From IMG/VR virus record IMGVR_UViG_3300046533_000211, positions 33,220 to 97,219 of that record: a stretch of 64,000 nt of DNA; one strand, written 5' to 3'. This stretch comes from a virus. Lineage: Duplodnaviria > Heunggongvirae > Uroviricota > Caudoviricetes. This document shows, piece after piece, positions 1 through 64,000 of this stretch (within the stretch, counting starts at the first letter, position 1; every line of letters starts with the position of its first letter). The notes under the pieces were generated by a model. The model did no database searches. It had not been told where the DNA came from and worked only from the letters and a program-made list of their open reading frames with translations. Position numbers and translations under genes: made by a program.

Positions 1-347
1 GCTGCGTCGAGTTCTGGGATTCGCTGGACGCCGATGAGCCACCAGAGCTGGACGACTCGGTGAGCACCTACCGGGCAGTGCGTGAACTGCACCCCGACAT
101 CACGGAGGGCATGGCAGCCGAGATCTCCTGGGAGATGGCGTGGGAGTACGGGCGGCTCCAGGTCGATGCCAAGCAGACCGAGCAGGCCCTGCGCGGGGTC
201 AAGGCCAAGATCCTCGCGGAGATGGGCAACGCCCAGTTCGCCACCTGCAACGGAGACATCGTCGCTGCCCGCCAGCCACACGCCAAGGGCGGAATTGCCT
301 TGGTGCAGAAGGGAAGTGGAGTCGATGAGCCTGCTGTTCAGCCATGA
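1..347 (+). CDS. hypothetical protein, 5' truncated by window edge (frame 3 is open from base 3; possibly the exonuclease partner of the downstream RecT-like gene)
   Basis: Open frame from window start to TGA 345-347; codon usage consistent with neighbours; position immediately upstream of RecT-like gene. Confidence 0.5.
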   Translation, partial: CVEFWDSLDADEPPELDDSVSTYRAVRELHPDITEGMAAEISWEMAWEYGRLQVDAKQTEQALRGVKAKILAEMGNAQFATCNGDIVAARQPHAKGGIALVQKGSGVDEPAVQP

Positions 348-480
348 CGAACTGGTCGCACTGGGCCGCTGCACCACCTGCGGATGGCACCCGCCGACAC
401 AGGGCCACGACCCCAAGATTCGGCACCGGCCAGTGGCGACTCCCGGCCAGCGGGAACTGAAGCGAAGGGCTGCGAAATGA
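325..480 (+). CDS. small Cys-containing protein (51 aa; GRCTTCGWH motif)
   Basis: ATG 325 in frame of ORF 82-480; overlaps previous gene end; short, so uncertain. Confidence 0.3.
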   Translation: MSLLFSHDELVALGRCTTCGWHPPTQGHDPKIRHRPVATPGQRELKRRAAK

Positions 481-595
481 TAGCGGCGGGTGAACGTCAG
501 GCGTACTCTGCGCGACAGGTAGGCCCGTTCTGGACCCGTCGCTCAAGAGATGTGGACCGCCACAAGGGTGGTCCCGAATTGAGGAAGGTGTCCAC

Positions 596-1606
596 ATGAG
601 CGAGGACAGCAACAGAGAAGTCGAGGTGATGGAAGCCCAGCCGCTTCCAGAAGTCTCGGAGATCACCGAACCCACCACGGGTTCGCTGCAGCGGCTCGAA
701 GCCGAAGCACTGGCCATGGACAAGGCCTACAAAATTGCGAAGGCACTGAGCGCAACGCAGATGGTTCCCGAGCACTTCCAGCGCGACTTCAAACCACGCG
801 GATGCACTGACCCACTCGGGGACTCAGCAACCTGGAACCTGTCGGCGGCGATCATGTACGGGGCCGAGCTGGGCCTGACCGCGATCCAGTCCGCACAGAA
901 CATCTTCGTGATCCATGGCAAGCCAGCCGTCTACGCCCGCACGATGGCGGCGCAGGTGCGGCGGGCTGGCTACAAGATCGAGGAGGTCGAGGCCTCCGAC
1001 GAGCGGGTGATCTGGCGCGGGCTGCGTGACGGCAACTGGGCCAGCAGCGAGTGGACCATGGCGAGGGCCACCCAGGCTGGCTACACCAGCAACGAGCGGT
1101 ACCAGACGAATCCGCAGGAGATGTTGCGGGCCAAGGCGATCAGTGAGGTTTGCCGGATCCAGTATCAGGACGTGCTGCTCGGCATGGCCTACTCGGTGGA
1201 GGAACTGCAGCTCGACACCGTGGTGGTGACCCGCCCGGTCAAGACAGGGGTGCGCGGGACTGCCAAGCTGCGGGAGATCGCAGAGGCGGCGCAGAACGGA
1301 AGCGGCGAGGCCAGCCCCTCGGAACCGGAGGCAAAACCGGAACCACCCGAACCACCCGCTCCCGCCGAGGTGCCGATGGCCATCGAGGAGCAGAAGGAGC
1401 GCATCCGTGACCTCTACCGGGCCAAGGGTGTCAGCGCCACCGGAGTGCTGGAGGACATCAGCACCTTCTTCAAGCTAGACCGCAGGCTGCCTTCGCTACA
1501 CAAGCTCTCGTCCGCTCAGGCCGACGAGGTCATTGCCCGCCTGACTCAGGCAGAGGATCAGGGCGAGCCGTCTCCACCGCAGGAGGAGAACGACACACAG
1601 ACATGA
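596..1606 (+). CDS. recT: RecT/Redbeta-like single-strand annealing recombinase with Pro/Glu-rich C-terminal tail
   Basis: 336-aa ORF; N-terminal 230 aa resemble RecT family (KIAKALSATQMVPEHFQ..., NIFVIHGKPAVYART...); GGA-rich region before ATG. Confidence 0.6.
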   Translation: MSEDSNREVEVMEAQPLPEVSEITEPTTGSLQRLEAEALAMDKAYKIAKALSATQMVPEHFQRDFKPRGCTDPLGDSATWNLSAAIMYGAELGLTAIQSAQNIFVIHGKPAVYARTMAAQVRRAGYKIEEVEASDERVIWRGLRDGNWASSEWTMARATQAGYTSNERYQTNPQEMLRAKAISEVCRIQYQDVLLGMAYSVEELQLDTVVVTRPVKTGVRGTAKLREIAEAAQNGSGEASPSEPEAKPEPPEPPAPAEVPMAIEEQKERIRDLYRAKGVSATGVLEDISTFFKLDRRLPSLHKLSSAQADEVIARLTQAEDQGEPSPPQEENDTQT

Positions 1607-1614
1607 CGCGGGAA

Positions 1615-1654
1615 CGGCCCCGGCACTGGAGGAAGGGACCAGATGCCGGGGCCG
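1615..1654 (+). terminator. intrinsic terminator hairpin (11-bp stem CGGCCCCGGCA/TGCCGGGGCCG, T-rich tail)
   Basis: Perfect inverted repeat 1615-1625/1644-1654 followed by tgaccgtttctt, 9 nt after recT stop. Confidence 0.6.
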
Positions 1655-1898
1655 TGACCGTTTCTTAGACACAGTGAGGATACCCCGTTATGTGTTCAGG
1701 GCAGAGCACATTCGGCCATCGGAGTGTTGGTCGAAATGATGTTTGCCGAATAGGTTCCCAGCGCCAATATGGCGGATTAGAGTCACCCAGAGAATTGCCC
1801 CGGCGTGGTCTGCACAACCACCCGAGGCGTGGCCAGCTACCGAGAGCTGACAGGCGTGAGATTACACGGATGTCGTTCCCTGATGGGGATGAATCCCG

Positions 1899-2750
1899 GT
1901 GACTGACGCAAGGTTCCCAGAACGCTGGCTCACGGATCGGCGCATTCTTCGTCTCAGCAGTGACGCCTTCCGGGGGTTCGTCAACAGCCTGGCGTACTCG
2001 GTGTCAAACAAGACAGACGGAGTGATCGAGCCAGACGACCTCCCGTTGATCCCCAGCTTCGCAGAGCACACCGACAAGGTGCTATGCGAAGCGGGGTTAT
2101 GGCAGGAGGGTGAGGACAACTGGCTGATCGCTGAGTTCGCCGACACACAGCTGAGCAGCTCGGAACTCGAAGCACTGGCCAAGGCCCGGAAGGCCAATCG
2201 AGCGCGTCAGGCTAAGTGGAAGGCTAAGCAGTCTGACCAGGCAATTTCGAATGAGAGCGTTACCAATAACGTTAGCGGAGACGTTAGTGAGACCGTTACT
2301 GCACAGGTAAGGACAGGACAGGACAGGAGTCCTGTCCTTATAGCTACTAACAACGTAAGTGGTCCACCTCCTTCTCAAGAGCTTCAGTTGTCACCTAAGT
2401 CGGGTACGTCACCAGAGCCGCAGAAGCCGAAACGGAAACCGGCCCGCAGCCAGCTCCCCGACGACTGGGTTCCACCACCAGAGGTCCGCGAGCGCATGAA
2501 GGCGAAGTATCCGCACCTCGATCTCAAGGCCGAGTGCTTCGCATTCGTCAACCACCACCAGGCCCACGGGAACGACATGGCCGACTGGACGAAGGCCTTC
2601 TGGACCTGGCTGGGCAACACCCGCAAGTTCGGCAGCAATGGCGGGGAGGTGAACGGTCGCCCGGTGACGGGTGCCGACAAGAAGGGCATGGACTGGATGG
2701 CACTGGGCCGTCAGGTCAAGGAACGAAAGGATCGCAAGGAACTCACATGA
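1899..2750 (+). CDS. putative replication initiator / DNA-binding protein with internal iteron-encoded linker
   Basis: 283-aa ORF; lambda-O-like architecture: N-terminal domain, low-complexity linker encoded by an AT-rich repeat region (2255-2340), C-terminal domain; follows recombination genes. Confidence 0.55.
   Translation: MTDARFPERWLTDRRILRLSSDAFRGFVNSLAYSVSNKTDGVIEPDDLPLIPSFAEHTDKVLCEAGLWQEGEDNWLIAEFADTQLSSSELEALAKARKANRARQAKWKAKQSDQAISNESVTNNVSGDVSETVTAQVRTGQDRSPVLIATNNVSGPPPSQELQLSPKSGTSPEPQKPKRKPARSQLPDDWVPPPEVRERMKAKYPHLDLKAECFAFVNHHQAHGNDMADWTKAFWTWLGNTRKFGSNGGEVNGRPVTGADKKGMDWMALGRQVKERKDRKELT
2255..2360 (+). repeat. candidate origin of replication: 4 iteron-like repeats (AACGTTAGCGG / GACGTTAGTGA / ACCGTTACTGC / AACGTAAGTGG, about 12-bp phasing), 3x GGACA direct repeats and a 19-bp palindrome AGGACAGGA-G-TCCTGTCCT in a locally AT-rich stretch
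   Basis: Read directly in sequence 2264-2360; GC content drops well below the window average. Confidence 0.5.
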
Positions 2751-3373
2751 TCGAATCCGATGACATCGGTGATGCGCTGGCCATGCTCTCGGGCAACGCA
2801 CCAGACAGGACGCCGCAGCCCAGCGAGCTGGTGATCGAGGCCTGGCTGGACTACTTCAAGAGCTACCCGACCTGGACCGGTGACGAGCTGGTGGCAGTCA
2901 CGGCTGAGTATTGCAAGACACCGCGCGAGCGGATGGTCCAGCCAGCAGACCTGGGCGACATCATCAAGGCCTGGCGCAACGATGCGCTGTCGAGGATGGA
3001 CCCGGATGAGCGGGCCAACGCCTGGAACGACCTCGGTGGAGGTGGCTACCCAGGCGACGAGAAGCCACGGGTGCCGCGTGACATCTACGGCGTCCCCGAC
3101 AAGTCCTGCATGGACGAACCGCCCTACCCGCTGGACTGGTCCACCGACCAGCGGCTCAAGGCGTACTGGGAGCGGGTGCGCTCTGGGGTCATCAGGCCTG
3201 GCCGGGTCAAGGACGAGCCATCCACCGTGAAGGCTGGCTACGGGAACGCACCGGATGAGCATGCGCCTGCCGGGGAGTGCCAGGACCCCTCCTGCGACAA
3301 GCCGTCCACCTTCGGCCCCTATTGCGCCAAGCACTACGTGCTGAGCTTCCAGCTCGTCAAGGATCTGCTGTGA
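2747..3373 (+). CDS. hypothetical protein (C-terminal CxxC...C..C zinc-binding-like tail)
   Basis: ATG 2747 overlaps upstream TGA (ATGA coupling); 208 aa in frame of ORF 2534-3373. Confidence 0.6.
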   Translation: MIESDDIGDALAMLSGNAPDRTPQPSELVIEAWLDYFKSYPTWTGDELVAVTAEYCKTPRERMVQPADLGDIIKAWRNDALSRMDPDERANAWNDLGGGGYPGDEKPRVPRDIYGVPDKSCMDEPPYPLDWSTDQRLKAYWERVRSGVIRPGRVKDEPSTVKAGYGNAPDEHAPAGECQDPSCDKPSTFGPYCAKHYVLSFQLVKDLL

Positions 3374-3759
3374 TCGCAGCGATGGCCACCACCTGCCCGC
3401 ACTGCAAGTCGGGTCCGGGTGAGGCCTGCCTGGGACCAGCCTGGCGGGGCAAGGGCCTGAACTCGCGCAGGCCGCTGCGGTTCTCTGCCGCACACCCCCA
3501 GCGCATCGCCAAGGCGGCAGCTCTGGAGGCGGGGGCCAGCGACCGCGAGGCCAGAGTGGCAGCCCGGTTCGCAGTGCTCACCACCCAGCCCACGGAGATC
3601 GTGCCGTACCTGGAGGTGGCCCGGATGGCAGTGGAGGATGCGGGCCAGGTGTCCATGGGCAAGTACCGCAAGCACAACCCGCCAGCCCCCGAGGTGCCCA
3701 TCGCCAAGGCAGAGCCGCCTGAGCTTGAGCCTGAGCCGGAACCGGAGCCTGAGGCATGA
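3370..3759 (+). CDS. hypothetical protein (N-terminal CPHC..C zinc-ribbon-like; PE-repeat tail)
   Basis: GTG 3370 overlapping upstream stop (GTGA); alternative ATG 3382. Confidence 0.5.
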   Translation: MIAAMATTCPHCKSGPGEACLGPAWRGKGLNSRRPLRFSAAHPQRIAKAAALEAGASDREARVAARFAVLTTQPTEIVPYLEVARMAVEDAGQVSMGKYRKHNPPAPEVPIAKAEPPELEPEPEPEPEA

Positions 3760-3896
3760 GCGCCATGGACACCTGCAAGTGCCGGGAGTACCGCGAGGTC
3801 TCGCCAGGCGTCTGCAGCTGCACCCACACCAGGAACTACCACAAGCGCAACGTCGGGCCGTGCTGGTACCCGACCCAGATGAAGGGCACCAGATGA
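3756..3896 (+). CDS. small Cys-rich protein (46 aa, C..C....C.C..C)
   Basis: ATG 3756 overlaps upstream TGA; ends ATGA-coupled to next gene. Confidence 0.45.
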   Translation: MSAMDTCKCREYREVSPGVCSCTHTRNYHKRNVGPCWYPTQMKGTR

Positions 3897-4300
3897 CCGA
3901 CAAGCCAAGCACCGCAGCGGATGGCCGGGGCCTGCTCGGCCCGGACTTCCTGGGAGGGATGGACCCAGCCGACTGGGTGAGGGAACAGCGTGATGACGCG
4001 CCACCCATCCCCGAGGGCGTCCAGCAGCGGGTCGACTGGGTGAACTCGCTGCTTCCCGAGGGCATGCGGCTGGACACCACGCCGGTCCTGCCGCCGAGCC
4101 AGGATTTCGTCCCTGAGCCTTACCCGAGGCCTGGCTGGTCCTCCCTAGCCGACAACGCACTGTTCGTGCGTCAGCAGGCCGCACGGGTCCAGGAATGCCC
4201 CCTGTGCGGTGGGCTGTGGGATGGGGATGGGCCTGACTTGTGCCCAGACTGCGAGGACTACATGGCCGAGCTGCCAGGCGCGGTCTGGGACGAGGCCTAG
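3893..4300 (+). CDS. hypothetical protein (C-terminal CPLCGG...CPDC zinc-ribbon)
   Basis: ATG 3893 in frame of ORF 3638-4300, coupled ATGA. Confidence 0.6.
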   Translation: MTDKPSTAADGRGLLGPDFLGGMDPADWVREQRDDAPPIPEGVQQRVDWVNSLLPEGMRLDTTPVLPPSQDFVPEPYPRPGWSSLADNALFVRQQAARVQECPLCGGLWDGDGPDLCPDCEDYMAELPGAVWDEA

Positions 4301-4308
4301 GAGGCCAC

Positions 4309-4473
4309 ATGATGAACTGCAGCATCTGCCAGCACCAGTCGGGACGGCGCGAGATCTGCTGGGAGTGCGCGCCCATCCTCTGGCCACACCGCAAGGTCAA
4401 CAACGGAGCGAAGGTGCTGCACGGCAGGCTGATGGCGGTGCCGGATGTGCCCGTCGTTCCGCTGCTGACCTGA
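4309..4473 (+). CDS. small Cys-rich protein (54 aa; CSICQH...CWEC)
   Basis: ATGATG start 4309 within ORF 4240-4473; GGAGG 8 nt upstream. Confidence 0.5.
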   Translation: MMNCSICQHQSGRREICWECAPILWPHRKVNNGAKVLHGRLMAVPDVPVVPLLT

Positions 4474-4547
4474 ACTGGAGTAATTGATACTCCGCTGCTA
4501 TTCTCACAGGGAGCGGTTGGCACAGGGCCGACCCGGAATGGAGACAC

Positions 4548-5306
4548 ATGAGCAATTTGCTGGTGGTGGACTGGGATTACTTCTTTTACAACCCGATGTA
4601 CGCCCTGCATGGTGACGATCCACGCTTCTGGCTATTCGACTGGGGCCACCAAGAAACCAACATGTTCATCGACACGCTCTGGCCCCTCCGGGCCGCCGCA
4701 TTCCTGAAGTACGACATGGAGCTACCCGGCGTCGAGGTGCCCCCGGACTGGTGGGATCGGTTCACCATCACCGAGGACGCCATCTGTGAGGTCTCGGACT
4801 CGAACATGTATTCCGGCGTGGTGGATGACGAAGCGGCCTTCGATCACGTCTGGCTGTTCGATGCTCATCACGACCTGTTCAGCATCACGACCGAGGAGCA
4901 GCTGCAGGCATACCGCGACAAGGGCCAGATCACCTGCGAGGACTGGATGTTCGCCCATCACCTGCGCGGCGCGAAGCTGCACTGGCGCTGGCCCAAGTGG
5001 TTCGACTACGGCAAGAACTACCGCAAGGACATCCCCAAGTGGGTGGGCTGCGATGCACGTCGGGACGACCTGGGCCGGTTCGATCCGAACATGAGCTTCG
5101 ACGCAGTGTCCATCTGCCGGTCGGGTGCCTGGGTTCCGCCCTGGTGTGACGAGGAGTTCGAGCGGTTCTACAGCTCCTGTCCCGTCAGCGAGATCACGCA
5201 GGTGGACAAGATGCCCCTGAAGCGTGGCTGGGACATGGAGCTGGCGTGGAAGAACGTCGAGGCCATGAAACGGATGGATGAGCAGATGGAGGAGCAGCAG
5301 GCATGA
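4548..5306 (+). CDS. hypothetical protein, 252 aa, Trp/His/Asp-rich (possible metal-dependent hydrolase-like fold; unassigned)
   Basis: Clean ORF with GGAG before ATG; preceded by 75-bp AT-rich gap containing two small hairpins. Confidence 0.65.
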   Translation: MSNLLVVDWDYFFYNPMYALHGDDPRFWLFDWGHQETNMFIDTLWPLRAAAFLKYDMELPGVEVPPDWWDRFTITEDAICEVSDSNMYSGVVDDEAAFDHVWLFDAHHDLFSITTEEQLQAYRDKGQITCEDWMFAHHLRGAKLHWRWPKWFDYGKNYRKDIPKWVGCDARRDDLGRFDPNMSFDAVSICRSGAWVPPWCDEEFERFYSSCPVSEITQVDKMPLKRGWDMELAWKNVEAMKRMDEQMEEQQA

Positions 5307-5614
5307 GCGCACCATGCAAGATCGGGGATCGGATCAGGCTCACCGCCCCGCTGGCCGACGAATACCCACCCCCCGGACTGCCAGCTGGGCTGGAGGGCAC
5401 CGTCGACTGGGTGGGCCAGTGGGAGTCGGAGCTGACCCGTCAGGTCGGGGTCCGCTGGGACAACGGGCGGCGGCTGATCCTGCTGGATGGTGACAGCTTC
5501 GAGGTCATCCCTACCGAGACGTTCCATGAGCCACGCGGTCGCACCACCAACGCCAGGGCGCAGCGGTTCGCAGACCCAACCGGGTTCCCGTGTGAACTGG
5601 ACACCCTGCCATGA
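5303..5614 (+). CDS. hypothetical protein (103 aa)
   Basis: ATGA-coupled ORF. Confidence 0.6.
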   Translation: MSAPCKIGDRIRLTAPLADEYPPPGLPAGLEGTVDWVGQWESELTRQVGVRWDNGRRLILLDGDSFEVIPTETFHEPRGRTTNARAQRFADPTGFPCELDTLP

Positions 5615-5811
5615 GCGCCCCACTGCCGGGTGAGCAGATCACCGTCAACGTGACGATCAGCGTCAACAGCACCGGGACCGTCAACCTGTCGTTCACCGAC
5701 ATTCCACCGGAGGACCTGCCCGCGCTGCTCTGCTCGGTGGGCACCGAGGAGTTCGCCCGCAAGATGTCTGCACAGCTTCAGGAGGACGCACAGAAACGGA
5801 GGCAGCCATGA
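5611..5811 (+). CDS. hypothetical protein (66 aa)
   Basis: ATGA-coupled ORF. Confidence 0.5.
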   Translation: MSAPLPGEQITVNVTISVNSTGTVNLSFTDIPPEDLPALLCSVGTEEFARKMSAQLQEDAQKRRQP

Positions 5812-6023
5812 CCGCCATGCGGCTCACCAAGACCTGCGGCATCCCGGTGTACGTCAACTCGGACCAGGTGCTCTATTGGTTCGGAACCGAGATGCTGGGA
5901 CGGCCCAGTGAGAAGTGGACCCGGATCGTGTTCAGCGGTGTCGGGGACGGGGCGGCACTGGGCGTGCGCGAGACACCCGAGGAGATCGCGGCGATGTTCA
6001 ACGCAGTGGATGTCGCCCGATGA
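5808..6023 (+). CDS. hypothetical protein (71 aa)
   Basis: ATGA-coupled ORF. Confidence 0.5.
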   Translation: MTAMRLTKTCGIPVYVNSDQVLYWFGTEMLGRPSEKWTRIVFSGVGDGAALGVRETPEEIAAMFNAVDVAR

Positions 6024-6244
6024 GCTGGGACCTGTTCCAGTGGATCAGCATCGTGATCCTCTGGTGGCTCATCGTCAAGAACCTGCGGATCATGCACCAG
6101 GTCAAGCGCCGCTGGCAGGCAGAGCGGATCGAGCTGGTGGAGATCACCGGCCTGTCGCCATTGCAGGTGCAGGTCGCCATGGATGCCGCAATGGCGATCT
6201 TCCACCAGCGGATCGAGGAGATGAGACAGCCCCATGACCAGTGA
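6020..6244 (+). CDS. small membrane protein (1 TM: WISIVILWWLIV)
   Basis: ATG 6020 in frame of ORF 5915-6244, coupled to upstream stop. Confidence 0.5.
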   Translation: MSWDLFQWISIVILWWLIVKNLRIMHQVKRRWQAERIELVEITGLSPLQVQVAMDAAMAIFHQRIEEMRQPHDQ

Positions 6245-6404
6245 CGGCCTGGAGGTTGAGGAGTCCGACCACGGGTTCAAGTGGGTGTACCAGTCCACGG
6301 GCGGGGCCTGCTTCATCTCGCCGAAGCTCTACAAGACCAAGGCAGCAGCCCGCAAGGCTGGCCGTACCTGGATCGCCGAGCAATACCCATCAGAGGAGGA
6401 GTGA
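6234..6404 (+). CDS. hypothetical small protein (56 aa)
   Basis: ATG 6234, GAGGAG upstream; ends ATGA-coupled at 6404; below ORF-track size cutoff. Confidence 0.4.
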   Translation: MTSDGLEVEESDHGFKWVYQSTGGACFISPKLYKTKAAARKAGRTWIAEQYPSEEE

Positions 6405-6631
6405 TGCCGGGAGCACCGGACCTCAAGCAGAGCAACCCACTCAAGAAGCTCGTCGCCGATGTGGTGTACGAGGCGGTCGCCAAGCTGGACTTCGCCTACA
6501 CGGCAAACGTCGGTCATGTGGACGTGCGCCGGGTGAGTGACCTGCGAACCGAGGTCACGATCACGCGGGCGGTAAACAGCGCCAACTTCCCGCCTCGCCA
6601 CTTCACCGTGCAGGTGATCGAGCACCAATGA
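6404..6631 (+). CDS. hypothetical protein (75 aa)
   Basis: ATG 6404 in frame of ORF 6281-6631, GAGGAG RBS. Confidence 0.5.
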   Translation: MPGAPDLKQSNPLKKLVADVVYEAVAKLDFAYTANVGHVDVRRVSDLRTEVTITRAVNSANFPPRHFTVQVIEHQ

Positions 6632-6708
6632 GCCTGCCGCAGGGGCGTGAACGTCACCGAGCTGAGCTATCTGCTTTCCTCAGCTGACAACGGATCGATG
6701 GATGGACC

Positions 6709-7221
6709 ATGACGATCAGAAACTCCGATCAGAGTCCTCCCCAGCGCCCCTGCGGCACCCCGCGACCCAGGAGCTGCCTTGTGCTCTGCCCCGTCTGTCT
6801 CCAGCCCGTCAAGACCAACAGCCGGGGTGAGGTCAAGCCGCACACCGACGCCCACTTCGGTGACTGCCCGATGGGTGGCCGGGTCGCCCCGCCTTGGGAT
6901 GAGGACAGCACCCGGCCTGCAGTCCAGGGCCGCTCCGGTGGTATCTGCGAATACTGCTCACAGCGGCTGGCCACCGACATGCACCACCGCAAGTCGCTCG
7001 GCGTCGGAGGCTTCTGGCAACCGGCCAACATCATCCACATCTGTCGGCCCTGTCACCGCTTCATCACTGAGCACCCGAACTGGGCCTGGTCGCTCGGGCT
7101 GATCGTGCGTTCCACAGAGGACCCGGCCAAGAGATCTGTCACCCGCGAGAACGGGGACATGTTCCAGCCCTCCGATGACGTGGCCCCACCGCTGCCCAAG
7201 AAGCATCGAAGGAAGCGATGA
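6709..7221 (+). CDS. HNH homing-type endonuclease
   Basis: CxxC...CEYCS...HHRKSLGVGG...NIIHICRPCHRFITEHP: HNH His-Asn-His zinc-finger nuclease motif. Confidence 0.75.
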   Translation: MTIRNSDQSPPQRPCGTPRPRSCLVLCPVCLQPVKTNSRGEVKPHTDAHFGDCPMGGRVAPPWDEDSTRPAVQGRSGGICEYCSQRLATDMHHRKSLGVGGFWQPANIIHICRPCHRFITEHPNWAWSLGLIVRSTEDPAKRSVTRENGDMFQPSDDVAPPLPKKHRRKR

Positions 7222-7310
7222 CCTGCAAACGCAAGCACAGCTACACCGTCCAGCGGCGAGGCAGGCGTCCGATATTGGTTTGCGTGAAGTGTGGGAAGGA
7301 GATCCGCTAG
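7218..7310 (+). CDS. zinc-ribbon peptide (30 aa, MTCKRKH...LVCVKCGKEIR)
   Basis: ATG 7218 overlaps HNH stop (ATGA); below ORF-track cutoff. Confidence 0.35.
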   Translation: MTCKRKHSYTVQRRGRRPILVCVKCGKEIR

Positions 7311-7314
7311 AGCC

Positions 7315-8604
7315 GTGACGAAGATCGTCCTGCACCCAAGCGCCCTGCCGCGCTTCCCCCAGGCCCCGTGCGAGCTACACGGGGCCTGGAAGTGGTGGCG
7401 GGTGCGAGTTCGCGGCGACATCATCCAGCGGTACGAGCCAAGCCGGGACGACATCCAGACAGCGATCCTGGAGTTCGAGGACGGCTACCCGGACACCGAG
7501 ATCACCGACCCGCCAGTCATGCGGGTGGTCACCGTGAACGAGATCCGTGACTTCGGCAGCCCGCTCAGATCAGCGATGCTGGACTCCAGCACCACCGAGG
7601 CCCTCATCGTCTGGAATGGCAGCCCCGGCCCGGACTGGCAGCCACTCCCCGGTAACACCTGTCGCCCTGGTGAGTACGAGATCGTCACGCTGTCCAACCG
7701 GAGCGAGGAGCGCAGCAGCTGGCGGGATGCCTACGAGGCCCGGTGGTCCTCAGACCAGCGGCGGCTCCAGTGGCCACCCCAGCGGGCCACCCAGCGCAGG
7801 CCACTCACCGTGGCCGAGGCCGAGCAGGCGCTCAGGGATGTCAGCAGGACCGTCCAGGTTTACCGGGGCCAACTGGACGACACGGTATTGGCATTCGAGC
7901 GATTCGAGGAAGCGGCCCGGATCAACCGGGAGCAAGTGCAGCAGCTCTACGCCGTGCCACCTGAGATCCTGCTGACACCACCACCCAGGCCCCGGCGTCA
8001 GCCGCTGCCGCCGCAGACCGCCCGTGTGGCCTGGAACCCAGACGGCTCCAGGACTTACACCTTCGACGCACCCACCGGCACCTACGACGCGGTGGTGTTC
8101 CAGGACGGCACCGAGGTTCCCTTCCCCACCATCACGATGGCCTCTCAGGGTCAGGTCATCGTGACGGTATCGGCTGACAACACGGTGATCCCCGACAGCC
8201 AGCCCCGGTTGCGGCGGGCACTCGGTGACCCCAACCGTGCGCGGTACGCCCGAGTGGATACCAGGTGGGAAGCCAGCCCTGCGCTGACTGATCCACGGTT
8301 GAACCCGGAGAAGAAGGTGCTGGACTCCATCGAGGAGCTGGTCAACGACCAGATCACTCGGGCGGCTCCCCGTGGTGTGCCACTGGACGACTACGACACC
8401 GACCGCTACCCGGAATGCAAGGAGTGCGGCCACGACTGGCACGGGCTGGAGTGCGACCCCGAGGACGGCTCCTGCGAGTGCATCAACACCGACTGGCTCG
8501 GACCTGACCAGAGGACCAAGCACCTAGACCTCGATGAGCCGACCCCGCTGGAGATCCAGCGCCCTGAGGGCACCCGGATTCGGAACCTGGACATGGACTG
8601 GTGA
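7315..8604 (+). CDS. hypothetical protein (about 430 aa; C-terminal CKECGH...C.C cysteine cluster)
   Basis: ORF 7291-8604; GTG 7315 has GGAAGGAG upstream (alternative GTG 7291). Confidence 0.6.
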   Translation: MTKIVLHPSALPRFPQAPCELHGAWKWWRVRVRGDIIQRYEPSRDDIQTAILEFEDGYPDTEITDPPVMRVVTVNEIRDFGSPLRSAMLDSSTTEALIVWNGSPGPDWQPLPGNTCRPGEYEIVTLSNRSEERSSWRDAYEARWSSDQRRLQWPPQRATQRRPLTVAEAEQALRDVSRTVQVYRGQLDDTVLAFERFEEAARINREQVQQLYAVPPEILLTPPPRPRRQPLPPQTARVAWNPDGSRTYTFDAPTGTYDAVVFQDGTEVPFPTITMASQGQVIVTVSADNTVIPDSQPRLRRALGDPNRARYARVDTRWEASPALTDPRLNPEKKVLDSIEELVNDQITRAAPRGVPLDDYDTDRYPECKECGHDWHGLECDPEDGSCECINTDWLGPDQRTKHLDLDEPTPLEIQRPEGTRIRNLDMDW

Positions 8605-8616
8605 TGGCCACACAGG

Positions 8617-8656
8617 AAGGCCCCGGACGCTGCGCCATGCAGGTCTCCGGGGCCTT
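8617..8656. terminator. bidirectional terminator hairpin (stem AAGGCCCCGGA/TCCGGGGCCTT; core identical to copy at 43455-43495)
   Basis: Inverted repeat 8617-8627/8646-8656, 13 nt after stop of 7315-8604, in a convergent gene gap. Confidence 0.6.
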
Positions 8657-8809
8657 GCTGCTGGGGGTAGTGGTCTGGTGTGCCGGTGACACCTGTACTG
8701 GGCTGACTTGTTTGGCTCAGCTAGACCTGCGGTCAGGTTCGACCACTACTTCCAACACCAGAAGCATATGCTAGCGCGCTACCAATTGGCAACCCACGTG
8801 GCGTGTGAT

Positions 8810-9433
8810 CTACACCTCAGCGTCGTACTCGCCGTATTCGATGATCAACCCAGGCACAGCCCCAGCCACCCGAGCGGCCACCGCGCGATGCCAGCAGGCC
8901 GGGTAGCGGCTCTTGTGGTCATCCCCGTCACGCTGGGTGAGCAGGACGACATCCTCCCCGGTCTCCTCGGCCTTCTTGACCTTGGCCTTGTACTGCAGGA
9001 CCAGGTTATTGACCAGGTTCGTGGCCACCTCGTACATCTCATCAAGCTCATCGACAATCGCGGCGGGGACTGCCGCCTCCTCACGCTCCATCCGCTGGAG
9101 CCGCCGAAGCAGGTTGGCCGATGTTTGCTGGGTCGGACGCTTCGGGCGGATGTCCTCGGGCAGGTCGCCAACCGTCGCCACACCATGGCGGGCCATCGCG
9201 CTGATCAGCTCCTGAGTCTCGGCGATCTTCAGGTGGGTGGCCTCAAGCTGGCGCTCCCACTGCTCGACCCGCAGGGACAGATCAGCGGCAGTTCGGGCGT
9301 CACGGCGCTCTGGCTCAGGCCGTTCGGGCAATCTGCCCCAGAGGTAATCAGCGAGCTGGGCCAGGCTGAACCCCAGGAAGATCCGTGTGGTGGCAAGCTC
9401 GGCACCAGTCATCAGGTCAGTCTGCGTGGGCAT
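8810..9433 (-). CDS. XRE-family HTH transcriptional regulator, candidate immunity repressor
   Basis: N-terminal HTH (MTGAELATTRIFLGFSLAQLADYL); ATG at 9433 with GGAAGGA RBS; divergent from a Cro/Xis-like HTH gene. Confidence 0.6.
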   Translation of the reverse strand: MPTQTDLMTGAELATTRIFLGFSLAQLADYLWGRLPERPEPERRDARTAADLSLRVEQWERQLEATHLKIAETQELISAMARHGVATVGDLPEDIRPKRPTQQTSANLLRRLQRMEREEAAVPAAIVDELDEMYEVATNLVNNLVLQYKAKVKKAEETGEDVVLLTQRDGDDHKSRYPACWHRAVAARVAGAVPGLIIEYGEYDAEV

Positions 9434-9530
9434 TCGATTCCTTCCAGGGACGGGTGGCCGGTTGCCATACCTTTGGACAGCATAGTCCAAGGCCTGGGCC
9501 TTTAATGCCTAGTGAGGTATGCTAATCGAC
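9434..9530. promoter_or_regulatory. divergent regulatory region (candidate genetic switch) carrying GCATAGTCCA and TAATGCCTAGTGAGGTA motifs; -10-like TATGCT 7 nt before ATG 9531 (leaderless-type)
   Basis: Motifs shared with 26360-26400 and 47340-47365; TATGCT at 9517-9522. Confidence 0.45.
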
Positions 9531-9779
9531 ATGGCTAATCGAAAGCGAGCACCGAAGGATGTGGAGGCGCGCCACCGGGCGATCCTCACCTCGGCTGCTG
9601 GGACGATGGTCAAGAAGCGCAATGACGCCTGGAAGGCCGAGCTGGTCCTGCGCGAGAAGGTCCGAGACGCATTCGCGGAGGGTGTCACAGTCGGGCCGAT
9701 CAAGGAAGCGACCAACCTGTCGACCCCCCGGCTCTACCAGATCAAGAACGGGGACGAGCCAGAGTCCGCATCAGCGTGA
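9531..9779 (+). CDS. small HTH protein (Cro/excisionase-like; ...ATNLSTPRLYQI...)
   Basis: ATG 9531 (alternative ATG 9519 lies inside the -10 hexamer); C-terminal HTH-like segment. Confidence 0.55.
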   Translation: MANRKRAPKDVEARHRAILTSAAGTMVKKRNDAWKAELVLREKVRDAFAEGVTVGPIKEATNLSTPRLYQIKNGDEPESASA

Positions 9780-9802
9780 TCCACGCCTACGGAGGAGTTC
9801 AC

Positions 9803-10174
9803 GTGGGTGGCCTGTTCGATGACCGCACGCCTGGCCATGGTCGGCTCCACATCGGCACCCACACCGAGACTGGTGAGCTGTTCATCATGGACGGCCCCGA
9901 CCCCGAGGTGCTGTTCGCCGACGAGGTGCTGTGGAACCTGGTGCACCATCCCGAGATGTGCTCCCCGATGGTCAGGGTGGACTGGCAACCATTCCCCAAG
10001 TGCGATCCCCCGGCGACCTGCTGCCAGTCCTGCCCACAGGGTCCGATGGTCAACCAGCGCGAGTGCTTCTACGGCTCCAAGCTGACCATTCAGACCACCA
10101 CCGTCACGCTGATCTACATCATCGGCGAATACCACTGGGAGCTGAACGCCTGGTGGGCGCACTGGCCCGACTAG
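9803..10174 (+). CDS. hypothetical Cys/Trp-rich protein
   Basis: GTG 9803 with GGAGGA 6 nt upstream, in frame of ORF 9776-10174; convergent with the lysis operon. Confidence 0.5.
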   Translation: MGGLFDDRTPGHGRLHIGTHTETGELFIMDGPDPEVLFADEVLWNLVHHPEMCSPMVRVDWQPFPKCDPPATCCQSCPQGPMVNQRECFYGSKLTIQTTTVTLIYIIGEYHWELNAWWAHWPD

Positions 10175-10353
10175 TCGCAGCAGCAGCCCCAGGCGTGGTA
10201 GATGTTCTCGTCGGTGTCCTCCACCCGTACCCCGTTGTGCTGGCCCTTGTGGCCCTTGAACCGGGTGCAGATGTGACGGAACGCGGAGATCTCAGCACAC
10301 AGCCCACCGTCCTTGGCGTACTGGACAGTCTCCTCGAAGGTCAGCCTGGCCAT
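10171..10353 (-). CDS. small Cys-rich protein (60 aa; ends GCCCD)
   Basis: Terminal gene of leftward late operon. Confidence 0.5.
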   Translation of the reverse strand: MARLTFEETVQYAKDGGLCAEISAFRHICTRFKGHKGQHNGVRVEDTDENIYHAWGCCCD

Positions 10354-10580
10354 CAGCCGAGCACGGCTCTCGCCGCAGCGACCTTGGCCTGGAGCACCTT
10401 TCGCGACTCGGGGTCTAGCTCACCGGACACCAGCTCCACCGCAATGACCAGTTCAGCCAGCGCCGCCGTCTGCTTCTCATGCTTCTTGCGGCTCTGGATG
10501 AAGGCGTTGACCCCTGCCGTCACCGCCGCCGAGATGGCAGTGCCGATGCCGGTGATCAGGACATCGCCAGCGCTGGGCAT
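10353..10580 (-). CDS. small membrane protein (holin-like, 1 TM)
   Basis: ATG at 10580 within ORF 10353-10646; hydrophobic ITGIGTAISAAVTAGV segment. Confidence 0.5.
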   Translation of the reverse strand: MPSAGDVLITGIGTAISAAVTAGVNAFIQSRKKHEKQTAALAELVIAVELVSGELDPESRKVLQAKVAAARAVLG

Positions 10581-11044
10581 CAGGGGTCCTTGCGGAAGAA
10601 CAGCATCCAGACATCCCGCCCGACCAGGAACAACGTGAAGGAGCACACGGCGAAGAAGACGTAGTTCGTGAAGATGTTCACATCAGCGAACGGGAAGTCC
10701 GCATTGATCCTGGCCGACCAGACGGACCACATCACCGTGGACAGCAGGATGTCAGCCACCAGCCGCAGCGACTTCCCTGCGTAATCGTGGTGATAGATCC
10801 GCAGCAGCCACCCGCACAGGTACAGCGCCGGGGCAATCAGGCCAATCGTCTCCCAGATGGCATAGCCGAGGGCGACCGGCTTCTCCAGCACCTGCATCCG
10901 CTGTGCGCCGGGGGTGATCATGATGTGGATGATGGCCGCGAACACGAACGGGTAGAGCAGCACGCTGAACCGGATGTACGGGTCAGGCTCAGCCTTCCAG
11001 CGCTGGAAGGCGTCGCGGAACTTGACCAGCGGCGGGGTGATCAC
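10580..11044 (-). CDS. 4-TM membrane protein (holin/lysis-associated)
   Basis: 154 aa with 4 hydrophobic spans; adjacent to endolysin. Confidence 0.6.
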   Translation of the reverse strand: MITPPLVKFRDAFQRWKAEPDPYIRFSVLLYPFVFAAIIHIMITPGAQRMQVLEKPVALGYAIWETIGLIAPALYLCGWLLRIYHHDYAGKSLRLVADILLSTVMWSVWSARINADFPFADVNIFTNYVFFAVCSFTLFLVGRDVWMLFFRKDP

Positions 11045-11445
11045 GCTGGCTTCACTACGGACGGGGTGCCCTTGGGTCCAATCTTCGAGCAGCCCAGCGA
11101 GGTGAGCACAGACGCCACGGCCATCCCGGCACCCACCACCAGTGCATCAAGTAATGGGACCGCAGTGATCCCAGACGAGTCGCCCGCCTGGATCAGGCCC
11201 AGGCCCACGACCACACCCTGGCCGAAGGACTTGATGGCACGCTCGGCGGCATCCTTCCAGAACGCCTTGGTCCAGATCGCCCCGGTCGCCTCTGGTTGGC
11301 TGAACTCAGCAGCAGCCTGCTGGGTGATCTGCTCCTCGGTGACGGGTGGAGCTACCCGCTCGATCAGATCCTCGGTTGGTTTGACCGGCTCGGCTGCCCT
11401 GTGCTCACCCACATAGTCGGGCTGCTCGGGTCCTGCTTGGCCCAT
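11041..11445 (-). CDS. holin-like protein (C-terminal 2 TM)
   Basis: Hydrophilic N-terminus then GVVVGLGLIQ...GAGMAVASVL TM pair; immediately downstream of endolysin. Confidence 0.6.
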   Translation of the reverse strand: MGQAGPEQPDYVGEHRAAEPVKPTEDLIERVAPPVTEEQITQQAAAEFSQPEATGAIWTKAFWKDAAERAIKSFGQGVVVGLGLIQAGDSSGITAVPLLDALVVGAGMAVASVLTSLGCSKIGPKGTPSVVKPA

Positions 11446-11454
11446 GGCGACCTC

Positions 11455-14013
11455 CTATTGCATCGGGACTCGCTGCGCCGCCCAGTAATGGACGTGCTGG
11501 ATCGCGTGGGCGAGGTAGGTCTGGCCGGGGAACACCTCGCGCATGTGGTACTCGATGTGTGGGGCGGTGCCCTGTGCGAAGAAGGTGATCGCCAGCACGG
11601 CTGCGTAGATGGCGGCGGCGATGCCCTTCACGGACAGGAACCGCTCGTCGCTCCCCAACCGACCAGCCAGCTCGTTCAGCCTGGGCAGCCGGGTCGCCCC
11701 TTCGAAGGTCACACCGAACCGTGCAGCCTGCGCCTTGGCATCCTCACCGGCATCGCCGTCCAGGTTGCCCAGCAGCTCGATGCAGTTGTAGGCGAAGTCA
11801 CGGGCGAACTCACGGAAGCCATCATGCAGCTGCATCTCGGTGACCATCGTGTACACGTCGCGCATGATCTCACCGGCCAGGCCCAGCGGGACCCCGGAGT
11901 ACATGTCCCCGTCGTCGCACTCGTCTGCCCAGTTGTCGAACATGTCGATCTGGCGATATTGAGCGATCCCCTCGTCCGGGCGGGGAGGGCCACCGTAGAA
12001 GGTGTGCCCCTCCTGGCGGCTCGGGTTGCCGAAGGTGTATCCGGCCACGAAGTTATCCCGCACCGACTCCAGCCGCCCACCGGGCAGCGTCTCCTGGTGG
12101 ACCCGCGCAGCGGCCTCGCCACCCTGGCTGTAGCCGCCGAGCATGAACGTGCGATTCGGGTGGGCAAGCAGCCAGTCCACCGACCAGTCCACCGCGATCT
12201 GGACGCTCTCCTGGTAGCTCGGGGACTGGGCACCCTCACCGCTGGCACCACCGAGCGGCCCCATGCTCCAGGGGGCCTGGACGGGGACCTCCTCAACGAC
12301 GCCTGAGCACCCGTCAGCCACGTCCGAGGGGTAGCCCACCCCAGGAGCGGCCCACGTCCCGCTGAAGGTCAGCAGGGCATGCCTATCGGCAGGCTGACCG
12401 CCACCCTCGGGCGGGGGGATGAACGGTGGTGGGGTGCCGCCCTCCAGCACGCGCTTGATCTCGGCCACGCAGTCGGTGATGGACAGGCCACCCAGCTGCG
12501 GCCAGCCATGTCCGTCCACCCCGGCCAGCTGCTCCCACTCCAGCTTCGCGTAGTCCTCCGCAGTGAGCGAGCTGGCCTCAATCGACAGGCCTGCTGGCTG
12601 CACGGTCTGCTGGACCAGTGAGCGGACTGCCGCCAGGGCATCGACCAGGTAGAGGTTCAGCCCCTCGGCGTTCTGGCCCAGCTGGGGCCAGCCTGTGCCG
12701 TAGCCCGTGGCCGGATCGACCGGGCCGCACAGCTGCTCGTAGGACAGCTTCACGTAGTCGGTGTCCGCTGGGGGCGGCGGCTCGACAACCGGGGCCGGGA
12801 CCGCCGACCAGGTGTAGCCCTTGGGCGGGATCAGGGTGGCCACCTGGTCGAAGCTGCACCAGTAGCCGAACGGGTTGAACCCGCTGTCCGCGATCCAGAT
12901 GTGCCGACCCTCAGGCCCCTCGTAGTAGCCCATCCCCGCCACATAGTGGAACACCGTGCCGCCACCGTAGCTGGGTGACTGCGACCCCCTGGTGCCGCGT
13001 GGGTAGTTGGACGGCGGGGCGACCCAGTTCATCACCACACCCCAGCCCGCATCGAAGCTGTTCTTGAGGTGCACCCACAGCTCGTCCTTCTGCTGCTGGC
13101 TGATCGGGTCCTGCTCCAGATACAACTCGCGGTAGTCACCCTCGGGCACGTAGCGGTCCAGCACGTCCTCGATCAGCCCCACATAGTCGGTGCCACCCGT
13201 GTCGGTGCCCATCTCGTTGGCCAGCTGCTGCTCGGAGACGAAGATGCCCCTGGCATTGAGCACCACCTGGGTGGCGGCGGGTCCGCACCAGTAGCCCGTC
13301 TCCTGGGGTGTGATGCTGTGGTCGTAGGCGAGAACCTTCTCGACCGCTTCTGGTGCTGGCATGGGTGGACCTCCTCCGATTCCCAGCTCAGCGGCGAACT
13401 GCACTGGGTCTAGGCCGTAGGCGAAGTTGTGATCGCAGTTGCCGAACGGCGGTGACGACTGCGGCCCAGAGCCGTAGCCCTGGCCATCGGTGTACTGGTG
13501 GGCGATCTGGCCTGGATAGTTGGGGCGTGTGGTGCTGTACTTCGCCACCACCAGCCGCACCCCCTCCGGTCGCTGCGGCCACAGGCTGTCGAGATCGCCC
13601 TGGTTCCCGTAGCCGATCACCCTGCGGCGATCCCCCAACCAGGCGCAGAGGTCCTCGAACGCCGCGTTGATGCCCCCGCTCTGGTTCCCGGTGATCTCCC
13701 CACCCCACGATTCCACGTCCAGCATGATCGCCATCTTGGGATGTGGCTGTCCCACTTGGGACTTCAGCGTGGCGACGGCGTCCTGCCAGTTGGGTCGCCA
13801 GACGAAGTACACCTGGAAGAACGTCAGCCGTCCCTCGTCGGTCTTGCGCCTGCACCAGTCGTAGTTGCCTGCCCATTTCTTGTCCCGGTAGGTGCCGTCG
13901 TTGGATCGGATGCAGATGACCGGGTGCGGGTACGAGTCGTCGCAGGGCACCTGCCACTCGGACACGTCGCAGTAGAGGGTGTCGGCCACCTGGGCATCGT
14001 CCCACGCCGACAC
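11455..14013 (-). CDS. multidomain endolysin: GH25-like muramidase + C39-like cysteine peptidase + 2 repeat modules + LysB-like cutinase/esterase (GYSQG)
   Basis: DVSEWQ GH25-type start motif; YWCGPAA...FHYVAGMGY papain/C39-like Cys-His; tandem about 45-aa repeats (YxxLxxEQL.G...GWPQLG); C-terminal GYSQGGE serine-esterase motif as in mycobacteriophage LysB; GTG start 14013. Confidence 0.75.
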   Translation of the reverse strand: MSAWDDAQVADTLYCDVSEWQVPCDDSYPHPVICIRSNDGTYRDKKWAGNYDWCRRKTDEGRLTFFQVYFVWRPNWQDAVATLKSQVGQPHPKMAIMLDVESWGGEITGNQSGGINAAFEDLCAWLGDRRRVIGYGNQGDLDSLWPQRPEGVRLVVAKYSTTRPNYPGQIAHQYTDGQGYGSGPQSSPPFGNCDHNFAYGLDPVQFAAELGIGGGPPMPAPEAVEKVLAYDHSITPQETGYWCGPAATQVVLNARGIFVSEQQLANEMGTDTGGTDYVGLIEDVLDRYVPEGDYRELYLEQDPISQQQKDELWVHLKNSFDAGWGVVMNWVAPPSNYPRGTRGSQSPSYGGGTVFHYVAGMGYYEGPEGRHIWIADSGFNPFGYWCSFDQVATLIPPKGYTWSAVPAPVVEPPPPADTDYVKLSYEQLCGPVDPATGYGTGWPQLGQNAEGLNLYLVDALAAVRSLVQQTVQPAGLSIEASSLTAEDYAKLEWEQLAGVDGHGWPQLGGLSITDCVAEIKRVLEGGTPPPFIPPPEGGGQPADRHALLTFSGTWAAPGVGYPSDVADGCSGVVEEVPVQAPWSMGPLGGASGEGAQSPSYQESVQIAVDWSVDWLLAHPNRTFMLGGYSQGGEAAARVHQETLPGGRLESVRDNFVAGYTFGNPSRQEGHTFYGGPPRPDEGIAQYRQIDMFDNWADECDDGDMYSGVPLGLAGEIMRDVYTMVTEMQLHDGFREFARDFAYNCIELLGNLDGDAGEDAKAQAARFGVTFEGATRLPRLNELAGRLGSDERFLSVKGIAAAIYAAVLAITFFAQGTAPHIEYHMREVFPGQTYLAHAIQHVHYWAAQRVPMQ

Positions 14014-14060
14014 GACAGCGTGGCGATGATCTGTCCGTGTCCGGGCCTACAGTTGGGCCA

Positions 14061-14237
14061 TGAACAAGTGGTGGCCGATCTGGGGGAAGGTGCCAGCCGA
14101 GCCGGTGGATGGTCCCACCAGTACGCCCGCTGACGGCATTCGCCCACTGGTGGACATGACGAAGGGCAATAAGCACGTCCCGGTCAAGCACGCGCTGTTC
14201 CCCAACCGGATGAACCGCAACAAACGGATGCCCTAAG
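14061..14237 (+). CDS. possible small ORF (58 aa) on opposite strand in the lysin/tail gap
   Basis: Only ORF in a 220-bp gap not covered by minus-strand genes; weak RBS. Confidence 0.2.
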
Positions 14238-14466
14238 GCTGCGCAGAAGCCTGAGCGCCTGTGAGCTGCTGGAGGATGGCCTGCTGCATCTGCGGCTGCA
14301 TCTGCTGCGCCAGCATCGCGGCCATCGCAGTCGCGACCTGCAACGACCGGAATGCCTGCTCGGCATACAGCCAGGCCAGCAACTGGATGTCCGACTCCAG
14401 CCTCTCGATTCGGGCTTCGCGCTCGGCCACACTCTGATGGCCGTTGGTGGCTGCTCGGGTGCTCAC
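14233..14466 (-). CDS. hypothetical coiled-coil protein (Q/A/M-rich)
   Basis: 77-aa ORF in tail operon. Confidence 0.55.
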   Translation of the reverse strand: MSTRAATNGHQSVAEREARIERLESDIQLLAWLYAEQAFRSLQVATAMAAMLAQQMQPQMQQAILQQLTGAQASAQP

Positions 14467-14771
14467 ACCGGTCCACCCTTGTCGGTCCAGCCCGACACCT
14501 CATCCCAGCTGGCGTAGTGGCCGCCCCGGTCGATGGTGCCCACCATCCACTCATGGTCGAAGTACGGGTCGGGGATGTTGGTCCGCACCGCCACCGACAG
14601 GGTTGCGGGGTCCTGGAATATCCAGCCGGTGACGTACTGCGGCGGCGTGCCCTGTGCAGGAGTCTCGTCCTGGGGCGTGGGCGCGGGTATGGATGCGGGC
14701 GCGGGTGCGACCGTGGCCCCCAGTTCACCCTCGCCACTCGATGCCGCCTCGACGGCCTTGGCAGTAACCAT
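14463..14771 (-). CDS. hypothetical tail-associated protein
   Basis: 102-aa ORF, coupled. Confidence 0.55.
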   Translation of the reverse strand: MVTAKAVEAASSGEGELGATVAPAPASIPAPTPQDETPAQGTPPQYVTGWIFQDPATLSVAVRTNIPDPYFDHEWMVGTIDRGGHYASWDEVSGWTDKGGPV

Positions 14772-14780
14772 GATCTCCTC

Positions 14781-15161
14781 CTAGTCGTGCAATACCGGAT
14801 CGGGGTTGAGTGGGCGCACATCATCCTCGCTGATTCCGGCTAGATCAATCCGGCCCGCCTCGGGTAGCACCAGCGGATGTGCCAGCTTCGAGCAGGTGAT
14901 GAAGCCCGGACGGAAGGCATTGTGGCAGTAGATGATCCAGGCCCATTCTCCAGCAGGCACCATGATCGTCGCTCGGCCCAGCAGGATGCCGTGCTCATTA
15001 GTCTCCCAGGTGATCTGACCACGCTGGTACTCCAGCCCGAACATCGGCTCCTGACCATTGGACTGCACCGCACCCGCATGGGTGGGCCACACCACAAACG
15101 AGAGGATGCCCTCGCCAAGTGCGTCGAGCGGGGTCGACTGCTGGACCTCGATCTCGGTCAC
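14781..15161 (-). CDS. hypothetical tail-associated protein
   Basis: 126-aa ORF. Confidence 0.6.
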   Translation of the reverse strand: MTEIEVQQSTPLDALGEGILSFVVWPTHAGAVQSNGQEPMFGLEYQRGQITWETNEHGILLGRATIMVPAGEWAWIIYCHNAFRPGFITCSKLAHPLVLPEAGRIDLAGISEDDVRPLNPDPVLHD

Positions 15162-15174
15162 TTAGTACCTCTAC

Positions 15175-15525
15175 CTATGTTTGCGTGTAGGTCGGCGTGA
15201 CGACCAGCTGCCCCTGAGCAGACATGACCACCGAGGTGATCGCCGCCTTGTCCACCATCGTCGAGCCGCTCGCAGCCGAGGCCAGCAGGATGTACGTGTA
15301 CGTGGCGGCGGCGGTGTCGATTGTCACCGCGCTGCCATTCTGCACACCACCCGCACCGGCTGTCCAGGTGGTCTGCTTGCGGGCGTACGCGGGAGATCCG
15401 CCCGACGCCTCATTGGCGGGCACCGAGCTTGTGCCCGGATCACCTGTGCAGACGCCGATCCAGGTGCCGACCGTGGCATAGGTGTTGGCAAGTGTCTGCC
15501 GGGTCGTTGCGACTGCGATAGCCAT
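15175..15525 (-). CDS. hypothetical tail-associated protein
   Basis: 116-aa ORF. Confidence 0.6.
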   Translation of the reverse strand: MAIAVATTRQTLANTYATVGTWIGVCTGDPGTSSVPANEASGGSPAYARKQTTWTAGAGGVQNGSAVTIDTAAATYTYILLASAASGSTMVDKAAITSVVMSAQGQLVVTPTYTQT

Positions 15526-15576
15526 GCGTCACATCGTGGCGCACACCAGGTGATTCCGGGCGGTGACGCGCCGAAG

Positions 15577-17316
15577 TCACTGCCACTCCACCAGGGTGTA
15601 GCCAGGTCCACCAGTCCCAGCGGTGGCCGATGCTGCGTAGTAAGCACCACCCGACCCACCACCACCCGCGCCGTAGCCCGTGCCGTTACCGCCCGAGCGC
15701 TGTCCGTTGCCGCTAGCGCCAGTCACGCCACCGCCGCCGCCACCGCCACCGCCCTGGCCTGCAATCGGAGCCGGGCCAGGGTTACCTGGCGCTCCGCTGG
15801 GATAGGGTGCTCCACCCGTGCCACCAGTCGATGCTGGTGGGCCTGTGCTGCTGCCACCATTGCCGCCAGCAGTAGCACCGCCGCCCGCCGAATTGGCGTA
15901 CCCACCCGCACCGCCGCCGCATCCGGCATCAGTGGTGCCTGTGCCGTGTTCATTGGCCAGGGTGCCGGTCGAGTAGCCGCCAGTCCCACCCGCCTCGGTG
16001 GTGGACCCGCCTGGGAACCCAGTGGGCGATCCTCCAGCGGTGCGGGTGGCTGAGCTGGACCCAGCGGCACCAGCCGCACCCCCACCTGCGGAGAGCGACG
16101 TGGCACCGCTGACGAAGGTCGCCGCTGCACCTGCTGCACCTGCCGCTGCCGTACCGGGCACCACGACGCTGTAGGTCGACCCAAGGTTGGCCTTCGGTAT
16201 CCACGGGGTCTGGAGGTACGCGCCACCGCCACCGCCTTTACCGCCGTACTTGTTGTTGCTGCTGCCGGAGTCGATGACACCTGCGCCACCGCCACCGCCC
16301 GCACCGATCAGCGTCACCCGAACCTGGCTGGCGTTGGCCGGGATGGCGACATTGGTGCGGGGCTGGTTCTCCTCGGTTATCGGGGTGAAGGCGTTGATCG
16401 CAGTGGCTGACAGCGTGCCAGCACCGTCGAGCAGTGACCCGCCAGTGTTGTCCGTGGTGATCGGATAGATCTGCTTCACCGCTGAGCTGAGCGATCCCAG
16501 GCCGACCAGACCACCGGGCACGGTGGTGTAGATCTGCTTGAGCGCAGCAGCCAGATTGCCGACGCCGGTTAGCCCACCGCCACCACCGACACCGACTGCC
16601 GAGAACGAGTCGATGGCACGGCCTGGCGCAGGTCCGTCGTAATAGCACCCGATGTCGACCAGCCGGTGACTGGCATCACGCGGGACGAGGTTGCTGCTGT
16701 CGGTCCAGATGGACCCCGGCACCAGCACGTCGTTCAGCAGGCCGTAATAGGTATTGCCGGTGCGCCGAAGGGCGATCTTGTCTCCGGTGGTGGTGGTCAC
16801 AGCGGGTGACCCGTAACCCGTCCAGGTTGCCCAGTCGGTTTGACTGTAGATCGTGAATGCGGAGCCGCTGGAGAACAGGAATGCGCCCTCGCCAGCGTTG
16901 TTGAAGCCACCGCCGACCATCGCGTAGTTACCACCGGGAGTCGATCCCAGGATGATGGACACCTCGAAGTCGTCGGACGGCATCGGGGTGTTGTTGCTGT
17001 GGATGCACCAGTTGCTGGCACCCAGCGCGACGGCCTGGCCGCTCCTGATGCCCAGCCCGCTGCCAGCGCGATAGGTCCAGCCCGCTCCCAGATCGTTGGC
17101 ATCGGCGCGGTTGAAGTCATCGGTGACGGGGGGTGCACCGCCTGCCATGGACACCTGATACTGCGGTATGACGGCGGCGGTGAGTGACCCACTGCCACTC
17201 GGCGCAGGGCTAGCGGAGAACCGTGGTTTGACATTGGCGGTCAGCGCCCCGGATGAACTGAACGCGGGGTTGGTGCCCTGACCGATAAAGGCGGTCGCGG
17301 TGAGTGTCCCGGCCAT
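15577..17316 (-). CDS. glycine-rich minor tail protein
   Basis: 579 aa; N-terminal beta-rich domain paralogous to the domain in 17323-19320; long Gly/Ala/Ser-rich C-terminus typical of actinophage minor tail proteins. Confidence 0.7.
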   Translation of the reverse strand: MAGTLTATAFIGQGTNPAFSSSGALTANVKPRFSASPAPSGSGSLTAAVIPQYQVSMAGGAPPVTDDFNRADANDLGAGWTYRAGSGLGIRSGQAVALGASNWCIHSNNTPMPSDDFEVSIILGSTPGGNYAMVGGGFNNAGEGAFLFSSGSAFTIYSQTDWATWTGYGSPAVTTTTGDKIALRRTGNTYYGLLNDVLVPGSIWTDSSNLVPRDASHRLVDIGCYYDGPAPGRAIDSFSAVGVGGGGGLTGVGNLAAALKQIYTTVPGGLVGLGSLSSAVKQIYPITTDNTGGSLLDGAGTLSATAINAFTPITEENQPRTNVAIPANASQVRVTLIGAGGGGGAGVIDSGSSNNKYGGKGGGGGAYLQTPWIPKANLGSTYSVVVPGTAAAGAAGAAATFVSGATSLSAGGGAAGAAGSSSATRTAGGSPTGFPGGSTTEAGGTGGYSTGTLANEHGTGTTDAGCGGGAGGYANSAGGGATAGGNGGSSTGPPASTGGTGGAPYPSGAPGNPGPAPIAGQGGGGGGGGGVTGASGNGQRSGGNGTGYGAGGGGSGGAYYAASATAGTGGPGYTLVEWQ

Positions 17317-17322
17317 CAGTGC

Positions 17323-19320
17323 CTACTGGTACGCATAGAACCACGCCTGTCCGCGCCCACCGACACCGCCCGCACTGGAGCTGAGGAACGAGCCATTGCC
17401 GCCAGCGGCACCCGCACCCGGAGCGCCACCCGCACCACCGTTGCCTGAACCAGCGGCACCACCGTTCGCAGAGATGCCGCCCCATGCGGTGTTACCTGGC
17501 CCCTGACCCCCTTGACTGCCGGTACCGGAACCGCCCGCAGCACCAGCTGAGGACGAGGTCGCCATGCCTGTTCCGGTAGCAGTGGTGGCCCCGCCAGCGC
17601 CGCCCGCCACGTTGTTGCCCGAGCCAGCCGTACCGCCCACGCCCACCGTCCCGGTGATCTGGGTGGTACTCCACGGGATGTCGACGCCACGCACCAGGGT
17701 GCCCATCGTGTAGACCGCCGCCTTGCCACCGTTGCCAGCTGTCGAGCTGTAGTTGCCCGACGCACCGCCACCGCCACCACCGAGCAGGATCATGTCGATC
17801 TTGTTCGCCCACCAGGGGATGGCATAGGTGTACGCGCCTGCCGTGGTGAAGTTCTGGCTAGCGGGTCCGTTGGGTGCGAACCCCACTGTGGCCGCCAGGG
17901 TGCCGATGCCGGTGGGGGCGGCTGTGCGGAACTCCCGCTTGAACACCGTCGCCATCATCGTGCCTTCACCACCCGCACCAGAGGCACCGACACCGGAGAC
18001 GCCACCGCTGGTGGCAGTGAACGACTCGATGGCGCGATACCCGGTGCCATCGGTGTACTGGGCCACGCCGACCTGGCGGTGGTTGGCATCGCGCGGAATG
18101 ATGTTGAGGCTGTCGGGCCAGGTCAGTACCAGCCCACCGTTGTAGAAAACGGTGTAGGTGTTGCCCCTTCGCCTGACGGTCCACTGGTCACCGACGTTGG
18201 AGGTGGCAACGGCTGCCGAGGCCTGACTGGCGAGGCCGGTGGTGTCCCACAGACTCTGGGTGTAGATCGTGACCCCGGAGCCGCCATTGAAGAAGGCGAA
18301 GATGCCCTCGCCCGCCGCACTCATCCCCAGCAGGATCGTGGCGTAGTCACCACCACCCGTGAAGGCACCCAGGACGATGGAAACTTCCATGTCGTCCTGG
18401 GCCATCGTGACGGGTGCAGTGGCCTCGCACCAGGTGGTCACGGGGACGGGATACAGCGCGTTGCTGATGACCCCGATGACGCCGTTGCGATTCGTCCAGC
18501 CGTTCCCCGGTGAGGTGGTGGAGTTGGCCCGGACGATGCCATCGGTGAAGGTGGGAGTCGAGGCGTTATAGATCTGGCTGGTGGTCGGCGTCAGGATGCC
18601 ACCGCCACCATACTGCGGTGCCAGCAGGTACTGGATGACTGTGGTCGCACCGAGCGCACCGCCACCGTTGAGGTTGACCAGTGCCCGGAACAGCTGGTAC
18701 GCCTGCGACGACAGGGCACCCGACCCAGCAAACGCCACCAGCACCCGGTTGACCGCAATCACGGTGGCCGAGGACAGCGCGCCAGCTCCTGCGAACTGCG
18801 CGACGACATTCTGGAGTTCGCCGATCAGCAGCCCCGCGAGGCTGCCGTTGCCGGTCAGCTGCACCGCCTGCGGGTAGATCTGATACCACCAGGCCGAGAG
18901 GCCATCGCCCTGTGACCAGCCGCCGATCACCGACGCTGACAGGGTGCCCTCGCCGAGGAACCACGCCGGGTTGCCAATGGTGGCGTCATAGGCGATTGCG
19001 GACAAGGTGCCCTGGCCTGTCTGAGCGATGGCAATGGGGATGATCTGGGAGAACTGGGCAGCGAGTGAGCCATCACCGGCCAGCACAGCGGAACCGGGCA
19101 CGATCGGTTGGGGTGCCCCAACGAGCAGCCCGCCGCCGCTGAACTGAGGAGTTCGCCTCTCGATCTTGGTGACCGTGGCGGTCAGGCTGCCGTCACCGGA
19201 GAATAGGACGAAGGTCGGCAGCTTCCAGCCTGGGACCGGCACCACGGGTGAAGCTGCAGGTGTGACCGCCCAGCCCTGTTGAGGTCCGGGCGGCGCTGGC
19301 GGGGTGACCACCCATGCCAC
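17323..19320 (-). CDS. glycine-rich minor tail protein (paralog)
   Basis: 665 aa; shares ...RRGNTY...PRDA.HR..VG... domain with 15577-17316; Gly-rich C-terminus. Confidence 0.7.
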   Translation of the reverse strand: MAWVVTPPAPPGPQQGWAVTPAASPVVPVPGWKLPTFVLFSGDGSLTATVTKIERRTPQFSGGGLLVGAPQPIVPGSAVLAGDGSLAAQFSQIIPIAIAQTGQGTLSAIAYDATIGNPAWFLGEGTLSASVIGGWSQGDGLSAWWYQIYPQAVQLTGNGSLAGLLIGELQNVVAQFAGAGALSSATVIAVNRVLVAFAGSGALSSQAYQLFRALVNLNGGGALGATTVIQYLLAPQYGGGGILTPTTSQIYNASTPTFTDGIVRANSTTSPGNGWTNRNGVIGVISNALYPVPVTTWCEATAPVTMAQDDMEVSIVLGAFTGGGDYATILLGMSAAGEGIFAFFNGGSGVTIYTQSLWDTTGLASQASAAVATSNVGDQWTVRRRGNTYTVFYNGGLVLTWPDSLNIIPRDANHRQVGVAQYTDGTGYRAIESFTATSGGVSGVGASGAGGEGTMMATVFKREFRTAAPTGIGTLAATVGFAPNGPASQNFTTAGAYTYAIPWWANKIDMILLGGGGGGASGNYSSTAGNGGKAAVYTMGTLVRGVDIPWSTTQITGTVGVGGTAGSGNNVAGGAGGATTATGTGMATSSSAGAAGGSGTGSQGGQGPGNTAWGGISANGGAAGSGNGGAGGAPGAGAAGGNGSFLSSSAGGVGGRGQAWFYAYQ

Positions 19321-19323
19321 GGG

Positions 19324-19626
19324 CTACCCGATCGGTGGCCAGGGCAGCGTCGGCTGCGTGTCGTTGTAGAACTCACCGTTGGGCAGGTTGACCCGCCACA
19401 GGTGGAAGCCGCCGTCCTCGACCCTCAGTGCCACCGCACCGGTCTCCGGGTCACGCCGCACCGTGCCCAGCGGGTCGCCCTCCTGGATGGCGTGATAGGC
19501 CGCGATCACAGCGGCCACTTTGTTGGCGTCGATCTCACCGACCATCGCCGCGATGTGTTCCAGCGCAGCAGGATTAGTGAGCGCCTTCGGCTGGCGGACA
19601 GGGCCGTCATCGTTGCGTTCGGTCAT
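19324..19626 (-). CDS. hypothetical protein (100 aa)
   Basis: ORF between minor tail genes. Confidence 0.55.
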   Translation of the reverse strand: MTERNDDGPVRQPKALTNPAALEHIAAMVGEIDANKVAAVIAAYHAIQEGDPLGTVRRDPETGAVALRVEDGGFHLWRVNLPNGEFYNDTQPTLPWPPIG

Positions 19627-22600
19627 GCGAAGCTCCTATTCAAGAGTGCGACCTCGAAGTAGCAGGACACGCCGTTGGAATCACCGACGAAGGCATTACT
19701 CGCGGCGGCGCTGTAGTAGTAACCGGGCTGGATGGTGTCGCCCTGGTTGATGTACACGATGGCCAGGCCCTCCATGCCGTCCGCTGAGTTGCCGACGTAG
19801 GAATCGGCGAACGCGCCGCCCATCAGCACGTCCACGGCGTTGTTCTGATAGATCGCGCAGTCGGCCTTCCTGCTGGTGGGGATGTTGTTGATCCCGTACC
19901 GGATGTGGACCAGGTAGCTGCCCTCGGTGTTGATGGTCAGGTTCAGCCCGTCCCAGGTCATGTCGGACGAGATCCACTCCTGGGTGTCGAAGAAGTTCAC
20001 CGGCACCCGGTTGGTGCCGCTGCTCGCGGCAACTTGCGCCACGTTGCGGCGGCTGGCCCGGAAGCTGGAGCCGTTGATCGTGGGTGCCTGGTTGTCGCTG
20101 ACCGAGGTGCTGGTGATGGCGGGGGGTGGGTTCGCACCGTTGCTGCCGGTCTTGATCTCGGTGCGGCAGCCCCAGTACCGGAAGCCCGCGCCCAGGCCCG
20201 AGGTGGTGCCGACCTCGGTGTAGTCGTAGACCAACGTCTGGCCTGAGTAGACCTGGTAGCGGCGGGGGTTGCCACCCACCCCGAAGACCATGCTGATGTC
20301 CATCGACCAGGTCAGCGGGATGTTACTGGCCCAGACCGTCTCAACGCCGTTGACAGTGCAGCCGATATCGCCCTTGTAGGTGAGGAAGCCGGTGCAGTAG
20401 CCCCGCGCCCAGACGTAGGTGGTGGGGTTGGCGGGGTTGTTCACCCGACCGCAGGCGGCGATGCGCGGGGTGCCGCCAGAGCTGGCTCCGGGTGGGGCCG
20501 AGGCCAGCGTGCCGCGCACAATCTGGAAGTCGGTGTTCGTCGGTGCGGCGTTGTAGCAGATCATGGCATTGCGGTTGCCGTCGTTGTTCGCTACCCGCCA
20601 CCCGGCCTGGCCGCTGGTGATGCCGATGCTGGAGGTGCCCACCCCGGAGTAGACCGTGGTGAAATTCGACGGCAGCCCACCGTCTGGGTACTGGTTGAAG
20701 TTCACCGTGACGCTGGTGCCCGACACATCCGTGCCGGTGTTGACGCTCCGCATCGCCTGGATGTTCTGGGTGTTCAGCAGCACGCTGCTGTAGATCGAGT
20801 CCATCGCGGCACGGGACTGGGTAGGGGTCATCGAGGCGTACTGGGAACCCGCACCGAACAGGCCGTTCATCAGGTGATCGGTGACGGAGCCGAGGTCGGT
20901 GATGTTGGTCCGGTTCAGCTGGCCGGTGGGGATCTGGGCGATGGCCATGATGCCGCTGGCGATCTTGGTGGCGTCCAGGGACGGGATCGCGACGGTGGGC
21001 AGCAGCGGGTGGTTCGCCATGTTGGACAGGAACGCCGAGTTGAAGGTGCCCGTCGCAGCGACGTTGGTCAGGCGGTTGGTGATCGACGTGATCGAACTCG
21101 GGACATCGGCGAAGCTGCCCAGGCCGAGGGTGTTGACCAGGCTGACCACGTCGGTCTGCAAGGCCCGCGCAATGATCTGCGTGGTCATGTTGGACATGTC
21201 ACCGACCAGGTTCTGCGTCCAGCTCTGCTGGAGCAGGTTCGTCTTGGTCAGGCTGGCGTCGTCCCAATTGATCGTCCCTGTGGTGCAGGCAGGCAGCACC
21301 TGGAGCTGGAGCCGCACAGCGTCGACCCCGGCAGGCACCGTGTAAGTTCCGGACAGCTGGGTCCAGGCCGAGCTGGCTGCTGGAGAGGTGACCGCCTGGA
21401 TCACTGTGCTGTTGACCGGCTGACCCGCGAGGTAGCTCTGCAGCGACAGTTGCATGCACGCCCCGACCCCGGAGACACCCGACCACATCAGCCAGTGCGA
21501 GAGGTTGAGGATCTGCCCCTGGCTCACGGGGGTGGCCGGGTCGGAGTTCAGTGCCCGCAGGGTGCCGTTGGCGATGACCTTGACTGAGCCGCTGCCCTCG
21601 GCGGTATGGGTCTGGGTGCCGTCGTAGATCCAGATGCCTTGTCCCGCAACGGCAATAGACGAGGCATAGTTCGGATTCGCCAGCAGGTTGGGCGTGGTCT
21701 GCCCGATGCTGCTGACCGGGACCAGCGGCAGCAGCCACTGGGGGAACTGGCCCGTGGTGATCTGGCTGGCGTCCAGCGGTGGGATCTGACCTAGCCCAAG
21801 GACACCGGACACAATCTTGGTGGCATCCAGACCGGGGATCTGACCCGCCCCGAGGGTTCCCGTCACGATGCCCGCCGCGATGCTGGTGATGTTCAGCATT
21901 GACTGGGGGAATTGTCCAGTCGTGACCTTGGTGGCGTCGAGACTGGGGATCACCGACGCCAGCAGGGTGGTGACGATGTTGACGCCGGGGATATTCAGCA
22001 GCGAGGTCTTCACCGAGGCCACGGTGTTCCCAGTCGTAGCGCCACCGTTAGACGCCTGGAAGATGCCGTCGATCATCGACTGCATGTCCGTGGACATGGC
22101 TTTCGTGATATTCGGAATCAGGCCGGTAGCAAGCACACCCGAGACAATCTTGGTGGCGTCCAGTCCAGGGATGAGCGTGGCCAGGAACGTGCCGCTGGTG
22201 ATCTGACCTGCGGGCAGGCTGGGGATGTGCGCTACGTCAAGGCCGGGGATCTGGCCCAGCGCAAGGATGCCGGTGACGATCTTGGTGGCATCCAGGCCCG
22301 GTATGTTCGTCGCGGTCAGGACACCCGTGACCAGGCTGGCCGCAATCGAGGTGATGTTCACCATGCTTTGCGGGAACTGACCGGAGACGATCTTGGTGGC
22401 ATCAAGACCGGGGATGTTGGCCGCAGCGAGTATCCCGCTGACGACGCTGGCCGGGATGCTGGTGATGTTGACCATCGACTGGGGGAATACGCCCGAGACG
22501 ATCTTGGTGGTGTCCAGGCCAGGGATGTGCACCGCACTGACGAGCGACGTGAGCGGGTCCATCGGAGCCAGCAGCTTGGTCGGCTGAACCAGGTCAGTGA

Positions 22601-23291
22601 GGAATACCTCGACCGCCGTGACCGGATCGAACCCGCCTGCCGTCAGGGCAGGGTTGCCGAACATCGAGAGGAAGTCGGTGAAGTAGCTGGCGACATCGGG
22701 TGCCGTGCCGGTGCCGGGAGGGAACCCGACCGTGCCCAGGATCGCATCGATGATGCCCTGCACGTCACCGCTGGCGATGGCACTGCCCAGATTGGCCAGG
22801 TCACTCTCCAGGTTCGTGATCTGGCTCTGCGGGAACTGACCGCTCACGATCTTGGTGGCGTCCAAGCCGGGGATGTTGAACATGTGCAACAGCTGGGTCG
22901 CCGGGTCCATCGGGCCGAGCAGGTTCTCTGGCCACAGATTGGACTGGATGAAGTTGTTGACCACCGAGGACAGGTCGAAGCCATTGGTGCCGAGCAGGCC
23001 ACCACCGATCGCGAAGAACTTCTCGATGTCGCCGAAGAACTGGTTGACGTAGGTCCAGGTGCCTGTCCACACCTCCCCGGTGACGCTGCTCAGTGGGCCG
23101 GTCAGCCCGAGAATGGCCTGCACCAGGCTCTCGGTGAGCGCGGTGACCTGGGTGCCCGCGCTCTGACCCTGCCGTCCCATGACATCCTCGATGCCCATGT
23201 CGAGCTGGTTCAGCGGGTTCTTGTCCGACTTGAACAGGTTGATGCCCGCGATAGGTTGCCTACCGGCGAAGAGGTCGACAGCCCCGGCCAT
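19623..23291 (-). CDS. minor tail protein with about 10 tandem IPGLDATKIV(S/T)G repeats and a C-terminal beta-rich (probable receptor/carbohydrate-binding) domain
   Basis: 1222-aa ORF; repeated motif read in translation. Confidence 0.75.
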   Translation of the reverse strand: MAGAVDLFAGRQPIAGINLFKSDKNPLNQLDMGIEDVMGRQGQSAGTQVTALTESLVQAILGLTGPLSSVTGEVWTGTWTYVNQFFGDIEKFFAIGGGLLGTNGFDLSSVVNNFIQSNLWPENLLGPMDPATQLLHMFNIPGLDATKIVSGQFPQSQITNLESDLANLGSAIASGDVQGIIDAILGTVGFPPGTGTAPDVASYFTDFLSMFGNPALTAGGFDPVTAVEVFLTDLVQPTKLLAPMDPLTSLVSAVHIPGLDTTKIVSGVFPQSMVNITSIPASVVSGILAAANIPGLDATKIVSGQFPQSMVNITSIAASLVTGVLTATNIPGLDATKIVTGILALGQIPGLDVAHIPSLPAGQITSGTFLATLIPGLDATKIVSGVLATGLIPNITKAMSTDMQSMIDGIFQASNGGATTGNTVASVKTSLLNIPGVNIVTTLLASVIPSLDATKVTTGQFPQSMLNITSIAAGIVTGTLGAGQIPGLDATKIVSGVLGLGQIPPLDASQITTGQFPQWLLPLVPVSSIGQTTPNLLANPNYASSIAVAGQGIWIYDGTQTHTAEGSGSVKVIANGTLRALNSDPATPVSQGQILNLSHWLMWSGVSGVGACMQLSLQSYLAGQPVNSTVIQAVTSPAASSAWTQLSGTYTVPAGVDAVRLQLQVLPACTTGTINWDDASLTKTNLLQQSWTQNLVGDMSNMTTQIIARALQTDVVSLVNTLGLGSFADVPSSITSITNRLTNVAATGTFNSAFLSNMANHPLLPTVAIPSLDATKIASGIMAIAQIPTGQLNRTNITDLGSVTDHLMNGLFGAGSQYASMTPTQSRAAMDSIYSSVLLNTQNIQAMRSVNTGTDVSGTSVTVNFNQYPDGGLPSNFTTVYSGVGTSSIGITSGQAGWRVANNDGNRNAMICYNAAPTNTDFQIVRGTLASAPPGASSGGTPRIAACGRVNNPANPTTYVWARGYCTGFLTYKGDIGCTVNGVETVWASNIPLTWSMDISMVFGVGGNPRRYQVYSGQTLVYDYTEVGTTSGLGAGFRYWGCRTEIKTGSNGANPPPAITSTSVSDNQAPTINGSSFRASRRNVAQVAASSGTNRVPVNFFDTQEWISSDMTWDGLNLTINTEGSYLVHIRYGINNIPTSRKADCAIYQNNAVDVLMGGAFADSYVGNSADGMEGLAIVYINQGDTIQPGYYYSAAASNAFVGDSNGVSCYFEVALLNRSFA
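21750..22950 (-). repeat. in-frame tandem coding repeats (about 60-75 nt units encoding IPGLDATKIVSGQFPQSMVNITSI-like segments)
   Basis: Visible as recurring cttggtggcgtccag(a/g)ccgggga(t/c) DNA units; purely coding, not CRISPR. Confidence 0.6.
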
Positions 23292-23294
23292 GAG

Positions 23295-24428
23295 CTACGC
23301 CGTAACCGGCATGATCAGGACGAAGATCTGCGCATCGATGGGGTTGAACTGGAACAGCCCGATCTGGCCGTCGTTGTACAGGTTCACGTAGATGGTGCCC
23401 TGCGCTGGGCTGGAGTGATTCGCTGGGCAGACGGCTCGCCCATTGGTCGGCGTGATCGCGTTGGCGGGGGTGTTGGGGTCGGAGTAGTGAGGCATCACGT
23501 TCACCTCGCCCATCGTGTTTCCGAACCCGCGACCCACCAGGGTGCCTGAAGTCGGATCACCCAGCCTGACCTCGCAGCCGATCATCAGTGGGTTGGCCGA
23601 GAGCATCAGCCCGAACGCTCCGATGTGGCCCCAGATGATGGGCGTCCACGGGAACGGCTGGGCCGGGATCTGGAAGGACCCGATGGCGGCGCGCTGGCTG
23701 ATGCCGGTAAACGCAGTAAACGAACTCTCGGGCATCGAGAACGGGCCGGGCAGGATCTGGCTGATGGACACCGGCACCCAGAGCGGATGGTAGTCGGGTG
23801 CTCCTGTCGTCTCGCCGAGATGGCCCAGCAGTGATCCCACTGCTGGCGGGTTGGTCACCAGGTCCACATCCGGGCACAGCGCCATCGCCGGGGCCGGTCC
23901 GTCTGGGCCTTCCTCCACGTCGAGCTTGAGGTGCCACTGCGGATACTTCGGGTTCTGGTAGGTCACGTCGATGGTGGAACCCTCGCCATGTGGGACCAGC
24001 TCGACGGTCGGGGTGATGATCGGGATCGGTCCCGGTGGGCCAGGGGTGCCCAGCATCATCCTGCGGTAGGCGCTGCCGTACCAGATGTACGCCGAGCTGC
24101 CGATGATGTTGCCCGCCCCGTCCACGTCATCGAACATCCAGGCCTTGCCGATGTCGGCCTTGGTGTTCTGCAGCGTCTCGGGCAGGTCGCCAGGATCATC
24201 GAGGGCATCGTTCTGCAGGTTCAGCAGGAACGCATCCTGGCCGCTGGGACCACGTGGCCCGATGATCGCAGCCATGGTCAGGGTGCCCTGGTCGCCCTGG
24301 ATCTCGAAGGTGGCGAAGAACTCGTTGCCGCTGGCATCAGGCGGCACCACCACACCGTAGACACGGGTGTTGATCAGGTAGTTCGCCAGGTATTGAAAGT
24401 CGGTAACCGGAGGCGCAACGGTCGTCAT
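23295..24428 (-). CDS. minor tail protein (collagen-like PGPPGP segment)
   Basis: 377 aa; C-terminal 250 aa paralogous to 24428-25630. Confidence 0.7.
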   Translation of the reverse strand: MTTVAPPVTDFQYLANYLINTRVYGVVVPPDASGNEFFATFEIQGDQGTLTMAAIIGPRGPSGQDAFLLNLQNDALDDPGDLPETLQNTKADIGKAWMFDDVDGAGNIIGSSAYIWYGSAYRRMMLGTPGPPGPIPIITPTVELVPHGEGSTIDVTYQNPKYPQWHLKLDVEEGPDGPAPAMALCPDVDLVTNPPAVGSLLGHLGETTGAPDYHPLWVPVSISQILPGPFSMPESSFTAFTGISQRAAIGSFQIPAQPFPWTPIIWGHIGAFGLMLSANPLMIGCEVRLGDPTSGTLVGRGFGNTMGEVNVMPHYSDPNTPANAITPTNGRAVCPANHSSPAQGTIYVNLYNDGQIGLFQFNPIDAQIFVLIMPVTA

Positions 24429-25630
24429 CAGCCCTCCTCAGGCGGCGGGGTCAGGGTCGGCACGACCAGGATGAACAGCTGGGCGTTCTTGGGGTTGAAG
24501 TCGTAGACACCCAGCGCGCCGTCGTTCCACAGGTTGACGTAGATCGTCCCCTGGCTCGGGTTGGTGTGGTTGGCAGGCACCATCGCACGCCGGTTACTCG
24601 GCGTGATGGCCTCGGTCTCCTTCCCCGCCTTGGAGTAGTGACTCAGGATGTTCACTTCGCCCAAGGTGTTGCCGAAGCCCCTGGAGATCTGGATGCCCTT
24701 GACCGGATCACCCAGCAGCACTTCCGCACCGATCATCAGGGGGTTCGCACTCAGCGTCAGGCCGCCGCTGCCGAAGTGCCCCCAGACGATGGGGGTCCAG
24801 GGCCACGGCTGGGGTGGGATGACGTAGCTGCCGATAGCAGCCCGCTGGCTCACTCCGGTGTAGGCGACGAACGCACTCTCGGGCATGGACCAGGGGCCGG
24901 GGACGTACATGTCGATGCTGGCTGGCTTCCAGATCACATCACCACTGCCGGTGAACTGGTCGGTCGCCATCATCAGGTCGCCGTACCCCACGCTGCCGAA
25001 GTCGCTGGTGTCCACATCAGGGAAGTCGTAGAGGTCTGTCACCACACCGGGGATACCGCGCGGGACCGCCAGCTCGAACACCCAGCTCGGTTCCAGCGTG
25101 GTGCCGCTGGTGTCCACCCACGACGTGGTGTCCGGGTAGGTCGGGTAACCCTGCGGCTCGATGAGATCGGTGTGCGGCTCGATGGCGGGCACCGGTCCTG
25201 GCGGGCCATAGCTGCCCATGATCAGCACGCGATACCGGGTGCCCCACCAGACGTGCGACTCGACGCTGATGACATTGCCCCACTCATCCACGATGTCGAT
25301 GTCGTAGTACTTGCCGATGTCGTCGGGGGTGTCGGTGAGATCGGTGGGGAGATCGTCCACGCTCTCGCACAGCGGCTCATCCTGCAGCCGCAGCGGGAAG
25401 GAGTGCTGGCCCCGGAAGCCACGTGGCCCAGCCAGTGGGTCGGTGTCCATCACGCCCTGGTCGCCCATCACCTTCAGATCTGCGGAGTACAGATTCGGGG
25501 TGTCGGGTCCGGTCGTCTCCGCGTTCAGCTTGGCGCGGATCAGGTACGAAGCCAGGTAGACCAGTGAGCCGACCGGCAGGGTGTGCTCGGGCGTGTACGC
25601 CGGGTCGCCCACAGGCACGGGCAGGGTCAT
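24428..25630 (-). CDS. minor tail protein (paralog of 23295-24428)
   Basis: 400 aa; shared ...IWGH.G..GL.LSANPLMIG.EV.LGDP... core. Confidence 0.7.
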   Translation of the reverse strand: MTLPVPVGDPAYTPEHTLPVGSLVYLASYLIRAKLNAETTGPDTPNLYSADLKVMGDQGVMDTDPLAGPRGFRGQHSFPLRLQDEPLCESVDDLPTDLTDTPDDIGKYYDIDIVDEWGNVISVESHVWWGTRYRVLIMGSYGPPGPVPAIEPHTDLIEPQGYPTYPDTTSWVDTSGTTLEPSWVFELAVPRGIPGVVTDLYDFPDVDTSDFGSVGYGDLMMATDQFTGSGDVIWKPASIDMYVPGPWSMPESAFVAYTGVSQRAAIGSYVIPPQPWPWTPIVWGHFGSGGLTLSANPLMIGAEVLLGDPVKGIQISRGFGNTLGEVNILSHYSKAGKETEAITPSNRRAMVPANHTNPSQGTIYVNLWNDGALGVYDFNPKNAQLFILVVPTLTPPPEEG

Positions 25631-25679
25631 GGCGCTTATGGTGCCCGATCAACCAGGCCGATGAGGGGAAGCACGCCGG

Positions 25680-26333
25680 TCATCGGTCATCGAAGCCCTC
25701 CCAGGTGATCTTCGGCGTGACGCTCCACTCCTCAGGCATCGGTGGAGCCTGCCCAGGATCGCCGTCCCGCTGCGCGGCGAGCTTGCGGGTGTCAGGGGGC
25801 AGGTTGGGGTCATCACTGCGGTGCTCGGGCCGTAGCTCCTCGGCAGCGTTGTCGGGTGCCCGCGAGTCCACCCAGGTGTACGCACCCTCGACCACACCGG
25901 GGCCACCGTAGTAGCGGCGCTTGATGTAGACATGCTCGGACTGCCGGAAGCCCAGCAGGGCCAGCGTCCAGGCGATGGCGATCTTGGGCTGGGTCATGTG
26001 AACACCCGAGAGGTCCACCACGTGGCCGTCCGGGTCGGTCGGGTAGTCCAGCGCCTCGTAGATGTCCAAGTACGCAGCCTGGACCACCAGCATCTCGTAG
26101 GCCCGTTCCTTCTCCTCACCCGTCAGCCCCGCCTGCTCGATGGTGCGTGGGGTCAGCTCACCCCGCTCACCGAACTGGAGCTTGGGCGGTGTGCGGTCGA
26201 ACGGGTTCGGCCCACCACCGAAGGCGTACCCCGAGGTGGTGTCAGTGCGGTAGCCACGGTCTCGCGGCTGGCCCTCGCTGTAGGTCGGACGCCCGCCCCT
26301 GGGCCTGCCGTTGCGCTTGCTCTTGTTACTCAT
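25680..26333 (-). CDS. minor tail protein
   Basis: ATG (MSNKSKRNG) at 26333 with GGGAAGGGG RBS; preceded by a 165-bp regulatory gap. Confidence 0.6.
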   Translation of the reverse strand: MSNKSKRNGRPRGGRPTYSEGQPRDRGYRTDTTSGYAFGGGPNPFDRTPPKLQFGERGELTPRTIEQAGLTGEEKERAYEMLVVQAAYLDIYEALDYPTDPDGHVVDLSGVHMTQPKIAIAWTLALLGFRQSEHVYIKRRYYGGPGVVEGAYTWVDSRAPDNAAEELRPEHRSDDPNLPPDTRKLAAQRDGDPGQAPPMPEEWSVTPKITWEGFDDR

Positions 26334-26500
26334 GAACCCCTTCCCAGCAAACAATTCTTAATCGTTACCTCAATAGGCATTACTGGCCGCATAGTCCACG
26401 TAGCGCGGCGTGCACCCTTCTCAGGCACCACCATGTCACCCCTCTTCCGTTCGTCATTTCCCCAGGTCAGAGGGTGTTTCGATCTTGACACCCCAGGACC
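26334..26500 (-). promoter_or_regulatory. internal intergenic region of tail operon with TAGGCATTA / GCATAGTCCA motifs (candidate internal promoter/operator)
   Basis: Lower-GC gap; motifs shared with 9465-9520. Confidence 0.4.
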
Positions 26501-28456
26501 TCACTGGAAGATCGTGCCCTCGCCAGCTAGCTGCCCGACCAGGCTGTAGACCGCCGCCATCGTCTTGAACGCCGCATTGAACGGGTCGCTCTTGTTCTTG
26601 TCCTGGCCGATGGCCATGCTCACCCGCACCGGCTTGGTCCAGTCCCACTCGCGCTTGAGGGAGAACACGTTGTCGACGTAGATCACGCCATCGTGCTCGA
26701 AGCCCACCCGGTCGCCAAGCTGGTAATCCACGTTGGCGATCCATGGGAACCCATCCAGGGCAGTCGCCTTGAACGCTGCCCACTGCCGTGTCTTCCAGTT
26801 GCCAGTCCGCAGGGTGAGCACGCTCGCGAGGGTGTAAGCCGTGCCGGTGCCCTTCTCGAAGTGCTCCAGCCAAGCCAGCTCGCCCGCGTAGATAGCACGG
26901 ATCGGATCGGTGAAGCGCTGCCAAGCGAGCAAAGTATTATCGAGCTGATTCTGATAAAGATTGTCGAGGCCCGGAGTGCCCGCGACCTGCTGCGGAGCAC
27001 CGAAATCCTCGGCGATTCCCTTGTTTATGACCTCTGATAGCTTGGCTAAGGAGTAGCGTATAGCAAATGTCTGGGCTTGGTTCACAATGACCGGACTCTT
27101 GGAGCCGGTCATCACCGTTTTCACGGTGCCCTTGTGCCATGTCAGGTCCGAGTTCATCAGCCCGTTGAAGTAGCCGTCCCACCAGATCACCCTCGGCGGT
27201 TGCGGGGCCACATCCAGGAGTGACTCGATCAGGTAGGTCCGGTCGATCCCTGCGGCATCCTCCACCGGCAACCCATTGAGCGTGCGGCCTGGGTCGAACG
27301 TCTCGCCAGTGTTCAGGTCGATGGTCACCGGGGTGATCAGGTCGTCCAGCGTGACGCCCACCGTGGCCATCAGGCCATCGGCTGCCGTCCCGGTCGGGCC
27401 TGTGTGCCCCGCGATGTTCTCGAACCCGAAGATGGCACAGTTGCGGGTCGGCGCGACCAGCTTCTCGATGGGGGTGGTGATGTCGTCCAGGTTGACGCCC
27501 AGGATGATCGAGAGCAGATCGGGTGCCAGTGTCATCAGGCTGGCCAGCTCATGGTTCGGGCTGTCCTTGTCGGTGGTCAGGTAGGTGTAGCAGCGCATCA
27601 TTACGCCGCCGTCCATGAGGATGTCCTTGAACGCATCGTGTGCGGTGCCCCATGCAGAGCCGAGCGAGGACCACCGCGACTGATCCAGGAGCGGGTTGAC
27701 GAATGCCACCTGGATCGGCCAGGAAGTGGGCAGCACGTTGAGCACCGCATCGGGCGACAGCGGGTTGATCCAGCCCGCTGGGTTGGCGATGTTGGTCAGC
27801 CCACTCCACCCCGGCATGAACTGCCTCGCGAGGTTGATGAACATCGTCGCCATGCAGATGGTGCGGATCGGCCCTGGCAGCACCCACATGCGCGGCAGCT
27901 GGACCTCAGGCGGGAAGATCGGGTTCGCGGCGATCAGGATGCGCTTGGCGTGCTCGTAGAAGCTCAGCGCGGTCAGCTCGATCTCGCTGGTGCCCTGGTC
28001 CGTCTTCTTGATGTGGATCTCGGTGATCTTCCCGCCCCACCGGGTGCGCCAATCTTGCTGGGTCGGAATGGGATCAATCAGCAGGTGGAGATCGGAGACA
28101 GGCTTGGTCTGGTGGATCAGGTAGTCGGTCAGCCAGTGGTCGTGGCGGATCTTCAGGACGGCCTTGCCGGTGTCGCCCAGCAGCTCCTCAAGGTTGCACG
28201 ACAGCTCGCCATCGACCTCGGTGAGGATGTCCAGGTTGCGGTCACCGATCCGAATCAGTGGGTGTTGCTTGCCCTGGTTGATCGCGATCTGGCGCACACC
28301 CTGGAGGTAGGTCGCACACTGCAGCGGCTGCTTGAGCAGGTCAGGGACGCCGTTCGCTCCGGGCGTGGGCAGCAGGTCATCGATCCACCGGGTGAACTGC
28401 AGCCCGATCTTGGACTGGTCGGGCAGCCCAAAGATGTCGCTGAGGAATTGCGTCAC
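26501..28456 (-). CDS. minor tail protein (Tal-like, 651 aa)
   Basis: Large ORF downstream of Dit-like gene. Confidence 0.65.
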   Translation of the reverse strand: MTQFLSDIFGLPDQSKIGLQFTRWIDDLLPTPGANGVPDLLKQPLQCATYLQGVRQIAINQGKQHPLIRIGDRNLDILTEVDGELSCNLEELLGDTGKAVLKIRHDHWLTDYLIHQTKPVSDLHLLIDPIPTQQDWRTRWGGKITEIHIKKTDQGTSEIELTALSFYEHAKRILIAANPIFPPEVQLPRMWVLPGPIRTICMATMFINLARQFMPGWSGLTNIANPAGWINPLSPDAVLNVLPTSWPIQVAFVNPLLDQSRWSSLGSAWGTAHDAFKDILMDGGVMMRCYTYLTTDKDSPNHELASLMTLAPDLLSIILGVNLDDITTPIEKLVAPTRNCAIFGFENIAGHTGPTGTAADGLMATVGVTLDDLITPVTIDLNTGETFDPGRTLNGLPVEDAAGIDRTYLIESLLDVAPQPPRVIWWDGYFNGLMNSDLTWHKGTVKTVMTGSKSPVIVNQAQTFAIRYSLAKLSEVINKGIAEDFGAPQQVAGTPGLDNLYQNQLDNTLLAWQRFTDPIRAIYAGELAWLEHFEKGTGTAYTLASVLTLRTGNWKTRQWAAFKATALDGFPWIANVDYQLGDRVGFEHDGVIYVDNVFSLKREWDWTKPVRVSMAIGQDKNKSDPFNAAFKTMAAVYSLVGQLAGEGTIFQ

Positions 28457-28462
28457 GGCGGG

Positions 28463-28936
28463 TTACCGCCGAGGGGCTTGACCGGGCATCGCAGCGCGGT
28501 TGGTCTGCTGGCGGCGATCACCCCGGCGACCAATGGACCCGGTGGGCTGCTGGCGCACGTTGTTGCCCACCGCACTGACCGTCATCGGGGTTGCACCCGC
28601 AGGGATCTGGCCAGCTGGGGTGACCATGGCGCGGCGCGGTGGGAGGTCGCCCAGTGGCGTCTCGTTGGCTTTGTTGTCCTCCTGGATGCGCGCGCCCTCC
28701 TCAGCGGCTGCCACAGCGGAGACAACGAAGTCGGCCACCTCACGTGGATCGAGGTGGCGGGGCAGCATCAGCAGGCCGTCCGGTCCCACGCTGATCTCCC
28801 ACGTCCCGGCCCGGACCAGTGACCAGCCGTTCGGAAACCGCTCACAGGTGGCCTCGGGCACCTCGCTGCGCATCTCGCCAGTCTCAGGCTCGGCGGCATC
28901 CTGGGGCGGCTCCTCCACAGCCTTCTTCGGTGGCAC
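28463..28936 (-). CDS. hypothetical tail protein
   Basis: 157-aa ORF. Confidence 0.5.
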   Translation of the reverse strand: MPPKKAVEEPPQDAAEPETGEMRSEVPEATCERFPNGWSLVRAGTWEISVGPDGLLMLPRHLDPREVADFVVSAVAAAEEGARIQEDNKANETPLGDLPPRRAMVTPAGQIPAGATPMTVSAVGNNVRQQPTGSIGRRGDRRQQTNRAAMPGQAPRR

Positions 28937-28937
28937 G

Positions 28938-29156
28938 TCACACCTCCAGCCGCTTGCGGTACGCGATGCGGTCGGCCTCTAGCTCGGCCTGTGTCTTGAG
29001 CAGCTCCACGTCACGATGCTTGACATCGACGCCGGGGCCTTCCAACCGGTATGTCAGCTCGCCGTTGGCACCCACACCGAACGACCGGATGATGAACGGC
29101 TTCGCGAACCAGTAGTGCCCCGCGTCGTCCTTGAACTCGTCCCAGCTCAGTTTCAT
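28938..29156 (-). CDS. hypothetical protein (72 aa)
   Basis: ORF in tail operon. Confidence 0.5.
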   Translation of the reverse strand: MKLSWDEFKDDAGHYWFAKPFIIRSFGVGANGELTYRLEGPGVDVKHRDVELLKTQAELEADRIAYRKRLEV

Positions 29157-29171
29157 GCGCTGATCGTCCCA

Positions 29172-30314
29172 TCATCTCGACCGTTTGAACCTCTGCGACA
29201 CCATCGCCATGATCACGCCGTTTGGATTGCTATGGCCCACGGTGAGATGCGCCACCGTGTGCGGCGGGATCTGGTAGATAAAGCGGTTGTTCCAGGTCAT
29301 CTGGAGCGGGAGGCCCATGTTGGCGATGCCGCCCAGGAAGAAGTTGAGGATCGTGGACTGCCGGATCAGGTCGAACAGCAGATTGTCCTGGGGGTCGTTC
29401 GCCGCCGTCAGAGTCCGGTGACCCGGCTCGGTGTCGCACATGTAGGTGCCCACACTCTTGGTCGTGTTCGGCAGCGGCACCAGCCGCCCAGAGTCGTTGT
29501 CCTGCACGATGGCCTGGCCGGGGCTGGAGACGTAGTACGTGACGAAGCTGGGCAGGTCGGAGCGGTTCGCGACGGGCAGGGTGCCCCAGTAGTAGGTGTT
29601 CCCCACCAGCTGGTCCCACAGCCCGATGAGCGGACCCGATGGAGGCGGGGCGGCTGCGCCCGCCACCTTGGCGTCGAAGATCCGGTACAGCGCGGGCTTG
29701 GTGAAGTACGGCCTGCTCGCCACCCAGTTGATGTCCCACTGGCTGACGTTGTTGCCGTACGCGGTGGCGTCCATCTTCTGCGGGGTGGCAATGGTCTTGA
29801 GAGGCCGCACCGGGTCGAACCGCCAGCCACTGAATCGGGTGTAGACACCCAGCCAGCCGTCGTTGTTCTCGTCCTGGCCAGCCCACCAGTGATCCTCAGC
29901 CATCCGGTATTCGTACTCGGTCATCGGTGGTGCGTGCCGCCCGATGACGATGCCGAGGTTGTATTCCCGCTGCGGGATGTTGGTGCGCTCGATCACCGAA
30001 CCCATGATGTACGGGCTGTTCGTGATCACCTGCTCATAGGGCCACTGCTGGTCGCCAACCATCTGGGTGGCGGCGCGCACCCCTTGGCGTCCCGCGAACG
30101 GACCCGCCAGGTTGTAGAGGTCGTTCGTGGGTGACAGGTAGATCATGTGCGTGTTCATCCCGCGCAGCTTCGGCGGCAAGCGGTCGAACTGGACTGCAGG
30201 ATCGAGGAATGGACGCAGGTCGTAGGTCGTGGTGTTGCCGCGCGGGAAGTGGGCGGTCTGGGAGGTGACCGTCTGCTGACCGGGCGCGAGCACGCTGCGT
30301 AGGGCCGTCATCAT
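29172..30314 (-). CDS. minor tail protein (distal tail protein/Dit-like), immediately downstream of tape measure
   Basis: 380-aa ORF; position and size. Confidence 0.6.
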   Translation of the reverse strand: MMTALRSVLAPGQQTVTSQTAHFPRGNTTTYDLRPFLDPAVQFDRLPPKLRGMNTHMIYLSPTNDLYNLAGPFAGRQGVRAATQMVGDQQWPYEQVITNSPYIMGSVIERTNIPQREYNLGIVIGRHAPPMTEYEYRMAEDHWWAGQDENNDGWLGVYTRFSGWRFDPVRPLKTIATPQKMDATAYGNNVSQWDINWVASRPYFTKPALYRIFDAKVAGAAAPPPSGPLIGLWDQLVGNTYYWGTLPVANRSDLPSFVTYYVSSPGQAIVQDNDSGRLVPLPNTTKSVGTYMCDTEPGHRTLTAANDPQDNLLFDLIRQSTILNFFLGGIANMGLPLQMTWNNRFIYQIPPHTVAHLTVGHSNPNGVIMAMVSQRFKRSR

Positions 30315-33300
30315 GGATTCCCTGGTACTGGAGCAGCGCCGACCGTCGCAGTCTGGCGGGAGCCGTCAACCTGGGCATTGTTCACCGACGACTTGAATTG
30401 GTCCGGTGTGGTCACCCCGTTGTTGTTCACATGGATCTGGACACCGGGCGCACCCGGTCCTTGGCCCTGAGCGCCCACAGGTACATTGGCTGGCCCCTCA
30501 CTAGGGGCCATCGCATTCGGGATGTCAGCGGGGCCAGGAGGGGCACCAGTGCCCGCATGTGTGGTGTCCGTGGTATCGAGGCCGGGGATCTTGATACCGA
30601 ACAGCGACGAGAGGAAGTCACCGGCACCGCCACCGGACCCCGCAGCGGCACCGCCACCGGACCCCGCAGCGGCACCGCCACTGCCCGTCCCCGTCCCCGT
30701 CCCGGTGCCCGTCCCACCGCCCATGTTCTGCAGCAGGCCCATGCCGTAGCCCATCCCGCCCATGGCCAGCTTCCAGATGCCCCACTCCGTGAAGGGCTTA
30801 CCGAACACATCGGGGAAGCCCAGCTCCTGGAACATGCCCTTGATCAGACCCTGGCCCAGCTGCTGCGCTGCGCCCGAGTCACCAGCGCCAGCCTCAGCAC
30901 CCTTGGCGGCGGGCTTCTCCAGCTCCAGTGCCTTGTCACGTTGCGCCTTGGAGACGTTGCCCTGAGCGTCGGCCAGGCTGCCGGTCGTGTCGGCAAGCGA
31001 CTTCTCGGCAGCCGCCAGCTTGTCTCGGGCCTTCTGGATGTCATCGGCCTGGAGCTTCTGCTGGGGTGCGGGCAGCGCCAGCAGCTTGTCCAGGTCGGCC
31101 TGCTTGGCATCGCGGTCCTTCGTCAGGTCACCGATCTTGCCGTTGATCTCATCCACGCGCTTCTGCTTGTCCGCGATGCCCTGGTCCATGTCGGCCAGCC
31201 TGGCGTTGCGCCTGTCCGTGTCGTAGTTGCCACTCAGCGCACCACCGCTGCCCGTACCCGTACCACCACTGCCCAGGCCACCAGTCCCGCCACCGCCCGC
31301 ACTGCTGACGGAGGCATTGAAGATCTGACCGCTACCGCCACCGCCACCGCCCCAGGCGGCTGGTGCTTCACCCGTCCCGTCATTGGTGACGTGCCCGCCA
31401 CTCACCTGGGCAGTGGGTGCTCCCGCCGAGGCCATGGCGGAAGCGAACCGGTCCAGGGTGGAGCGCTCCGCATCGCTGTAGCTGGCACCGGACATGTCAG
31501 CATGGCCCTTGGGCCACCAGTCGATGCCCCGGTTGTATCCCGACTTCTCCTGGTGGCCTGGGTAGGTGCTGCCCTCGACACCGAACTGGTCGCCCAGCGC
31601 GTAGACCCACTGCGGGAACCCTGGCGCACCCTGGCGGATGTCAGTGCCAATCGGCATCCCGTAGGGGGAGCCGTCAGGGGCAGTGAAGAACGAGGTGTGG
31701 ACATGCCCGTGGTGCCCGCCCCAGTCACTCGCGTAGTAACCGGACTGGCCTGTGCCGGGGCCGACCAGCTTGCCGCCCGCCTCACCGATCTCCACACCGC
31801 TCGCCGGGTTGGCCCAGATGACCTGCTGCACGCCCACCTGGCCGCCGCCCGCGAACTTCTCACCCGTGTGATGGTCACCGAAGTTAATGCCGTCCAGGAG
31901 TTGCTTGTGCTTCTGGGCCTTGTCGCGCTTGACCACGTACTCGCCGACCTCCAGCACGCCATGCACGGAGTCCTGTCCCGGCTGCCAGTCACCGGGGATG
32001 GGCTGCTGCATGTCACCGAACGTGGGCAGTTCGGCGAACCCGCCCTCCTGCTTCTGTAGTGGCTTGATCCACGGAATCACGTTCTTGGTGTACATACCTG
32101 CGCGCCACGCAGCCTTCTGGGCTGGGTCAATGGGGATGACCTGGACGTTGCCGCCCGACTGATAGCCGTGCCCCTCACCGATGAAGTTCGGCACGCCCTG
32201 CGAGTTCTGCCCGTACCGCTGCATCACGTAGTCGATGGCGGCGGCAATCTGGCCTGTCGGATCAAGGAACGGGCGGCTCAGGATGTTGTGTGCGTCGTAG
32301 GTGGACTTGATGAACTGCAGGATGCCCTGACTGGGGGTGCCCTTCTGGGCATTGGAGTCGGTCAGGTTGATCGCGTTGACATTGCCGCCCGACTCGGTGC
32401 CGATCTGCGTGACCAGCTTGTCGATCCACGCCTGGGTGTTGGTGATCCCGTAGCGGGGTGCCAGCGTCGTGACCACGTCCGTGACCGCAGGTCGCCAGCT
32501 CTCGGCTGACCCACCGCCAGCCATCTGGCCCAGCGCACCGTAGTTGCCCGCCGCCCCACCGCCACCGGGCAGCACACCAGCGCCTGGCGGGAACAGATTG
32601 GCGAGCGGGTTCTGGCCCGGACCCGCGACGATGGTGGCCGGGAGTTCAACCCCCTTCGTACCTTGGAAGTCTTTCGGGACGCCCGCGATGTCCATGATCT
32701 GGTCGACGGAATGCACGTCCTGCGTCTTGATCTCGGTCTCGATGGGCAGCTTCTTCTTGGTCGTCTCCTCGTACCACTTGGTGAAGTCGTCCTTGATCTT
32801 CTGGTTGCCGGTGAGCACCTTGGTGACGATCCCGTCCGGGCCGGTGGTCACCTCGACCCCGAGCTGGGCCAGCTTCTGCTTGCTCTCGGCCATCTGCTCC
32901 GGGGTGCCGATCAGCTGCATCTGACCGGTGTCGGTCGCCTTGAACATGTCCTGGACGGCTTCCTTGCCGGTCGCCGCATCGGTGATGTTCTGCTTCAGCG
33001 CCTCGCTGAAGTGCGCGCTCGATTCCAGCGGGTCGGTGAACGAGTGCAGGCCCTCCTGGATCTTGGGGATCTGGTCGGCAGCATGGTTGATGCCCTCGCC
33101 GAAGGTCTTGGCGTACTTGGTGAAGTCAACGTCGCCAATCGCCTTGAGGTCCCAGCCCATCTTGCTGACCGCGTCGTTGGCTTCCTTCATCCCCGGGATG
33201 TGCAGGGTGGAGCCGACCGCCGTGACCGCGTGCACGACCTGGAGCATTGCCTGACCCACGTCAACGATGGCCTCCTTGACCACGTTCAGGTAGGGCGCAA

Positions 33301-34705
33301 CCCCGATGATGATGTCGCCGAATACGTGAGCCGCCTCGGCGGTGACATGCAGGATGGTGTCGATGGCCTTGGTCACGAACGTCACGATGTCGCCCTGGTG
33401 CAGGGAGATCCACGTCCCGAGCTTGTCGCCCGCCTGGGTCAGCCCGTTCGCCATCCCCTCCGTGAGCGGCTGCAGCATCGACTCCAGCCTGACCTTGATC
33501 CCACCGATGGCGTCATGCAGGGTCGCGGTCTTCGCATTCGCCTCGTCCAGGGGGCGGTCGATCCCCTCTAGCGCATTGGTCTGATTCGGGAGTTCGACCA
33601 GGCCCTTCTTGAACGCCTCCAGCATGGCGGGAGCATTGCGTGGGAAGTACGTCCGCAGCAGCTCCTCCGCACCCGCCTCGTCCTTGTTCGACAGGTGGTC
33701 CTTGACCGCCTCGACCAGTGACCCCCAGCCTTCCTCGGGGGTGAGTCCCGCCTTGAGGAACTTGCTCGCCGCCATCTGGGCACCCGAGAGGAACTGCGGA
33801 ACCTTCACGCCTTCCTTATTGAGGTTGGCCAGCAGCGTGCCTGCCTGATCGATCCCGTAGCCGAACCCACGCAGCGCGGCAGCACCACCGGCACCCATGC
33901 TGGTGATCAGCTCGTTGACGGGCGTCCCGCTGGCGACGGCGATGTTGCCCAGCTTGTTCACGGTCGCAGCGGTGTCATCAGTGGCGACGTTGAACGCATT
34001 GAGGACACCAGTCAGGTCATCGGTGTTGATCTTCACATCACCGAACAGCTCTGACATGCTGGCGACCGCCTTGGTGGTCTCCTTCAGCTGCTCGGGGTTG
34101 AGGTCGCTCAACCGGGCATGCAGCGTGCCGATGGCATCAGCCGCGACATTCAGATTGTCCAGGCCCTCCGAACCCAGGTCGCGCAGAATGTCCTTCAGCT
34201 CGGGCAGCTGGCCCAGGTCAAGGGTTGTCGCAGCGAGGTGGCGGTCCCACTCCTGCCACTGGGTGCCCATGTCGACCAGGGTGTTCAGGAAGTCGCCCGC
34301 TGGCCCCTTGAAGGCGTCGAGGGTGCCCAGCATCCCGTCGAAGACCGAGGTGAACATGTGGCCGATGATCGGGATCTTGCCTGCCGTGTTGTCAACGAAT
34401 CCCGTGACCACGTTCTCCGCAAGGTCGAAGCCCGACATCAGGTTGGGCATGTCGCCCTTCATGATCGAGCTGAAGGCGTCGGTGAACGCACCCGCCGCCG
34501 CACCGCCCATCTGGGCGAACATGGGAGCTGCCTCGGACAGCCCTGGGCCAGCCGACTGGAACGGGTGGAAGTTGTCGGCGAAGCCTGAGGTGAAGCCCGC
34601 AGCGGCCTCTGCGCCACCGCTCTTGACCGACTCACCCATGCCCGCGAAGGACGGGACCACACTGACGAACAGGGCGGTGAGATCAGACGCAGCGGCGATG
34701 GTCAC
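30311..34705 (-). CDS. tape measure protein with internal lytic transglycosylase (SLT) domain and HxH metallopeptidase-like motif
   Basis: 1464 aa downstream of tail chaperones; ...IGTESGGNVNAINLTDSNAQKGTPSQGILQF... SLT signature; WGGHHGHVH motif; Gly/Thr repeats. Confidence 0.8.
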   Translation of the reverse strand: MTIAAASDLTALFVSVVPSFAGMGESVKSGGAEAAAGFTSGFADNFHPFQSAGPGLSEAAPMFAQMGGAAAGAFTDAFSSIMKGDMPNLMSGFDLAENVVTGFVDNTAGKIPIIGHMFTSVFDGMLGTLDAFKGPAGDFLNTLVDMGTQWQEWDRHLAATTLDLGQLPELKDILRDLGSEGLDNLNVAADAIGTLHARLSDLNPEQLKETTKAVASMSELFGDVKINTDDLTGVLNAFNVATDDTAATVNKLGNIAVASGTPVNELITSMGAGGAAALRGFGYGIDQAGTLLANLNKEGVKVPQFLSGAQMAASKFLKAGLTPEEGWGSLVEAVKDHLSNKDEAGAEELLRTYFPRNAPAMLEAFKKGLVELPNQTNALEGIDRPLDEANAKTATLHDAIGGIKVRLESMLQPLTEGMANGLTQAGDKLGTWISLHQGDIVTFVTKAIDTILHVTAEAAHVFGDIIIGVAPYLNVVKEAIVDVGQAMLQVVHAVTAVGSTLHIPGMKEANDAVSKMGWDLKAIGDVDFTKYAKTFGEGINHAADQIPKIQEGLHSFTDPLESSAHFSEALKQNITDAATGKEAVQDMFKATDTGQMQLIGTPEQMAESKQKLAQLGVEVTTGPDGIVTKVLTGNQKIKDDFTKWYEETTKKKLPIETEIKTQDVHSVDQIMDIAGVPKDFQGTKGVELPATIVAGPGQNPLANLFPPGAGVLPGGGGAAGNYGALGQMAGGGSAESWRPAVTDVVTTLAPRYGITNTQAWIDKLVTQIGTESGGNVNAINLTDSNAQKGTPSQGILQFIKSTYDAHNILSRPFLDPTGQIAAAIDYVMQRYGQNSQGVPNFIGEGHGYQSGGNVQVIPIDPAQKAAWRAGMYTKNVIPWIKPLQKQEGGFAELPTFGDMQQPIPGDWQPGQDSVHGVLEVGEYVVKRDKAQKHKQLLDGINFGDHHTGEKFAGGGQVGVQQVIWANPASGVEIGEAGGKLVGPGTGQSGYYASDWGGHHGHVHTSFFTAPDGSPYGMPIGTDIRQGAPGFPQWVYALGDQFGVEGSTYPGHQEKSGYNRGIDWWPKGHADMSGASYSDAERSTLDRFASAMASAGAPTAQVSGGHVTNDGTGEAPAAWGGGGGGSGQIFNASVSSAGGGGTGGLGSGGTGTGSGGALSGNYDTDRRNARLADMDQGIADKQKRVDEINGKIGDLTKDRDAKQADLDKLLALPAPQQKLQADDIQKARDKLAAAEKSLADTTGSLADAQGNVSKAQRDKALELEKPAAKGAEAGAGDSGAAQQLGQGLIKGMFQELGFPDVFGKPFTEWGIWKLAMGGMGYGMGLLQNMGGGTGTGTGTGTGSGGAAAGSGGGAAAGSGGGAGDFLSSLFGIKIPGLDTTDTTHAGTGAPPGPADIPNAMAPSEGPANVPVGAQGQGPGAPGVQIHVNNNGVTTPDQFKSSVNNAQVDGSRQTATVGAAPVPGNP

Positions 34706-35172
34706 AGCGTCCTACTCTCGCCGCCGATGGTGACCCTGGCATTGTTGTACCGCTCGATCAGACGCCGGTCCAGCTCCTCCAGGTCCATCTCGTCGGACTC
34801 GAACCAACCACCACCGAACGGGTTCGTAGCCGTGCGCTGGTTTGCCGCCTGGAGCACCTGGCCGGGGCGCTCGTAGGGCTGCGGCAGCTTGGCGAACCCG
34901 CTCTGCTGCTCCTGCATGTTGGCCAGCAGCTGGGCCTCACGGCTCCATCCACCATCGATGAAATAGCGGACCGAGGAGGTGGGCGGGGCGGCAACGATGA
35001 TGCAGGTCAGCTCGTAGAACGACAGGCGAGGCGTGAACAGGTCCTCGGCGCGGTGGTTCAACGCGAGCAGGTCACGGACCAGGGCGTAGCGGTACTCGCA
35101 GACGACCCGCTGCACCATCAGGATTCCCCCGGCGGCTCCCCGCTCGGTGGCGGGACGAATCCCTGGAACCAC
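34702..35172 (-). CDS. tail assembly chaperone, frameshift-extension (T-like) reading frame
   Basis: Overlaps 3' end of 35118-35609 in a different frame (35118-35172), the classic G/GT arrangement between major tail and tape measure genes. Confidence 0.6.
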   Translation of the reverse strand: MVPGIRPATERGAAGGILMVQRVVCEYRYALVRDLLALNHRAEDLFTPRLSFYELTCIIVAAPPTSSVRYFIDGGWSREAQLLANMQEQQSGFAKLPQPYERPGQVLQAANQRTATNPFGGGWFESDEMDLEELDRRLIERYNNARVTIGGESRTL

Positions 35173-35609
35173 TCCTGCCAGAATCGGCGCTTGTCCTCAC
35201 TGGGCAGCCTGAGCACCCGACGCTGAGTCTCGTCGGTCATCTCGGCCAGATCCATCCAGCGCCAGGACTGGTGCATCATGTCGAGTTCCTGCCTGTGGTT
35301 CTCCCACAGGAACTCCTCAGTGACGTTGACCGTGGAGATGTGCGGGACCACGAACGGCTCGCCACCCTCCTCGGTGGTCGGCGTGAACAGCTGGACTTTG
35401 CGGCTCCCGTACGAGTGCGGAGGCAGGTTGGCAGCGGCAACGAGCGGGATGCTTTCCTCTGGCTCCCGAGGTACGAACTCCACGGGTGGCTTCAGGGCGG
35501 CCTGGCCGTTGCCGTTGCTGGCAAGGGCCTGGCCGTTCTGAGCCTTCGCGGTGCGCTTGGCGGCTGGCTTGCGCGCAGTCGTCTTGCGCTTGGTGGTCGT
35601 TCCTGCCAT
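35118..35609 (-). CDS. tail assembly chaperone (G-like)
   Basis: 163-aa ORF between major tail protein and tape measure. Confidence 0.65.
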   Translation of the reverse strand: MAGTTTKRKTTARKPAAKRTAKAQNGQALASNGNGQAALKPPVEFVPREPEESIPLVAAANLPPHSYGSRKVQLFTPTTEEGGEPFVVPHISTVNVTEEFLWENHRQELDMMHQSWRWMDLAEMTDETQRRVLRLPSEDKRRFWQEWFQGFVPPPSGEPPGES

Positions 35610-35614
35610 TCAGA

Positions 35615-36274
35615 TCACGCAGCAACGCCAGTCGCGGTGACCTTGGCACCCTTGCGGGTCAGCACGGTGGTCGACGTGGTGATGCCGTCGTTCCAGTACT
35701 GATAGCCGTGGTTGTTGTCGTTGTCGGGCAACGGCTTGAGAGTCATGTCGTAGAGCGTCAGCTCCTTGTGGGTCCACTTCATCGGACCGACGAGGGTGAT
35801 GCGGGCGTAGGGCAGGACCAGGCGCATGTTGATCTTGCCGTAGAAACCGTCGAACACCCAGACGCCAGTGTCGAGGAGCTGCTGGTTGAGCTTGGCAGCG
35901 ATCTCGGTGCCGGTGCTCGCGGTGGCCGGGGTGACCTCCACGTTGGCGGCTCCATGAGCGGCACGCTGGACATCGGCGTTCATCGCCTGCAGGAGCTTGA
36001 ACTTGATCGTGAGTCCGTACTTGTCCTGCAAGACGGCGACCAGGTTCCCACCCCAGTCCTGGATCTCGACGTTGCCGCGCTCCTCGGTGCGGTCCACACC
36101 ATCAGCACTCACGCGGCCCAGTGCGATGAAGGAGGGATCGAGCGGGTCGTTGGCACTCGCGGGAAGTGTCACCGCGAGGTCGGGGCTGAACAGCACGCCA
36201 CCGGTTACCCGTGGCGAGGGTGCCGCCAGCTCCGCGACTTGCGCGATGATGACGGGCGGGGCCGGTGTGGTCAT
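35615..36274 (-). CDS. major tail protein
   Basis: 219 aa, position upstream of chaperones. Confidence 0.7.
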   Translation of the reverse strand: MTTPAPPVIIAQVAELAAPSPRVTGGVLFSPDLAVTLPASANDPLDPSFIALGRVSADGVDRTEERGNVEIQDWGGNLVAVLQDKYGLTIKFKLLQAMNADVQRAAHGAANVEVTPATASTGTEIAAKLNQQLLDTGVWVFDGFYGKINMRLVLPYARITLVGPMKWTHKELTLYDMTLKPLPDNDNNHGYQYWNDGITTSTTVLTRKGAKVTATGVAA

Positions 36275-36340
36275 GGGTTAGTCCTCCTGATCAGGGATCG
36301 CGATCCGGGTACAGCGTCGCACTGAGTTGCGCGCCTGTCC

Positions 36341-36817
36341 TCACGACACGCTGATTGGCACGCCGGGAACGCGCCACGTGACCATCCCCCGGTACCGGGT
36401 GAGGCGCACCAGTGGGTCCACCAGCTCAGTCGCCAGGGCGGTGATCCGGCTGTACGTGACGTACCACTCCTCGCCGGTATCGGTCATCGTCAGGGTCAGC
36501 CCCTGAGCGTTGCCGCCCCAGGCCAGCGCGGTCCCGCAGAGGTCCTCGGCCTTCCACTCGTTCTCGTAGTCGGCATAGCCGTGGAGGATGGCACTGGCGT
36601 CGAAGAACACGCCCTCGTCCAGGGCGACCCACGAACCGCCCCCTGCCTCTACCCGGAGGAAGCCATCCGGGTACGCCACGTCGTCGTCAGGGGTCGGCTT
36701 GGGGCGTCTGGTCTGGACCGGGGTCGGGGCCATCAGTGGCGTCAGGTAGCCCACCATCAGACCGCCCATCGGTGGCGGCTTGATGGTCGGGAACATCCGT
36801 GGGACAGCGGCGGTCAT
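36341..36817 (-). CDS. tail terminator / head-tail joining protein
   Basis: 158-aa ORF upstream of major tail protein. Confidence 0.5.
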   Translation of the reverse strand: MTAAVPRMFPTIKPPPMGGLMVGYLTPLMAPTPVQTRRPKPTPDDDVAYPDGFLRVEAGGGSWVALDEGVFFDASAILHGYADYENEWKAEDLCGTALAWGGNAQGLTLTMTDTGEEWYVTYSRITALATELVDPLVRLTRYRGMVTWRVPGVPISVS

Positions 36818-37272
36818 GGCAGCGGATCACTACCGACCTGGGCCGAGGCCTTCAGCAGCGTGGAGTGATGCGCGTCGTCCACCATCGCCAGGTAGTTGGC
36901 GGCGACGACACTGGCACGGCAGCGGGTGGTGTCGTCCCGGTTCTGCACCACCACCCGGTATTCCGCGTCCCTGGTGAGCGCCATCCCGTTCGCGATCCGG
37001 GCCAGATCCTCAGCCTTCTTGGTGACCGCCTCGACAGCGTCCGGGCTGTGCAGGATTCGATGCACGTCAGCTGCTGAGATCTGGATCGAGTTCTCCTGGC
37101 CGCCATCCCCGGAACCGAGGGAGATCTTCCCCGCCGTCCTGGCACCCAGCGCAGCCATCCTGGATGCCGAAGCCGACTCACCTGCCCCGGCAGCAGTGGC
37201 AGCGGTGGCACCCTCAGCCGCTACCGCGCCGCCCTCAACCGCCTCGATGACGAGGGGGATCGCCATGGCCAT
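36814..37272 (-). CDS. head-tail joining protein
   Basis: 152-aa ORF. Confidence 0.5.
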   Translation of the reverse strand: MAMAIPLVIEAVEGGAVAAEGATAATAAGAGESASASRMAALGARTAGKISLGSGDGGQENSIQISAADVHRILHSPDAVEAVTKKAEDLARIANGMALTRDAEYRVVVQNRDDTTRCRASVVAANYLAMVDDAHHSTLLKASAQVGSDPLP

Positions 37273-37278
37273 GTGGTC

Positions 37279-37365
37279 ACCTCCGAACGAACGGCACCAG
37301 GTTCAGCAGCAGGATGATGATGACGAGCACCAGGATGATGATCTGGATGATGTCGGGGGTCATTA
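37279..37365 (-). CDS. tiny hydrophobic peptide (28 aa, MTPDIIQIIILVLVIIILLLNLVPFVRR)
   Basis: ATG with clean hydrophobic run; below ORF-track cutoff. Confidence 0.3.
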
Positions 37366-37770
37366 GGTCACTCGTTTCAGGTTGACGGTTCCGCCGAAGC
37401 CTAGGGCCTTGTACACGGACGGGCCAAGGTGTCCTCGGGTGTCGTCGGCAGGATCACCGTCCACGACGTAGGCAGTGCCACCGAGGTAGTTTCCTTGCTC
37501 GTCCTCCTCGCCGTAGATCAGCACCTGGTCCTGGTCCTGGTAAGGCGATACGTCCGAGCATGCCATCAGGACCATCGTCGCGGCCCTCTGTTGACTCTCG
37601 GTGCTGGTGGTCGCCTGCGAAGCCCCGCCGCCCTTCTGGGCCAGCTCCTGACAGGTGCGGATCACCGGGGGCAGCGGGCGCAGCGGGTGGTTCCCGTTGC
37701 GGTCGGTCACCGCCATGTCCACCCTGCGCGGGATGTGGCAGACCTTGTACGGCTCCTGAAACAGGCTCAT
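37363..37770 (-). CDS. head-tail connector complex protein
   Basis: ATG (MSLFQEPYKV) at 37770 within ORF 37363-38118. Confidence 0.5.
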   Translation of the reverse strand: MSLFQEPYKVCHIPRRVDMAVTDRNGNHPLRPLPPVIRTCQELAQKGGGASQATTSTESQQRAATMVLMACSDVSPYQDQDQVLIYGEEDEQGNYLGGTAYVVDGDPADDTRGHLGPSVYKALGFGGTVNLKRVT

Positions 37771-38396
37771 GCGAACTGGCCACCCAGCCGGTAGTTGTCC
37801 ATGATGTGCATCTGCTCGTCGGAGAAGTTCATCCCCGCCTTCACCGCATCGGCGAAGGTCGTACTGTACTGCGGCGACTGGATCGTCTTGACCCCGGAGA
37901 TCAGCCCCTTGGTCGCCCCGGTGGAGTGGGCCAGCTCGAAGGCGATCTGCTTGATGTTGGTCGGCAGTGTCTCGTAGCCGTGGGTCATCGTCACGTCCAC
38001 CATCAGCGAGGCGTAGTTCGGCTGGTAGTACGGGGCGTCCGGGCCGAAGTAGGCCCCCGGCCAGCCCCAGCCCCAGCTCGACAGATGAAGGCGCTCGATC
38101 CAGCCCCCCTCGAACCACGCATAGGTGTCCGGGTCGAGCACCACCACCTCGTCGTCCGGGTTGAGATTGTGGATCTTCACCTCGGCCACATCAGTCACGT
38201 AGCGCGAGGGCAACATCACGATGCCCTTCGATCCGACATGAAGCTGAGGCTTGGTCTGGGTGAGCGACGGGGAGATGTGCCAGCCGCAGTAATCGCGGAT
38301 CGCATCGCAGGCAACCTCAAGCAGGTACGCCTCGTCACCATCCTTGAACTTCTGGTAATCAGGGTCCTCGATGGTGACGAGAGGTGGAACGGTCAC
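37767..38396 (-). CDS. head-tail adaptor/connector protein
   Basis: 209-aa ORF downstream of capsid gene. Confidence 0.6.
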   Translation of the reverse strand: MTVPPLVTIEDPDYQKFKDGDEAYLLEVACDAIRDYCGWHISPSLTQTKPQLHVGSKGIVMLPSRYVTDVAEVKIHNLNPDDEVVVLDPDTYAWFEGGWIERLHLSSWGWGWPGAYFGPDAPYYQPNYASLMVDVTMTHGYETLPTNIKQIAFELAHSTGATKGLISGVKTIQSPQYSTTFADAVKAGMNFSDEQMHIMDNYRLGGQFA

Positions 38397-38405
38397 GCCG
38401 ACCTC

Positions 38406-39005
38406 CTAGGCAGTGTTCTCCCGTGCCTCGGTGACCAGCTCGACCAGCTCAGCCTTGCGGGCGTACTTCTCGTACTCGACACCGGCCTGGTCCAGCTCGG
38501 CCTGAAGCTCGGGGACGGTCAGGCGGTTGGGGTCATCCTCGTCACCCTCCTCGCCCTCGTCCTCGTTCTCCTCCTCGTCAGGCTCGGCTTCGGCTTCTGG
38601 CTCACCCTTGGCCTCAGCCTCGTCTTCGTCGCCATCGGGCAGGTCGTCCTCGCCCTCCAGCCCGCCATCGGGTTCCGGCACCTTGACCTCGCGGCCCGTG
38701 GTGTCATCACCGGAGCCAGCGGCCCCGGCGTCGATGTTGGCCTGCTTCGCAGCCTCAGCCTCGGCCTCGACGGCTGCCGCATGGTCCTCCTCGCCGTCCT
38801 TGCCCTTGCGCAGGCTGCCAGAGGCAGGCGGGCGGGGCACAGCCTGCCCTGCTTGGGCCGACCCTGCCGGGGCGTAGTCGGCATCGACATCGGCGAGCCG
38901 ACCGTGGACGGCCTGGGACTCATCAGGACCCAGGACGTAGGGCGGGAAGTTGTGCGGATCAATTGCGGTAGCCGAGGGGGCTTCGCTTTCACGTGTCTTG
39001 GCCAT
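38406..39005 (-). CDS. acidic (Glu/Asp/Ala-rich) protein with C-terminal Rho-N/SAP-like helix-extension-helix motif
   Basis: ...LTVPELQAELDQAGVEYEKYARKAELVELV at C-terminus; located between capsid and connector genes. Confidence 0.55.
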   Translation of the reverse strand: MAKTRESEAPSATAIDPHNFPPYVLGPDESQAVHGRLADVDADYAPAGSAQAGQAVPRPPASGSLRKGKDGEEDHAAAVEAEAEAAKQANIDAGAAGSGDDTTGREVKVPEPDGGLEGEDDLPDGDEDEAEAKGEPEAEAEPDEEENEDEGEEGDEDDPNRLTVPELQAELDQAGVEYEKYARKAELVELVTEARENTA

Positions 39006-39113
39006 GGCTCACATTCTGTGTCATCCACACGGATTCCGTGGCAACGCCACGCGCATGAAAACGCGCTGGCCGCCTCTTGGGCAGGACCAGCGCGCCTTCG
39101 ATCTCGGGTCAGC

Positions 39114-40556
39114 TCACCAGACTGGAGCCGTCAGACCGGTGACCTTGACCACCGACTGCGGGTACCGGGCTGCGCTGAACGCGAGGTAGTTGTAGATCTG
39201 CAGGATGACCGTGAGCGTCTGAGCCTTGGTCTCGGGCAGCACGCGGGCGCGGATGCCACCCTCCCACAGCACGATGTCGCTGGACCGCAGGACCAGAACC
39301 GGGTCCTCCGTTCCGGCTCCAGCAGTGACGGGCAGGTTGGGATCGGTCACGACCGGCAGCCCCTGGATGTTGCCGACCACCTGTTGGGACGCCACATCGC
39401 TGACCACACCGGCCACGTTCATGGGTCCGTTCGCGGTGCCCAGCACCAGCGGGCGCTGTTGGGTGTCGAGCAGGCTGGTGAACCAGCCCCACCGACGCGG
39501 GTGCATCACGATCACGTCAGGCGGCAGGAACCGCGTCACGTGAACGGTCTGGATCGCGTTGGCGATGGCCGAGTAGAAGCCCTTGATGTCGACCGTCGCA
39601 GCTGCCACGCTGCCGATTCCCGGCGTCGCGAGGATGCCGAGGATCTGTCCCGTGAGGCCGGTGCCACCGATGACCTGGTTGTCGGTCTTGGCGGCATGGT
39701 CGGCAGTGAGGTCACGGAACACCACATCATCGAACGCGATGGGTGACTGGTCGATCAGCTGGATCGCAAGCGACTGCTGACCGGCGATGGTCCGCACCGG
39801 GGCGTTGATGAAGGTGTCCGTCAGATCCACCTGCGACACGGCCTGGTTGTCGGCGGTCTGGACGCCGACTGCCGTGCCCGTGAGCAGCTTCGGGATGTTG
39901 ATGGAGTCCGTGCCACCCGGCAGCGGCTGGCGCTGCACCAGGTTGGCCAGAGCACGGCCCGGACGGGCCAGCTCCACGTACTGGGACATCAGCCACGCGG
40001 GCGGTACCGCGTAGCCACCGGAGCCGTCGACCCTGCTCAGGTCACGGAACTCCTTGTAGTCGTCGCTGGTGGCGACATCCTGTGCGTGCCGGAACAGCCG
40101 GTCGCGGGCGGTGCCATCCTGGTCCAGGTTCATCGAGTGCTTGATGAGGTCCTGCATGTAGGAACGACGCGGGTCGCCCTTCTGATAGATGGCCTTCTCC
40201 TTGACGCGGGCAATCGCACCCTCGGCAGAGCGGATGCGGGCCAGCGAGTTGCTGATCTGGCCGCTGCGCTCTACCTCGGCACGGACCTCCTCGATCCGCT
40301 CTTCGAGGCCCTTGATCTCGTCACCGATCTTCGCCATGTCGGCGGTGTAGCGACGGAACTCGGTGTCCTCCTCGGACTCCAGGGTGTCCCGGCCAGCGCC
40401 GCGCGCCTCCATGAGCACGGCCTCGGCCTTGCCCTTGAGTTCGTCACGGTCACGTACCAGCTTGGTGTGCCGCTTGAGCAGCCGACCAAGGTACTCATCC
40501 ATCCCACCGGCAGGCTCCATCTGGACGCCGGGTGGGCTTTCGTCGATAGTTGTCAT
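39114..40556 (-). CDS. major capsid protein (HK97 fold) with N-terminal coiled-coil delta/scaffold-like domain
   Basis: 480 aa from ATG at 40556 (MTTIDES...); about 110-aa charged coiled-coil N-terminus then capsid-like body. Confidence 0.75.
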   Translation of the reverse strand: MTTIDESPPGVQMEPAGGMDEYLGRLLKRHTKLVRDRDELKGKAEAVLMEARGAGRDTLESEEDTEFRRYTADMAKIGDEIKGLEERIEEVRAEVERSGQISNSLARIRSAEGAIARVKEKAIYQKGDPRRSYMQDLIKHSMNLDQDGTARDRLFRHAQDVATSDDYKEFRDLSRVDGSGGYAVPPAWLMSQYVELARPGRALANLVQRQPLPGGTDSINIPKLLTGTAVGVQTADNQAVSQVDLTDTFINAPVRTIAGQQSLAIQLIDQSPIAFDDVVFRDLTADHAAKTDNQVIGGTGLTGQILGILATPGIGSVAAATVDIKGFYSAIANAIQTVHVTRFLPPDVIVMHPRRWGWFTSLLDTQQRPLVLGTANGPMNVAGVVSDVASQQVVGNIQGLPVVTDPNLPVTAGAGTEDPVLVLRSSDIVLWEGGIRARVLPETKAQTLTVILQIYNYLAFSAARYPQSVVKVTGLTAPVW

Positions 40557-40739
40557 CGCTGACTCGATTCGGATCGGTGCCCAGTGGGCACGGGCTAGTT
40601 GCGAATCGGCCATCCCGTGCCGGGGTGTCCTCGATGCCGAATCGGCTCCCAGTGCCAGGGCTACCAAGTCAGATCTGGAGAGATCGTTGCCCCGGCGCGG
40701 CACCCTGTCAAGACGACACGCGCTGGATACCCTTCCGAC
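40557..40739. promoter_or_regulatory. divergent regulatory region between capsid and MTase genes with three about 23-bp direct repeats (GAATCGG.TCCCAGTGCC-like) and 15-bp palindrome GTGCCCAGTGGGCAC
   Basis: Repeats read at about 40566, 40603, 40639; palindrome 40580-40594. Confidence 0.45.
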
Positions 40740-41429
40740 ATGGTGATTCGGCAGTACGTGGACAAGCTGGAGGGCGACGACTTCCTGCATGCCCAGGCGA
40801 TGGCATGGCGCGACATCCGCGAGTTCATGGAGGAGGACATCATGCCGCTGGTTGCTCAGGCACCAGGCGGCTCTGTGAACGGGCCAGGGTCCAGCCTGGG
40901 TTGCACGGAACCTGTCGTCGCACAGCTGCCCGCACTGCTGCATCGCTACGACGTGAAGACGATGCTCGACGTGGGCTGTGGTGACTGGACCTGGATGCGC
41001 CACGTGGACCTGACCGGGATCGACTACACCGGATGGGACGTGGACATCACCCAGGTCAGTCGTAACCGGAGCAAGTTCCCCGCACACCGGTTCGACTCCG
41101 AGAACATCCTGACCGTGGAGGACATGCCGCGCTACGACGTGATCCTCTGCCGCGATGTGCTGGCTCACCTGCCCACCGAGCACATCCTGGCCGCACTGGC
41201 GAAGTTCAAGGCCAGCGGCTGCCGCTACCTGCTGGCGAGCACCTACCCAGGAGCCGACAACGCCTTCGACTACCGGCCCGAGCACTATGCCTGGCTCGGC
41301 TACTGCGAGCACCCGGTGGACCTCCAGGAACGCCCGTTCGCACTGGCCGAGATCGAGTGCATCGAGGAGACACCTGGACCAGGGGGCGTGATCGCACTCC
41401 CGCACGAACTCGGGCTGTTCCGGCTATGA
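40740..41429 (+). CDS. class I SAM-dependent methyltransferase
   Basis: LDVGCGDW motif I; ATG 40740 within TTG-initiated ORF 40599-41429. Confidence 0.7.
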   Translation: MVIRQYVDKLEGDDFLHAQAMAWRDIREFMEEDIMPLVAQAPGGSVNGPGSSLGCTEPVVAQLPALLHRYDVKTMLDVGCGDWTWMRHVDLTGIDYTGWDVDITQVSRNRSKFPAHRFDSENILTVEDMPRYDVILCRDVLAHLPTEHILAALAKFKASGCRYLLASTYPGADNAFDYRPEHYAWLGYCEHPVDLQERPFALAEIECIEETPGPGGVIALPHELGLFRL

Positions 41430-42340
41430 CCAGCACCGAGCAGCTCGCGAACTTCACGGTGAACTACGGCGCATTCGGCACCCGTGCAGATGCCAACGCC
41501 AACGGCAAGGCCGACGAGGTTCCCCTGCACGGCACGGCAGCCTTCATCGCCCAGCTGGACCGGCCAGCCCAGGCACCGACCTACGTGCCACCGGCAGGGG
41601 TGGACCTGGGCACCGTGGTGGGCTGCATCGACTCGGATGGCCTACTCAAGGACAAGGCAGGCGGCACGGTGGGCCTGCGGCTTCCTGCGAACGACCCGAT
41701 CCTGGCACTGGAGTCGCTCCCGTACCGGGTCAGCTTCAATCTGTTCGACCCCACCGGCAAGCACGTGGACTGGCCCGACACCACCTTCCTCGCCCCCGTG
41801 GATGACTCGCCTGTGGAGCTGAGCACGGCCATGCCCGTGCCTGGAGCCGTGGGTGTGGGCATCACTCGCGGGCAGGATGGCGCTCCCGTAGACGACGTAC
41901 AGCTCGACCCGAACGGCAATCTGGTGTTCTACGTGCAGGGTGTGCCCATCGGCCAGCCCATCGCGATCCCCGCAGGCGCAGGCGGCGGCCTGGTGGGGGC
42001 AGCCATCGAATACAACTACAGCAACGCCATCATCCCCGCCCCGAATGGTAACCAGTTCCGACTCAACAGCCTGGACATGACAGCCGTCACCGAGGGTTAC
42101 TTCCACGTCACCGCCGCCAACGGGTCCGATGTCACCCACGTCCTCGATATGTTCAAGGCGGGCGGTCGGTTCCTGCTCCAGGATCACAACGACAGCAGCA
42201 AGTACGCCGTGTTCGATGTCACCGGGCCGCCCCAGCTCGGCGCAGCCTTCCGCATCCTGCTGCTGGCCTGGGTTGAAGGTCCGGGCAGCTTCAACAACAG
42301 CCAGAAGACGATGATGATCATCGCCAAGTTCAGTGCATGA
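41426..42340 (+). CDS. hypothetical beta-rich protein (304 aa; possible structural/decoration protein)
   Basis: ATGA-coupled to MTase stop. Confidence 0.6.
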   Translation: MTSTEQLANFTVNYGAFGTRADANANGKADEVPLHGTAAFIAQLDRPAQAPTYVPPAGVDLGTVVGCIDSDGLLKDKAGGTVGLRLPANDPILALESLPYRVSFNLFDPTGKHVDWPDTTFLAPVDDSPVELSTAMPVPGAVGVGITRGQDGAPVDDVQLDPNGNLVFYVQGVPIGQPIAIPAGAGGGLVGAAIEYNYSNAIIPAPNGNQFRLNSLDMTAVTEGYFHVTAANGSDVTHVLDMFKAGGRFLLQDHNDSSKYAVFDVTGPPQLGAAFRILLLAWVEGPGSFNNSQKTMMIIAKFSA

Positions 42341-42471
42341 TGGCCGACCGGGACATCGAGCAGATCGCCGACGAGGACATGCGCTGCTCGGACTGCGGGA
42401 CGATCATCCGCTGGCCCCAGGAGCTGACCGTGGGGATCTGCCAGCACTGCCAGCCGTTCCACCAGGAGTGA
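42337..42471 (+). CDS. zinc-ribbon peptide (44 aa, CSDCG...CQHC)
   Basis: ATGATG at 42337 coupled to upstream gene; followed by A-rich gap. Confidence 0.4.
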   Translation: MMADRDIEQIADEDMRCSDCGTIIRWPQELTVGICQHCQPFHQE

Positions 42472-42524
42472 ACAAAAAACTTTCGGCGTGTTTCGGCGCG
42501 CCTGCTTGACAGCGGTAACGGCAA

Positions 42525-42713
42525 TCAGCTGGAGCAGTGACGGTCAGTGTGCTCGATGACGAAGGCAGCCATCGCTGTCGCATCACCAGCGCACGTCGCA
42601 CCGCAGTCATCGCAGGTCAGCAGGCTGTCAGTCGGGTGGACATTGACCTCGATCTCGGCCTTCTTCTCGCCACCGGGGAAGTGCGCCGTCAGCTTCCCCC
42701 TGCGGCGGCTCAT
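42525..42713 (-). CDS. small Cys-rich protein (62 aa)
   Basis: ORF. Confidence 0.45.
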   Translation of the reverse strand: MSRRRGKLTAHFPGGEKKAEIEVNVHPTDSLLTCDDCGATCAGDATAMAAFVIEHTDRHCSS

Positions 42714-42886
42714 GCGCGAGCCGCCCGCTCAGTGATCAGCTGCTCCACCTGGCGCTTGTAGTACGCCACCTCGGAGCGGCCCAGCCCGGTCACCACAGGC
42801 CTGGCCTGGTCACTGCGGAACACCGCCCAGCTGTAGAGGTCATCGCCTCCGTATTTGCGGGCTGTGACCTTGATCTTGCGCGCCAT
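42710..42886 (-). CDS. small protein (58 aa; MARKIKVTARKYGGDDLYSWAVF...)
   Basis: ATG at 42886 within ORF 42710-42946. Confidence 0.5.
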   Translation of the reverse strand: MARKIKVTARKYGGDDLYSWAVFRSDQARPVVTGLGRSEVAYYKRQVEQLITERAARA

Positions 42887-43047
42887 CAGATGTTCCTCAG
42901 CAGCGGCGGGACGCCGTGCTTGACGAACGCATGGTGGGTGTCGCACTCGGTGTAGTCAGAGCCGACCGTGCGGCCCAGCCGACAGCCGAGCCTCACGCTG
43001 TGCTCCGCGTTGAACCGATCCACGTCGGTGCCGTAATCCTGGGCTGG
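42886..43047 (-). CDS. possible small protein (GTG start, about 52 aa)
   Basis: Coupled stop/start with downstream gene; below cutoff. Confidence 0.25.
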   Translation of the reverse strand, partial: PAQDYGTDVDRFNAEHSVRLGCRLGRTVGSDYTECDTHHAFVKHGVPPLLRNI

Positions 43048-43135
43048 TTGTGTGGTCACGATGTCTCCTCAATGGTGGGGTCGTCTGGGCAGTCGAAAGC
43101 ATGGCAGTCCTGTGGCCATCCACAGGTGGGGCAGG

Positions 43136-43360
43136 TCATCGGACCTCGATCCAGCACAGCGACCCATCATCCATAAGGGTGCTGGCGATCTCAGCCGCCA
43201 CCGCCTTGGTGCCCCACACAGAGGGCCGCACGCCGTTGAAGGACAGGAACGCCTGCCCCTGCTGGACGCCGAACCCACGGCCCTGGAAGTGGGCCAGCTT
43301 GCCATCCTCGACCCAGGAGATCTGGGCGATGTTGGCAGCCTTGCGGGTGGTGGTGGTCAT
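43136..43360 (-). CDS. hypothetical protein (74 aa, MTTTTRK...)
   Basis: GGAGGAGAC RBS upstream. Confidence 0.55.
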   Translation of the reverse strand: MTTTTRKAANIAQISWVEDGKLAHFQGRGFGVQQGQAFLSFNGVRPSVWGTKAVAAEIASTLMDDGSLCWIEVR

Positions 43361-43454
43361 GGTGTCTCCTCGGAGGAAGTGGACCGGCCTGGTGCCGATC
43401 TGATGATGACCCTAGCATAGATGCTAGTGGGGTGTCTATTACCCCAGACGGCAA

Positions 43455-43495
43455 GAGGCCCCCGGACGCTGCGCCATGCAGGTCTCCGGGGGCCT
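43455..43495. terminator. terminator hairpin (stem GAGGCCCCCGGA/TCCGGGGGCCTC), second copy of the 8617-8656 element
   Basis: 27-nt core CCCCGGACGCTGCGCCATGCAGGTCTCCGGGG identical at both sites; 13 nt after stop of 43508-44176. Confidence 0.6.
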
Positions 43496-43507
43496 CTGCT
43501 CAAGGGG

Positions 43508-44176
43508 TCAGGCCACCTCCTCCTCGGTCTCGATCCTGACCGCCTTGACGTGGGACAGGACAGTCTGCTCCTGGCCATTCCACTCAGCATGTTCCTTGAC
43601 CTTCCCGGTCAGGGTGGCCTGGTCGCCGCGCTCCAGACCGAACAGGCTCTCGCTGGAGCCGAACACCTTGACGACCTGGCCAGAGGTGGTCTCGGCGATG
43701 ATGAACATGGAGCTGGAGCGGTTCCAGCTGCCCGAGATGTACTTGGCAACCTTGATGGTGACGGCCAGGTCAGTGACCTTGGTGCCCTCCTCAGCAATGA
43801 AGCCCTGGACCAGGCTGGCGATGCGAGCAGCCTCAGCGGCACGCTCCTCAACGATGCGGGCCTGGTCAGCATGGAAGGCCGACTCGGCGTTCAGCCAGTT
43901 GCGGAGGGCCACGTGCTCAGCGATCTCAGCAGCGAAGTCCACACGGTAGGCAGCCTCACGGGCATGCTTGCGCACGGTGTTGACGGTCACGTTCTGGCGG
44001 CCATTGCCACCACACTGGAAGCAGACGCCGTTGTGGACCCACACGAAGCAGGTGTAGCCAGTGCCACCACAGCGACCGCAGTCAGTGGTGGTGAGGTCCT
44101 TGCCGGTCTTACCTGGGCAGGGATCGACGTAGCTGATAAGGGTGCGCTTGCCAAGAAGGCCGGTGTAGGTGGTCAT
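43508..44176 (-). CDS. protein with DnaJ-type CxxCxGxG zinc-finger pair and C-terminal OB-fold-like domain
   Basis: CGRCGGTG and CFQCGGNG motifs; ATG 44176 with GGAG RBS in conserved leader. Confidence 0.65.
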   Translation of the reverse strand: MTTYTGLLGKRTLISYVDPCPGKTGKDLTTTDCGRCGGTGYTCFVWVHNGVCFQCGGNGRQNVTVNTVRKHAREAAYRVDFAAEIAEHVALRNWLNAESAFHADQARIVEERAAEAARIASLVQGFIAEEGTKVTDLAVTIKVAKYISGSWNRSSSMFIIAETTSGQVVKVFGSSESLFGLERGDQATLTGKVKEHAEWNGQEQTVLSHVKAVRIETEEEVA

Positions 44177-44252
44177 GTGAACTCCTGAGGTCATGCCCTG
44201 GCCTCTTGCCTGGGCGTGACACCAGCATATGTTACCCCGCTAGCAATTGCAA
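44177..44252 (-). promoter_or_regulatory. promoter (-35 TTGCAA 44247-44252, 17-bp spacer, -10 TATGCT 44224-44229) plus about 40-nt conserved leader
   Basis: Minus-strand reading; leader core GCCCTGGCCTCTTGCCTGGGCGT identical to 47303-47325. Confidence 0.55.
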
Positions 44253-44280
44253 GCTCACGTAGCGGCTCGCTCCTTCAGCG

Positions 44281-44382
44281 CCCCAGCAGGGCTACAGCAG
44301 CCACGACGACACCTGAGAACACCAGGACCAGGACCAGGATTCCGAGCAGCAGCAGCCAGGGGAACGGCCCCTGCGATCCCAT
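44281..44382 (-). CDS. tiny membrane peptide (about 33 aa, GPFPWLLLLGILVLVLVFSGVVVAAVALLG)
   Basis: ATG at 44382; single hydrophobic span; below cutoff. Confidence 0.3.
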
Positions 44383-44385
44383 GGA

Positions 44386-44583
44386 CTACCCCGACTCGGT
44401 GGGCGGCAAGGTGTACATCACGTCATCGAGCCTGTTCTCGGCGGCATACAGCGCAGCCTGCTGGGCCTTGGCCGCTTCCTCGGTCGGGTGGCAGCCCGCA
44501 AGCCGATCTCCACTGGTCCCACCCACCACCCCGTAGGGCTTACTCGCTGGGCACCGGGCGTCCTTCTTGATGTTCCACGGCAT
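44386..44583 (-). CDS. hypothetical protein (65 aa)
   Basis: ORF. Confidence 0.5.
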   Translation of the reverse strand: MPWNIKKDARCPASKPYGVVGGTSGDRLAGCHPTEEAAKAQQAALYAAENRLDDVMYTLPPTESG

Positions 44584-44624
44584 GGCGATCAGTGTGGCAT
44601 GGCGCTACGCATTAACCTCGCAGG

Positions 44625-45194
44625 ATGAAGGTTGCCGACCTGGGCCGTGTCGAGAAGATCCCGATCAAGGACATCAAGCCGTACGAGAAGAACCCGCGCA
44701 AGATCCCCGAGCGGGCCATCCAGATCGTCGCTGAATCGCTGAAGCGGTTCGGGTGGCAGCAGCCCATCATCGTGGACAAGGAGCACGTCCTGATCGCAGG
44801 GCACACGCGGCTCCTGGCAGCCAGGCTGATCGGTGAGGAGATCGCTCCGGTGATCGTGGCCACCAAGCTGACCGAGGAGGAGTGCCGCGCCTACCGCATC
44901 GCCGACAACCGGACCCACGACTTCAGTGCCTGGGACTACCCGGAGCTGCTGAACCAGCTCGACCTGCTGGCAGGTGACTTCGCCGACGTGCTCGGGATCG
45001 CAGACTGGCAGAAGATCCTGGAGGAGTTCAAGGAGGGGGCCGGGGACGGCGGTGAGGGCCTGGGCAGCTCCGACCCACTGCCGGGGTTCCGTGTCTCGGT
45101 GGTGTTCGTCAGCAAGGAAGCAGCCGAGGCAGCGGAGCAGGAGCTGCTCGCCCTGGCAGGCATCATCGACGTGCCGATCCTGGGTACGACGTGA
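44625..45194 (+). CDS. ParB/Srx-like nuclease-domain protein
   Basis: ParB N-terminal domain motifs (KNPRKIPE..., GHTRLLAA). Confidence 0.7.
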   Translation: MKVADLGRVEKIPIKDIKPYEKNPRKIPERAIQIVAESLKRFGWQQPIIVDKEHVLIAGHTRLLAARLIGEEIAPVIVATKLTEEECRAYRIADNRTHDFSAWDYPELLNQLDLLAGDFADVLGIADWQKILEEFKEGAGDGGEGLGSSDPLPGFRVSVVFVSKEAAEAAEQELLALAGIIDVPILGTT

Positions 45195-45748
45195 AGCCGT
45201 CAGATCTGGGGCCGGTCCAGCTGATGGAGCTGTCCACCGTGCGCCCCTTCCCGACGAACCCCAGGATCATCCCCGACAAGGCAGTGGACATCGTCGCAGA
45301 GTCGATCAGACTGTTCGGCTGGCAGCAGCCGCTGGTGGTGGACACCGAGATGGTGCTCGTCGCCGGTCACACGCGGCTGCTGGCGGCGCGCAAGCTGGGC
45401 CTCAGGAAGGCACCCGTGGTCATTGCCGAGTCGCTTACCCAGGCTGAGATCGACGCCTACCGGATCGCGGACAACCGCACCCATGACTTCACCAGCTGGG
45501 ACTACGACGGCCTCAAGGGCGAGCTAGGCGAGCTGGATGAGCGGTTCGATGACGTGCTGGCAGTGGATGAGTGGCCAGACATCCCCGACGAGGAGGACTT
45601 CAACCTGGACATCCCCGATGACGTGCGGGCCGATGCCGAGGGTGGCTTCATCGTGGTGCTGACCTTCGAGGACAAGAAGGCGGCAGCCGCTGTCCAGCAG
45701 GACATCCTCGGTATCGAGGGGGTGCTCGATGTCCGGTACCGGCGCTGA
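45191..45748 (+). CDS. ParB/Srx-like nuclease-domain protein (tandem paralog)
   Basis: Same motifs (TNPRIIPD..., GHTRLLAARKLG); ATGA-coupled. Confidence 0.7.
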   Translation: MKPSDLGPVQLMELSTVRPFPTNPRIIPDKAVDIVAESIRLFGWQQPLVVDTEMVLVAGHTRLLAARKLGLRKAPVVIAESLTQAEIDAYRIADNRTHDFTSWDYDGLKGELGELDERFDDVLAVDEWPDIPDEEDFNLDIPDDVRADAEGGFIVVLTFEDKKAAAAVQQDILGIEGVLDVRYRR

Positions 45749-46733
45749 GTCCTTCATCTGCAGCCCCGAGCAGCGATCCGGCCTGCTGGTGGCGGTGCTC
45801 AGTGGCCGCAGGCCCCAGCTCGCAGAGCGCCCCACACGCAAGCTCCTGGGCGCACTCAAGGACTTCGGCGCTGCGGACGTGGTGTGGGTGGTGCGGGAGT
45901 CCGATGCCGCTGGCTACGAGCAGGATGAGCACGCGATGGTGGTCTACTCAGACGACTGGTGTGAGGAGTACGCAGCGGCGCACTGGCTCAAGCCAGGACC
46001 ACCTCCCGAGCAGTATCCCCGGCTGTTCTGCGGGCGCGAGGTGGCCAGCCTAGAGGCCGAGAAGCGGGGGTGCTGGGGGGTGCTCCAGCTCGATGACAAC
46101 ATCGTCAAGCTGGTGGTGGCCCGCAACGTCCTGAGCGGGATCGAGGCGGCTCGGATCAACGGCGGGATGGCCCTGTTCGCGGACCTGCTCGCCGCTGTCA
46201 CGCTGTCCACCAACGGCAGGTTCGTGGGTGCTGCGCTCACTTCCATACCGTCCTCGAAGATGGTGGTGGCCAGGGCGGGCTTCCCGTACTCGCTGTTCAT
46301 CGAGCAGGTTGGCAAGGGCCGGGAGCACTACTACGGCCCCATCGAGGAGGACATCATCCAGGCCTACCAGTACGGCAACCGGGCTGATGTCTCGGACTCC
46401 ACCGCTCTGCTGGTGCCCTCGATCCGGTACTGCAAGGAGTACACCAGCAAGGGCGGCATGCGTGCTTTCTACGACGGGACCAGAGCCGTCCCGCTGGCCC
46501 GGATGTTCCCTGAGACTGCCAAGGTCACCATCAAGCGCGCCCACTCCAACGGCCAGGGTGGGCCAAGGGTGTTCCACCACATGAGCGCAGGGGCGATCCG
46601 CAATCCGATGATCGTCCACGACCGCGAGCTGTTCGGCAGGGCCAAGCGCAGGGTCGAGCAGCTCCTCATCGAGTGGCGTGCACTCTCGGTGAAATACAAC
46701 CAGGCCAAGATCGACAAGCGGGTCAAGGCATGA
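45729..46733 (+). CDS. hypothetical protein, 334 aa, function unknown (Rossmann-like N-terminus?)
   Basis: Clean ORF overlapping ParB paralog end by 20 nt. Confidence 0.6.
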   Translation: MSGTGAESFICSPEQRSGLLVAVLSGRRPQLAERPTRKLLGALKDFGAADVVWVVRESDAAGYEQDEHAMVVYSDDWCEEYAAAHWLKPGPPPEQYPRLFCGREVASLEAEKRGCWGVLQLDDNIVKLVVARNVLSGIEAARINGGMALFADLLAAVTLSTNGRFVGAALTSIPSSKMVVARAGFPYSLFIEQVGKGREHYYGPIEEDIIQAYQYGNRADVSDSTALLVPSIRYCKEYTSKGGMRAFYDGTRAVPLARMFPETAKVTIKRAHSNGQGGPRVFHHMSAGAIRNPMIVHDRELFGRAKRRVEQLLIEWRALSVKYNQAKIDKRVKA

Positions 46734-46774
46734 AGAAGCCCCAGCCGGGTGGGCTGGGGCTTCAGGTGTGGGGT

Positions 46775-46927
46775 CAGCGGCGGGGGCGACCGTGTGGCCG
46801 GTAGCCAATCTTGACCTTGATGGCCTCAATCTCTGCGGCTAGCTTGGCCTTCTCATCGGCGGTCATCTCGCGGGCCTGCACGAAGGTCGCAGTGCTGTGG
46901 TTGGCTACTCGTCCGGCTTCGGTTCTC
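46775..46927 (-). CDS. small protein (about 50 aa, coiled-coil)
   Basis: ATG about 46927 preceded by TATGAT -10-like and CATAGTC/TAGCAATT motifs; coordinates +/-1. Confidence 0.35.
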
Positions 46928-47026
46928 ATGGCTCCACCATATCATAGTCGGGTAGCAATTAATCTGTGCTCTGCCTCACATGAACGAAGGCCCCGCCTGG
47001 GGGGGCGGGGCCTTCGGGGGCTGGGT

Positions 47027-47286
47027 TCAGATGGACAGGGCAAGCGCACCAGCGAGATGGGCGAACAGGTGCATCACGTCACCATTGCGGAAGTCGATCA
47101 TGACGAGCAGCTTCTTGATCTCAGCCTGCTCAGAGGCGGGGGCCTCCTTGATCTTGGCCAGCACAGAGCCGAGCGGGATCACATTGAGGGTGCCATTGGG
47201 GCTGGTCTTCTCAAAGATGTGCTCGGTGTTCAGGCCCTTCTCGTCAACCAGGGTGTCAAGCCAGCGAGTGAAGGAAGTGGTGGTCA
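47027..47286 (-). CDS. hypothetical protein (86 aa, MTTTSFTRW...)
   Basis: ATG 47286 with GGAG RBS in conserved leader. Confidence 0.6.
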
Positions 47287-47363
47287 TGTCTGCTCCTGAG
47301 ATTCGTGCCCTGGCCTCTTGCCTGGGCGTACCCCAATTAAAGCATAGCTGGCTAGGCATTGCA
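47287..47363 (-). promoter_or_regulatory. promoter (-35 TTGCAA 47358-47363, 17-bp spacer, -10 TTTAAT 47335-47340) plus conserved leader; second copy of the 44177-44252 cassette
   Basis: Spacer contains CTAGGCATT and GCATAG motifs. Confidence 0.55.
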
Positions 47364-47366
47364 AGC

Positions 47367-47732
47367 TCACGGAGCGGTGCGCTCCCCAAGGTCGTGGGCG
47401 AACGCAGGCAGGCCAGGAGCATGCGGGTCGCGGTGCTTCTCACCATCGACCCGGAACCACTCCATCCGCTCATGCTGCTCAATGCCGGGTATGCACTCAT
47501 CCATCAGCCAGTCCAGGAACTGCTCGCGGCTGGTGATGCGCTCGGGCACGGGGAAGATCGGCCCCGCCTCGAAGGTGCCGTCCGGGTTGCAGGCATCCGT
47601 CCCGGTGGCCCAGATGATGACATCCGTACCCACGCCGGGATGGATCAGCCAGCCAGGCCGGTACGTCACACCATGCAGCCAGGCAGCGATGGTCGGTGCG
47701 TCAGGCACGACGCAGGTACGCCAGCCCCTCAT
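47367..47732 (-). CDS. hypothetical protein (about 120 aa)
   Basis: ORF 47367-47786; start choice uncertain, overlaps protease 3' end. Confidence 0.4.
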   Translation of the reverse strand: MRGWRTCVVPDAPTIAAWLHGVTYRPGWLIHPGVGTDVIIWATGTDACNPDGTFEAGPIFPVPERITSREQFLDWLMDECIPGIEQHERMEWFRVDGEKHRDPHAPGLPAFAHDLGERTAP

Positions 47733-49341
47733 TGATGTTGCGGATGTTCGGGATGCCCGTCTTGTCGCGGAACTCCCGCAGCGCACGGTTCACATTGATC
47801 GGACCAGCCCCGAAGGACAGCTCCTCTTCGTGCTCGTCCTCGTCGCTCGGGTTGAGGTTGGCATCGCCGCCCTCGTAGTCGCTCATGGCATCCTTCGCAC
47901 TCGGCGAACGCTTCTTCTTCTCGTCCTTCTTGTCGCCATCCTCAGGCTCGCGGCCACCGCCCTTGGCGAACGGCTTGGCCTTCTCGCCTGGACCGAAGGC
48001 ACGGTCCTCGTTGTCACCGAAGACATCCTCATCGTCCCCATAGGGATCGTTGTAGTCGGACTTCTGCTCCTCCTCGCCCTCGGCCCCTTCGTTGGGGTCC
48101 TCCGGGTCCGGTTCCTGATCGGCCTGGCGCTGTTGGGCAGTGCGTGCACCCTCGGACCACACGTACGGGAACATGCCGCCCAGCCGGGCATCACCAGGCG
48201 TCGGCGAGCTGCCCTGCTGGATCGAGCTGGCTGGCGAGGACGGCAGCGGGGTGCGGGTGCCGTCGTAGAGCACCGCGACCAGCGTTGTCCCACCGTCCAC
48301 ATTGCGGACCATATCGACGTGGCTCACACCGGCCATGATCTTGTCCGTGTCCAGGATGCCGGTCGGCGCGCGCTTGGTCCCAGCAGGCTCGGCACCGCGC
48401 ACCTTGTGGCCGTGCTTGGCCATCGCAGCGGCTGCCCGCTTGCGGATCTGCTCCAGCTGCTGTGGCGTGTAGCCACTCTGCACCTGGCTCAGCGCAGTCC
48501 AGCTGGCCACGACGTGCTTGGCATCGATGGGGAACCTGCGCACACCGTCCCCGTCGCCTGCCTGCTGACGGCTCGCACTCAAGTGGCCGGGGTCGGCGAA
48601 GTGGGTCGCACTCTGGCCCTCGCCATCAGCCGCGCACTCCGGGCACTGGCCGTCCGTGAGGTCACCGTGCTCATGCTCGGCCCGCCAGGCGCGCTGGTCC
48701 ATCAGGGTCGAGACGGCCAGCGTGGCGCGATGCACCAGGTCTGGATCGAGGCGGCGCAGCTCCACCAGCTCGGCCTGGCTCAGTGAGGCCATCGCCTCGA
48801 CACCGTTCTGCAGCACGGCTCGGGTGCCGGGGTTCATCCCGTAGTTGACTACGCTCACGTCGCCCTTGTGCAGGCTGACCTCAGTGATCGTGCGATTCGT
48901 GTAGTTGTCGTCCCACACCTGATCCTTGACCCGGAAGGCGAAGGACATCTCATCGATGTCGCCCCGCTTCATCTTGGGCACCAGCCCCTGGACATCGGGG
49001 TCGGACGGATCCAGGTTGGCCCGGATGAGCAGGCCGTGCTGGTCCACGCCCAGCTTCATCGTGCCGCTCTTGGTCCGCGCCAGCGGCAGCCCCTCATGGT
49101 TCAGCAGGAGCTGTACGTCCGGGTCGGACCGCAGGGTCTGGTCGAATGCCTGGCGGGCCAGCGTCTCCACCCAGCCACCCCGCTCGGGACCACCGAAGGC
49201 GTCGTAGGGGGTGAACGTGGCGGCGTACCCCGTCAGGATGAACTCGCCGGTCGCCTGGTCCTCACGGAACTCGAACCGGGTGGATGCCTTGCGCTCCTCA
49301 CGCACATCGAGAATGCGGGCACGGCTTCGGTGATCGGTCAT
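47701..49341 (-). CDS. capsid maturation (prohead) protease, HK97 family, with long acidic C-terminal extension
   Basis: ATG 49341 with GGAGG RBS; FEFREDQATGEFILTGYAATFTPYDAFGG protease-domain signature. Confidence 0.75.
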   Translation of the reverse strand: MTDHRSRARILDVREERKASTRFEFREDQATGEFILTGYAATFTPYDAFGGPERGGWVETLARQAFDQTLRSDPDVQLLLNHEGLPLARTKSGTMKLGVDQHGLLIRANLDPSDPDVQGLVPKMKRGDIDEMSFAFRVKDQVWDDNYTNRTITEVSLHKGDVSVVNYGMNPGTRAVLQNGVEAMASLSQAELVELRRLDPDLVHRATLAVSTLMDQRAWRAEHEHGDLTDGQCPECAADGEGQSATHFADPGHLSASRQQAGDGDGVRRFPIDAKHVVASWTALSQVQSGYTPQQLEQIRKRAAAAMAKHGHKVRGAEPAGTKRAPTGILDTDKIMAGVSHVDMVRNVDGGTTLVAVLYDGTRTPLPSSPASSIQQGSSPTPGDARLGGMFPYVWSEGARTAQQRQADQEPDPEDPNEGAEGEEEQKSDYNDPYGDDEDVFGDNEDRAFGPGEKAKPFAKGGGREPEDGDKKDEKKKRSPSAKDAMSDYEGGDANLNPSDEDEHEEELSFGAGPINVNRALREFRDKTGIPNIRNINEGLAYLRRA

Positions 49342-49363
49342 CTCGTCTACCTCCTGGCGGGGA

Positions 49364-50728
49364 TTATCCCCGCGCCTTGCCGTTTGGACCGCCCGACACA
49401 CTCGGAGCGGATGTGGATGGGGTGACTTGGGGAGTGGACTCGCCACCGGCCACCGGCTTCCCAGGCACAGCCTTGGTCGGCGTCTTAGGCGGCTCCTCCG
49501 GTCTGGCTGGCTCGGGCGTCTGGGAGATCGGACTCGGCGCGCTCGCAGGTTTGACCAGCATGCCGTAGGGGTCAGGCTGCATCCCGAGCGGGACGAAGTT
49601 CGCAGGCTGCAGTGGCTCGTCGCCGAACTCCAGCGGCTCCATCTCCTCCTGGGCACGCACCTCGTTCGGGGTGATCCAGAAGGCCTTGAGCGCCTTCTCG
49701 TAGGCCTCGAAGCGGGTCTTGATGTCGCCCTTCAGCAACGCGGAGTAGTCGAACTGGACATACTGCCCAGGTGGCAGCATCCTGCTGAAAACAGACTCGA
49801 TGCACGCCGTCCAGGCCCGGAAGGTGTAGGTCACGGCACCGATGGTGATCTGCTCGACACCCGTGCCCCACGCGGTCGTCTCCTTGGTGTCGCCGATCAG
49901 GATGGGCGGCACTCCATACATGATGCAGATCTCGGAGCGCTGGAACTGCCGCGTCTCCAGGAACTGGCTTTCGTTCGGGGCGATGGACAGCGGGGCGAAC
50001 TTGAATCCACCCGTGAGGACAGCGGGCAGCTTGCGGCCACCGTGGGACTGTATCCAGTCCTTCTGCGCGCGGATGACCGCCCTCTCGTCAAGGTCCTGCT
50101 CGGTCGTCAGCATGCCGCTCGGGTTGGCGCTCTCCTTGAAATATCTATAGCCGTACTCCTCTGACGCCAGGCTCATCCCCACCGCGACAGCTGCCTGGTG
50201 GATCGGACTCAGGCCCCATGGCTCACCCGGCATCGTGAAGCGGCGGATGTGGCAGATGTTGCCGCTCGGGATCTGCTCGCCCATCACCCGATAGACCGGA
50301 TCAAACCAGCGCAGGATGTCGGTTCGCCGCTCCAGGAACACCGAATCGGGGTGCAGGGGCATGATCGCGTTCGGCAGCTGGGTCTTGTCGTCATATCCGG
50401 TGATCAGGCCGTAGTAATTGCCCCTCAGGGCCAGCGAGGCCACCATCGACCACTTGTACTGGAACAGATCGAACCCTGGCCACGGCTCCTGGACCAGAGC
50501 AGGCTGAGGGCGCACCTCCTTGGGCACACCCTTGGCGTCGCGGGTGTAAACCTTCCAGGGCAGGCTCGCGATGGTGTCGGCCAGCAGCCGCACGCAGGCA
50601 TAGACGGTCATCACTGACATGGCCCTATGGACACCCACGTAGTCATCCAGCACACCCACCGCAGGCGGCGGCACGAACGAGCTACTGGTCAGCGTGCGCT
50701 GCTCCATCGCCCCGGCACGCGGGGACAT
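49364..50728 (-). CDS. portal protein
   Basis: HK97-type portal-like body; start among 50728/50707/GTG 50812 uncertain. Confidence 0.7.
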   Translation of the reverse strand: MSPRAGAMEQRTLTSSSFVPPPAVGVLDDYVGVHRAMSVMTVYACVRLLADTIASLPWKVYTRDAKGVPKEVRPQPALVQEPWPGFDLFQYKWSMVASLALRGNYYGLITGYDDKTQLPNAIMPLHPDSVFLERRTDILRWFDPVYRVMGEQIPSGNICHIRRFTMPGEPWGLSPIHQAAVAVGMSLASEEYGYRYFKESANPSGMLTTEQDLDERAVIRAQKDWIQSHGGRKLPAVLTGGFKFAPLSIAPNESQFLETRQFQRSEICIMYGVPPILIGDTKETTAWGTGVEQITIGAVTYTFRAWTACIESVFSRMLPPGQYVQFDYSALLKGDIKTRFEAYEKALKAFWITPNEVRAQEEMEPLEFGDEPLQPANFVPLGMQPDPYGMLVKPASAPSPISQTPEPARPEEPPKTPTKAVPGKPVAGGESTPQVTPSTSAPSVSGGPNGKARG

Positions 50729-50745
50729 CAGGCGGGCCAGCACGC

Positions 50746-51168
50746 TCACGGAGTCAAGTCTCGCGGTCGGGTGAACTGATCGCTGGTCGCCACGCCGAGA
50801 ACCACCAGGCACAGACCTGTGACGATCAGGCCCAGCCAGACGTGCACTAGCCAGAATCCCGCCGAGAACAGCAGCAGACCGACGATCTCCAGGAGGGTGG
50901 AGACGATCTCCCGCCTATCCACCCCGGATTCGCTGGGCGGCTCCTGCTCAGGTTGCTGTAGAGGCTCCGTTTGGGGGGTCAACCCGGTTGCTGACGCCTT
51001 CCTGCGGCGTTTGCTCAGTGACACCACACCGGTTGCCGGATCCACCAGCTCGGGGTCGGGATCGAGGCGTGTGTCCGGGTCGAACAGCTCCTCGCCCAGG
51101 CGCTGCATGCCCATCCGCGCACTGATCGGGGCGCTGTCGTCATATGGGTCGAACGTGTCATCGCTCAT
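50746..51168 (-). CDS. hypothetical protein with C-terminal TM segment
   Basis: 140-aa ORF between TerL and portal. Confidence 0.55.
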   Translation of the reverse strand: MSDDTFDPYDDSAPISARMGMQRLGEELFDPDTRLDPDPELVDPATGVVSLSKRRRKASATGLTPQTEPLQQPEQEPPSESGVDRREIVSTLLEIVGLLLFSAGFWLVHVWLGLIVTGLCLVVLGVATSDQFTRPRDLTP

Positions 51169-52780
51169 GGATGGGGATCACCTCAGCCTCTGCTCCGTCC
51201 TTCTCCCACTGCTCGATCTGCTCCTCCGATGGCCAGGACCAGACCTGTGGCGTGGCCTCGGGCGGGCGACCCTCCAGCCAGACGGCGGCGGCGCAGGCAA
51301 CCAGCGGAGCGATGTCGACAGGTGAGTTCCGTCTATCGAACACCCATGAGTCACCGATCTTGCGCGCCGCGCCGGATGCAGCAGCGCGGTCCAGGATCGG
51401 CTGAGGCCGGTGGTAGATCGTATGGTCACAGATGCCATCGAAGAACAGCGCACAGCCCGCCTGCAGCTCCAGACCAGGCCCCCATTCCACCACTGGGACA
51501 CCCACACGCTTCAGATCACCGATCATCCCGCTCACTGGAGCGCCTGTCTTCTGCACTGCCACGCCCGCGTACGCTTCCTTGCGCTCTGCCAGCCAGCCCA
51601 CCACCCAGTCCGTCCCCCGAGCCGCCTGGATCACTTCGATGTGGAGTGCGCCGTCGTCTCGTCGTGCCGCGATGGCGACGTAGCTTGCTGTGCGGTTGTA
51701 GTTCACGTCCAGCGCGGCGTAGATGACCGATGCCTCTGCCCTCCTGCTGTTCACATCCCTGCCGTCCTGCCAGTACTCGGCGGGGATGACCCCCGGCTCC
51801 AGGGCGTCCACCGTCTGGCACAGGTACTCCGTTTGCCAGCCCGGCATGTTCTTGTATTGCATCGTTTCGAGGCGACCGTGCAGGTCCTCGATGGTGAACT
51901 CGTTCAGCCAGCCCACGGCAGGGTTGGCTTGGGGCCAGTGGCGGGGGTCGCGGGGGTCAGCATCCGGTGGAGCACTCCATTCGAAGTAACCAGTCCGGGT
52001 ATCAGCCGTTGTGCCCGTCAATATGCGCCTGGTGGCCGATTGCTGCTGCGAAAGCAGCACCACAGAGCGTGCATCGCCCGCATTCGTGGTGCACACCACC
52101 TGGGAGCACGGTCGGACGGTGCCCGTGGGGGTGATGGCGTCCCAGGCGTCCCAGGTGGTGTGCTCACGTAGCTCGTCCAGCCAGACCACATCCACCGGCA
52201 GGCCACGGCCACCCTTGCGGCTCGCGGTGGCCGCGCGCCAGTAGCGGCGGTTTGTCAGCACGGCGCGGTTCTTGCCGCTGCCCTCCTTGTGGTTGATCAG
52301 CTCGGGGAGGAGTGCCGGGATCGCCCTGATCTCATCGACGGCTTCCTTCAGTGTCGTCTCGGCGTAGTCGAGGTTCTGTGCTGCGATGACGGCCATCTTG
52401 GCACCGGGGTTCGTCCCGCTCACCGCGCCGGTCTTGGAGTAGAACAGCCGCCAGAGGTTCAGCCCTCGGCCCCACTTCGTCTTGCCGTTCTGCCTGGCCA
52501 CCAGGATGACCAGGAACTGGAATCGGAACCCGATTCCGCCCGGTTTCTTCTCCAATGCGTGCCAATACAGCCATATTTGCCAGGGCAGCAGGCTCCAGCG
52601 GCACACCTTCTGCAGGAAGTAGACGCAGGAGTAGCCCCAGGACGTTCGCTTGCTCAGGCCACACCCACACGGGCACTGCACCTCGTCGGGCTTGGCGTCG
52701 CAGTTCTCTGGCAGCGGCGGCGTGAACAGGCGGGGGGTCATGCAGCCGGTGGTCGGCACCGGCTCGGCAACGGAGGTCAC
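51158..52780 (-). CDS. terminase large subunit
   Basis: Walker A VARQNGKT, Walker B VVWLDE, nuclease domain; GTG 52780 (alternative ATG 52741). Confidence 0.8.
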   Translation of the reverse strand: MTSVAEPVPTTGCMTPRLFTPPLPENCDAKPDEVQCPCGCGLSKRTSWGYSCVYFLQKVCRWSLLPWQIWLYWHALEKKPGGIGFRFQFLVILVARQNGKTKWGRGLNLWRLFYSKTGAVSGTNPGAKMAVIAAQNLDYAETTLKEAVDEIRAIPALLPELINHKEGSGKNRAVLTNRRYWRAATASRKGGRGLPVDVVWLDELREHTTWDAWDAITPTGTVRPCSQVVCTTNAGDARSVVLLSQQQSATRRILTGTTADTRTGYFEWSAPPDADPRDPRHWPQANPAVGWLNEFTIEDLHGRLETMQYKNMPGWQTEYLCQTVDALEPGVIPAEYWQDGRDVNSRRAEASVIYAALDVNYNRTASYVAIAARRDDGALHIEVIQAARGTDWVVGWLAERKEAYAGVAVQKTGAPVSGMIGDLKRVGVPVVEWGPGLELQAGCALFFDGICDHTIYHRPQPILDRAAASGAARKIGDSWVFDRRNSPVDIAPLVACAAAVWLEGRPPEATPQVWSWPSEEQIEQWEKDGAEAEVIPIHER

Positions 52781-52974
52781 GGTCTCATCATGCGACAGTC
52801 GAAGTCGTGCGGTTCCCAGACTTCGATCTGCTCCTCGGCCAGCAGCAGCCAGGGCAGAGGCGGGGCAGTGTTGACCTCACGGTCGTCACGCAGCGCGCGG
52901 CGCACCACCACATAGACCGGGGTCATGGCCAGCCAGAACAGCGCAACGACAGCGTCGGTAGTCAGCCGCTTCAT
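52777..52974 (-). CDS. small membrane protein between TerS and TerL
   Basis: ATG 52974 (MKRLTT...ALFWLAMTPVYVVV); alternative GTG 53049. Confidence 0.4.
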   Translation of the reverse strand: MKRLTTDAVVALFWLAMTPVYVVVRRALRDDREVNTAPPLPWLLLAEEQIEVWEPHDFDCRMMRP

Positions 52975-53038
52975 GCCCGTGTTAGCAGCAGAAGTACGCC
53001 ACCCCAACTGAATAGGGCCGCGATGATCCCGTAAACGA

Positions 53039-53548
53039 TCACATTCCACCCGCTTCCCGCTGCTGACGGAGGCGATACTTCGTCAGCTCGTCCAGCATCT
53101 GGTATCCGGGGCTGTTCTCATCCATGTCGGCCATCTCCGCATCGGACATGGGTGGCGTGACCATGATGCCGCGCTCCTCGGTGAGGTCGTAGAACCTGGC
53201 TTGCTGCTCCAGCAGCCTGCGGCCCACTTCGATGGCCTTGAGGTCACCGTCCATCACCTTCGACCAGGCGCGGCTGATCAGCATCTCCAGCCGCTCCACG
53301 TAGATGGTCTTCGCCTGGTCAGCGAGCAGCTCCTGGCGCTTGGCCGCACCGAGCAGCTCAGCCTTGATGATGTCGTGCACCCATGGCGAGGTGAGCATGA
53401 CCTTCGGGTGCGCGGCGATCCACCGCTCCGTGCGGCCAGCCAGGAAGGCCTGGAAGATGAAGGCGTTGCGCTCCTGGCGCTGCTCAGCGGTCACCCTGGC
53501 CGATCTCCTGTCCAGATTGCCGTCTACCCGTCGCCTCTTGCCCGCCAT
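53039..53548 (-). CDS. terminase small subunit (putative)
   Basis: 169 aa immediately upstream of TerL. Confidence 0.55.
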   Translation of the reverse strand: MAGKRRRVDGNLDRRSARVTAEQRQERNAFIFQAFLAGRTERWIAAHPKVMLTSPWVHDIIKAELLGAAKRQELLADQAKTIYVERLEMLISRAWSKVMDGDLKAIEVGRRLLEQQARFYDLTEERGIMVTPPMSDAEMADMDENSPGYQMLDELTKYRLRQQREAGGM

Positions 53549-53558
53549 CGGGCAAGTA

Positions 53559-54956
53559 TCAGCCCCAATTGAGTGGGTCGTCGGGATTATCAGCGGCGCG
53601 GCGTGCCAGCACGGCCCTCATCAGCCAGGGGCGGCCCTGCGCCACGCGGTAGATCTGGAACAGCTCCCGATTGCGTTCGACATCACGGGTCCACCCTCGC
53701 GAGTCGGCCTTGGCCCCCACGTAGGTGTCGTGGACCGAGCCGGTGGAGTGCTTCGGCTTCTGGTTGTGCTCGAACGAGTAGACGCTGCCCTCCAGCCTCT
53801 TGACCCGCGACAGCGTGCCGACGATGGAGGTGAACGAGGTGTCCTCCCAGCCCCACCCGATGAACTCTGGCGGCTGCCCACCGAGCCGCCAGTACTCCTT
53901 GCGGGTGGCCACCAGGCAGCCACCCACCCCGGCCACGCCGTCACCGTCCCAGGTGTTGATGAACGGCACGCTGGCCAGCTCAGACAGCGGCGTATCCAGG
54001 TATTTCGGGTCGAGAATCCGGTATTTCGTGAACGGCCAGCAGACACCCACCGGTTCGGCCACCGCCCGCAGCACATTCAACGGATCGACCAGGGTGTCGG
54101 CATCGGAGATCACCACCACGTCAGTCTCAGCCTGGCGCACCGCGTTGTTGCGGGCCTGGGCCAGGCTGAACACCTTGGTGTCGGAGTCGGCGGTGATGAC
54201 AGGCCAGCCGAACATCGCCCAGTACTCCTGCACGCGCTTGAACGCTGCGAGCCTGGAGCGGGAAGGACGCCACGGAATGCACACCGTGGCCCGCAGCCGG
54301 GGCTGCAGCTTGGGCATGAGCAGCGCAGGCTGGACCACGTCGAGCGGATGTCTAATTTCCAATTTCGCAATTCGCAATCGGCGCGCGGTGCTGGGCTTGG
54401 CGAACAGGATGATGTTCTGGCGATACCACCATTCGACCCGTTGATCCCACCAGATGCGCTGTCGCACAACATCATACGGCTGAAAACCGTGCTCAGCGAA
54501 CAGTCTGGCCCAGTAGCTGGGCCAGTGCAGGTTGATGTGCCCCGTCCCGTCCTGACCCGGTGGGGCTGCCGAGAAGGCCACGACGCTCCCATGGCGGCAC
54601 AGCGATTCGACCAGGGTGCGGCTCGCCCTCTGCGGCAGGTGCTCGGCCACCTCCAGGCACAGCACCAGGTCGGCCTTGCGGCCCAGGCGTAGCGGCTCCG
54701 TCAGGTCATGGGCGCGGAACAGCGGTCGCACCGGGTCGGGCAGCAGCTCCCTCACCCACTCACCGTCGACACCGGCCAGCATGGTCACGCCCTCATCGAG
54801 GTGCGCCCAGGCGCGCAGCCAGGTGCCCACGCCACAGCCCACATCGATCACCGTCTCCGGGTTGATCAGCTCCTTCAGGATCGGGACGACCACCTGCGCC
54901 GACGACAGTGACCCATCGGCCTGCCATGCATAGAACTGCTCGTCGTAAAGGGGCAT
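53559..54956 (-). CDS. bifunctional SAM-dependent methyltransferase (N-term) / family-2 glycosyltransferase (C-term)
   Basis: VIDVGCGVGTW MTase motif I; GT-A-like C-terminal half with VISDADT (DxD) motif. Confidence 0.7.
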   Translation of the reverse strand: MPLYDEQFYAWQADGSLSSAQVVVPILKELINPETVIDVGCGVGTWLRAWAHLDEGVTMLAGVDGEWVRELLPDPVRPLFRAHDLTEPLRLGRKADLVLCLEVAEHLPQRASRTLVESLCRHGSVVAFSAAPPGQDGTGHINLHWPSYWARLFAEHGFQPYDVVRQRIWWDQRVEWWYRQNIILFAKPSTARRLRIAKLEIRHPLDVVQPALLMPKLQPRLRATVCIPWRPSRSRLAAFKRVQEYWAMFGWPVITADSDTKVFSLAQARNNAVRQAETDVVVISDADTLVDPLNVLRAVAEPVGVCWPFTKYRILDPKYLDTPLSELASVPFINTWDGDGVAGVGGCLVATRKEYWRLGGQPPEFIGWGWEDTSFTSIVGTLSRVKRLEGSVYSFEHNQKPKHSTGSVHDTYVGAKADSRGWTRDVERNRELFQIYRVAQGRPWLMRAVLARRAADNPDDPLNWG

Positions 54957-55091
54957 GAGCCGATCGTAATTGACAGCAGGCTATAATGCTGGGATGACAC
55001 TACGTGAACTGTGGCGGCGCTTCGTCGCCTTCTGGATCGCAGACGATCCCGACCCCGAGTACTCCCAGCTTGACCGCTGGGATGGACTGGG

Positions 55092-55718
55092 ATGATGGAC
55101 GACTTGCGGACCTGGGCGGCGCAGGAGGTTCGGCCTTGCACCGTTCAATATCTGGCCGCCTGCTTCGAGTGTCTCGACGGCAAGCCGTGGGAACCCATGG
55201 TGTTCGCCGATCCAGAGTCCAGGGACGCCTGGCTTGGTGATCACGCCAAGGACCACCACATCCAACTGGGGTTGCGCACCCTCTTCGAGGACGATGCGCT
55301 GCCTAACAACCATCCCAGCCCTGCCGAGCCTCAGCTTCGGCATGCCTGGCGCTGGTACCGGGTCGAGGATGGCCTGCTGGTCTCACCCATCGAGTCCGTC
55401 CCGCTGCCACGAAATGGTGTGCTGTACGACGTTCACGTCTTCCCCAGCGCTGAGCTGATGAACCACGCGCTGAAGGGGAGGTGGCTGGACCACACGCCCA
55501 AAAGCATCAAGGCCAGAGGGTATGCACTGACCATGGGTCCCGCGTATCCACCGTTCCAGGAGGATCACAACATCAACCAGATCTACGGATCGACCAGGGT
55601 GCAACGCTATGAAGCACGGGGTATCTTCACCACCCTGCCGGTCCATTCCGAAGCCTATGACATGCCGGTGACCTCGCACGTTGACCTACCGACCCTGAAA
55701 CGAGCGGAGAGTGGCTGA
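55092..55718 (+). CDS. hypothetical protein (208 aa)
   Basis: Better coding character than antisense ORF 54981-55343; small 33-aa ORF 54996-55095 may precede it. Confidence 0.55.
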   Translation: MMDDLRTWAAQEVRPCTVQYLAACFECLDGKPWEPMVFADPESRDAWLGDHAKDHHIQLGLRTLFEDDALPNNHPSPAEPQLRHAWRWYRVEDGLLVSPIESVPLPRNGVLYDVHVFPSAELMNHALKGRWLDHTPKSIKARGYALTMGPAYPPFQEDHNINQIYGSTRVQRYEARGIFTTLPVHSEAYDMPVTSHVDLPTLKRAESG

Positions 55719-55915
55719 CCAGGTGAGCGTCCAGCGTCCAGAAGCCGCGAAGAGCAAACAAGCCGAGATTGATGCCGCCCGCTGTCTGCTTGAACGGCAC
55801 GGCTACACCGTTTTGCTAGTGCCACCAGGTGCATTGCCGGGTTGGTTGAGGCCGTGGTGGCTGAGATGACTGACCCTGATCCCACCGTGGACAGATCTTC
55901 CCGATGCGGCATGGG

Positions 55916-56137
55916 ATGACCACAGACGCCATCGCACGGTTCGTGCTCGACCGCAGGGAGGACATCTCGGGCATCTCTGGCACTGGAGTCGTGGCCGAGG
56001 GTGTGATGTTCAGCGACGGCACCTCCGTGCTGCGCTGGGTGGTGGGCAAGCGGTCCACTGCGGTCTACGACTGCATGGAGGATCTCGTCGCCATCCACGG
56101 GCACCACGGGGCAACCCAGGTCCGCTGGCTGGACTAG
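55916..56137 (+). CDS. hypothetical protein (about 73 aa)
   Basis: ORF 55904-56137, ATG 55916. Confidence 0.5.
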   Translation: MTTDAIARFVLDRREDISGISGTGVVAEGVMFSDGTSVLRWVVGKRSTAVYDCMEDLVAIHGHHGATQVRWLD

Positions 56138-56391
56138 TCCCGCCACTTGGCCTTCGCCTCATCAATTGCCACCCGAGAGCGACTCTCCAGCTCGCCCTCC
56201 CGCTGCCAGTAGGCCAGGGTGTCGGCGATCATGCGGATCTCGTTCTCATCCAGCTCGTTGGTCGTCATGATCCGGGGGTCCGAGCACATCCACCGATACA
56301 GCCAGATCCGTTCGCCCCTGCCGGTGATCCTGGCCTGACCCAGCAGCGCGAACATGCGCCGGGTCAGCCTGGGGTCAGCATCTGGCGGCAT
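56134..56391 (-). CDS. hypothetical protein (85 aa)
   Basis: ORF. Confidence 0.5.
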   Translation of the reverse strand: MPPDADPRLTRRMFALLGQARITGRGERIWLYRWMCSDPRIMTTNELDENEIRMIADTLAYWQREGELESRSRVAIDEAKAKWRD

Positions 56392-56629
56392 CGTCCCGGT
56401 TGTCGCTTCCGATCCTGATCAGCCAGTTGTGCAGACGCACCCGCAGTGATGGCTTGACTGGCGTATACCACTCGCCCCGAAAGCCGATGATCTCAGGGAC
56501 TCCATGGATCTCGGGGAAGTCATCAGGCCAGTTGCATCCGAACGCCTCAGGCCCGAGGTCGTAGAAGTTGCGCGGGGCCGGGGCGGGCTTCGACAGCACC
56601 TCGGCCAGCTTCAGCGCGATGCTCACGAC
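56375..56629 (-). CDS. hypothetical protein
   Basis: GTG with GAAGGAGGA RBS. Confidence 0.45.
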   Translation of the reverse strand, partial: VVSIALKLAEVLSKPAPAPRNFYDLGPEAFGCNWPDDFPEIHGVPEIIGFRGEWYTPVKPSLRVRLHNWLIRIGSDNRDDAARC

Positions 56630-56997
56630 TCCTCCTTCGCCCGGAAGTCGCGGCAGGCTGGCCACCACGCCCTGATGTCAGAGGACTCGCAGCCCGTGTC
56701 GCGCGGGTGTGGGTACACCTCCACGCTGGGATACCAGCACTTCGGATACGTCTTGTCGTGGTGGCCGACCAGCTGGCGGAACACACAGCCACCACATCGC
56801 GGCCCAGATCGATCCTCCGGGTCGCGTGGCGCATCGGGGTGGAGCAGGACGGGACGGCCCAGTGGGTGCACACCCGTCGCAATGCGGCCCGCTACGAGGC
56901 GCTTCCGGCGCTCGCCACGACTCAGCTCCTCCTTCGGGGGTGGGAGGACCCAGGCATCATCGGGCACCTCGAACAGCGGCACGTCCTCAGTCGTCAC
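56623..56997 (-). CDS. hypothetical Cys-containing protein (124 aa)
   Basis: ORF. Confidence 0.55.
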   Translation of the reverse strand: MTTEDVPLFEVPDDAWVLPPPKEELSRGERRKRLVAGRIATGVHPLGRPVLLHPDAPRDPEDRSGPRCGGCVFRQLVGHHDKTYPKCWYPSVEVYPHPRDTGCESSDIRAWWPACRDFRAKEES

Positions 56998-57451
56998 CGT
57001 CCACCTCCAGCTCGGTGATGGTGTCCTGCTCCAGCTTGATCTGCACGGCTCCAGTCACCTCGTCGGTGTCAACAGAGGCCACCACCCCGGTCAGGATGGT
57101 CCCGGCAGCCGGGCCGTAGTGGATCTCGAACCCCACTCGCTCGCCCTTCTTGACCATGGGCGGGTCCTTGATCAGCGGGTTCGGCGTCATTGTGATCTTG
57201 GTCAGCTGGTCGAGGAACTCACCCGCAGCGATCCGAGCAGCAGCACCTATGTCACCACCCGGCGCGCTAGTGTGCACCTGGATACTGGTGGCTCCACCGT
57301 CACCGCCCAAGCCCGCGATGGGCAGTGACGGTGGGCCGCCACCTCCCATGAACAGCCCGCAGGCATCGCAGGCCACCCCGGACCCGACCTGGTGCATCTC
57401 GCTCTTGCAGGATGGGCAGCGCATGTCCACCCCGCCGCCCGCAGCGGTCAC
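56987..57451 (-). CDS. hypothetical protein with N-terminal CPSC..C.AC zinc ribbon and Gly-rich linker
   Basis: 154-aa ORF. Confidence 0.55.
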   Translation of the reverse strand: MTAAGGGVDMRCPSCKSEMHQVGSGVACDACGLFMGGGGPPSLPIAGLGGDGGATSIQVHTSAPGGDIGAAARIAAGEFLDQLTKITMTPNPLIKDPPMVKKGERVGFEIHYGPAAGTILTGVVASVDTDEVTGAVQIKLEQDTITELEVDGDD

Positions 57452-57618
57452 AGCTTGCCCGCCAGCTTCAGCGCGTTCACAGAGTCCACGGCACGTAGCC
57501 TGCAGTCACAGAGCGGGCTGCTGCGTGGGCACTGGGGCCAGCTCATGGAGCAGTCTGTTTCCAGCCTGGCCATGGTGTTGCCCACGATGGCGTACAGCAC
57601 GTCGTCCTCCTTGCTCAT
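57448..57618 (-). CDS. small protein (56 aa)
   Basis: ATG within ORF 57448-57771. Confidence 0.4.
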   Translation of the reverse strand: MSKEDDVLYAIVGNTMARLETDCSMSWPQCPRSSPLCDCRLRAVDSVNALKLAGKL

Positions 57619-57803
57619 GCCGTCCCTATCCGCTCGATGACCTCGGCCTTGGTAGCCAGGCCCTTCTCGTACTGGCACAGGATGCAATCTGCCTTGTCGC
57701 CCCTTGGTTGCCCGAGGAAGTCGGCGGTCGCACGGTGCCCGATCATCTGGTGCATCGTGATGAGGAACCAACCGATGGAGTCCACACCTGCGCGGGTGCT
57801 CAT
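57615..57803 (-). CDS. small protein (62 aa)
   Basis: ORF. Confidence 0.5.
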   Translation of the reverse strand: MSTRAGVDSIGWFLITMHQMIGHRATADFLGQPRGDKADCILCQYEKGLATKAEVIERIGTA

Positions 57804-57997
57804 ATCTGCGGCTTCATCTGGAGCGGTTCATCGAAGCTGTGGCCCTCCTGCTGGAACGACGGGCCGAAGGTGGCCAGCTCGATCCGGGTGGCGCACTCGC
57901 CTATCGCCTGCCGGTAGTCACCCCGGTGGTCCTCCTCTGTCGCCAGGGACTCCACCACCGTGCGCTTGCCGATCTCCACGATCACGGTCACCTTCAT
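57800..57997 (-). CDS. small protein (65 aa)
   Basis: GGAG RBS. Confidence 0.5.
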   Translation of the reverse strand: MKVTVIVEIGKRTVVESLATEEDHRGDYRQAIGECATRIELATFGPSFQQEGHSFDEPLQMKPQI

Positions 57998-58139
57998 CAG
58001 ATCTCCTCATCTCACTGCCTGCCATGACGGGTGAGCAACGCATCAGCGCCAGGTGATCCTCAGAGCAGGCCACCACGACACGCCGCCCACTCTCGAAGGT
58101 CAACCGGCATCCACACGGGAAGGTGTGGACGACCGTCAC
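57918..58139 (-). CDS. possible Cys-rich small protein (GTG start) overlapping next gene
   Basis: ORF; 80-nt overlap makes it doubtful. Confidence 0.25.
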   Translation of the reverse strand: MTVVHTFPCGCRLTFESGRRVVVACSEDHLALMRCSPVMAGSEMRRSDEGDRDRGDRQAHGGGVPGDRGGPPG

Positions 58140-58270
58140 TTGGGGCGTGGGTCGCTGTGCTGGGGCCGTGGCTCGTCGCGGCGCTCAGGCCTGGGGGCTG
58201 GGGCGGTTGGCTTGTCGCCCCGCGTCTGGGGTGGCGTCTTGATGTCGCGGCGCTCGCTCTGGTCAGACAT
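58136..58270 (-). CDS. possible basic Pro-rich peptide (44 aa)
   Basis: Below cutoff. Confidence 0.25.
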   Translation of the reverse strand: MSDQSERRDIKTPPQTRGDKPTAPAPRPERRDEPRPQHSDPRPK

Positions 58271-58520
58271 TGGTGTCCTCCTCATCTGGTGCGATGTCGA
58301 TCTCTATTTGCAATGTTTCACGTGGAACACCGCAGCCCTCACAGTCGGGATTCGCGCAGGATGTCTCGATGCGCCGTACTGCCATCCCGATGGACAGTCC
58401 GTACAGGACCAGCTCGCCAGCGACCCGGACCTCGATCTCCTGCGGCTCGCCCCACTCGATACCCCGCAGGTGTTCGGGCAGGCTCATGATCGTCATGCGG
58501 CCCTTGGGTTGATTGCTCAT
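58263..58520 (-). CDS. hypothetical protein (CANPDCEGC motif)
   Basis: ATG 58520 coupled. Confidence 0.5.
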   Translation of the reverse strand: MSNQPKGRMTIMSLPEHLRGIEWGEPQEIEVRVAGELVLYGLSIGMAVRRIETSCANPDCEGCGVPRETLQIEIDIAPDEEDTNV

Positions 58521-58759
58521 AGCACTCCGCTCGCTTCCCACTCACGCTGTAGCCGCAGCAGGGTCAGCGCGGCTCCGGGCACATCGCCCTCGTTGCTCTT
58601 GGCCAGGGCATAAGTCAGGCCCGTCAGGAACCCGGTGGCGAACCCGGCCTTGTCGTTCGCCTTGAGATCCTCGGCGGTCAGGATCAGCTCTATTCCAGCC
58701 AGGATGTCAGCGGACTTGTCGCTCGACTCCAGGCTGTCTATCAGCTCATCGAACTTCAT
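58517..58759 (-). CDS. hypothetical protein (80 aa)
   Basis: ORF. Confidence 0.55.
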   Translation of the reverse strand: MKFDELIDSLESSDKSADILAGIELILTAEDLKANDKAGFATGFLTGLTYALAKSNEGDVPGAALTLLRLQREWEASGVL

Positions 58760-58901
58760 CGGGGTGCCTCATCAAGTTCAGCAGCAGGGCAGCGGGGCCA
58801 CCGGGCCGCTCCTCGGCCTGCTTGATCATGGCAGCAGTCGCCCCGCAGTCATCACAGCCGTTGTCATCCCAGGCATCCCGCGCGCAGTTCGGGCAGATCA
58901 T
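58746..58901 (-). CDS. zinc-ribbon peptide (51 aa, MICPNCARDAWDDNGCDDCG...)
   Basis: Below cutoff; coupled both ends. Confidence 0.4.
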   Translation of the reverse strand: MICPNCARDAWDDNGCDDCGATAAMIKQAEERPGGPAALLLNLMRHPDEVR

Positions 58902-59158
58902 CAGCCCTCCTCGAATCGCTTGAGCTGTTCCCGCAGCAGCTTGACCACATCGCCCCGGTCCGCACCGTTGCTGATGTAGTTGCAGCGGCCATCCTTGCTG
59001 CCGAAGGGGAACACCAGCAGGACGAAGCCAGTGCCCCTGTCGTCCCCTGTCCTGTCCCCGTTGAAGATCTCATCGAGGCCATGCGCGACGGCCTTCATCT
59101 TCTCGACATACTCATCCTCGATGGGTGCGTCCCCGAGCTGGTGTTCCTCAGTGCTCAC
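58901..59158 (-). CDS. hypothetical protein (85 aa)
   Basis: ORF. Confidence 0.55.
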   Translation of the reverse strand: MSTEEHQLGDAPIEDEYVEKMKAVAHGLDEIFNGDRTGDDRGTGFVLLVFPFGSKDGRCNYISNGADRGDVVKLLREQLKRFEEG

Positions 59159-59318
59159 GTGGTGGCCTTCCTTCCTTGCCCTGAGCTATGCGGATCAACG
59201 CGGCACGTACGCCAGTCTTGCTCAGCCCCACGGCCTTTCCGATGCGCTCGTAGCTGTAGCCCCTGCTCCGCAGCTCGATGATCATCCGGTCGCGATCGCC
59301 CGCGTTCATCTCGATCAT
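59148..59318 (-). CDS. small HTH DNA-binding protein (56 aa, sigma-70 region-4/LuxR-like: YSYERIGKAVGLSKTGVRAALIRI)
   Basis: My own translation of the minus-strand frame; differs from the listed 59155-59352 frame. Confidence 0.45.
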   Translation of the reverse strand: MIEMNAGDRDRMIIELRSRGYSYERIGKAVGLSKTGVRAALIRIAQGKEGRPPREH

Positions 59319-59437
59319 GTCCACACCCAGACGTAGCCGCAGTCACAGACATTGCATAGTCGCTCGGCGGTGATATCAGAACGCACCCGATGGCGCAGCA
59401 CGTAGACGTGCCACCAGTACCAGCGCTTCATCATCGC

Positions 59438-59626
59438 TCACCGCCCTGACAATTCATTCGGGTTCCACGGCACGTTGCGCTGGTAGATCAGCCGCTGCAC
59501 CTGGTGGTCGGTCTCGTCGTTGATCATCATCTGGAGCCACAGCCCGAACGCACCTGCGGTCGCATCGTCCATGTCCTCCAGCTCGACCACGAAGCGGGTG
59601 ACCACCGGGGGCTTGGGCTGGCTCAT
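59438..59626 (-). CDS. hypothetical protein (62 aa)
   Basis: ATG (MSQPKPP) inside ORF 59438-59848. Confidence 0.45.
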   Translation of the reverse strand: MSQPKPPVVTRFVVELEDMDDATAGAFGLWLQMMINDETDHQVQRLIYQRNVPWNPNELSGR

Positions 59627-59741
59627 CACCGCCCCTTCCGTAGGTGTTCCCCGGCCAGGACGGACACCCCGAACACCAGCACAGCCAGGCCACCCCACTG
59701 GGCCAGGCTCAGACCGGCCAGTGTCTCCAGCACGGAACGGA

Positions 59742-59942
59742 TCACTTCTTCGGCTTCGGGTCCATCTCCAGCGGCAGCTGCTCCTGGAGCGCCACGAAGT
59801 CCAGCACCGCCGTCGTCGCATCGTGGACCACCTGAGCCTGCTCGGCATTGAGCGTGATCGTGGTGACCCCGTCCTCGACAGTCCGCGTGACCTTCCCCGG
59901 CACCTCGATGCCGAAGCTATTGATCTTGACGCCCATCCTCAT
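59742..59942 (-). CDS. hypothetical protein (66 aa)
   Basis: ORF. Confidence 0.5.
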   Translation of the reverse strand: MRMGVKINSFGIEVPGKVTRTVEDGVTTITLNAEQAQVVHDATTAVLDFVALQEQLPLEMDPKPKK

Positions 59943-60399
59943 CTCCTCCTTCTGTGGGTATCTTCTCCCTGACCCGTGACATCGCCGCCAGCAGTCTCTG
60001 CTGGAAGTCGGGCTGGTCCATCTCCCCCTCGACCAGCTCGTCGGCCACCAGCACCAGCTTCTCGGAGGGTGTCGCCCCTGGCCGCAGGATCGCGATGAGG
60101 GGCTTGTCGAGCATGATCATGTAGCCCAGCTCGACGGCGAACTTCACATCGGGCACACCGTCCGGTGGCACCAGGCTCATCGCCACGGCGCTGCTCTTGA
60201 TCATCGGGATCAGCTCGTCGCGCACGTGCTGCGCGTACTCCTGAAAGCCGGGATCTTGGGACCAGTCCACCGGCCTGTTGCCGGGGCGGCTCCGCCAGGT
60301 GTTCGGGCCACACACATCACAGACCACGGTCACGGACTCGGTGAAGTCTGTGGACTTGACGTGCGCGGTGAAGTGCGGACAGAGCACCAGCTTCGTCAT
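59917..60399 (-). CDS. hypothetical protein, 160 aa (possible nucleoside 2-deoxyribosyltransferase-like fold)
   Basis: ORF; weak resemblance only. Confidence 0.55.
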   Translation of the reverse strand: MTKLVLCPHFTAHVKSTDFTESVTVVCDVCGPNTWRSRPGNRPVDWSQDPGFQEYAQHVRDELIPMIKSSAVAMSLVPPDGVPDVKFAVELGYMIMLDKPLIAILRPGATPSEKLVLVADELVEGEMDQPDFQQRLLAAMSRVREKIPTEGGDEDGRQDQ

Positions 60400-60728
60400 G
60401 GCACCCGGCCCATCGTGAAGCCGGTCACCCCGAGCGACTCCAGCACCACCCCGGCAGCGATGTTGGCCCGCATGGCCTGGAAGTCGGCCTCGTCCTTACC
60501 CGCGAGCAGATTGTTGGGGAAGTCCGGGTACGCACCGCTGATCGCCACGGTGGCGATGCCCAGCGCGTGCTCATAGTCCTCACGGCTCAGTCCCAGCTTG
60601 CGGGCCAGCCGCACCGGGCAGCGGTTGTGCCGCCAATTCGCCCAGTCGATCTCCCCTTCACCCTGGTAGCCCAGCGACTCATCACACTCCGGGCAGCGGA
60701 CCTCGATCATGTCGGTGGGCATGGTCAC
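60396..60728 (-). CDS. hypothetical protein with N-terminal CPEC zinc ribbon
   Basis: ORF. Confidence 0.55.
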   Translation of the reverse strand: MTMPTDMIEVRCPECDESLGYQGEGEIDWANWRHNRCPVRLARKLGLSREDYEHALGIATVAISGAYPDFPNNLLAGKDEADFQAMRANIAAGVVLESLGVTGFTMGRVP

Positions 60729-60841
60729 TGGTAGTTCCAGTCCGCGACGGTGCGCAGCAGGCCGTGCAGGAACCGGAACGTCGGCCCGATCTCCCGCAGG
60801 AACACCATGCCGTCATGCAGCGCGTTGATCATGACGCATCC

Positions 60842-61069
60842 TCACTCCACCCACTCCACCTGATTGCAGGCAATGGCCAGATTCATCGCCATGACGGCGC
60901 GGCGCAGCTCACGGTGCGCTGCCGTGGTGTCAGCACAGGGTGGCGCGCACTCGTTGAACAGCTCGGCCAGCTCACGCGCCTTGGCGCGGATCGCCTGGTA
61001 CGCCGTGATCTGCTCCTCTGTCGGTGCGTGGTAGGCGTACCAATTGTCCAACTCGGCCTGATCAGCCAT
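60842..61069 (-). CDS. hypothetical protein (75 aa)
   Basis: ATG 61069 with AGGAAACGGAA RBS. Confidence 0.5.
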   Translation of the reverse strand: MADQAELDNWYAYHAPTEEQITAYQAIRAKARELAELFNECAPPCADTTAAHRELRRAVMAMNLAIACNQVEWVE

Positions 61070-61138
61070 TTCCGTTTCCTCCTGGTTTAGGGACCGGACG
61101 GTGGACTCTGGGGGGAGGAGCACCGCCCGGTCCGGTCC

Positions 61139-61591
61139 TTACTCGCCCGGTTGGGCCTGGGTGGCAATGGCAGGCCCGACGCCAGCACTGAGGCCAGACC
61201 CATCCGAGAGCTTCTGGTCCGAGAGCTTCTCCCGCAGCCGCTTGATCTCCTCCAGGCGGGACCGCAGGGTCGTCCGGTCATGCTCGATCTGCTGGATCGC
61301 CTCGTCGGCGAACTTCTCCAGCTTGCGCAGCTCACCCCTGTCCAGCTTGGAGTGCTCCTCGCGGGTGCGGGCCAGCTCGCCCCGTAGCTCGGCGATGGTC
61401 CTGCCCTGTCTGCCCTGCACCCTGTGCGCTGCCTTCAGTCGGTCCTCGGCCAGCTCCAGCTGGTAGCACAGCTGGCGCTCCCGCCTGGTGAGCTTCTCCG
61501 CTGGTGGGTTGGCATCGAGGAGACGGGTGCTCAGCGGGTCGCTCAGCTCCTCCTCGGTCATCTCGCTGGGGTGTTTCAGTCGCTCGGTCAT
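61139..61591 (-). CDS. coiled-coil protein (150 aa)
   Basis: ATG 61591 with GAGAGGA RBS. Confidence 0.55.
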   Translation of the reverse strand: MTERLKHPSEMTEEELSDPLSTRLLDANPPAEKLTRRERQLCYQLELAEDRLKAAHRVQGRQGRTIAELRGELARTREEHSKLDRGELRKLEKFADEAIQQIEHDRTTLRSRLEEIKRLREKLSDQKLSDGSGLSAGVGPAIATQAQPGE

Positions 61592-61605
61592 CCGGTTGGT
61601 TCCTC

Positions 61606-62553
61606 TCACTTCGGGGGGATCGGGATCTGGATCAGTGGGTTGCCACCCGATCCGATCTGGCCCCAGCATCCGGCTGGGTCCTTGCCGTTGTCGACCATTT
61701 TGTTGATGCAGTTGAAGATCGCCACCCGCAGATCCGGTGGTGCCTGCATCGCACGCTGCTCACTGGCCAGCCTGTTCTGGGTGGCGGTCTGCACGTCCTG
61801 CTGGGCGTTGCGCGTCTCCTGGACCTTCTGGTTGAACTGATCGATCCGCTGCTGGGTGGGGTCGTCGTAGAAGATCCCCGGAATCCTCACATCGATCACG
61901 ATGATCTCGCTGCCCACTGCGGCCTGGAGGTCGGCCTTGACCTGCGCTGCGATCCCCGGCAGGTCTGCGCCCTGGTTCTGGGCCGGGACGGTGGTGGGCT
62001 GGGTCGGGTCCACCACGGCAGCTGTCACCTGTGGGTTGAACACCGCGAAGTGCTTGCTCAGTGCGACCTGGAGCTGCTTGTCGACCAGGTTCTGCCTGAT
62101 GTTCTCGAAGGTCCGGTAGTCCTGGAACATCTGACCAGCGGCGTCCTCCTTGATCCGCCAGTTCAGGTTGGCCTCGACATAGGCGGTGCTGTTGTTGCCC
62201 AGCCGCACCTTCACCGCATTGCCTGGGCTGCCGAAGTTGTCACCTTGGAAGCTCTGCAGCTGGATCGCCGCGTCCATCTCGCTGACCTTCTGCCAGGGCG
62301 CATGCCACTGGAGACCGGCCCCGGTCTCCCTGGAGGGCCTGCCGTAGGTGGTGATGATGCCGACGTTGCGGGTGCCGACGATGTCGAAGCTGGAGAAGAT
62401 CAGGCAGAGCAGCGCGACGAACCCCAGCACCGCACTGGCCAGCCGAACCACGGGGCGCAGCGAGTGCTCCCCCGGCTGAACCACATAGCTGGCCCCGTAG
62501 ACGATGATCGCGATGATCAGGAATGCGATGGCTGTGATGAACCATCCGGGCAT
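61606..62553 (-). CDS. SPFH/band-7 (stomatin/prohibitin-like) membrane protein
   Basis: N-terminal TM then SPFH-type core, Q-rich coiled-coil tail. Confidence 0.65.
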   Translation of the reverse strand: MPGWFITAIAFLIIAIIVYGASYVVQPGEHSLRPVVRLASAVLGFVALLCLIFSSFDIVGTRNVGIITTYGRPSRETGAGLQWHAPWQKVSEMDAAIQLQSFQGDNFGSPGNAVKVRLGNNSTAYVEANLNWRIKEDAAGQMFQDYRTFENIRQNLVDKQLQVALSKHFAVFNPQVTAAVVDPTQPTTVPAQNQGADLPGIAAQVKADLQAAVGSEIIVIDVRIPGIFYDDPTQQRIDQFNQKVQETRNAQQDVQTATQNRLASEQRAMQAPPDLRVAIFNCINKMVDNGKDPAGCWGQIGSGGNPLIQIPIPPK

Positions 62554-62583
62554 AGGACTTCCTCTCGTTGGTTGTGTTGCGGC

Positions 62584-62943
62584 TCAGGCCTGGAGGTAGG
62601 CAGTGTTGCTGGTCACCCAGTTGTCCTTCCAGCCCCAGTCGTCCATCACGTACTGGCGGAATTGCTGCTGCGTCAGCTCGATGGTGTCGTCCTTGGCCCA
62701 GCGCATCATCTCGATGGCGTCGTCGTAGTCGGAGGTGTGATCCTCGGGCGGGGCGGGCAGGTACGCCCGCTCCAGTAGCTCGCCGTTGGCCAGCCTGGTC
62801 AGGTACTCCTCGACCTGCTTGGTGGTCACCTTGATGTAGCCGAGCTTCGCCTTCTCGTAGGCCTCGGCGTGGGTGGAGCGGTTCTGCTCCAGTGCCAGCA
62901 TGAGCCTGTCCGGGTCGACCTGGATGGTGATGCCGTCTCTCAT
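62584..62943 (-). CDS. hypothetical protein (119 aa)
   Basis: ORF. Confidence 0.55.
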   Translation of the reverse strand: MRDGITIQVDPDRLMLALEQNRSTHAEAYEKAKLGYIKVTTKQVEEYLTRLANGELLERAYLPAPPEDHTSDYDDAIEMMRWAKDDTIELTQQQFRQYVMDDWGWKDNWVTSNTAYLQA

Positions 62944-63170
62944 AGTCGCTCCTCGTTCACTGCGTCATGGAATGCCGACCCGGTCCCTGTGGGCGGCGGC
63001 TCCAGTGGTGGTGGTGGGCACAGCATCATCTCGCGGGCGATCCTGATCATCTGGCGTAGTTCGTCCTCACGCTCAGCGAGCTGTCGACGGAGGTAGGCGA
63101 TCTGGTCCGCGATGCTCACCATCCGCTCGGCCACCACGTCGGGGTGGCGGATGGTCTTGCTCATGTCCAC
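62940..63170 (-). CDS. hypothetical protein (76 aa)
   Basis: ORF. Confidence 0.5.
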   Translation of the reverse strand: MDMSKTIRHPDVVAERMVSIADQIAYLRRQLAEREDELRQMIRIAREMMLCPPPPLEPPPTGTGSAFHDAVNEERL

Positions 63171-63171
63171 G

Positions 63172-63546
63172 CTAAATGGCCTGTGGCTTCTCTTTGCGCC
63201 ACCAGGCCATCAGCCAGGCGCGCAGATCACGGATGCCGCGAGCGCGCAGGTCCTCGAAGAACTTGATCGCCTTGTCGTCACCGCCGATCTGCATGACGAA
63301 CGCATTGCGGGCCTTGGTGAAGTCGCGGTCGACATTGTTGGTGGTCATGTCCAAGCCGACCCAGCGGGCATCATCGGTGGGCGGCGGACTAGTGGAGGGC
63401 TGCTGCTGGGACTCCTCGATGTCAGCGATCATCGAGGCCAGGAGACAGTTGTCACGTATCCAGCTGGCGGGGACAGGCTGGCCCGACTTGCGTTGCGCCC
63501 AGGCCCAGACGATGTCGGGGACCTCGACAGTGTGGCGTCTACTCAT
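63172..63546 (-). CDS. hypothetical protein (124 aa), first gene of the leftward early operon
   Basis: ATG 63546 within ORF 63172-63612. Confidence 0.5.
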   Translation of the reverse strand: MSRRHTVEVPDIVWAWAQRKSGQPVPASWIRDNCLLASMIADIEESQQQPSTSPPPTDDARWVGLDMTTNNVDRDFTKARNAFVMQIGGDDKAIKFFEDLRARGIRDLRAWLMAWWRKEKPQAI

Positions 63547-63599
63547 GTGCCGATCCCCCTCTGCCGATCCCGGCCTGGTGCCGAGCTGCTGTTGATAGT

Positions 63600-64000
63600 A
63601 CTCCGGTGTCAACTAATGGCGTGGCAAATTGGGGGTGCGTGTCTCCGGTCGGTGCGGGCCCGATACCTGAGCTGCGCAGATGCTGGAATTGCCATGTCCG
63701 TGCGGCAAACATCAAGCGGCCCACGTGGCGTGCGATGTGCGTGCAGCATGAAGTGTGAAGCGTATAGCGATCTGCTACATGGTGCGTGAATGTTGTTGTG
63801 CCATATACGTTTTCACGTGCACGTGCACGTGGGATGCTATGCGGCATATACGTTTTCAAAACCATCGTTGACCAGCGACGATGCCGCGATCCGTCGCGTT
63901 TATGCAGGTCAGGCCGTTATTTGGAGGGGGTTTGGGCCGGTCAGCCCCCGTTTTTCGCTAGGTTCAGGGGGGAGATACCAAGACGCCCATCTGTGGTTCT
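63600..64000. promoter_or_regulatory. right-end non-coding control region: CCCACGTGGCGTG element, triple CACGTG repeat, two ATATACGTTTTCA direct repeats, hairpin + T-tract near 63920-63955
   Basis: No credible ORFs; lower GC; repeats read directly. Confidence 0.5.

What the first reader, a model, noticed from the sequence alone, without database searches (positions are those of the whole stretch)
53559..54956. Methyltransferase-glycosyltransferase fusion upstream of the packaging genes, with a second methyltransferase island at 40740-42471 beside the capsid gene
A single 465-aa ORF joins a class I SAM methyltransferase (VIDVGCGVGTW) to a GT-A-fold family-2 glycosyltransferase with a DxD motif (VISDADT). 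A separate SAM methyltransferase (LDVGCGDW) and a 304-aa beta-rich unknown sit on a forward-strand island inserted between the major capsid gene and the remaining head genes. Glycosyltransferases inside structural modules of actinophages have been linked to glycosylation of virion proteins. A GT fused to a methyltransferase would imply a methylated glycan or a two-step modification of virion proteins or DNA precursors. I cannot name a well-characterised precedent for this fusion.
Basis: partly seen in the sequence, partly recalled or inferred. Interest (0 to 1): 0.75.

Follow-up and report, generated by a model that had tools for sequence, protein, structure and literature searches.

The report
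Fused methyltransferase–glycosyltransferase in phage head module
An uncultured actinobacterial phage encodes one protein joining a methyl-adding enzyme to a sugar-adding enzyme at the start of its head and packaging genes; it most likely decorates the virus particle with a methylated sugar, which is a fused version of a known phage system and not a new kind of biology.

Summary
Window 53559-54956 (-) is a real 465-aa gene that joins an intact class I SAM methyltransferase (MT) to a GT-A glycosyltransferase (GT) with an invariant DxD, a GWGWED motif and an EHN motif. The fusion is not a frameshift artefact: the identical protein is on record from two sources, and 17 relatives (57-83% identity) are also fused.

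In 36 of 37 related loci the GT gene directly flanks the head and packaging genes. The second MT (40740-41429) is homologous to MTs inside the capsid- or terminase-adjacent GT cassettes of mycobacteriophages Ariel and prophiGD91-2. Its 304-aa partner is a neck/collar-fibre-type virion protein, not an enzyme.

The best reading is a soluble bifunctional enzyme that glycosylates virion proteins and O-methylates the sugar. The acceptor is inferred, not shown.

Chlorovirus A064R and Geobacillus WsaE are characterised MT-GT fusions, and Corndog has a separate O-MT beside GTs in its head module.

I rate this a new variant of a known kind, of moderate interest. Side findings:
- repeated decay of the MT domain in relatives
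- an intein one residue before the GT's GWGWED motif in some relatives
- a separate ParB + TAGT-like island, a probable DNA-modification cassette

The parts
53559..54956 (-). MT-GT fusion gene, 465 aa, soluble
   Evidence: ORF and translation. Identical protein on record from two sources and 17 fused relatives. AF2 model pLDDT 87.3, pTM 0.88. No TM-like segment, max 19-residue hydropathy 1.05.
54387..54956 (-). N-terminal class I SAM methyltransferase domain (aa 1-190). Its C-terminal subdomain, aa 136-190, is the part retained in degenerate relatives.
   Evidence: Pfam PF13489 above cut-off. Foldseek matches to O-methyltransferases and DesVI. 50-78% identity in the MT core among fused relatives.
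54819..54851 (-). SAM-binding motif I, V36-IDVGCGVGT-W46
   Evidence: Kept as [VI][LI]D[VI]GCGxGxW in all 18 fused proteins and absent from the 345-386-aa forms.
54291..54386 (-). Conserved junction (aa 191-222), containing LD(L/V)(A/V)QPALLMP(E/K)L
   Evidence: Aligned and partly conserved in fused and degenerate forms and modelled with pLDDT 75-90, so it is not a floppy linker.
53559..54290 (-). C-terminal GT-A glycosyltransferase domain (aa 223-465)
   Evidence: PHROG 1721 E 8e-29. Foldseek PDB: K4CP 2z87 E 5e-9, pp-GalNAc-T10, beta4Gal-T1. BFVD top hit Gordonia phage Syleon galactosyltransferase, TMt 0.87.
54096..54104 (-). DxD motif D285-A286-D287
   Evidence: Invariant in all 32 aligned sequences.
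53841..53858 (-). G367-WGWE-D372 motif, the probable catalytic-base region (the counterpart of the WGGEDDD motif of beta4Gal-T1, from my own knowledge)
   Evidence: G367, W368, G369, E371 and D372 are invariant. Covered by the Pfam Glyco_transf_7C hit at aa 344-376. An intein-like insert lands one residue before it in L036, L037 and L040.
53763..53771 (-). E396-H397-N398, a candidate third metal ligand
   Evidence: Invariant. The metal-ligand role is inferred from GT-A enzymology.
53039..53494 (-). 151-aa gene between the MT-GT and TerL; putative small terminase by position only
   Evidence: Gene call. Conserved next to the GT or TerL in nearly all related loci. No Pfam hit; weak phrog_645.
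51158..52780 (-). Terminase large subunit
   Evidence: phrog_9 E 1.8e-64.
49364..50749 (-). Portal protein
   Evidence: PF04860 on the gene call.
47701..49341 (-). S78 capsid maturation protease
   Evidence: PF04586.
39114..40556 (-). Major capsid protein (HK97-type, N-terminal delta/scaffold region). C-terminus ...VKVTGLTAPVW is a candidate acceptor.
   Evidence: PF05065 E 1e-17. C-terminal TGLTAP(T/V) is conserved across the lineage.
40740..41429 (+). Second, stand-alone class I SAM methyltransferase (229 aa)
   Evidence: phrog_3382 E 2e-43, PF13489 and PF08242 above cut-off. 46% identical to Ariel gp17 and 43% to prophiGD91-2 gp76, both inside GT cassettes. Homologs lie within 10 kb of the GT in many related loci. 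Only 29% identical to the fused MT.
41426..42340 (+). 304-aa neck/collar-fibre-type virion appendage protein, translationally coupled to the MT (ATGA overlap)
35615..36274 (-). Major tail (tube) protein with a Thr/Ser-rich C-terminal extension GITTSTTVLTRKGAKVTATGVAA; candidate acceptor
   Evidence: 67.5% identical to the L005 gene carrying Phage_TTP_17. The extension is absent from L005.

Best explanation
The 465-aa protein is a soluble, cytoplasmic, bifunctional glycan-tailoring enzyme. It is made as the first product of the phage's head and packaging gene string.

The C-terminal GT-A domain (DxD, GWGWED, EHN; most likely a metal-dependent inverting enzyme) uses a host nucleotide-sugar to add a sugar to a virion protein. 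The most likely sites are Thr/Ser at the C-terminus of the major capsid protein and/or the Thr/Ser-rich C-terminal extension of the tail tube protein.

The N-terminal class I SAM methyltransferase, held against the GT by a conserved junction, then O-methylates that sugar. The stand-alone MT beside the capsid gene probably adds a further methyl group, in the way PBCV-1 A061L follows A064R.

The result would be a methylated sugar coat on the particle.

Shown here: the two intact domains, the reality and conservation of the fusion, solubility, and the tight linkage of the GT gene to head genes.

Inferred: the acceptor, the donor sugar, that the methyl acceptor is the sugar, and the biological benefit (surface masking or stability).
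For: Fusion and domains:
- Domains and motifs are real and conserved.
- The fusion is real: identical protein on record from two sources, and 17 fused relatives including a Mycolicibacterium sphagni assembly.
- There is no TM segment or signal-like region.

Linkage to head genes:
- In 36 of 37 related loci the GT gene directly flanks head genes, in three different placements: upstream of p151-TerL, between protease and capsid, or divergent from p151. The fused form occurs in all three.
- The stand-alone MT's homologs lie in GT cassettes next to the capsid gene (Ariel gp14-21) or the terminase (prophiGD91-2 gp73-80), and co-occur with the GT in many loci.

Literature:
- Phage-encoded GTs O-glycosylate the Che8 capsid (Freeman 2023, as cited; the C-terminal location of the sites is from my own knowledge of that abstract).
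- Characterised MT-GT fusions methylate the sugar they help install: A064R and WsaE.

MT substrate class and candidate acceptors:
- Cellular relatives of the MT half sit with, or are fused to, GT2 enzymes.
- The MT half resembles small-molecule and sugar O/N-methyltransferases.
- The capsid C-terminus carries a conserved TGLTAP(T/V), and the tail tube has a Thr/Ser-rich C-terminal extension.
Against: - There is no direct evidence for any acceptor.
- The GT domain shows no detectable sequence similarity to Che8 or Corndog GTs in the rows I could see. Its annotated relatives are Gordonia phages, cluster C1 myoviruses (gene next to PnuC, not in the head module) and, weakly, cluster J capsid-adjacent GTs.
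- Gene position is circumstantial. DNA-modifying GTs can also neighbour terminase genes.
- The MT domain has been lost or has decayed repeatedly in relatives, so methylation is dispensable for whatever the GT does.
- Only one GT is available, so it must act directly on protein or on a host-made glycan.
- The Pfam GT hits are just below their gathering thresholds.
Confidence: 0.5

Rival explanations
1. The enzyme modifies a host cell-envelope glycoconjugate or a cytoplasmic polymethylated polysaccharide or lipid-linked intermediate, not the virion. The purpose could be to alter receptors (superinfection exclusion) or to reshape the envelope during infection.
For: The MT half is 45-54% identical to many stand-alone bacterial MTs. 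Relatives are fused to, or adjacent to, GT2 enzymes in Mycobacterium kansasii/pseudokansasii and Methylocella genomes. Cluster C1 homologs of the GT are not in the head module. Mycobacteria make many O-methylated sugars (my own knowledge).
Against: The protein has no TM segment or secretion signal. The gene is tied to head and packaging genes in 36 of 37 loci and three placements, implying late co-expression with virion proteins. No flippase, polyprenyl-phosphate GT or transporter gene was seen in the window.
Confidence: 0.17
2. The enzyme takes part in DNA hypermodification. The GT adds a sugar to a hydroxymethylated base (or extends a base-linked sugar) and the MT methylates it, possibly together with the ParB + TAGT-like cassette at 44625-46733.
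For: The same phage carries two ParB_N genes and a TAGT-family GT, a combination typical of phage base-modification neighbourhoods. DNA GTs are often near terminase genes, and some DNA pathways use successive GTs.
Against: ParB/TAGT co-occurs with the GT in only 3 of 37 loci (L001, L008, L014), and the GT is otherwise present without it. No 5mYOX/TET, ThyA-like or DNA MTase gene was found in the window. The top structural matches are K4CP, pp-GalNAc-T and beta4Gal-T1, not the TarP/JGT type reported for DNA GT-A enzymes. Methyltransf_23-type MTs are not DNA MTases.
Confidence: 0.1
3. The methyltransferase half methylates a protein (for example the capsid, or the fibre encoded next to the second MT) rather than a sugar, so the two domains carry out two independent modifications of virion proteins.
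For: Methylation of a mycobacteriophage tail protein (together with HexNAc) has been reported as essential for progeny infectivity, there via a host MT. The island MT is translationally coupled to a fibre-type gene.
Against: The MT-fibre pairing is unique to this phage: no fibre homolog occurs in any related locus, while the MT homologs sit in GT cassettes. Characterised MT-GT fusions methylate sugars. The nearest folds are small-molecule and sugar MTs.
Confidence: 0.13
4. The MT domain is catalytically dead or purely structural in this protein too, and only the GT matters.
For: At least nine relatives have lost motif I but keep the C-terminal MT subdomain at 47-65% identity, which suggests a structural role for that part. 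GT-only forms are common.
Against: In the window's protein and 17 relatives, motif I and the rest of the Rossmann core are intact and 50-78% conserved, which indicates selection for SAM binding.
Confidence: 0.1

Closest known systems
Actinobacteriophage virion-glycosylation cassettes (Che8 GTs; Corndog gp35 O-MT + gp36-38 GTs; Ariel gp14-21; prophiGD91-2 gp73-80)
   Same: These are phage-encoded GT-A-type GTs and class I SAM MTs placed inside or next to the head and packaging module. The island MT is 43-46% identical to Ariel gp17 and prophiGD91-2 gp76. The GT is weakly similar to cluster J capsid-adjacent GTs.
   Different: Here the MT and GT are one polypeptide, and there is only one such GT rather than 3-4. 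There is no detectable similarity to Che8 or Corndog GTs in the rows examined. No record in a 50,697-genome phage collection covers 80% or more of the fused protein. Virion glycosylation is not demonstrated for this lineage.
Chlorovirus PBCV-1 A064R (with A061L)
   Same: A virus-encoded, soluble, multi-domain enzyme combining GT and SAM-MT domains. It builds and 2-O-methylates the terminal sugar of the capsid protein glycan. A second, stand-alone MT adds the next methyl group. The window also has one fusion plus one stand-alone MT.
   Different: A064R has the order GT-GT-MT, is 638 aa, acts on N-linked glycans and comes from a eukaryotic giant virus. Its GT-A domain is GT34-like and retaining. 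Here the order is MT-GT and the motif is of the inverting GT2/GT7/GT27 type. Homology was not tested.
WsaE of Geobacillus stearothermophilus NRS 2004/3a
   Same: An N-terminal MT fused to GT domains. The MT methylates the sugar installed by the GT part, giving the 2-O-methyl-rhamnose cap of a protein-linked (S-layer) glycan. The domain order is the same as here.
   Different: WsaE is bacterial and trifunctional (two GT domains). It acts on a lipid-linked polymer that is exported and then transferred to protein. Homology was not tested.
Uncharacterised bacterial MT-GT2 fusions (e.g. the M. kansasii/pseudokansasii 792-aa protein P0048; the Methylocella 573-aa Methyltransf_21+GT2 protein)
   Same: The MT half is 54% identical to the MT part of P0048, and the domain combination is the same.
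   Different: These proteins carry a different GT domain (PF00535 proper), are larger, have a chromosomal context, and have no known function.

Membership tests
Class I SAM-dependent methyltransferases (Pfam Methyltransf_23 clan) | Profile match above the curated threshold | tested here: met
   PF13489 34.6 bits against a cut-off of 27, aa 26-109.
Class I SAM-dependent methyltransferases (Pfam Methyltransf_23 clan) | Glycine-rich SAM-binding motif I (D/E-x-G-x-G-x-G) after beta-1 | tested here: met
   D38-VGCGVG-44, conserved in all 18 fused proteins.
Class I SAM-dependent methyltransferases (Pfam Methyltransf_23 clan) | Rossmann-like alternating beta/alpha fold | tested here: met
   The AF2 model has alternating strands and helices over aa 35-186, pLDDT mostly above 85. 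Foldseek matches TnmH, DnrK, COMT-type MTs and DesVI at E about 1e-5.
Class I SAM-dependent methyltransferases (Pfam Methyltransf_23 clan) | SAM-dependent methyl transfer, and the identity of the acceptor | not testable with these tools
   Needs a biochemical assay.
GT-A fold glycosyltransferases (GT2/GT7/GT27-like, metal-dependent) | DxD nucleotide-sugar/metal-binding motif | tested here: met
   D285-A-D287 is invariant in 32 sequences.
GT-A fold glycosyltransferases (GT2/GT7/GT27-like, metal-dependent) | GT-A fold | tested here: met
   Foldseek PDB: K4CP 2z87 E 5e-9, pp-GalNAc-T10, beta4Gal-T1, GalNAc-T2. BFVD: Syleon galactosyltransferase E 1e-20, TMt 0.87.
GT-A fold glycosyltransferases (GT2/GT7/GT27-like, metal-dependent) | Pfam family match above the curated threshold | tested here: not met
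   PF10111 22.8 against 27.3; PF00535 22.8 against 23.3; PF02709 21.9 against 23; all are partial hits. PHROG 1721 does match the full domain at E 8e-29. Fold-level membership therefore stands, but assignment to a particular CAZy family does not.
GT-A fold glycosyltransferases (GT2/GT7/GT27-like, metal-dependent) | Catalytic-base motif of the inverting GT7/GT27 type (WGxED) and a C-terminal His metal ligand | tested here: inconclusive
   GWGWED (367-372) and EHN (396-398) are invariant and are covered by the Glyco_transf_7C hit. Their equivalence to the catalytic residues of beta4Gal-T1 is inferred, not superposed.
Actinophage virion O-glycosylation systems (Che8/Corndog/Myrna type) | Phage-encoded GT genes within or beside the virion structural genes | tested here: met
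   36 of 37 related loci, in three placements; the window itself.
Actinophage virion O-glycosylation systems (Che8/Corndog/Myrna type) | Homology to a GT shown experimentally to glycosylate virions | tested here: not met
   tblastn of the GT half gives 257 phage records: Gordonia, cluster C1 and cluster J. No Che8 or Corndog appears in the 60 rows sampled across the ranking. The full list could not be inspected.
Actinophage virion O-glycosylation systems (Che8/Corndog/Myrna type) | Glycans on the capsid and/or tail tube subunits | not testable with these tools
   Only candidate sites were seen: capsid C-terminal TGLTAPVW and the tail tube C-terminal Thr/Ser-rich extension.
Bifunctional MT-GT glycan-tailoring enzymes (A064R, WsaE) | SAM-MT and GT domains in one polypeptide | tested here: met
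Bifunctional MT-GT glycan-tailoring enzymes (A064R, WsaE) | The MT methylates the sugar installed by the GT part | not testable with these tools
   Known for A064R and WsaE from the literature; inferred here.
Bifunctional MT-GT glycan-tailoring enzymes (A064R, WsaE) | Sequence homology to A064R or WsaE | not tested
A064R was not among the top 50 BFVD matches.
Phage DNA base-hypermodification GTs (TAGT/JGT-like, 5mYOX- or ThyS-associated) | Co-occurrence with 5mYOX/TET, ThyS-like, ParB or DNA MTase genes | tested here: not met
   ParB/TAGT lies within 10 kb in only 3 of 37 loci. No TET, ThyA or DNA MTase was found among the window ORFs scanned. About 33 kb of the parent contig lies outside the window and was not examined.
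Phage DNA base-hypermodification GTs (TAGT/JGT-like, 5mYOX- or ThyS-associated) | Structural similarity to TarP/JGT-type GT-A enzymes with R...DDD...EDY/F motifs | tested here: not met
   TarP is not among the top 50 PDB matches. The motifs here are DAD and WED-T.

The most novel reading that the evidence does not exclude
A single phage polypeptide both attaches a sugar to the C-termini of capsid and tail-tube subunits and O-methylates it, and a second phage MT adds another methyl group. The virion would then be coated with mono- or di-O-methyl sugars of the kind mycobacteria display on their own surface and storage glycans. This would be the first methylated glycan described on a tailed-phage particle and a possible case of host-surface mimicry. 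The repeated decay of the MT domain in relatives would then record an on/off arms race over that methyl mark.
Probability: 0.3. Interest if true: 0.6.

Novelty: new variant of a known kind. Interest (0 to 1): 0.4.

Why it matters
Virion glycosylation in mycobacteriophages affects antibody recognition, so it matters for phage therapy. A compact one-gene 'add sugar and methylate it' module would be the simplest such system known, and it would be an easy target for deletion, transplantation or in vitro glyco-engineering of capsids.

The lineage also offers a natural series of intact, degenerate and absent MT domains, plus intein-interrupted GT genes. That series could show which chemical marks on a phage surface are under selection.

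None of this changes the current picture of phage biology. It extends it.

Tried and rejected
- my first neighbourhood survey used a GT-half query cut one base out of frame. Its GT rows are invalid and were replaced.
- Freeman et al. 2023 (the key experimental paper) is not held. I rely on what citing papers say and on my memory of the abstract for the C-terminal location of the glycans.
- The PDB sequence search gives only weak MT hits.
- NCBIfam gives nothing for the fusion.
- The AFDB50 fold library is unavailable.
- Consensus promoter and terminator scans found nothing useful around either locus, as expected for high-GC actinophages.
- The word-indexed homolog search and phage tblastn found nothing for the 304-aa protein. 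Only the exhaustive HMMER search and the structure resolved it.
- The context of its closest relative, P0122, was uninformative because the contig is only 3 kb.
- The family of the host MT MepM could not be established from the paper, so no comparison with the island MT was possible.
- Considered and rejected: a frameshift or assembly chimera (identical protein on record from two sources, and conserved fusion); the antisense 462-aa ORF as a gene (no homologs, wrong codon bias); the 304-aa protein as an enzyme.
Full report
**1. What is there**

Window 53559-54956 (-) is an uninterrupted 465-aa ORF with an ATG start. Its codon bias (GC3 0.85) matches real genes in this 64.8% GC sequence. The overlapping 462-aa ORF on the + strand is a high-GC artefact.

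Pfam finds Methyltransf_23 at aa 26-109, above its gathering score. It finds three partial glycosyltransferase hits (GT2_2, GT2, Glyco_transf_7C) at aa 256-376, just below theirs. PHROGs matches the whole C-half (aa 222-451) to family 1721, 'galactosyl transferase', at E 8e-29.

The surrounding genes on the same strand are a 151-aa gene, TerL, a 140-aa gene, portal and an S78 protease. The capsid gene lies about 7 kb further on, at 39114-40556. The window is a siphovirus-like actinophage with a tape measure, Sipho_Gp37, holin and lysin. It has no near relative among 50,697 deposited phage genomes.

**2. The fusion is real and conserved**

The identical protein is on record from two sources: JGI (longest contig 97,219 bp) and Logan. 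I read it on a Logan contig from run SRR26076634. Seventeen further proteins of 437-486 aa, at 57-83% identity, have the same two-domain layout. One comes from a Mycolicibacterium sphagni assembly.

In an alignment of 32 relatives:
- All 18 fused proteins keep SAM motif I ([VI][LI]D[VI]GCGxGxW).
- All 32 keep D285-A-D287 (DxD), G367-W-G-W-E-D372 and E396-H-N398.

An AlphaFold model built on this alignment is confident (pLDDT 87.3, pTM 0.88), including the junction. Foldseek against the PDB places the C-half with GT-A enzymes of the GT2/GT7/GT27 group: K4CP at E 5e-9, pp-GalNAc-T10, beta4Gal-T1 and GalNAc-T2. It places the N-half with class I O-methyltransferases and the sugar N-methyltransferase DesVI.

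The protein has no TM-like segment.

**3. Where the gene lives in relatives**

I collected 35 viral-contig loci plus contexts from the protein look-ups. I located the window's head, island and DNA-modification proteins in each by tblastn. My first pass used an out-of-frame GT query and is void for the GT rows. One search is the corrected survey.

In 36 of 37 loci the GT homolog is directly beside head genes, in one of three placements:
- (a) immediately upstream of the 151-aa gene and TerL, on the same strand, as in the window and in the M. sphagni contig
- (b) between the S78 protease and the capsid gene
- (c) divergent from the 151-aa gene

The motif-I-bearing fused form is found in all three placements, so it moves as a unit.

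By contrast, the ParB/TAGT cassette (see section 7) accompanies the GT in only three loci. Homologs of the window's stand-alone MT lie within 10 kb of the GT in many loci, including loci with GT-only genes.

**4. The second island**

The 229-aa MT at 40740-41429 (+) hits phrog_3382 at E 2e-43. It is only distantly related to the fused MT (29% identity over the Rossmann core).

Its annotated relatives are telling:
- Ariel gp17 (46%) sits in a GT-GT-kinase-MT...GT cassette directly after the major capsid gene.
- prophiGD91-2 gp76 (43%) sits in a GT-GT-GT-MT-MT-GT cassette just upstream of the terminase.

The 304-aa ORF that overlaps its stop codon (ATGA) has no Pfam hit and no relative in the word-indexed search or in phage genomes. 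An exhaustive HMMER search shows it has two modules. The N-terminal module is shared with the N-termini of many fibre and minor-tail proteins. The C-terminal module is repeated in giant proteins that carry collagen or gp53-like fibre domains.

**5. Most likely mechanism**

The protein is a soluble enzyme made with the head proteins. Its GT-A domain transfers a sugar from a host nucleotide-sugar onto a virion protein, and its MT domain O-methylates that sugar. The stand-alone MT may add a second methyl group.

What is shown: the domains, the fusion, solubility and the linkage to head genes.

What is inferred:
- The acceptor. Candidates are the capsid C-terminus (TGLTAPVW; lineage consensus TGLTAPTF) and the Thr/Ser-rich C-terminal extension of the tail tube.
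- The donor sugar.
- That the methyl acceptor is the sugar. This follows from A064R and WsaE and from the association of MT-half relatives with GT2 enzymes in bacteria.

I put this model at about 0.5.

Rivals:
- A host envelope or polysaccharide target (0.17). Against it: solubility and head-gene linkage.
- DNA hypermodification (0.10). Against it: the lack of co-occurrence with ParB/TAGT/5mYOX, and a fold unlike the TarP/JGT type.
- Protein methylation by the MT (0.13). Prompted by the MepM paper.
- A dead MT domain (0.10).

**6. Comparison with what is known, and novelty**

- PBCV-1 A064R is a GT-GT-MT enzyme that builds and 2-O-methylates the terminal rhamnose of the capsid glycan. The stand-alone MT A061L adds the next methyl.
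- WsaE is an MT-GT-GT enzyme that caps an S-layer glycan with 2-O-methyl-rhamnose.
- Corndog carries an O-MT and three GTs between portal and protease, and its authors proposed methyl and glycan modification of the capsid.
- Che8 GTs glycosylate its capsid.
- BFVD also holds unrelated viral proteins with both domain types.

What is new here:
- The fusion of the two activities in one polypeptide within a tailed-phage head module. No deposited phage genome covers 80% or more of the protein, and no paper on such a fusion was found.
- Its conservation across a metagenomic lineage.
- Its evolutionary dynamics (section 7).

I rate this a new variant of a known kind. Membership in the 'virion glycosylation' group is not established. 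Homology to an experimentally validated GT was sought and not found, and no glycan has been observed.

**7. Other things seen**

(i) MT domain decay. Nine relatives of 345-386 aa have lost motif I but keep the C-terminal MT subdomain (WPSYWAKLF..HGY.PYD..R...WWDQR..WW.RQN) at 47-65% identity. A rough NJ tree without support values places GT-only forms at the base, with degenerate and GT-only forms nested among fused ones. This fits one fusion followed by repeated decay.

(ii) Intein-like insert in the GT. In L036, L037 and L040 the GT gene carries a ~345-aa insert that starts CVDE and ends YFTGN|C/S, placed between F365 and G367. That is one residue before GWGWED. In related loci the TerL and portal genes also carry inteins.

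(iii) ParB + TAGT-like island. A + strand island at 44625-46733 encodes two ParB_N proteins and a 334-aa protein matching Pfam TAGT above threshold. The ParB + TAGT-like pair recurs in Microbacterium and Gordonia phages, where the GT is annotated only as hypothetical. It fits published phage DNA-modification neighbourhoods, although no oxygenase was found in the window.

**8. Verdict**

- The thing is a plausible, compact methyl-glycan tailoring enzyme for virion proteins.
- It is of moderate interest (0.4).
- Virion mass spectrometry would be decisive.

Noticed in passing
window 44625-46733 (+): A second + strand island encodes two paralogous ParB_N proteins (44625-45194 and 45191-45748, 47% identical to each other) followed by a 334-aa protein that matches Pfam PF20691 TAGT (TET-associated glycosyltransferase) above threshold. 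Its QLDDN and EEDI motifs resemble the published DNA GT-A signature. The ParB + TAGT-like pair recurs as an opposite-strand two-gene island in Microbacterium phages Gingerbug, Lesiram and DelaGarza and in Gordonia phage Lilbeanie, where the GT is annotated 'hypothetical'. It is probably a DNA base-modification cassette, but no TET/5mYOX gene was found in the window.
   Followed up: partly
L036 1446-3257; L037 9737-11767; L040 9998-11878: GT homologs of 603-676 aa are interrupted by a ~345-aa intein-like insert (starts CVDE, ends YFTGN followed by C or S), placed between the residues equivalent to F365 and G367. That is one residue before the invariant GWGWED motif. I know of no report of an intein in a phage glycosyltransferase.
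   Followed up: partly
L002 11892-14681 and 14961-17705; L003 9768-12362 and 12762-15182: The TerL and portal genes of related phages carry LAGLIDADG/Hint intein insertions, and tblastn splits them into two pieces.
   Followed up: no
P0019-P0029; L005 8001-9089; L014 GT ORF containing 10328-11002: Relatives of 345-389 aa keep a decayed N-terminal region. SAM motif I is lost, but the C-terminal MT subdomain and the junction are conserved. This is a pseudo-methyltransferase series scattered over the GT tree.
   Followed up: partly
L002 (GCA_025821515.1, JACKSC010000063.1, 169,728 bp): The contig in a Mycolicibacterium sphagni assembly that carries the fused gene looks like a large phage genome, not chromosome: Ro60/TROVE, NAPRTase, phosphoribosyltransferase and Cpn10, then terminase, portal, protease and capsid.
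   Followed up: no
window 60842-61069 (-) and 55904-56137 (+): Small genes are tagged by precomputed Pfam hits as Acb2/Tad1-hairpin-like and Acb5-like (anti-CBASS/anti-Thoeris sponge families). The Acb5-like gene lies about 950 bp upstream of the MT-GT on the opposite strand. An Acb5-like gene also sits upstream of the terminase genes in L005.
   Followed up: no
window 38406-39005 (-): A 199-aa, very acidic, low-complexity protein with a C-terminal HeH/SAP-like DNA-binding motif lies directly downstream of the capsid gene. The HeH part is conserved at the same position in related loci.
   Followed up: no
window 35615-36274 (-): The tail tube protein carries a ~20-residue Thr/Ser-rich C-terminal extension that is absent from its 67.5%-identical homolog in L005. 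L039 has a different Ala/Gly/Ser/Thr-rich extension.
   Followed up: partly
window 11041-14013 (-): The lysis cassette has an r1t-type holin (11041-11445) and an 852-aa lysin that combines a Peptidase_C39-like domain with a weak cutinase-like (LysB-type) region in one ORF.
   Followed up: no
window 61606-62553 (-) and 596-1606 (+): The window also encodes an SPFH/Band_7 protein and a RecT-like annealing protein.
   Followed up: no
window 53304-54692 (+): A 462-aa ORF runs antisense to the MT-GT gene. It is a reminder that long ORFs in this GC-rich sequence are not evidence of genes.
   Followed up: yes
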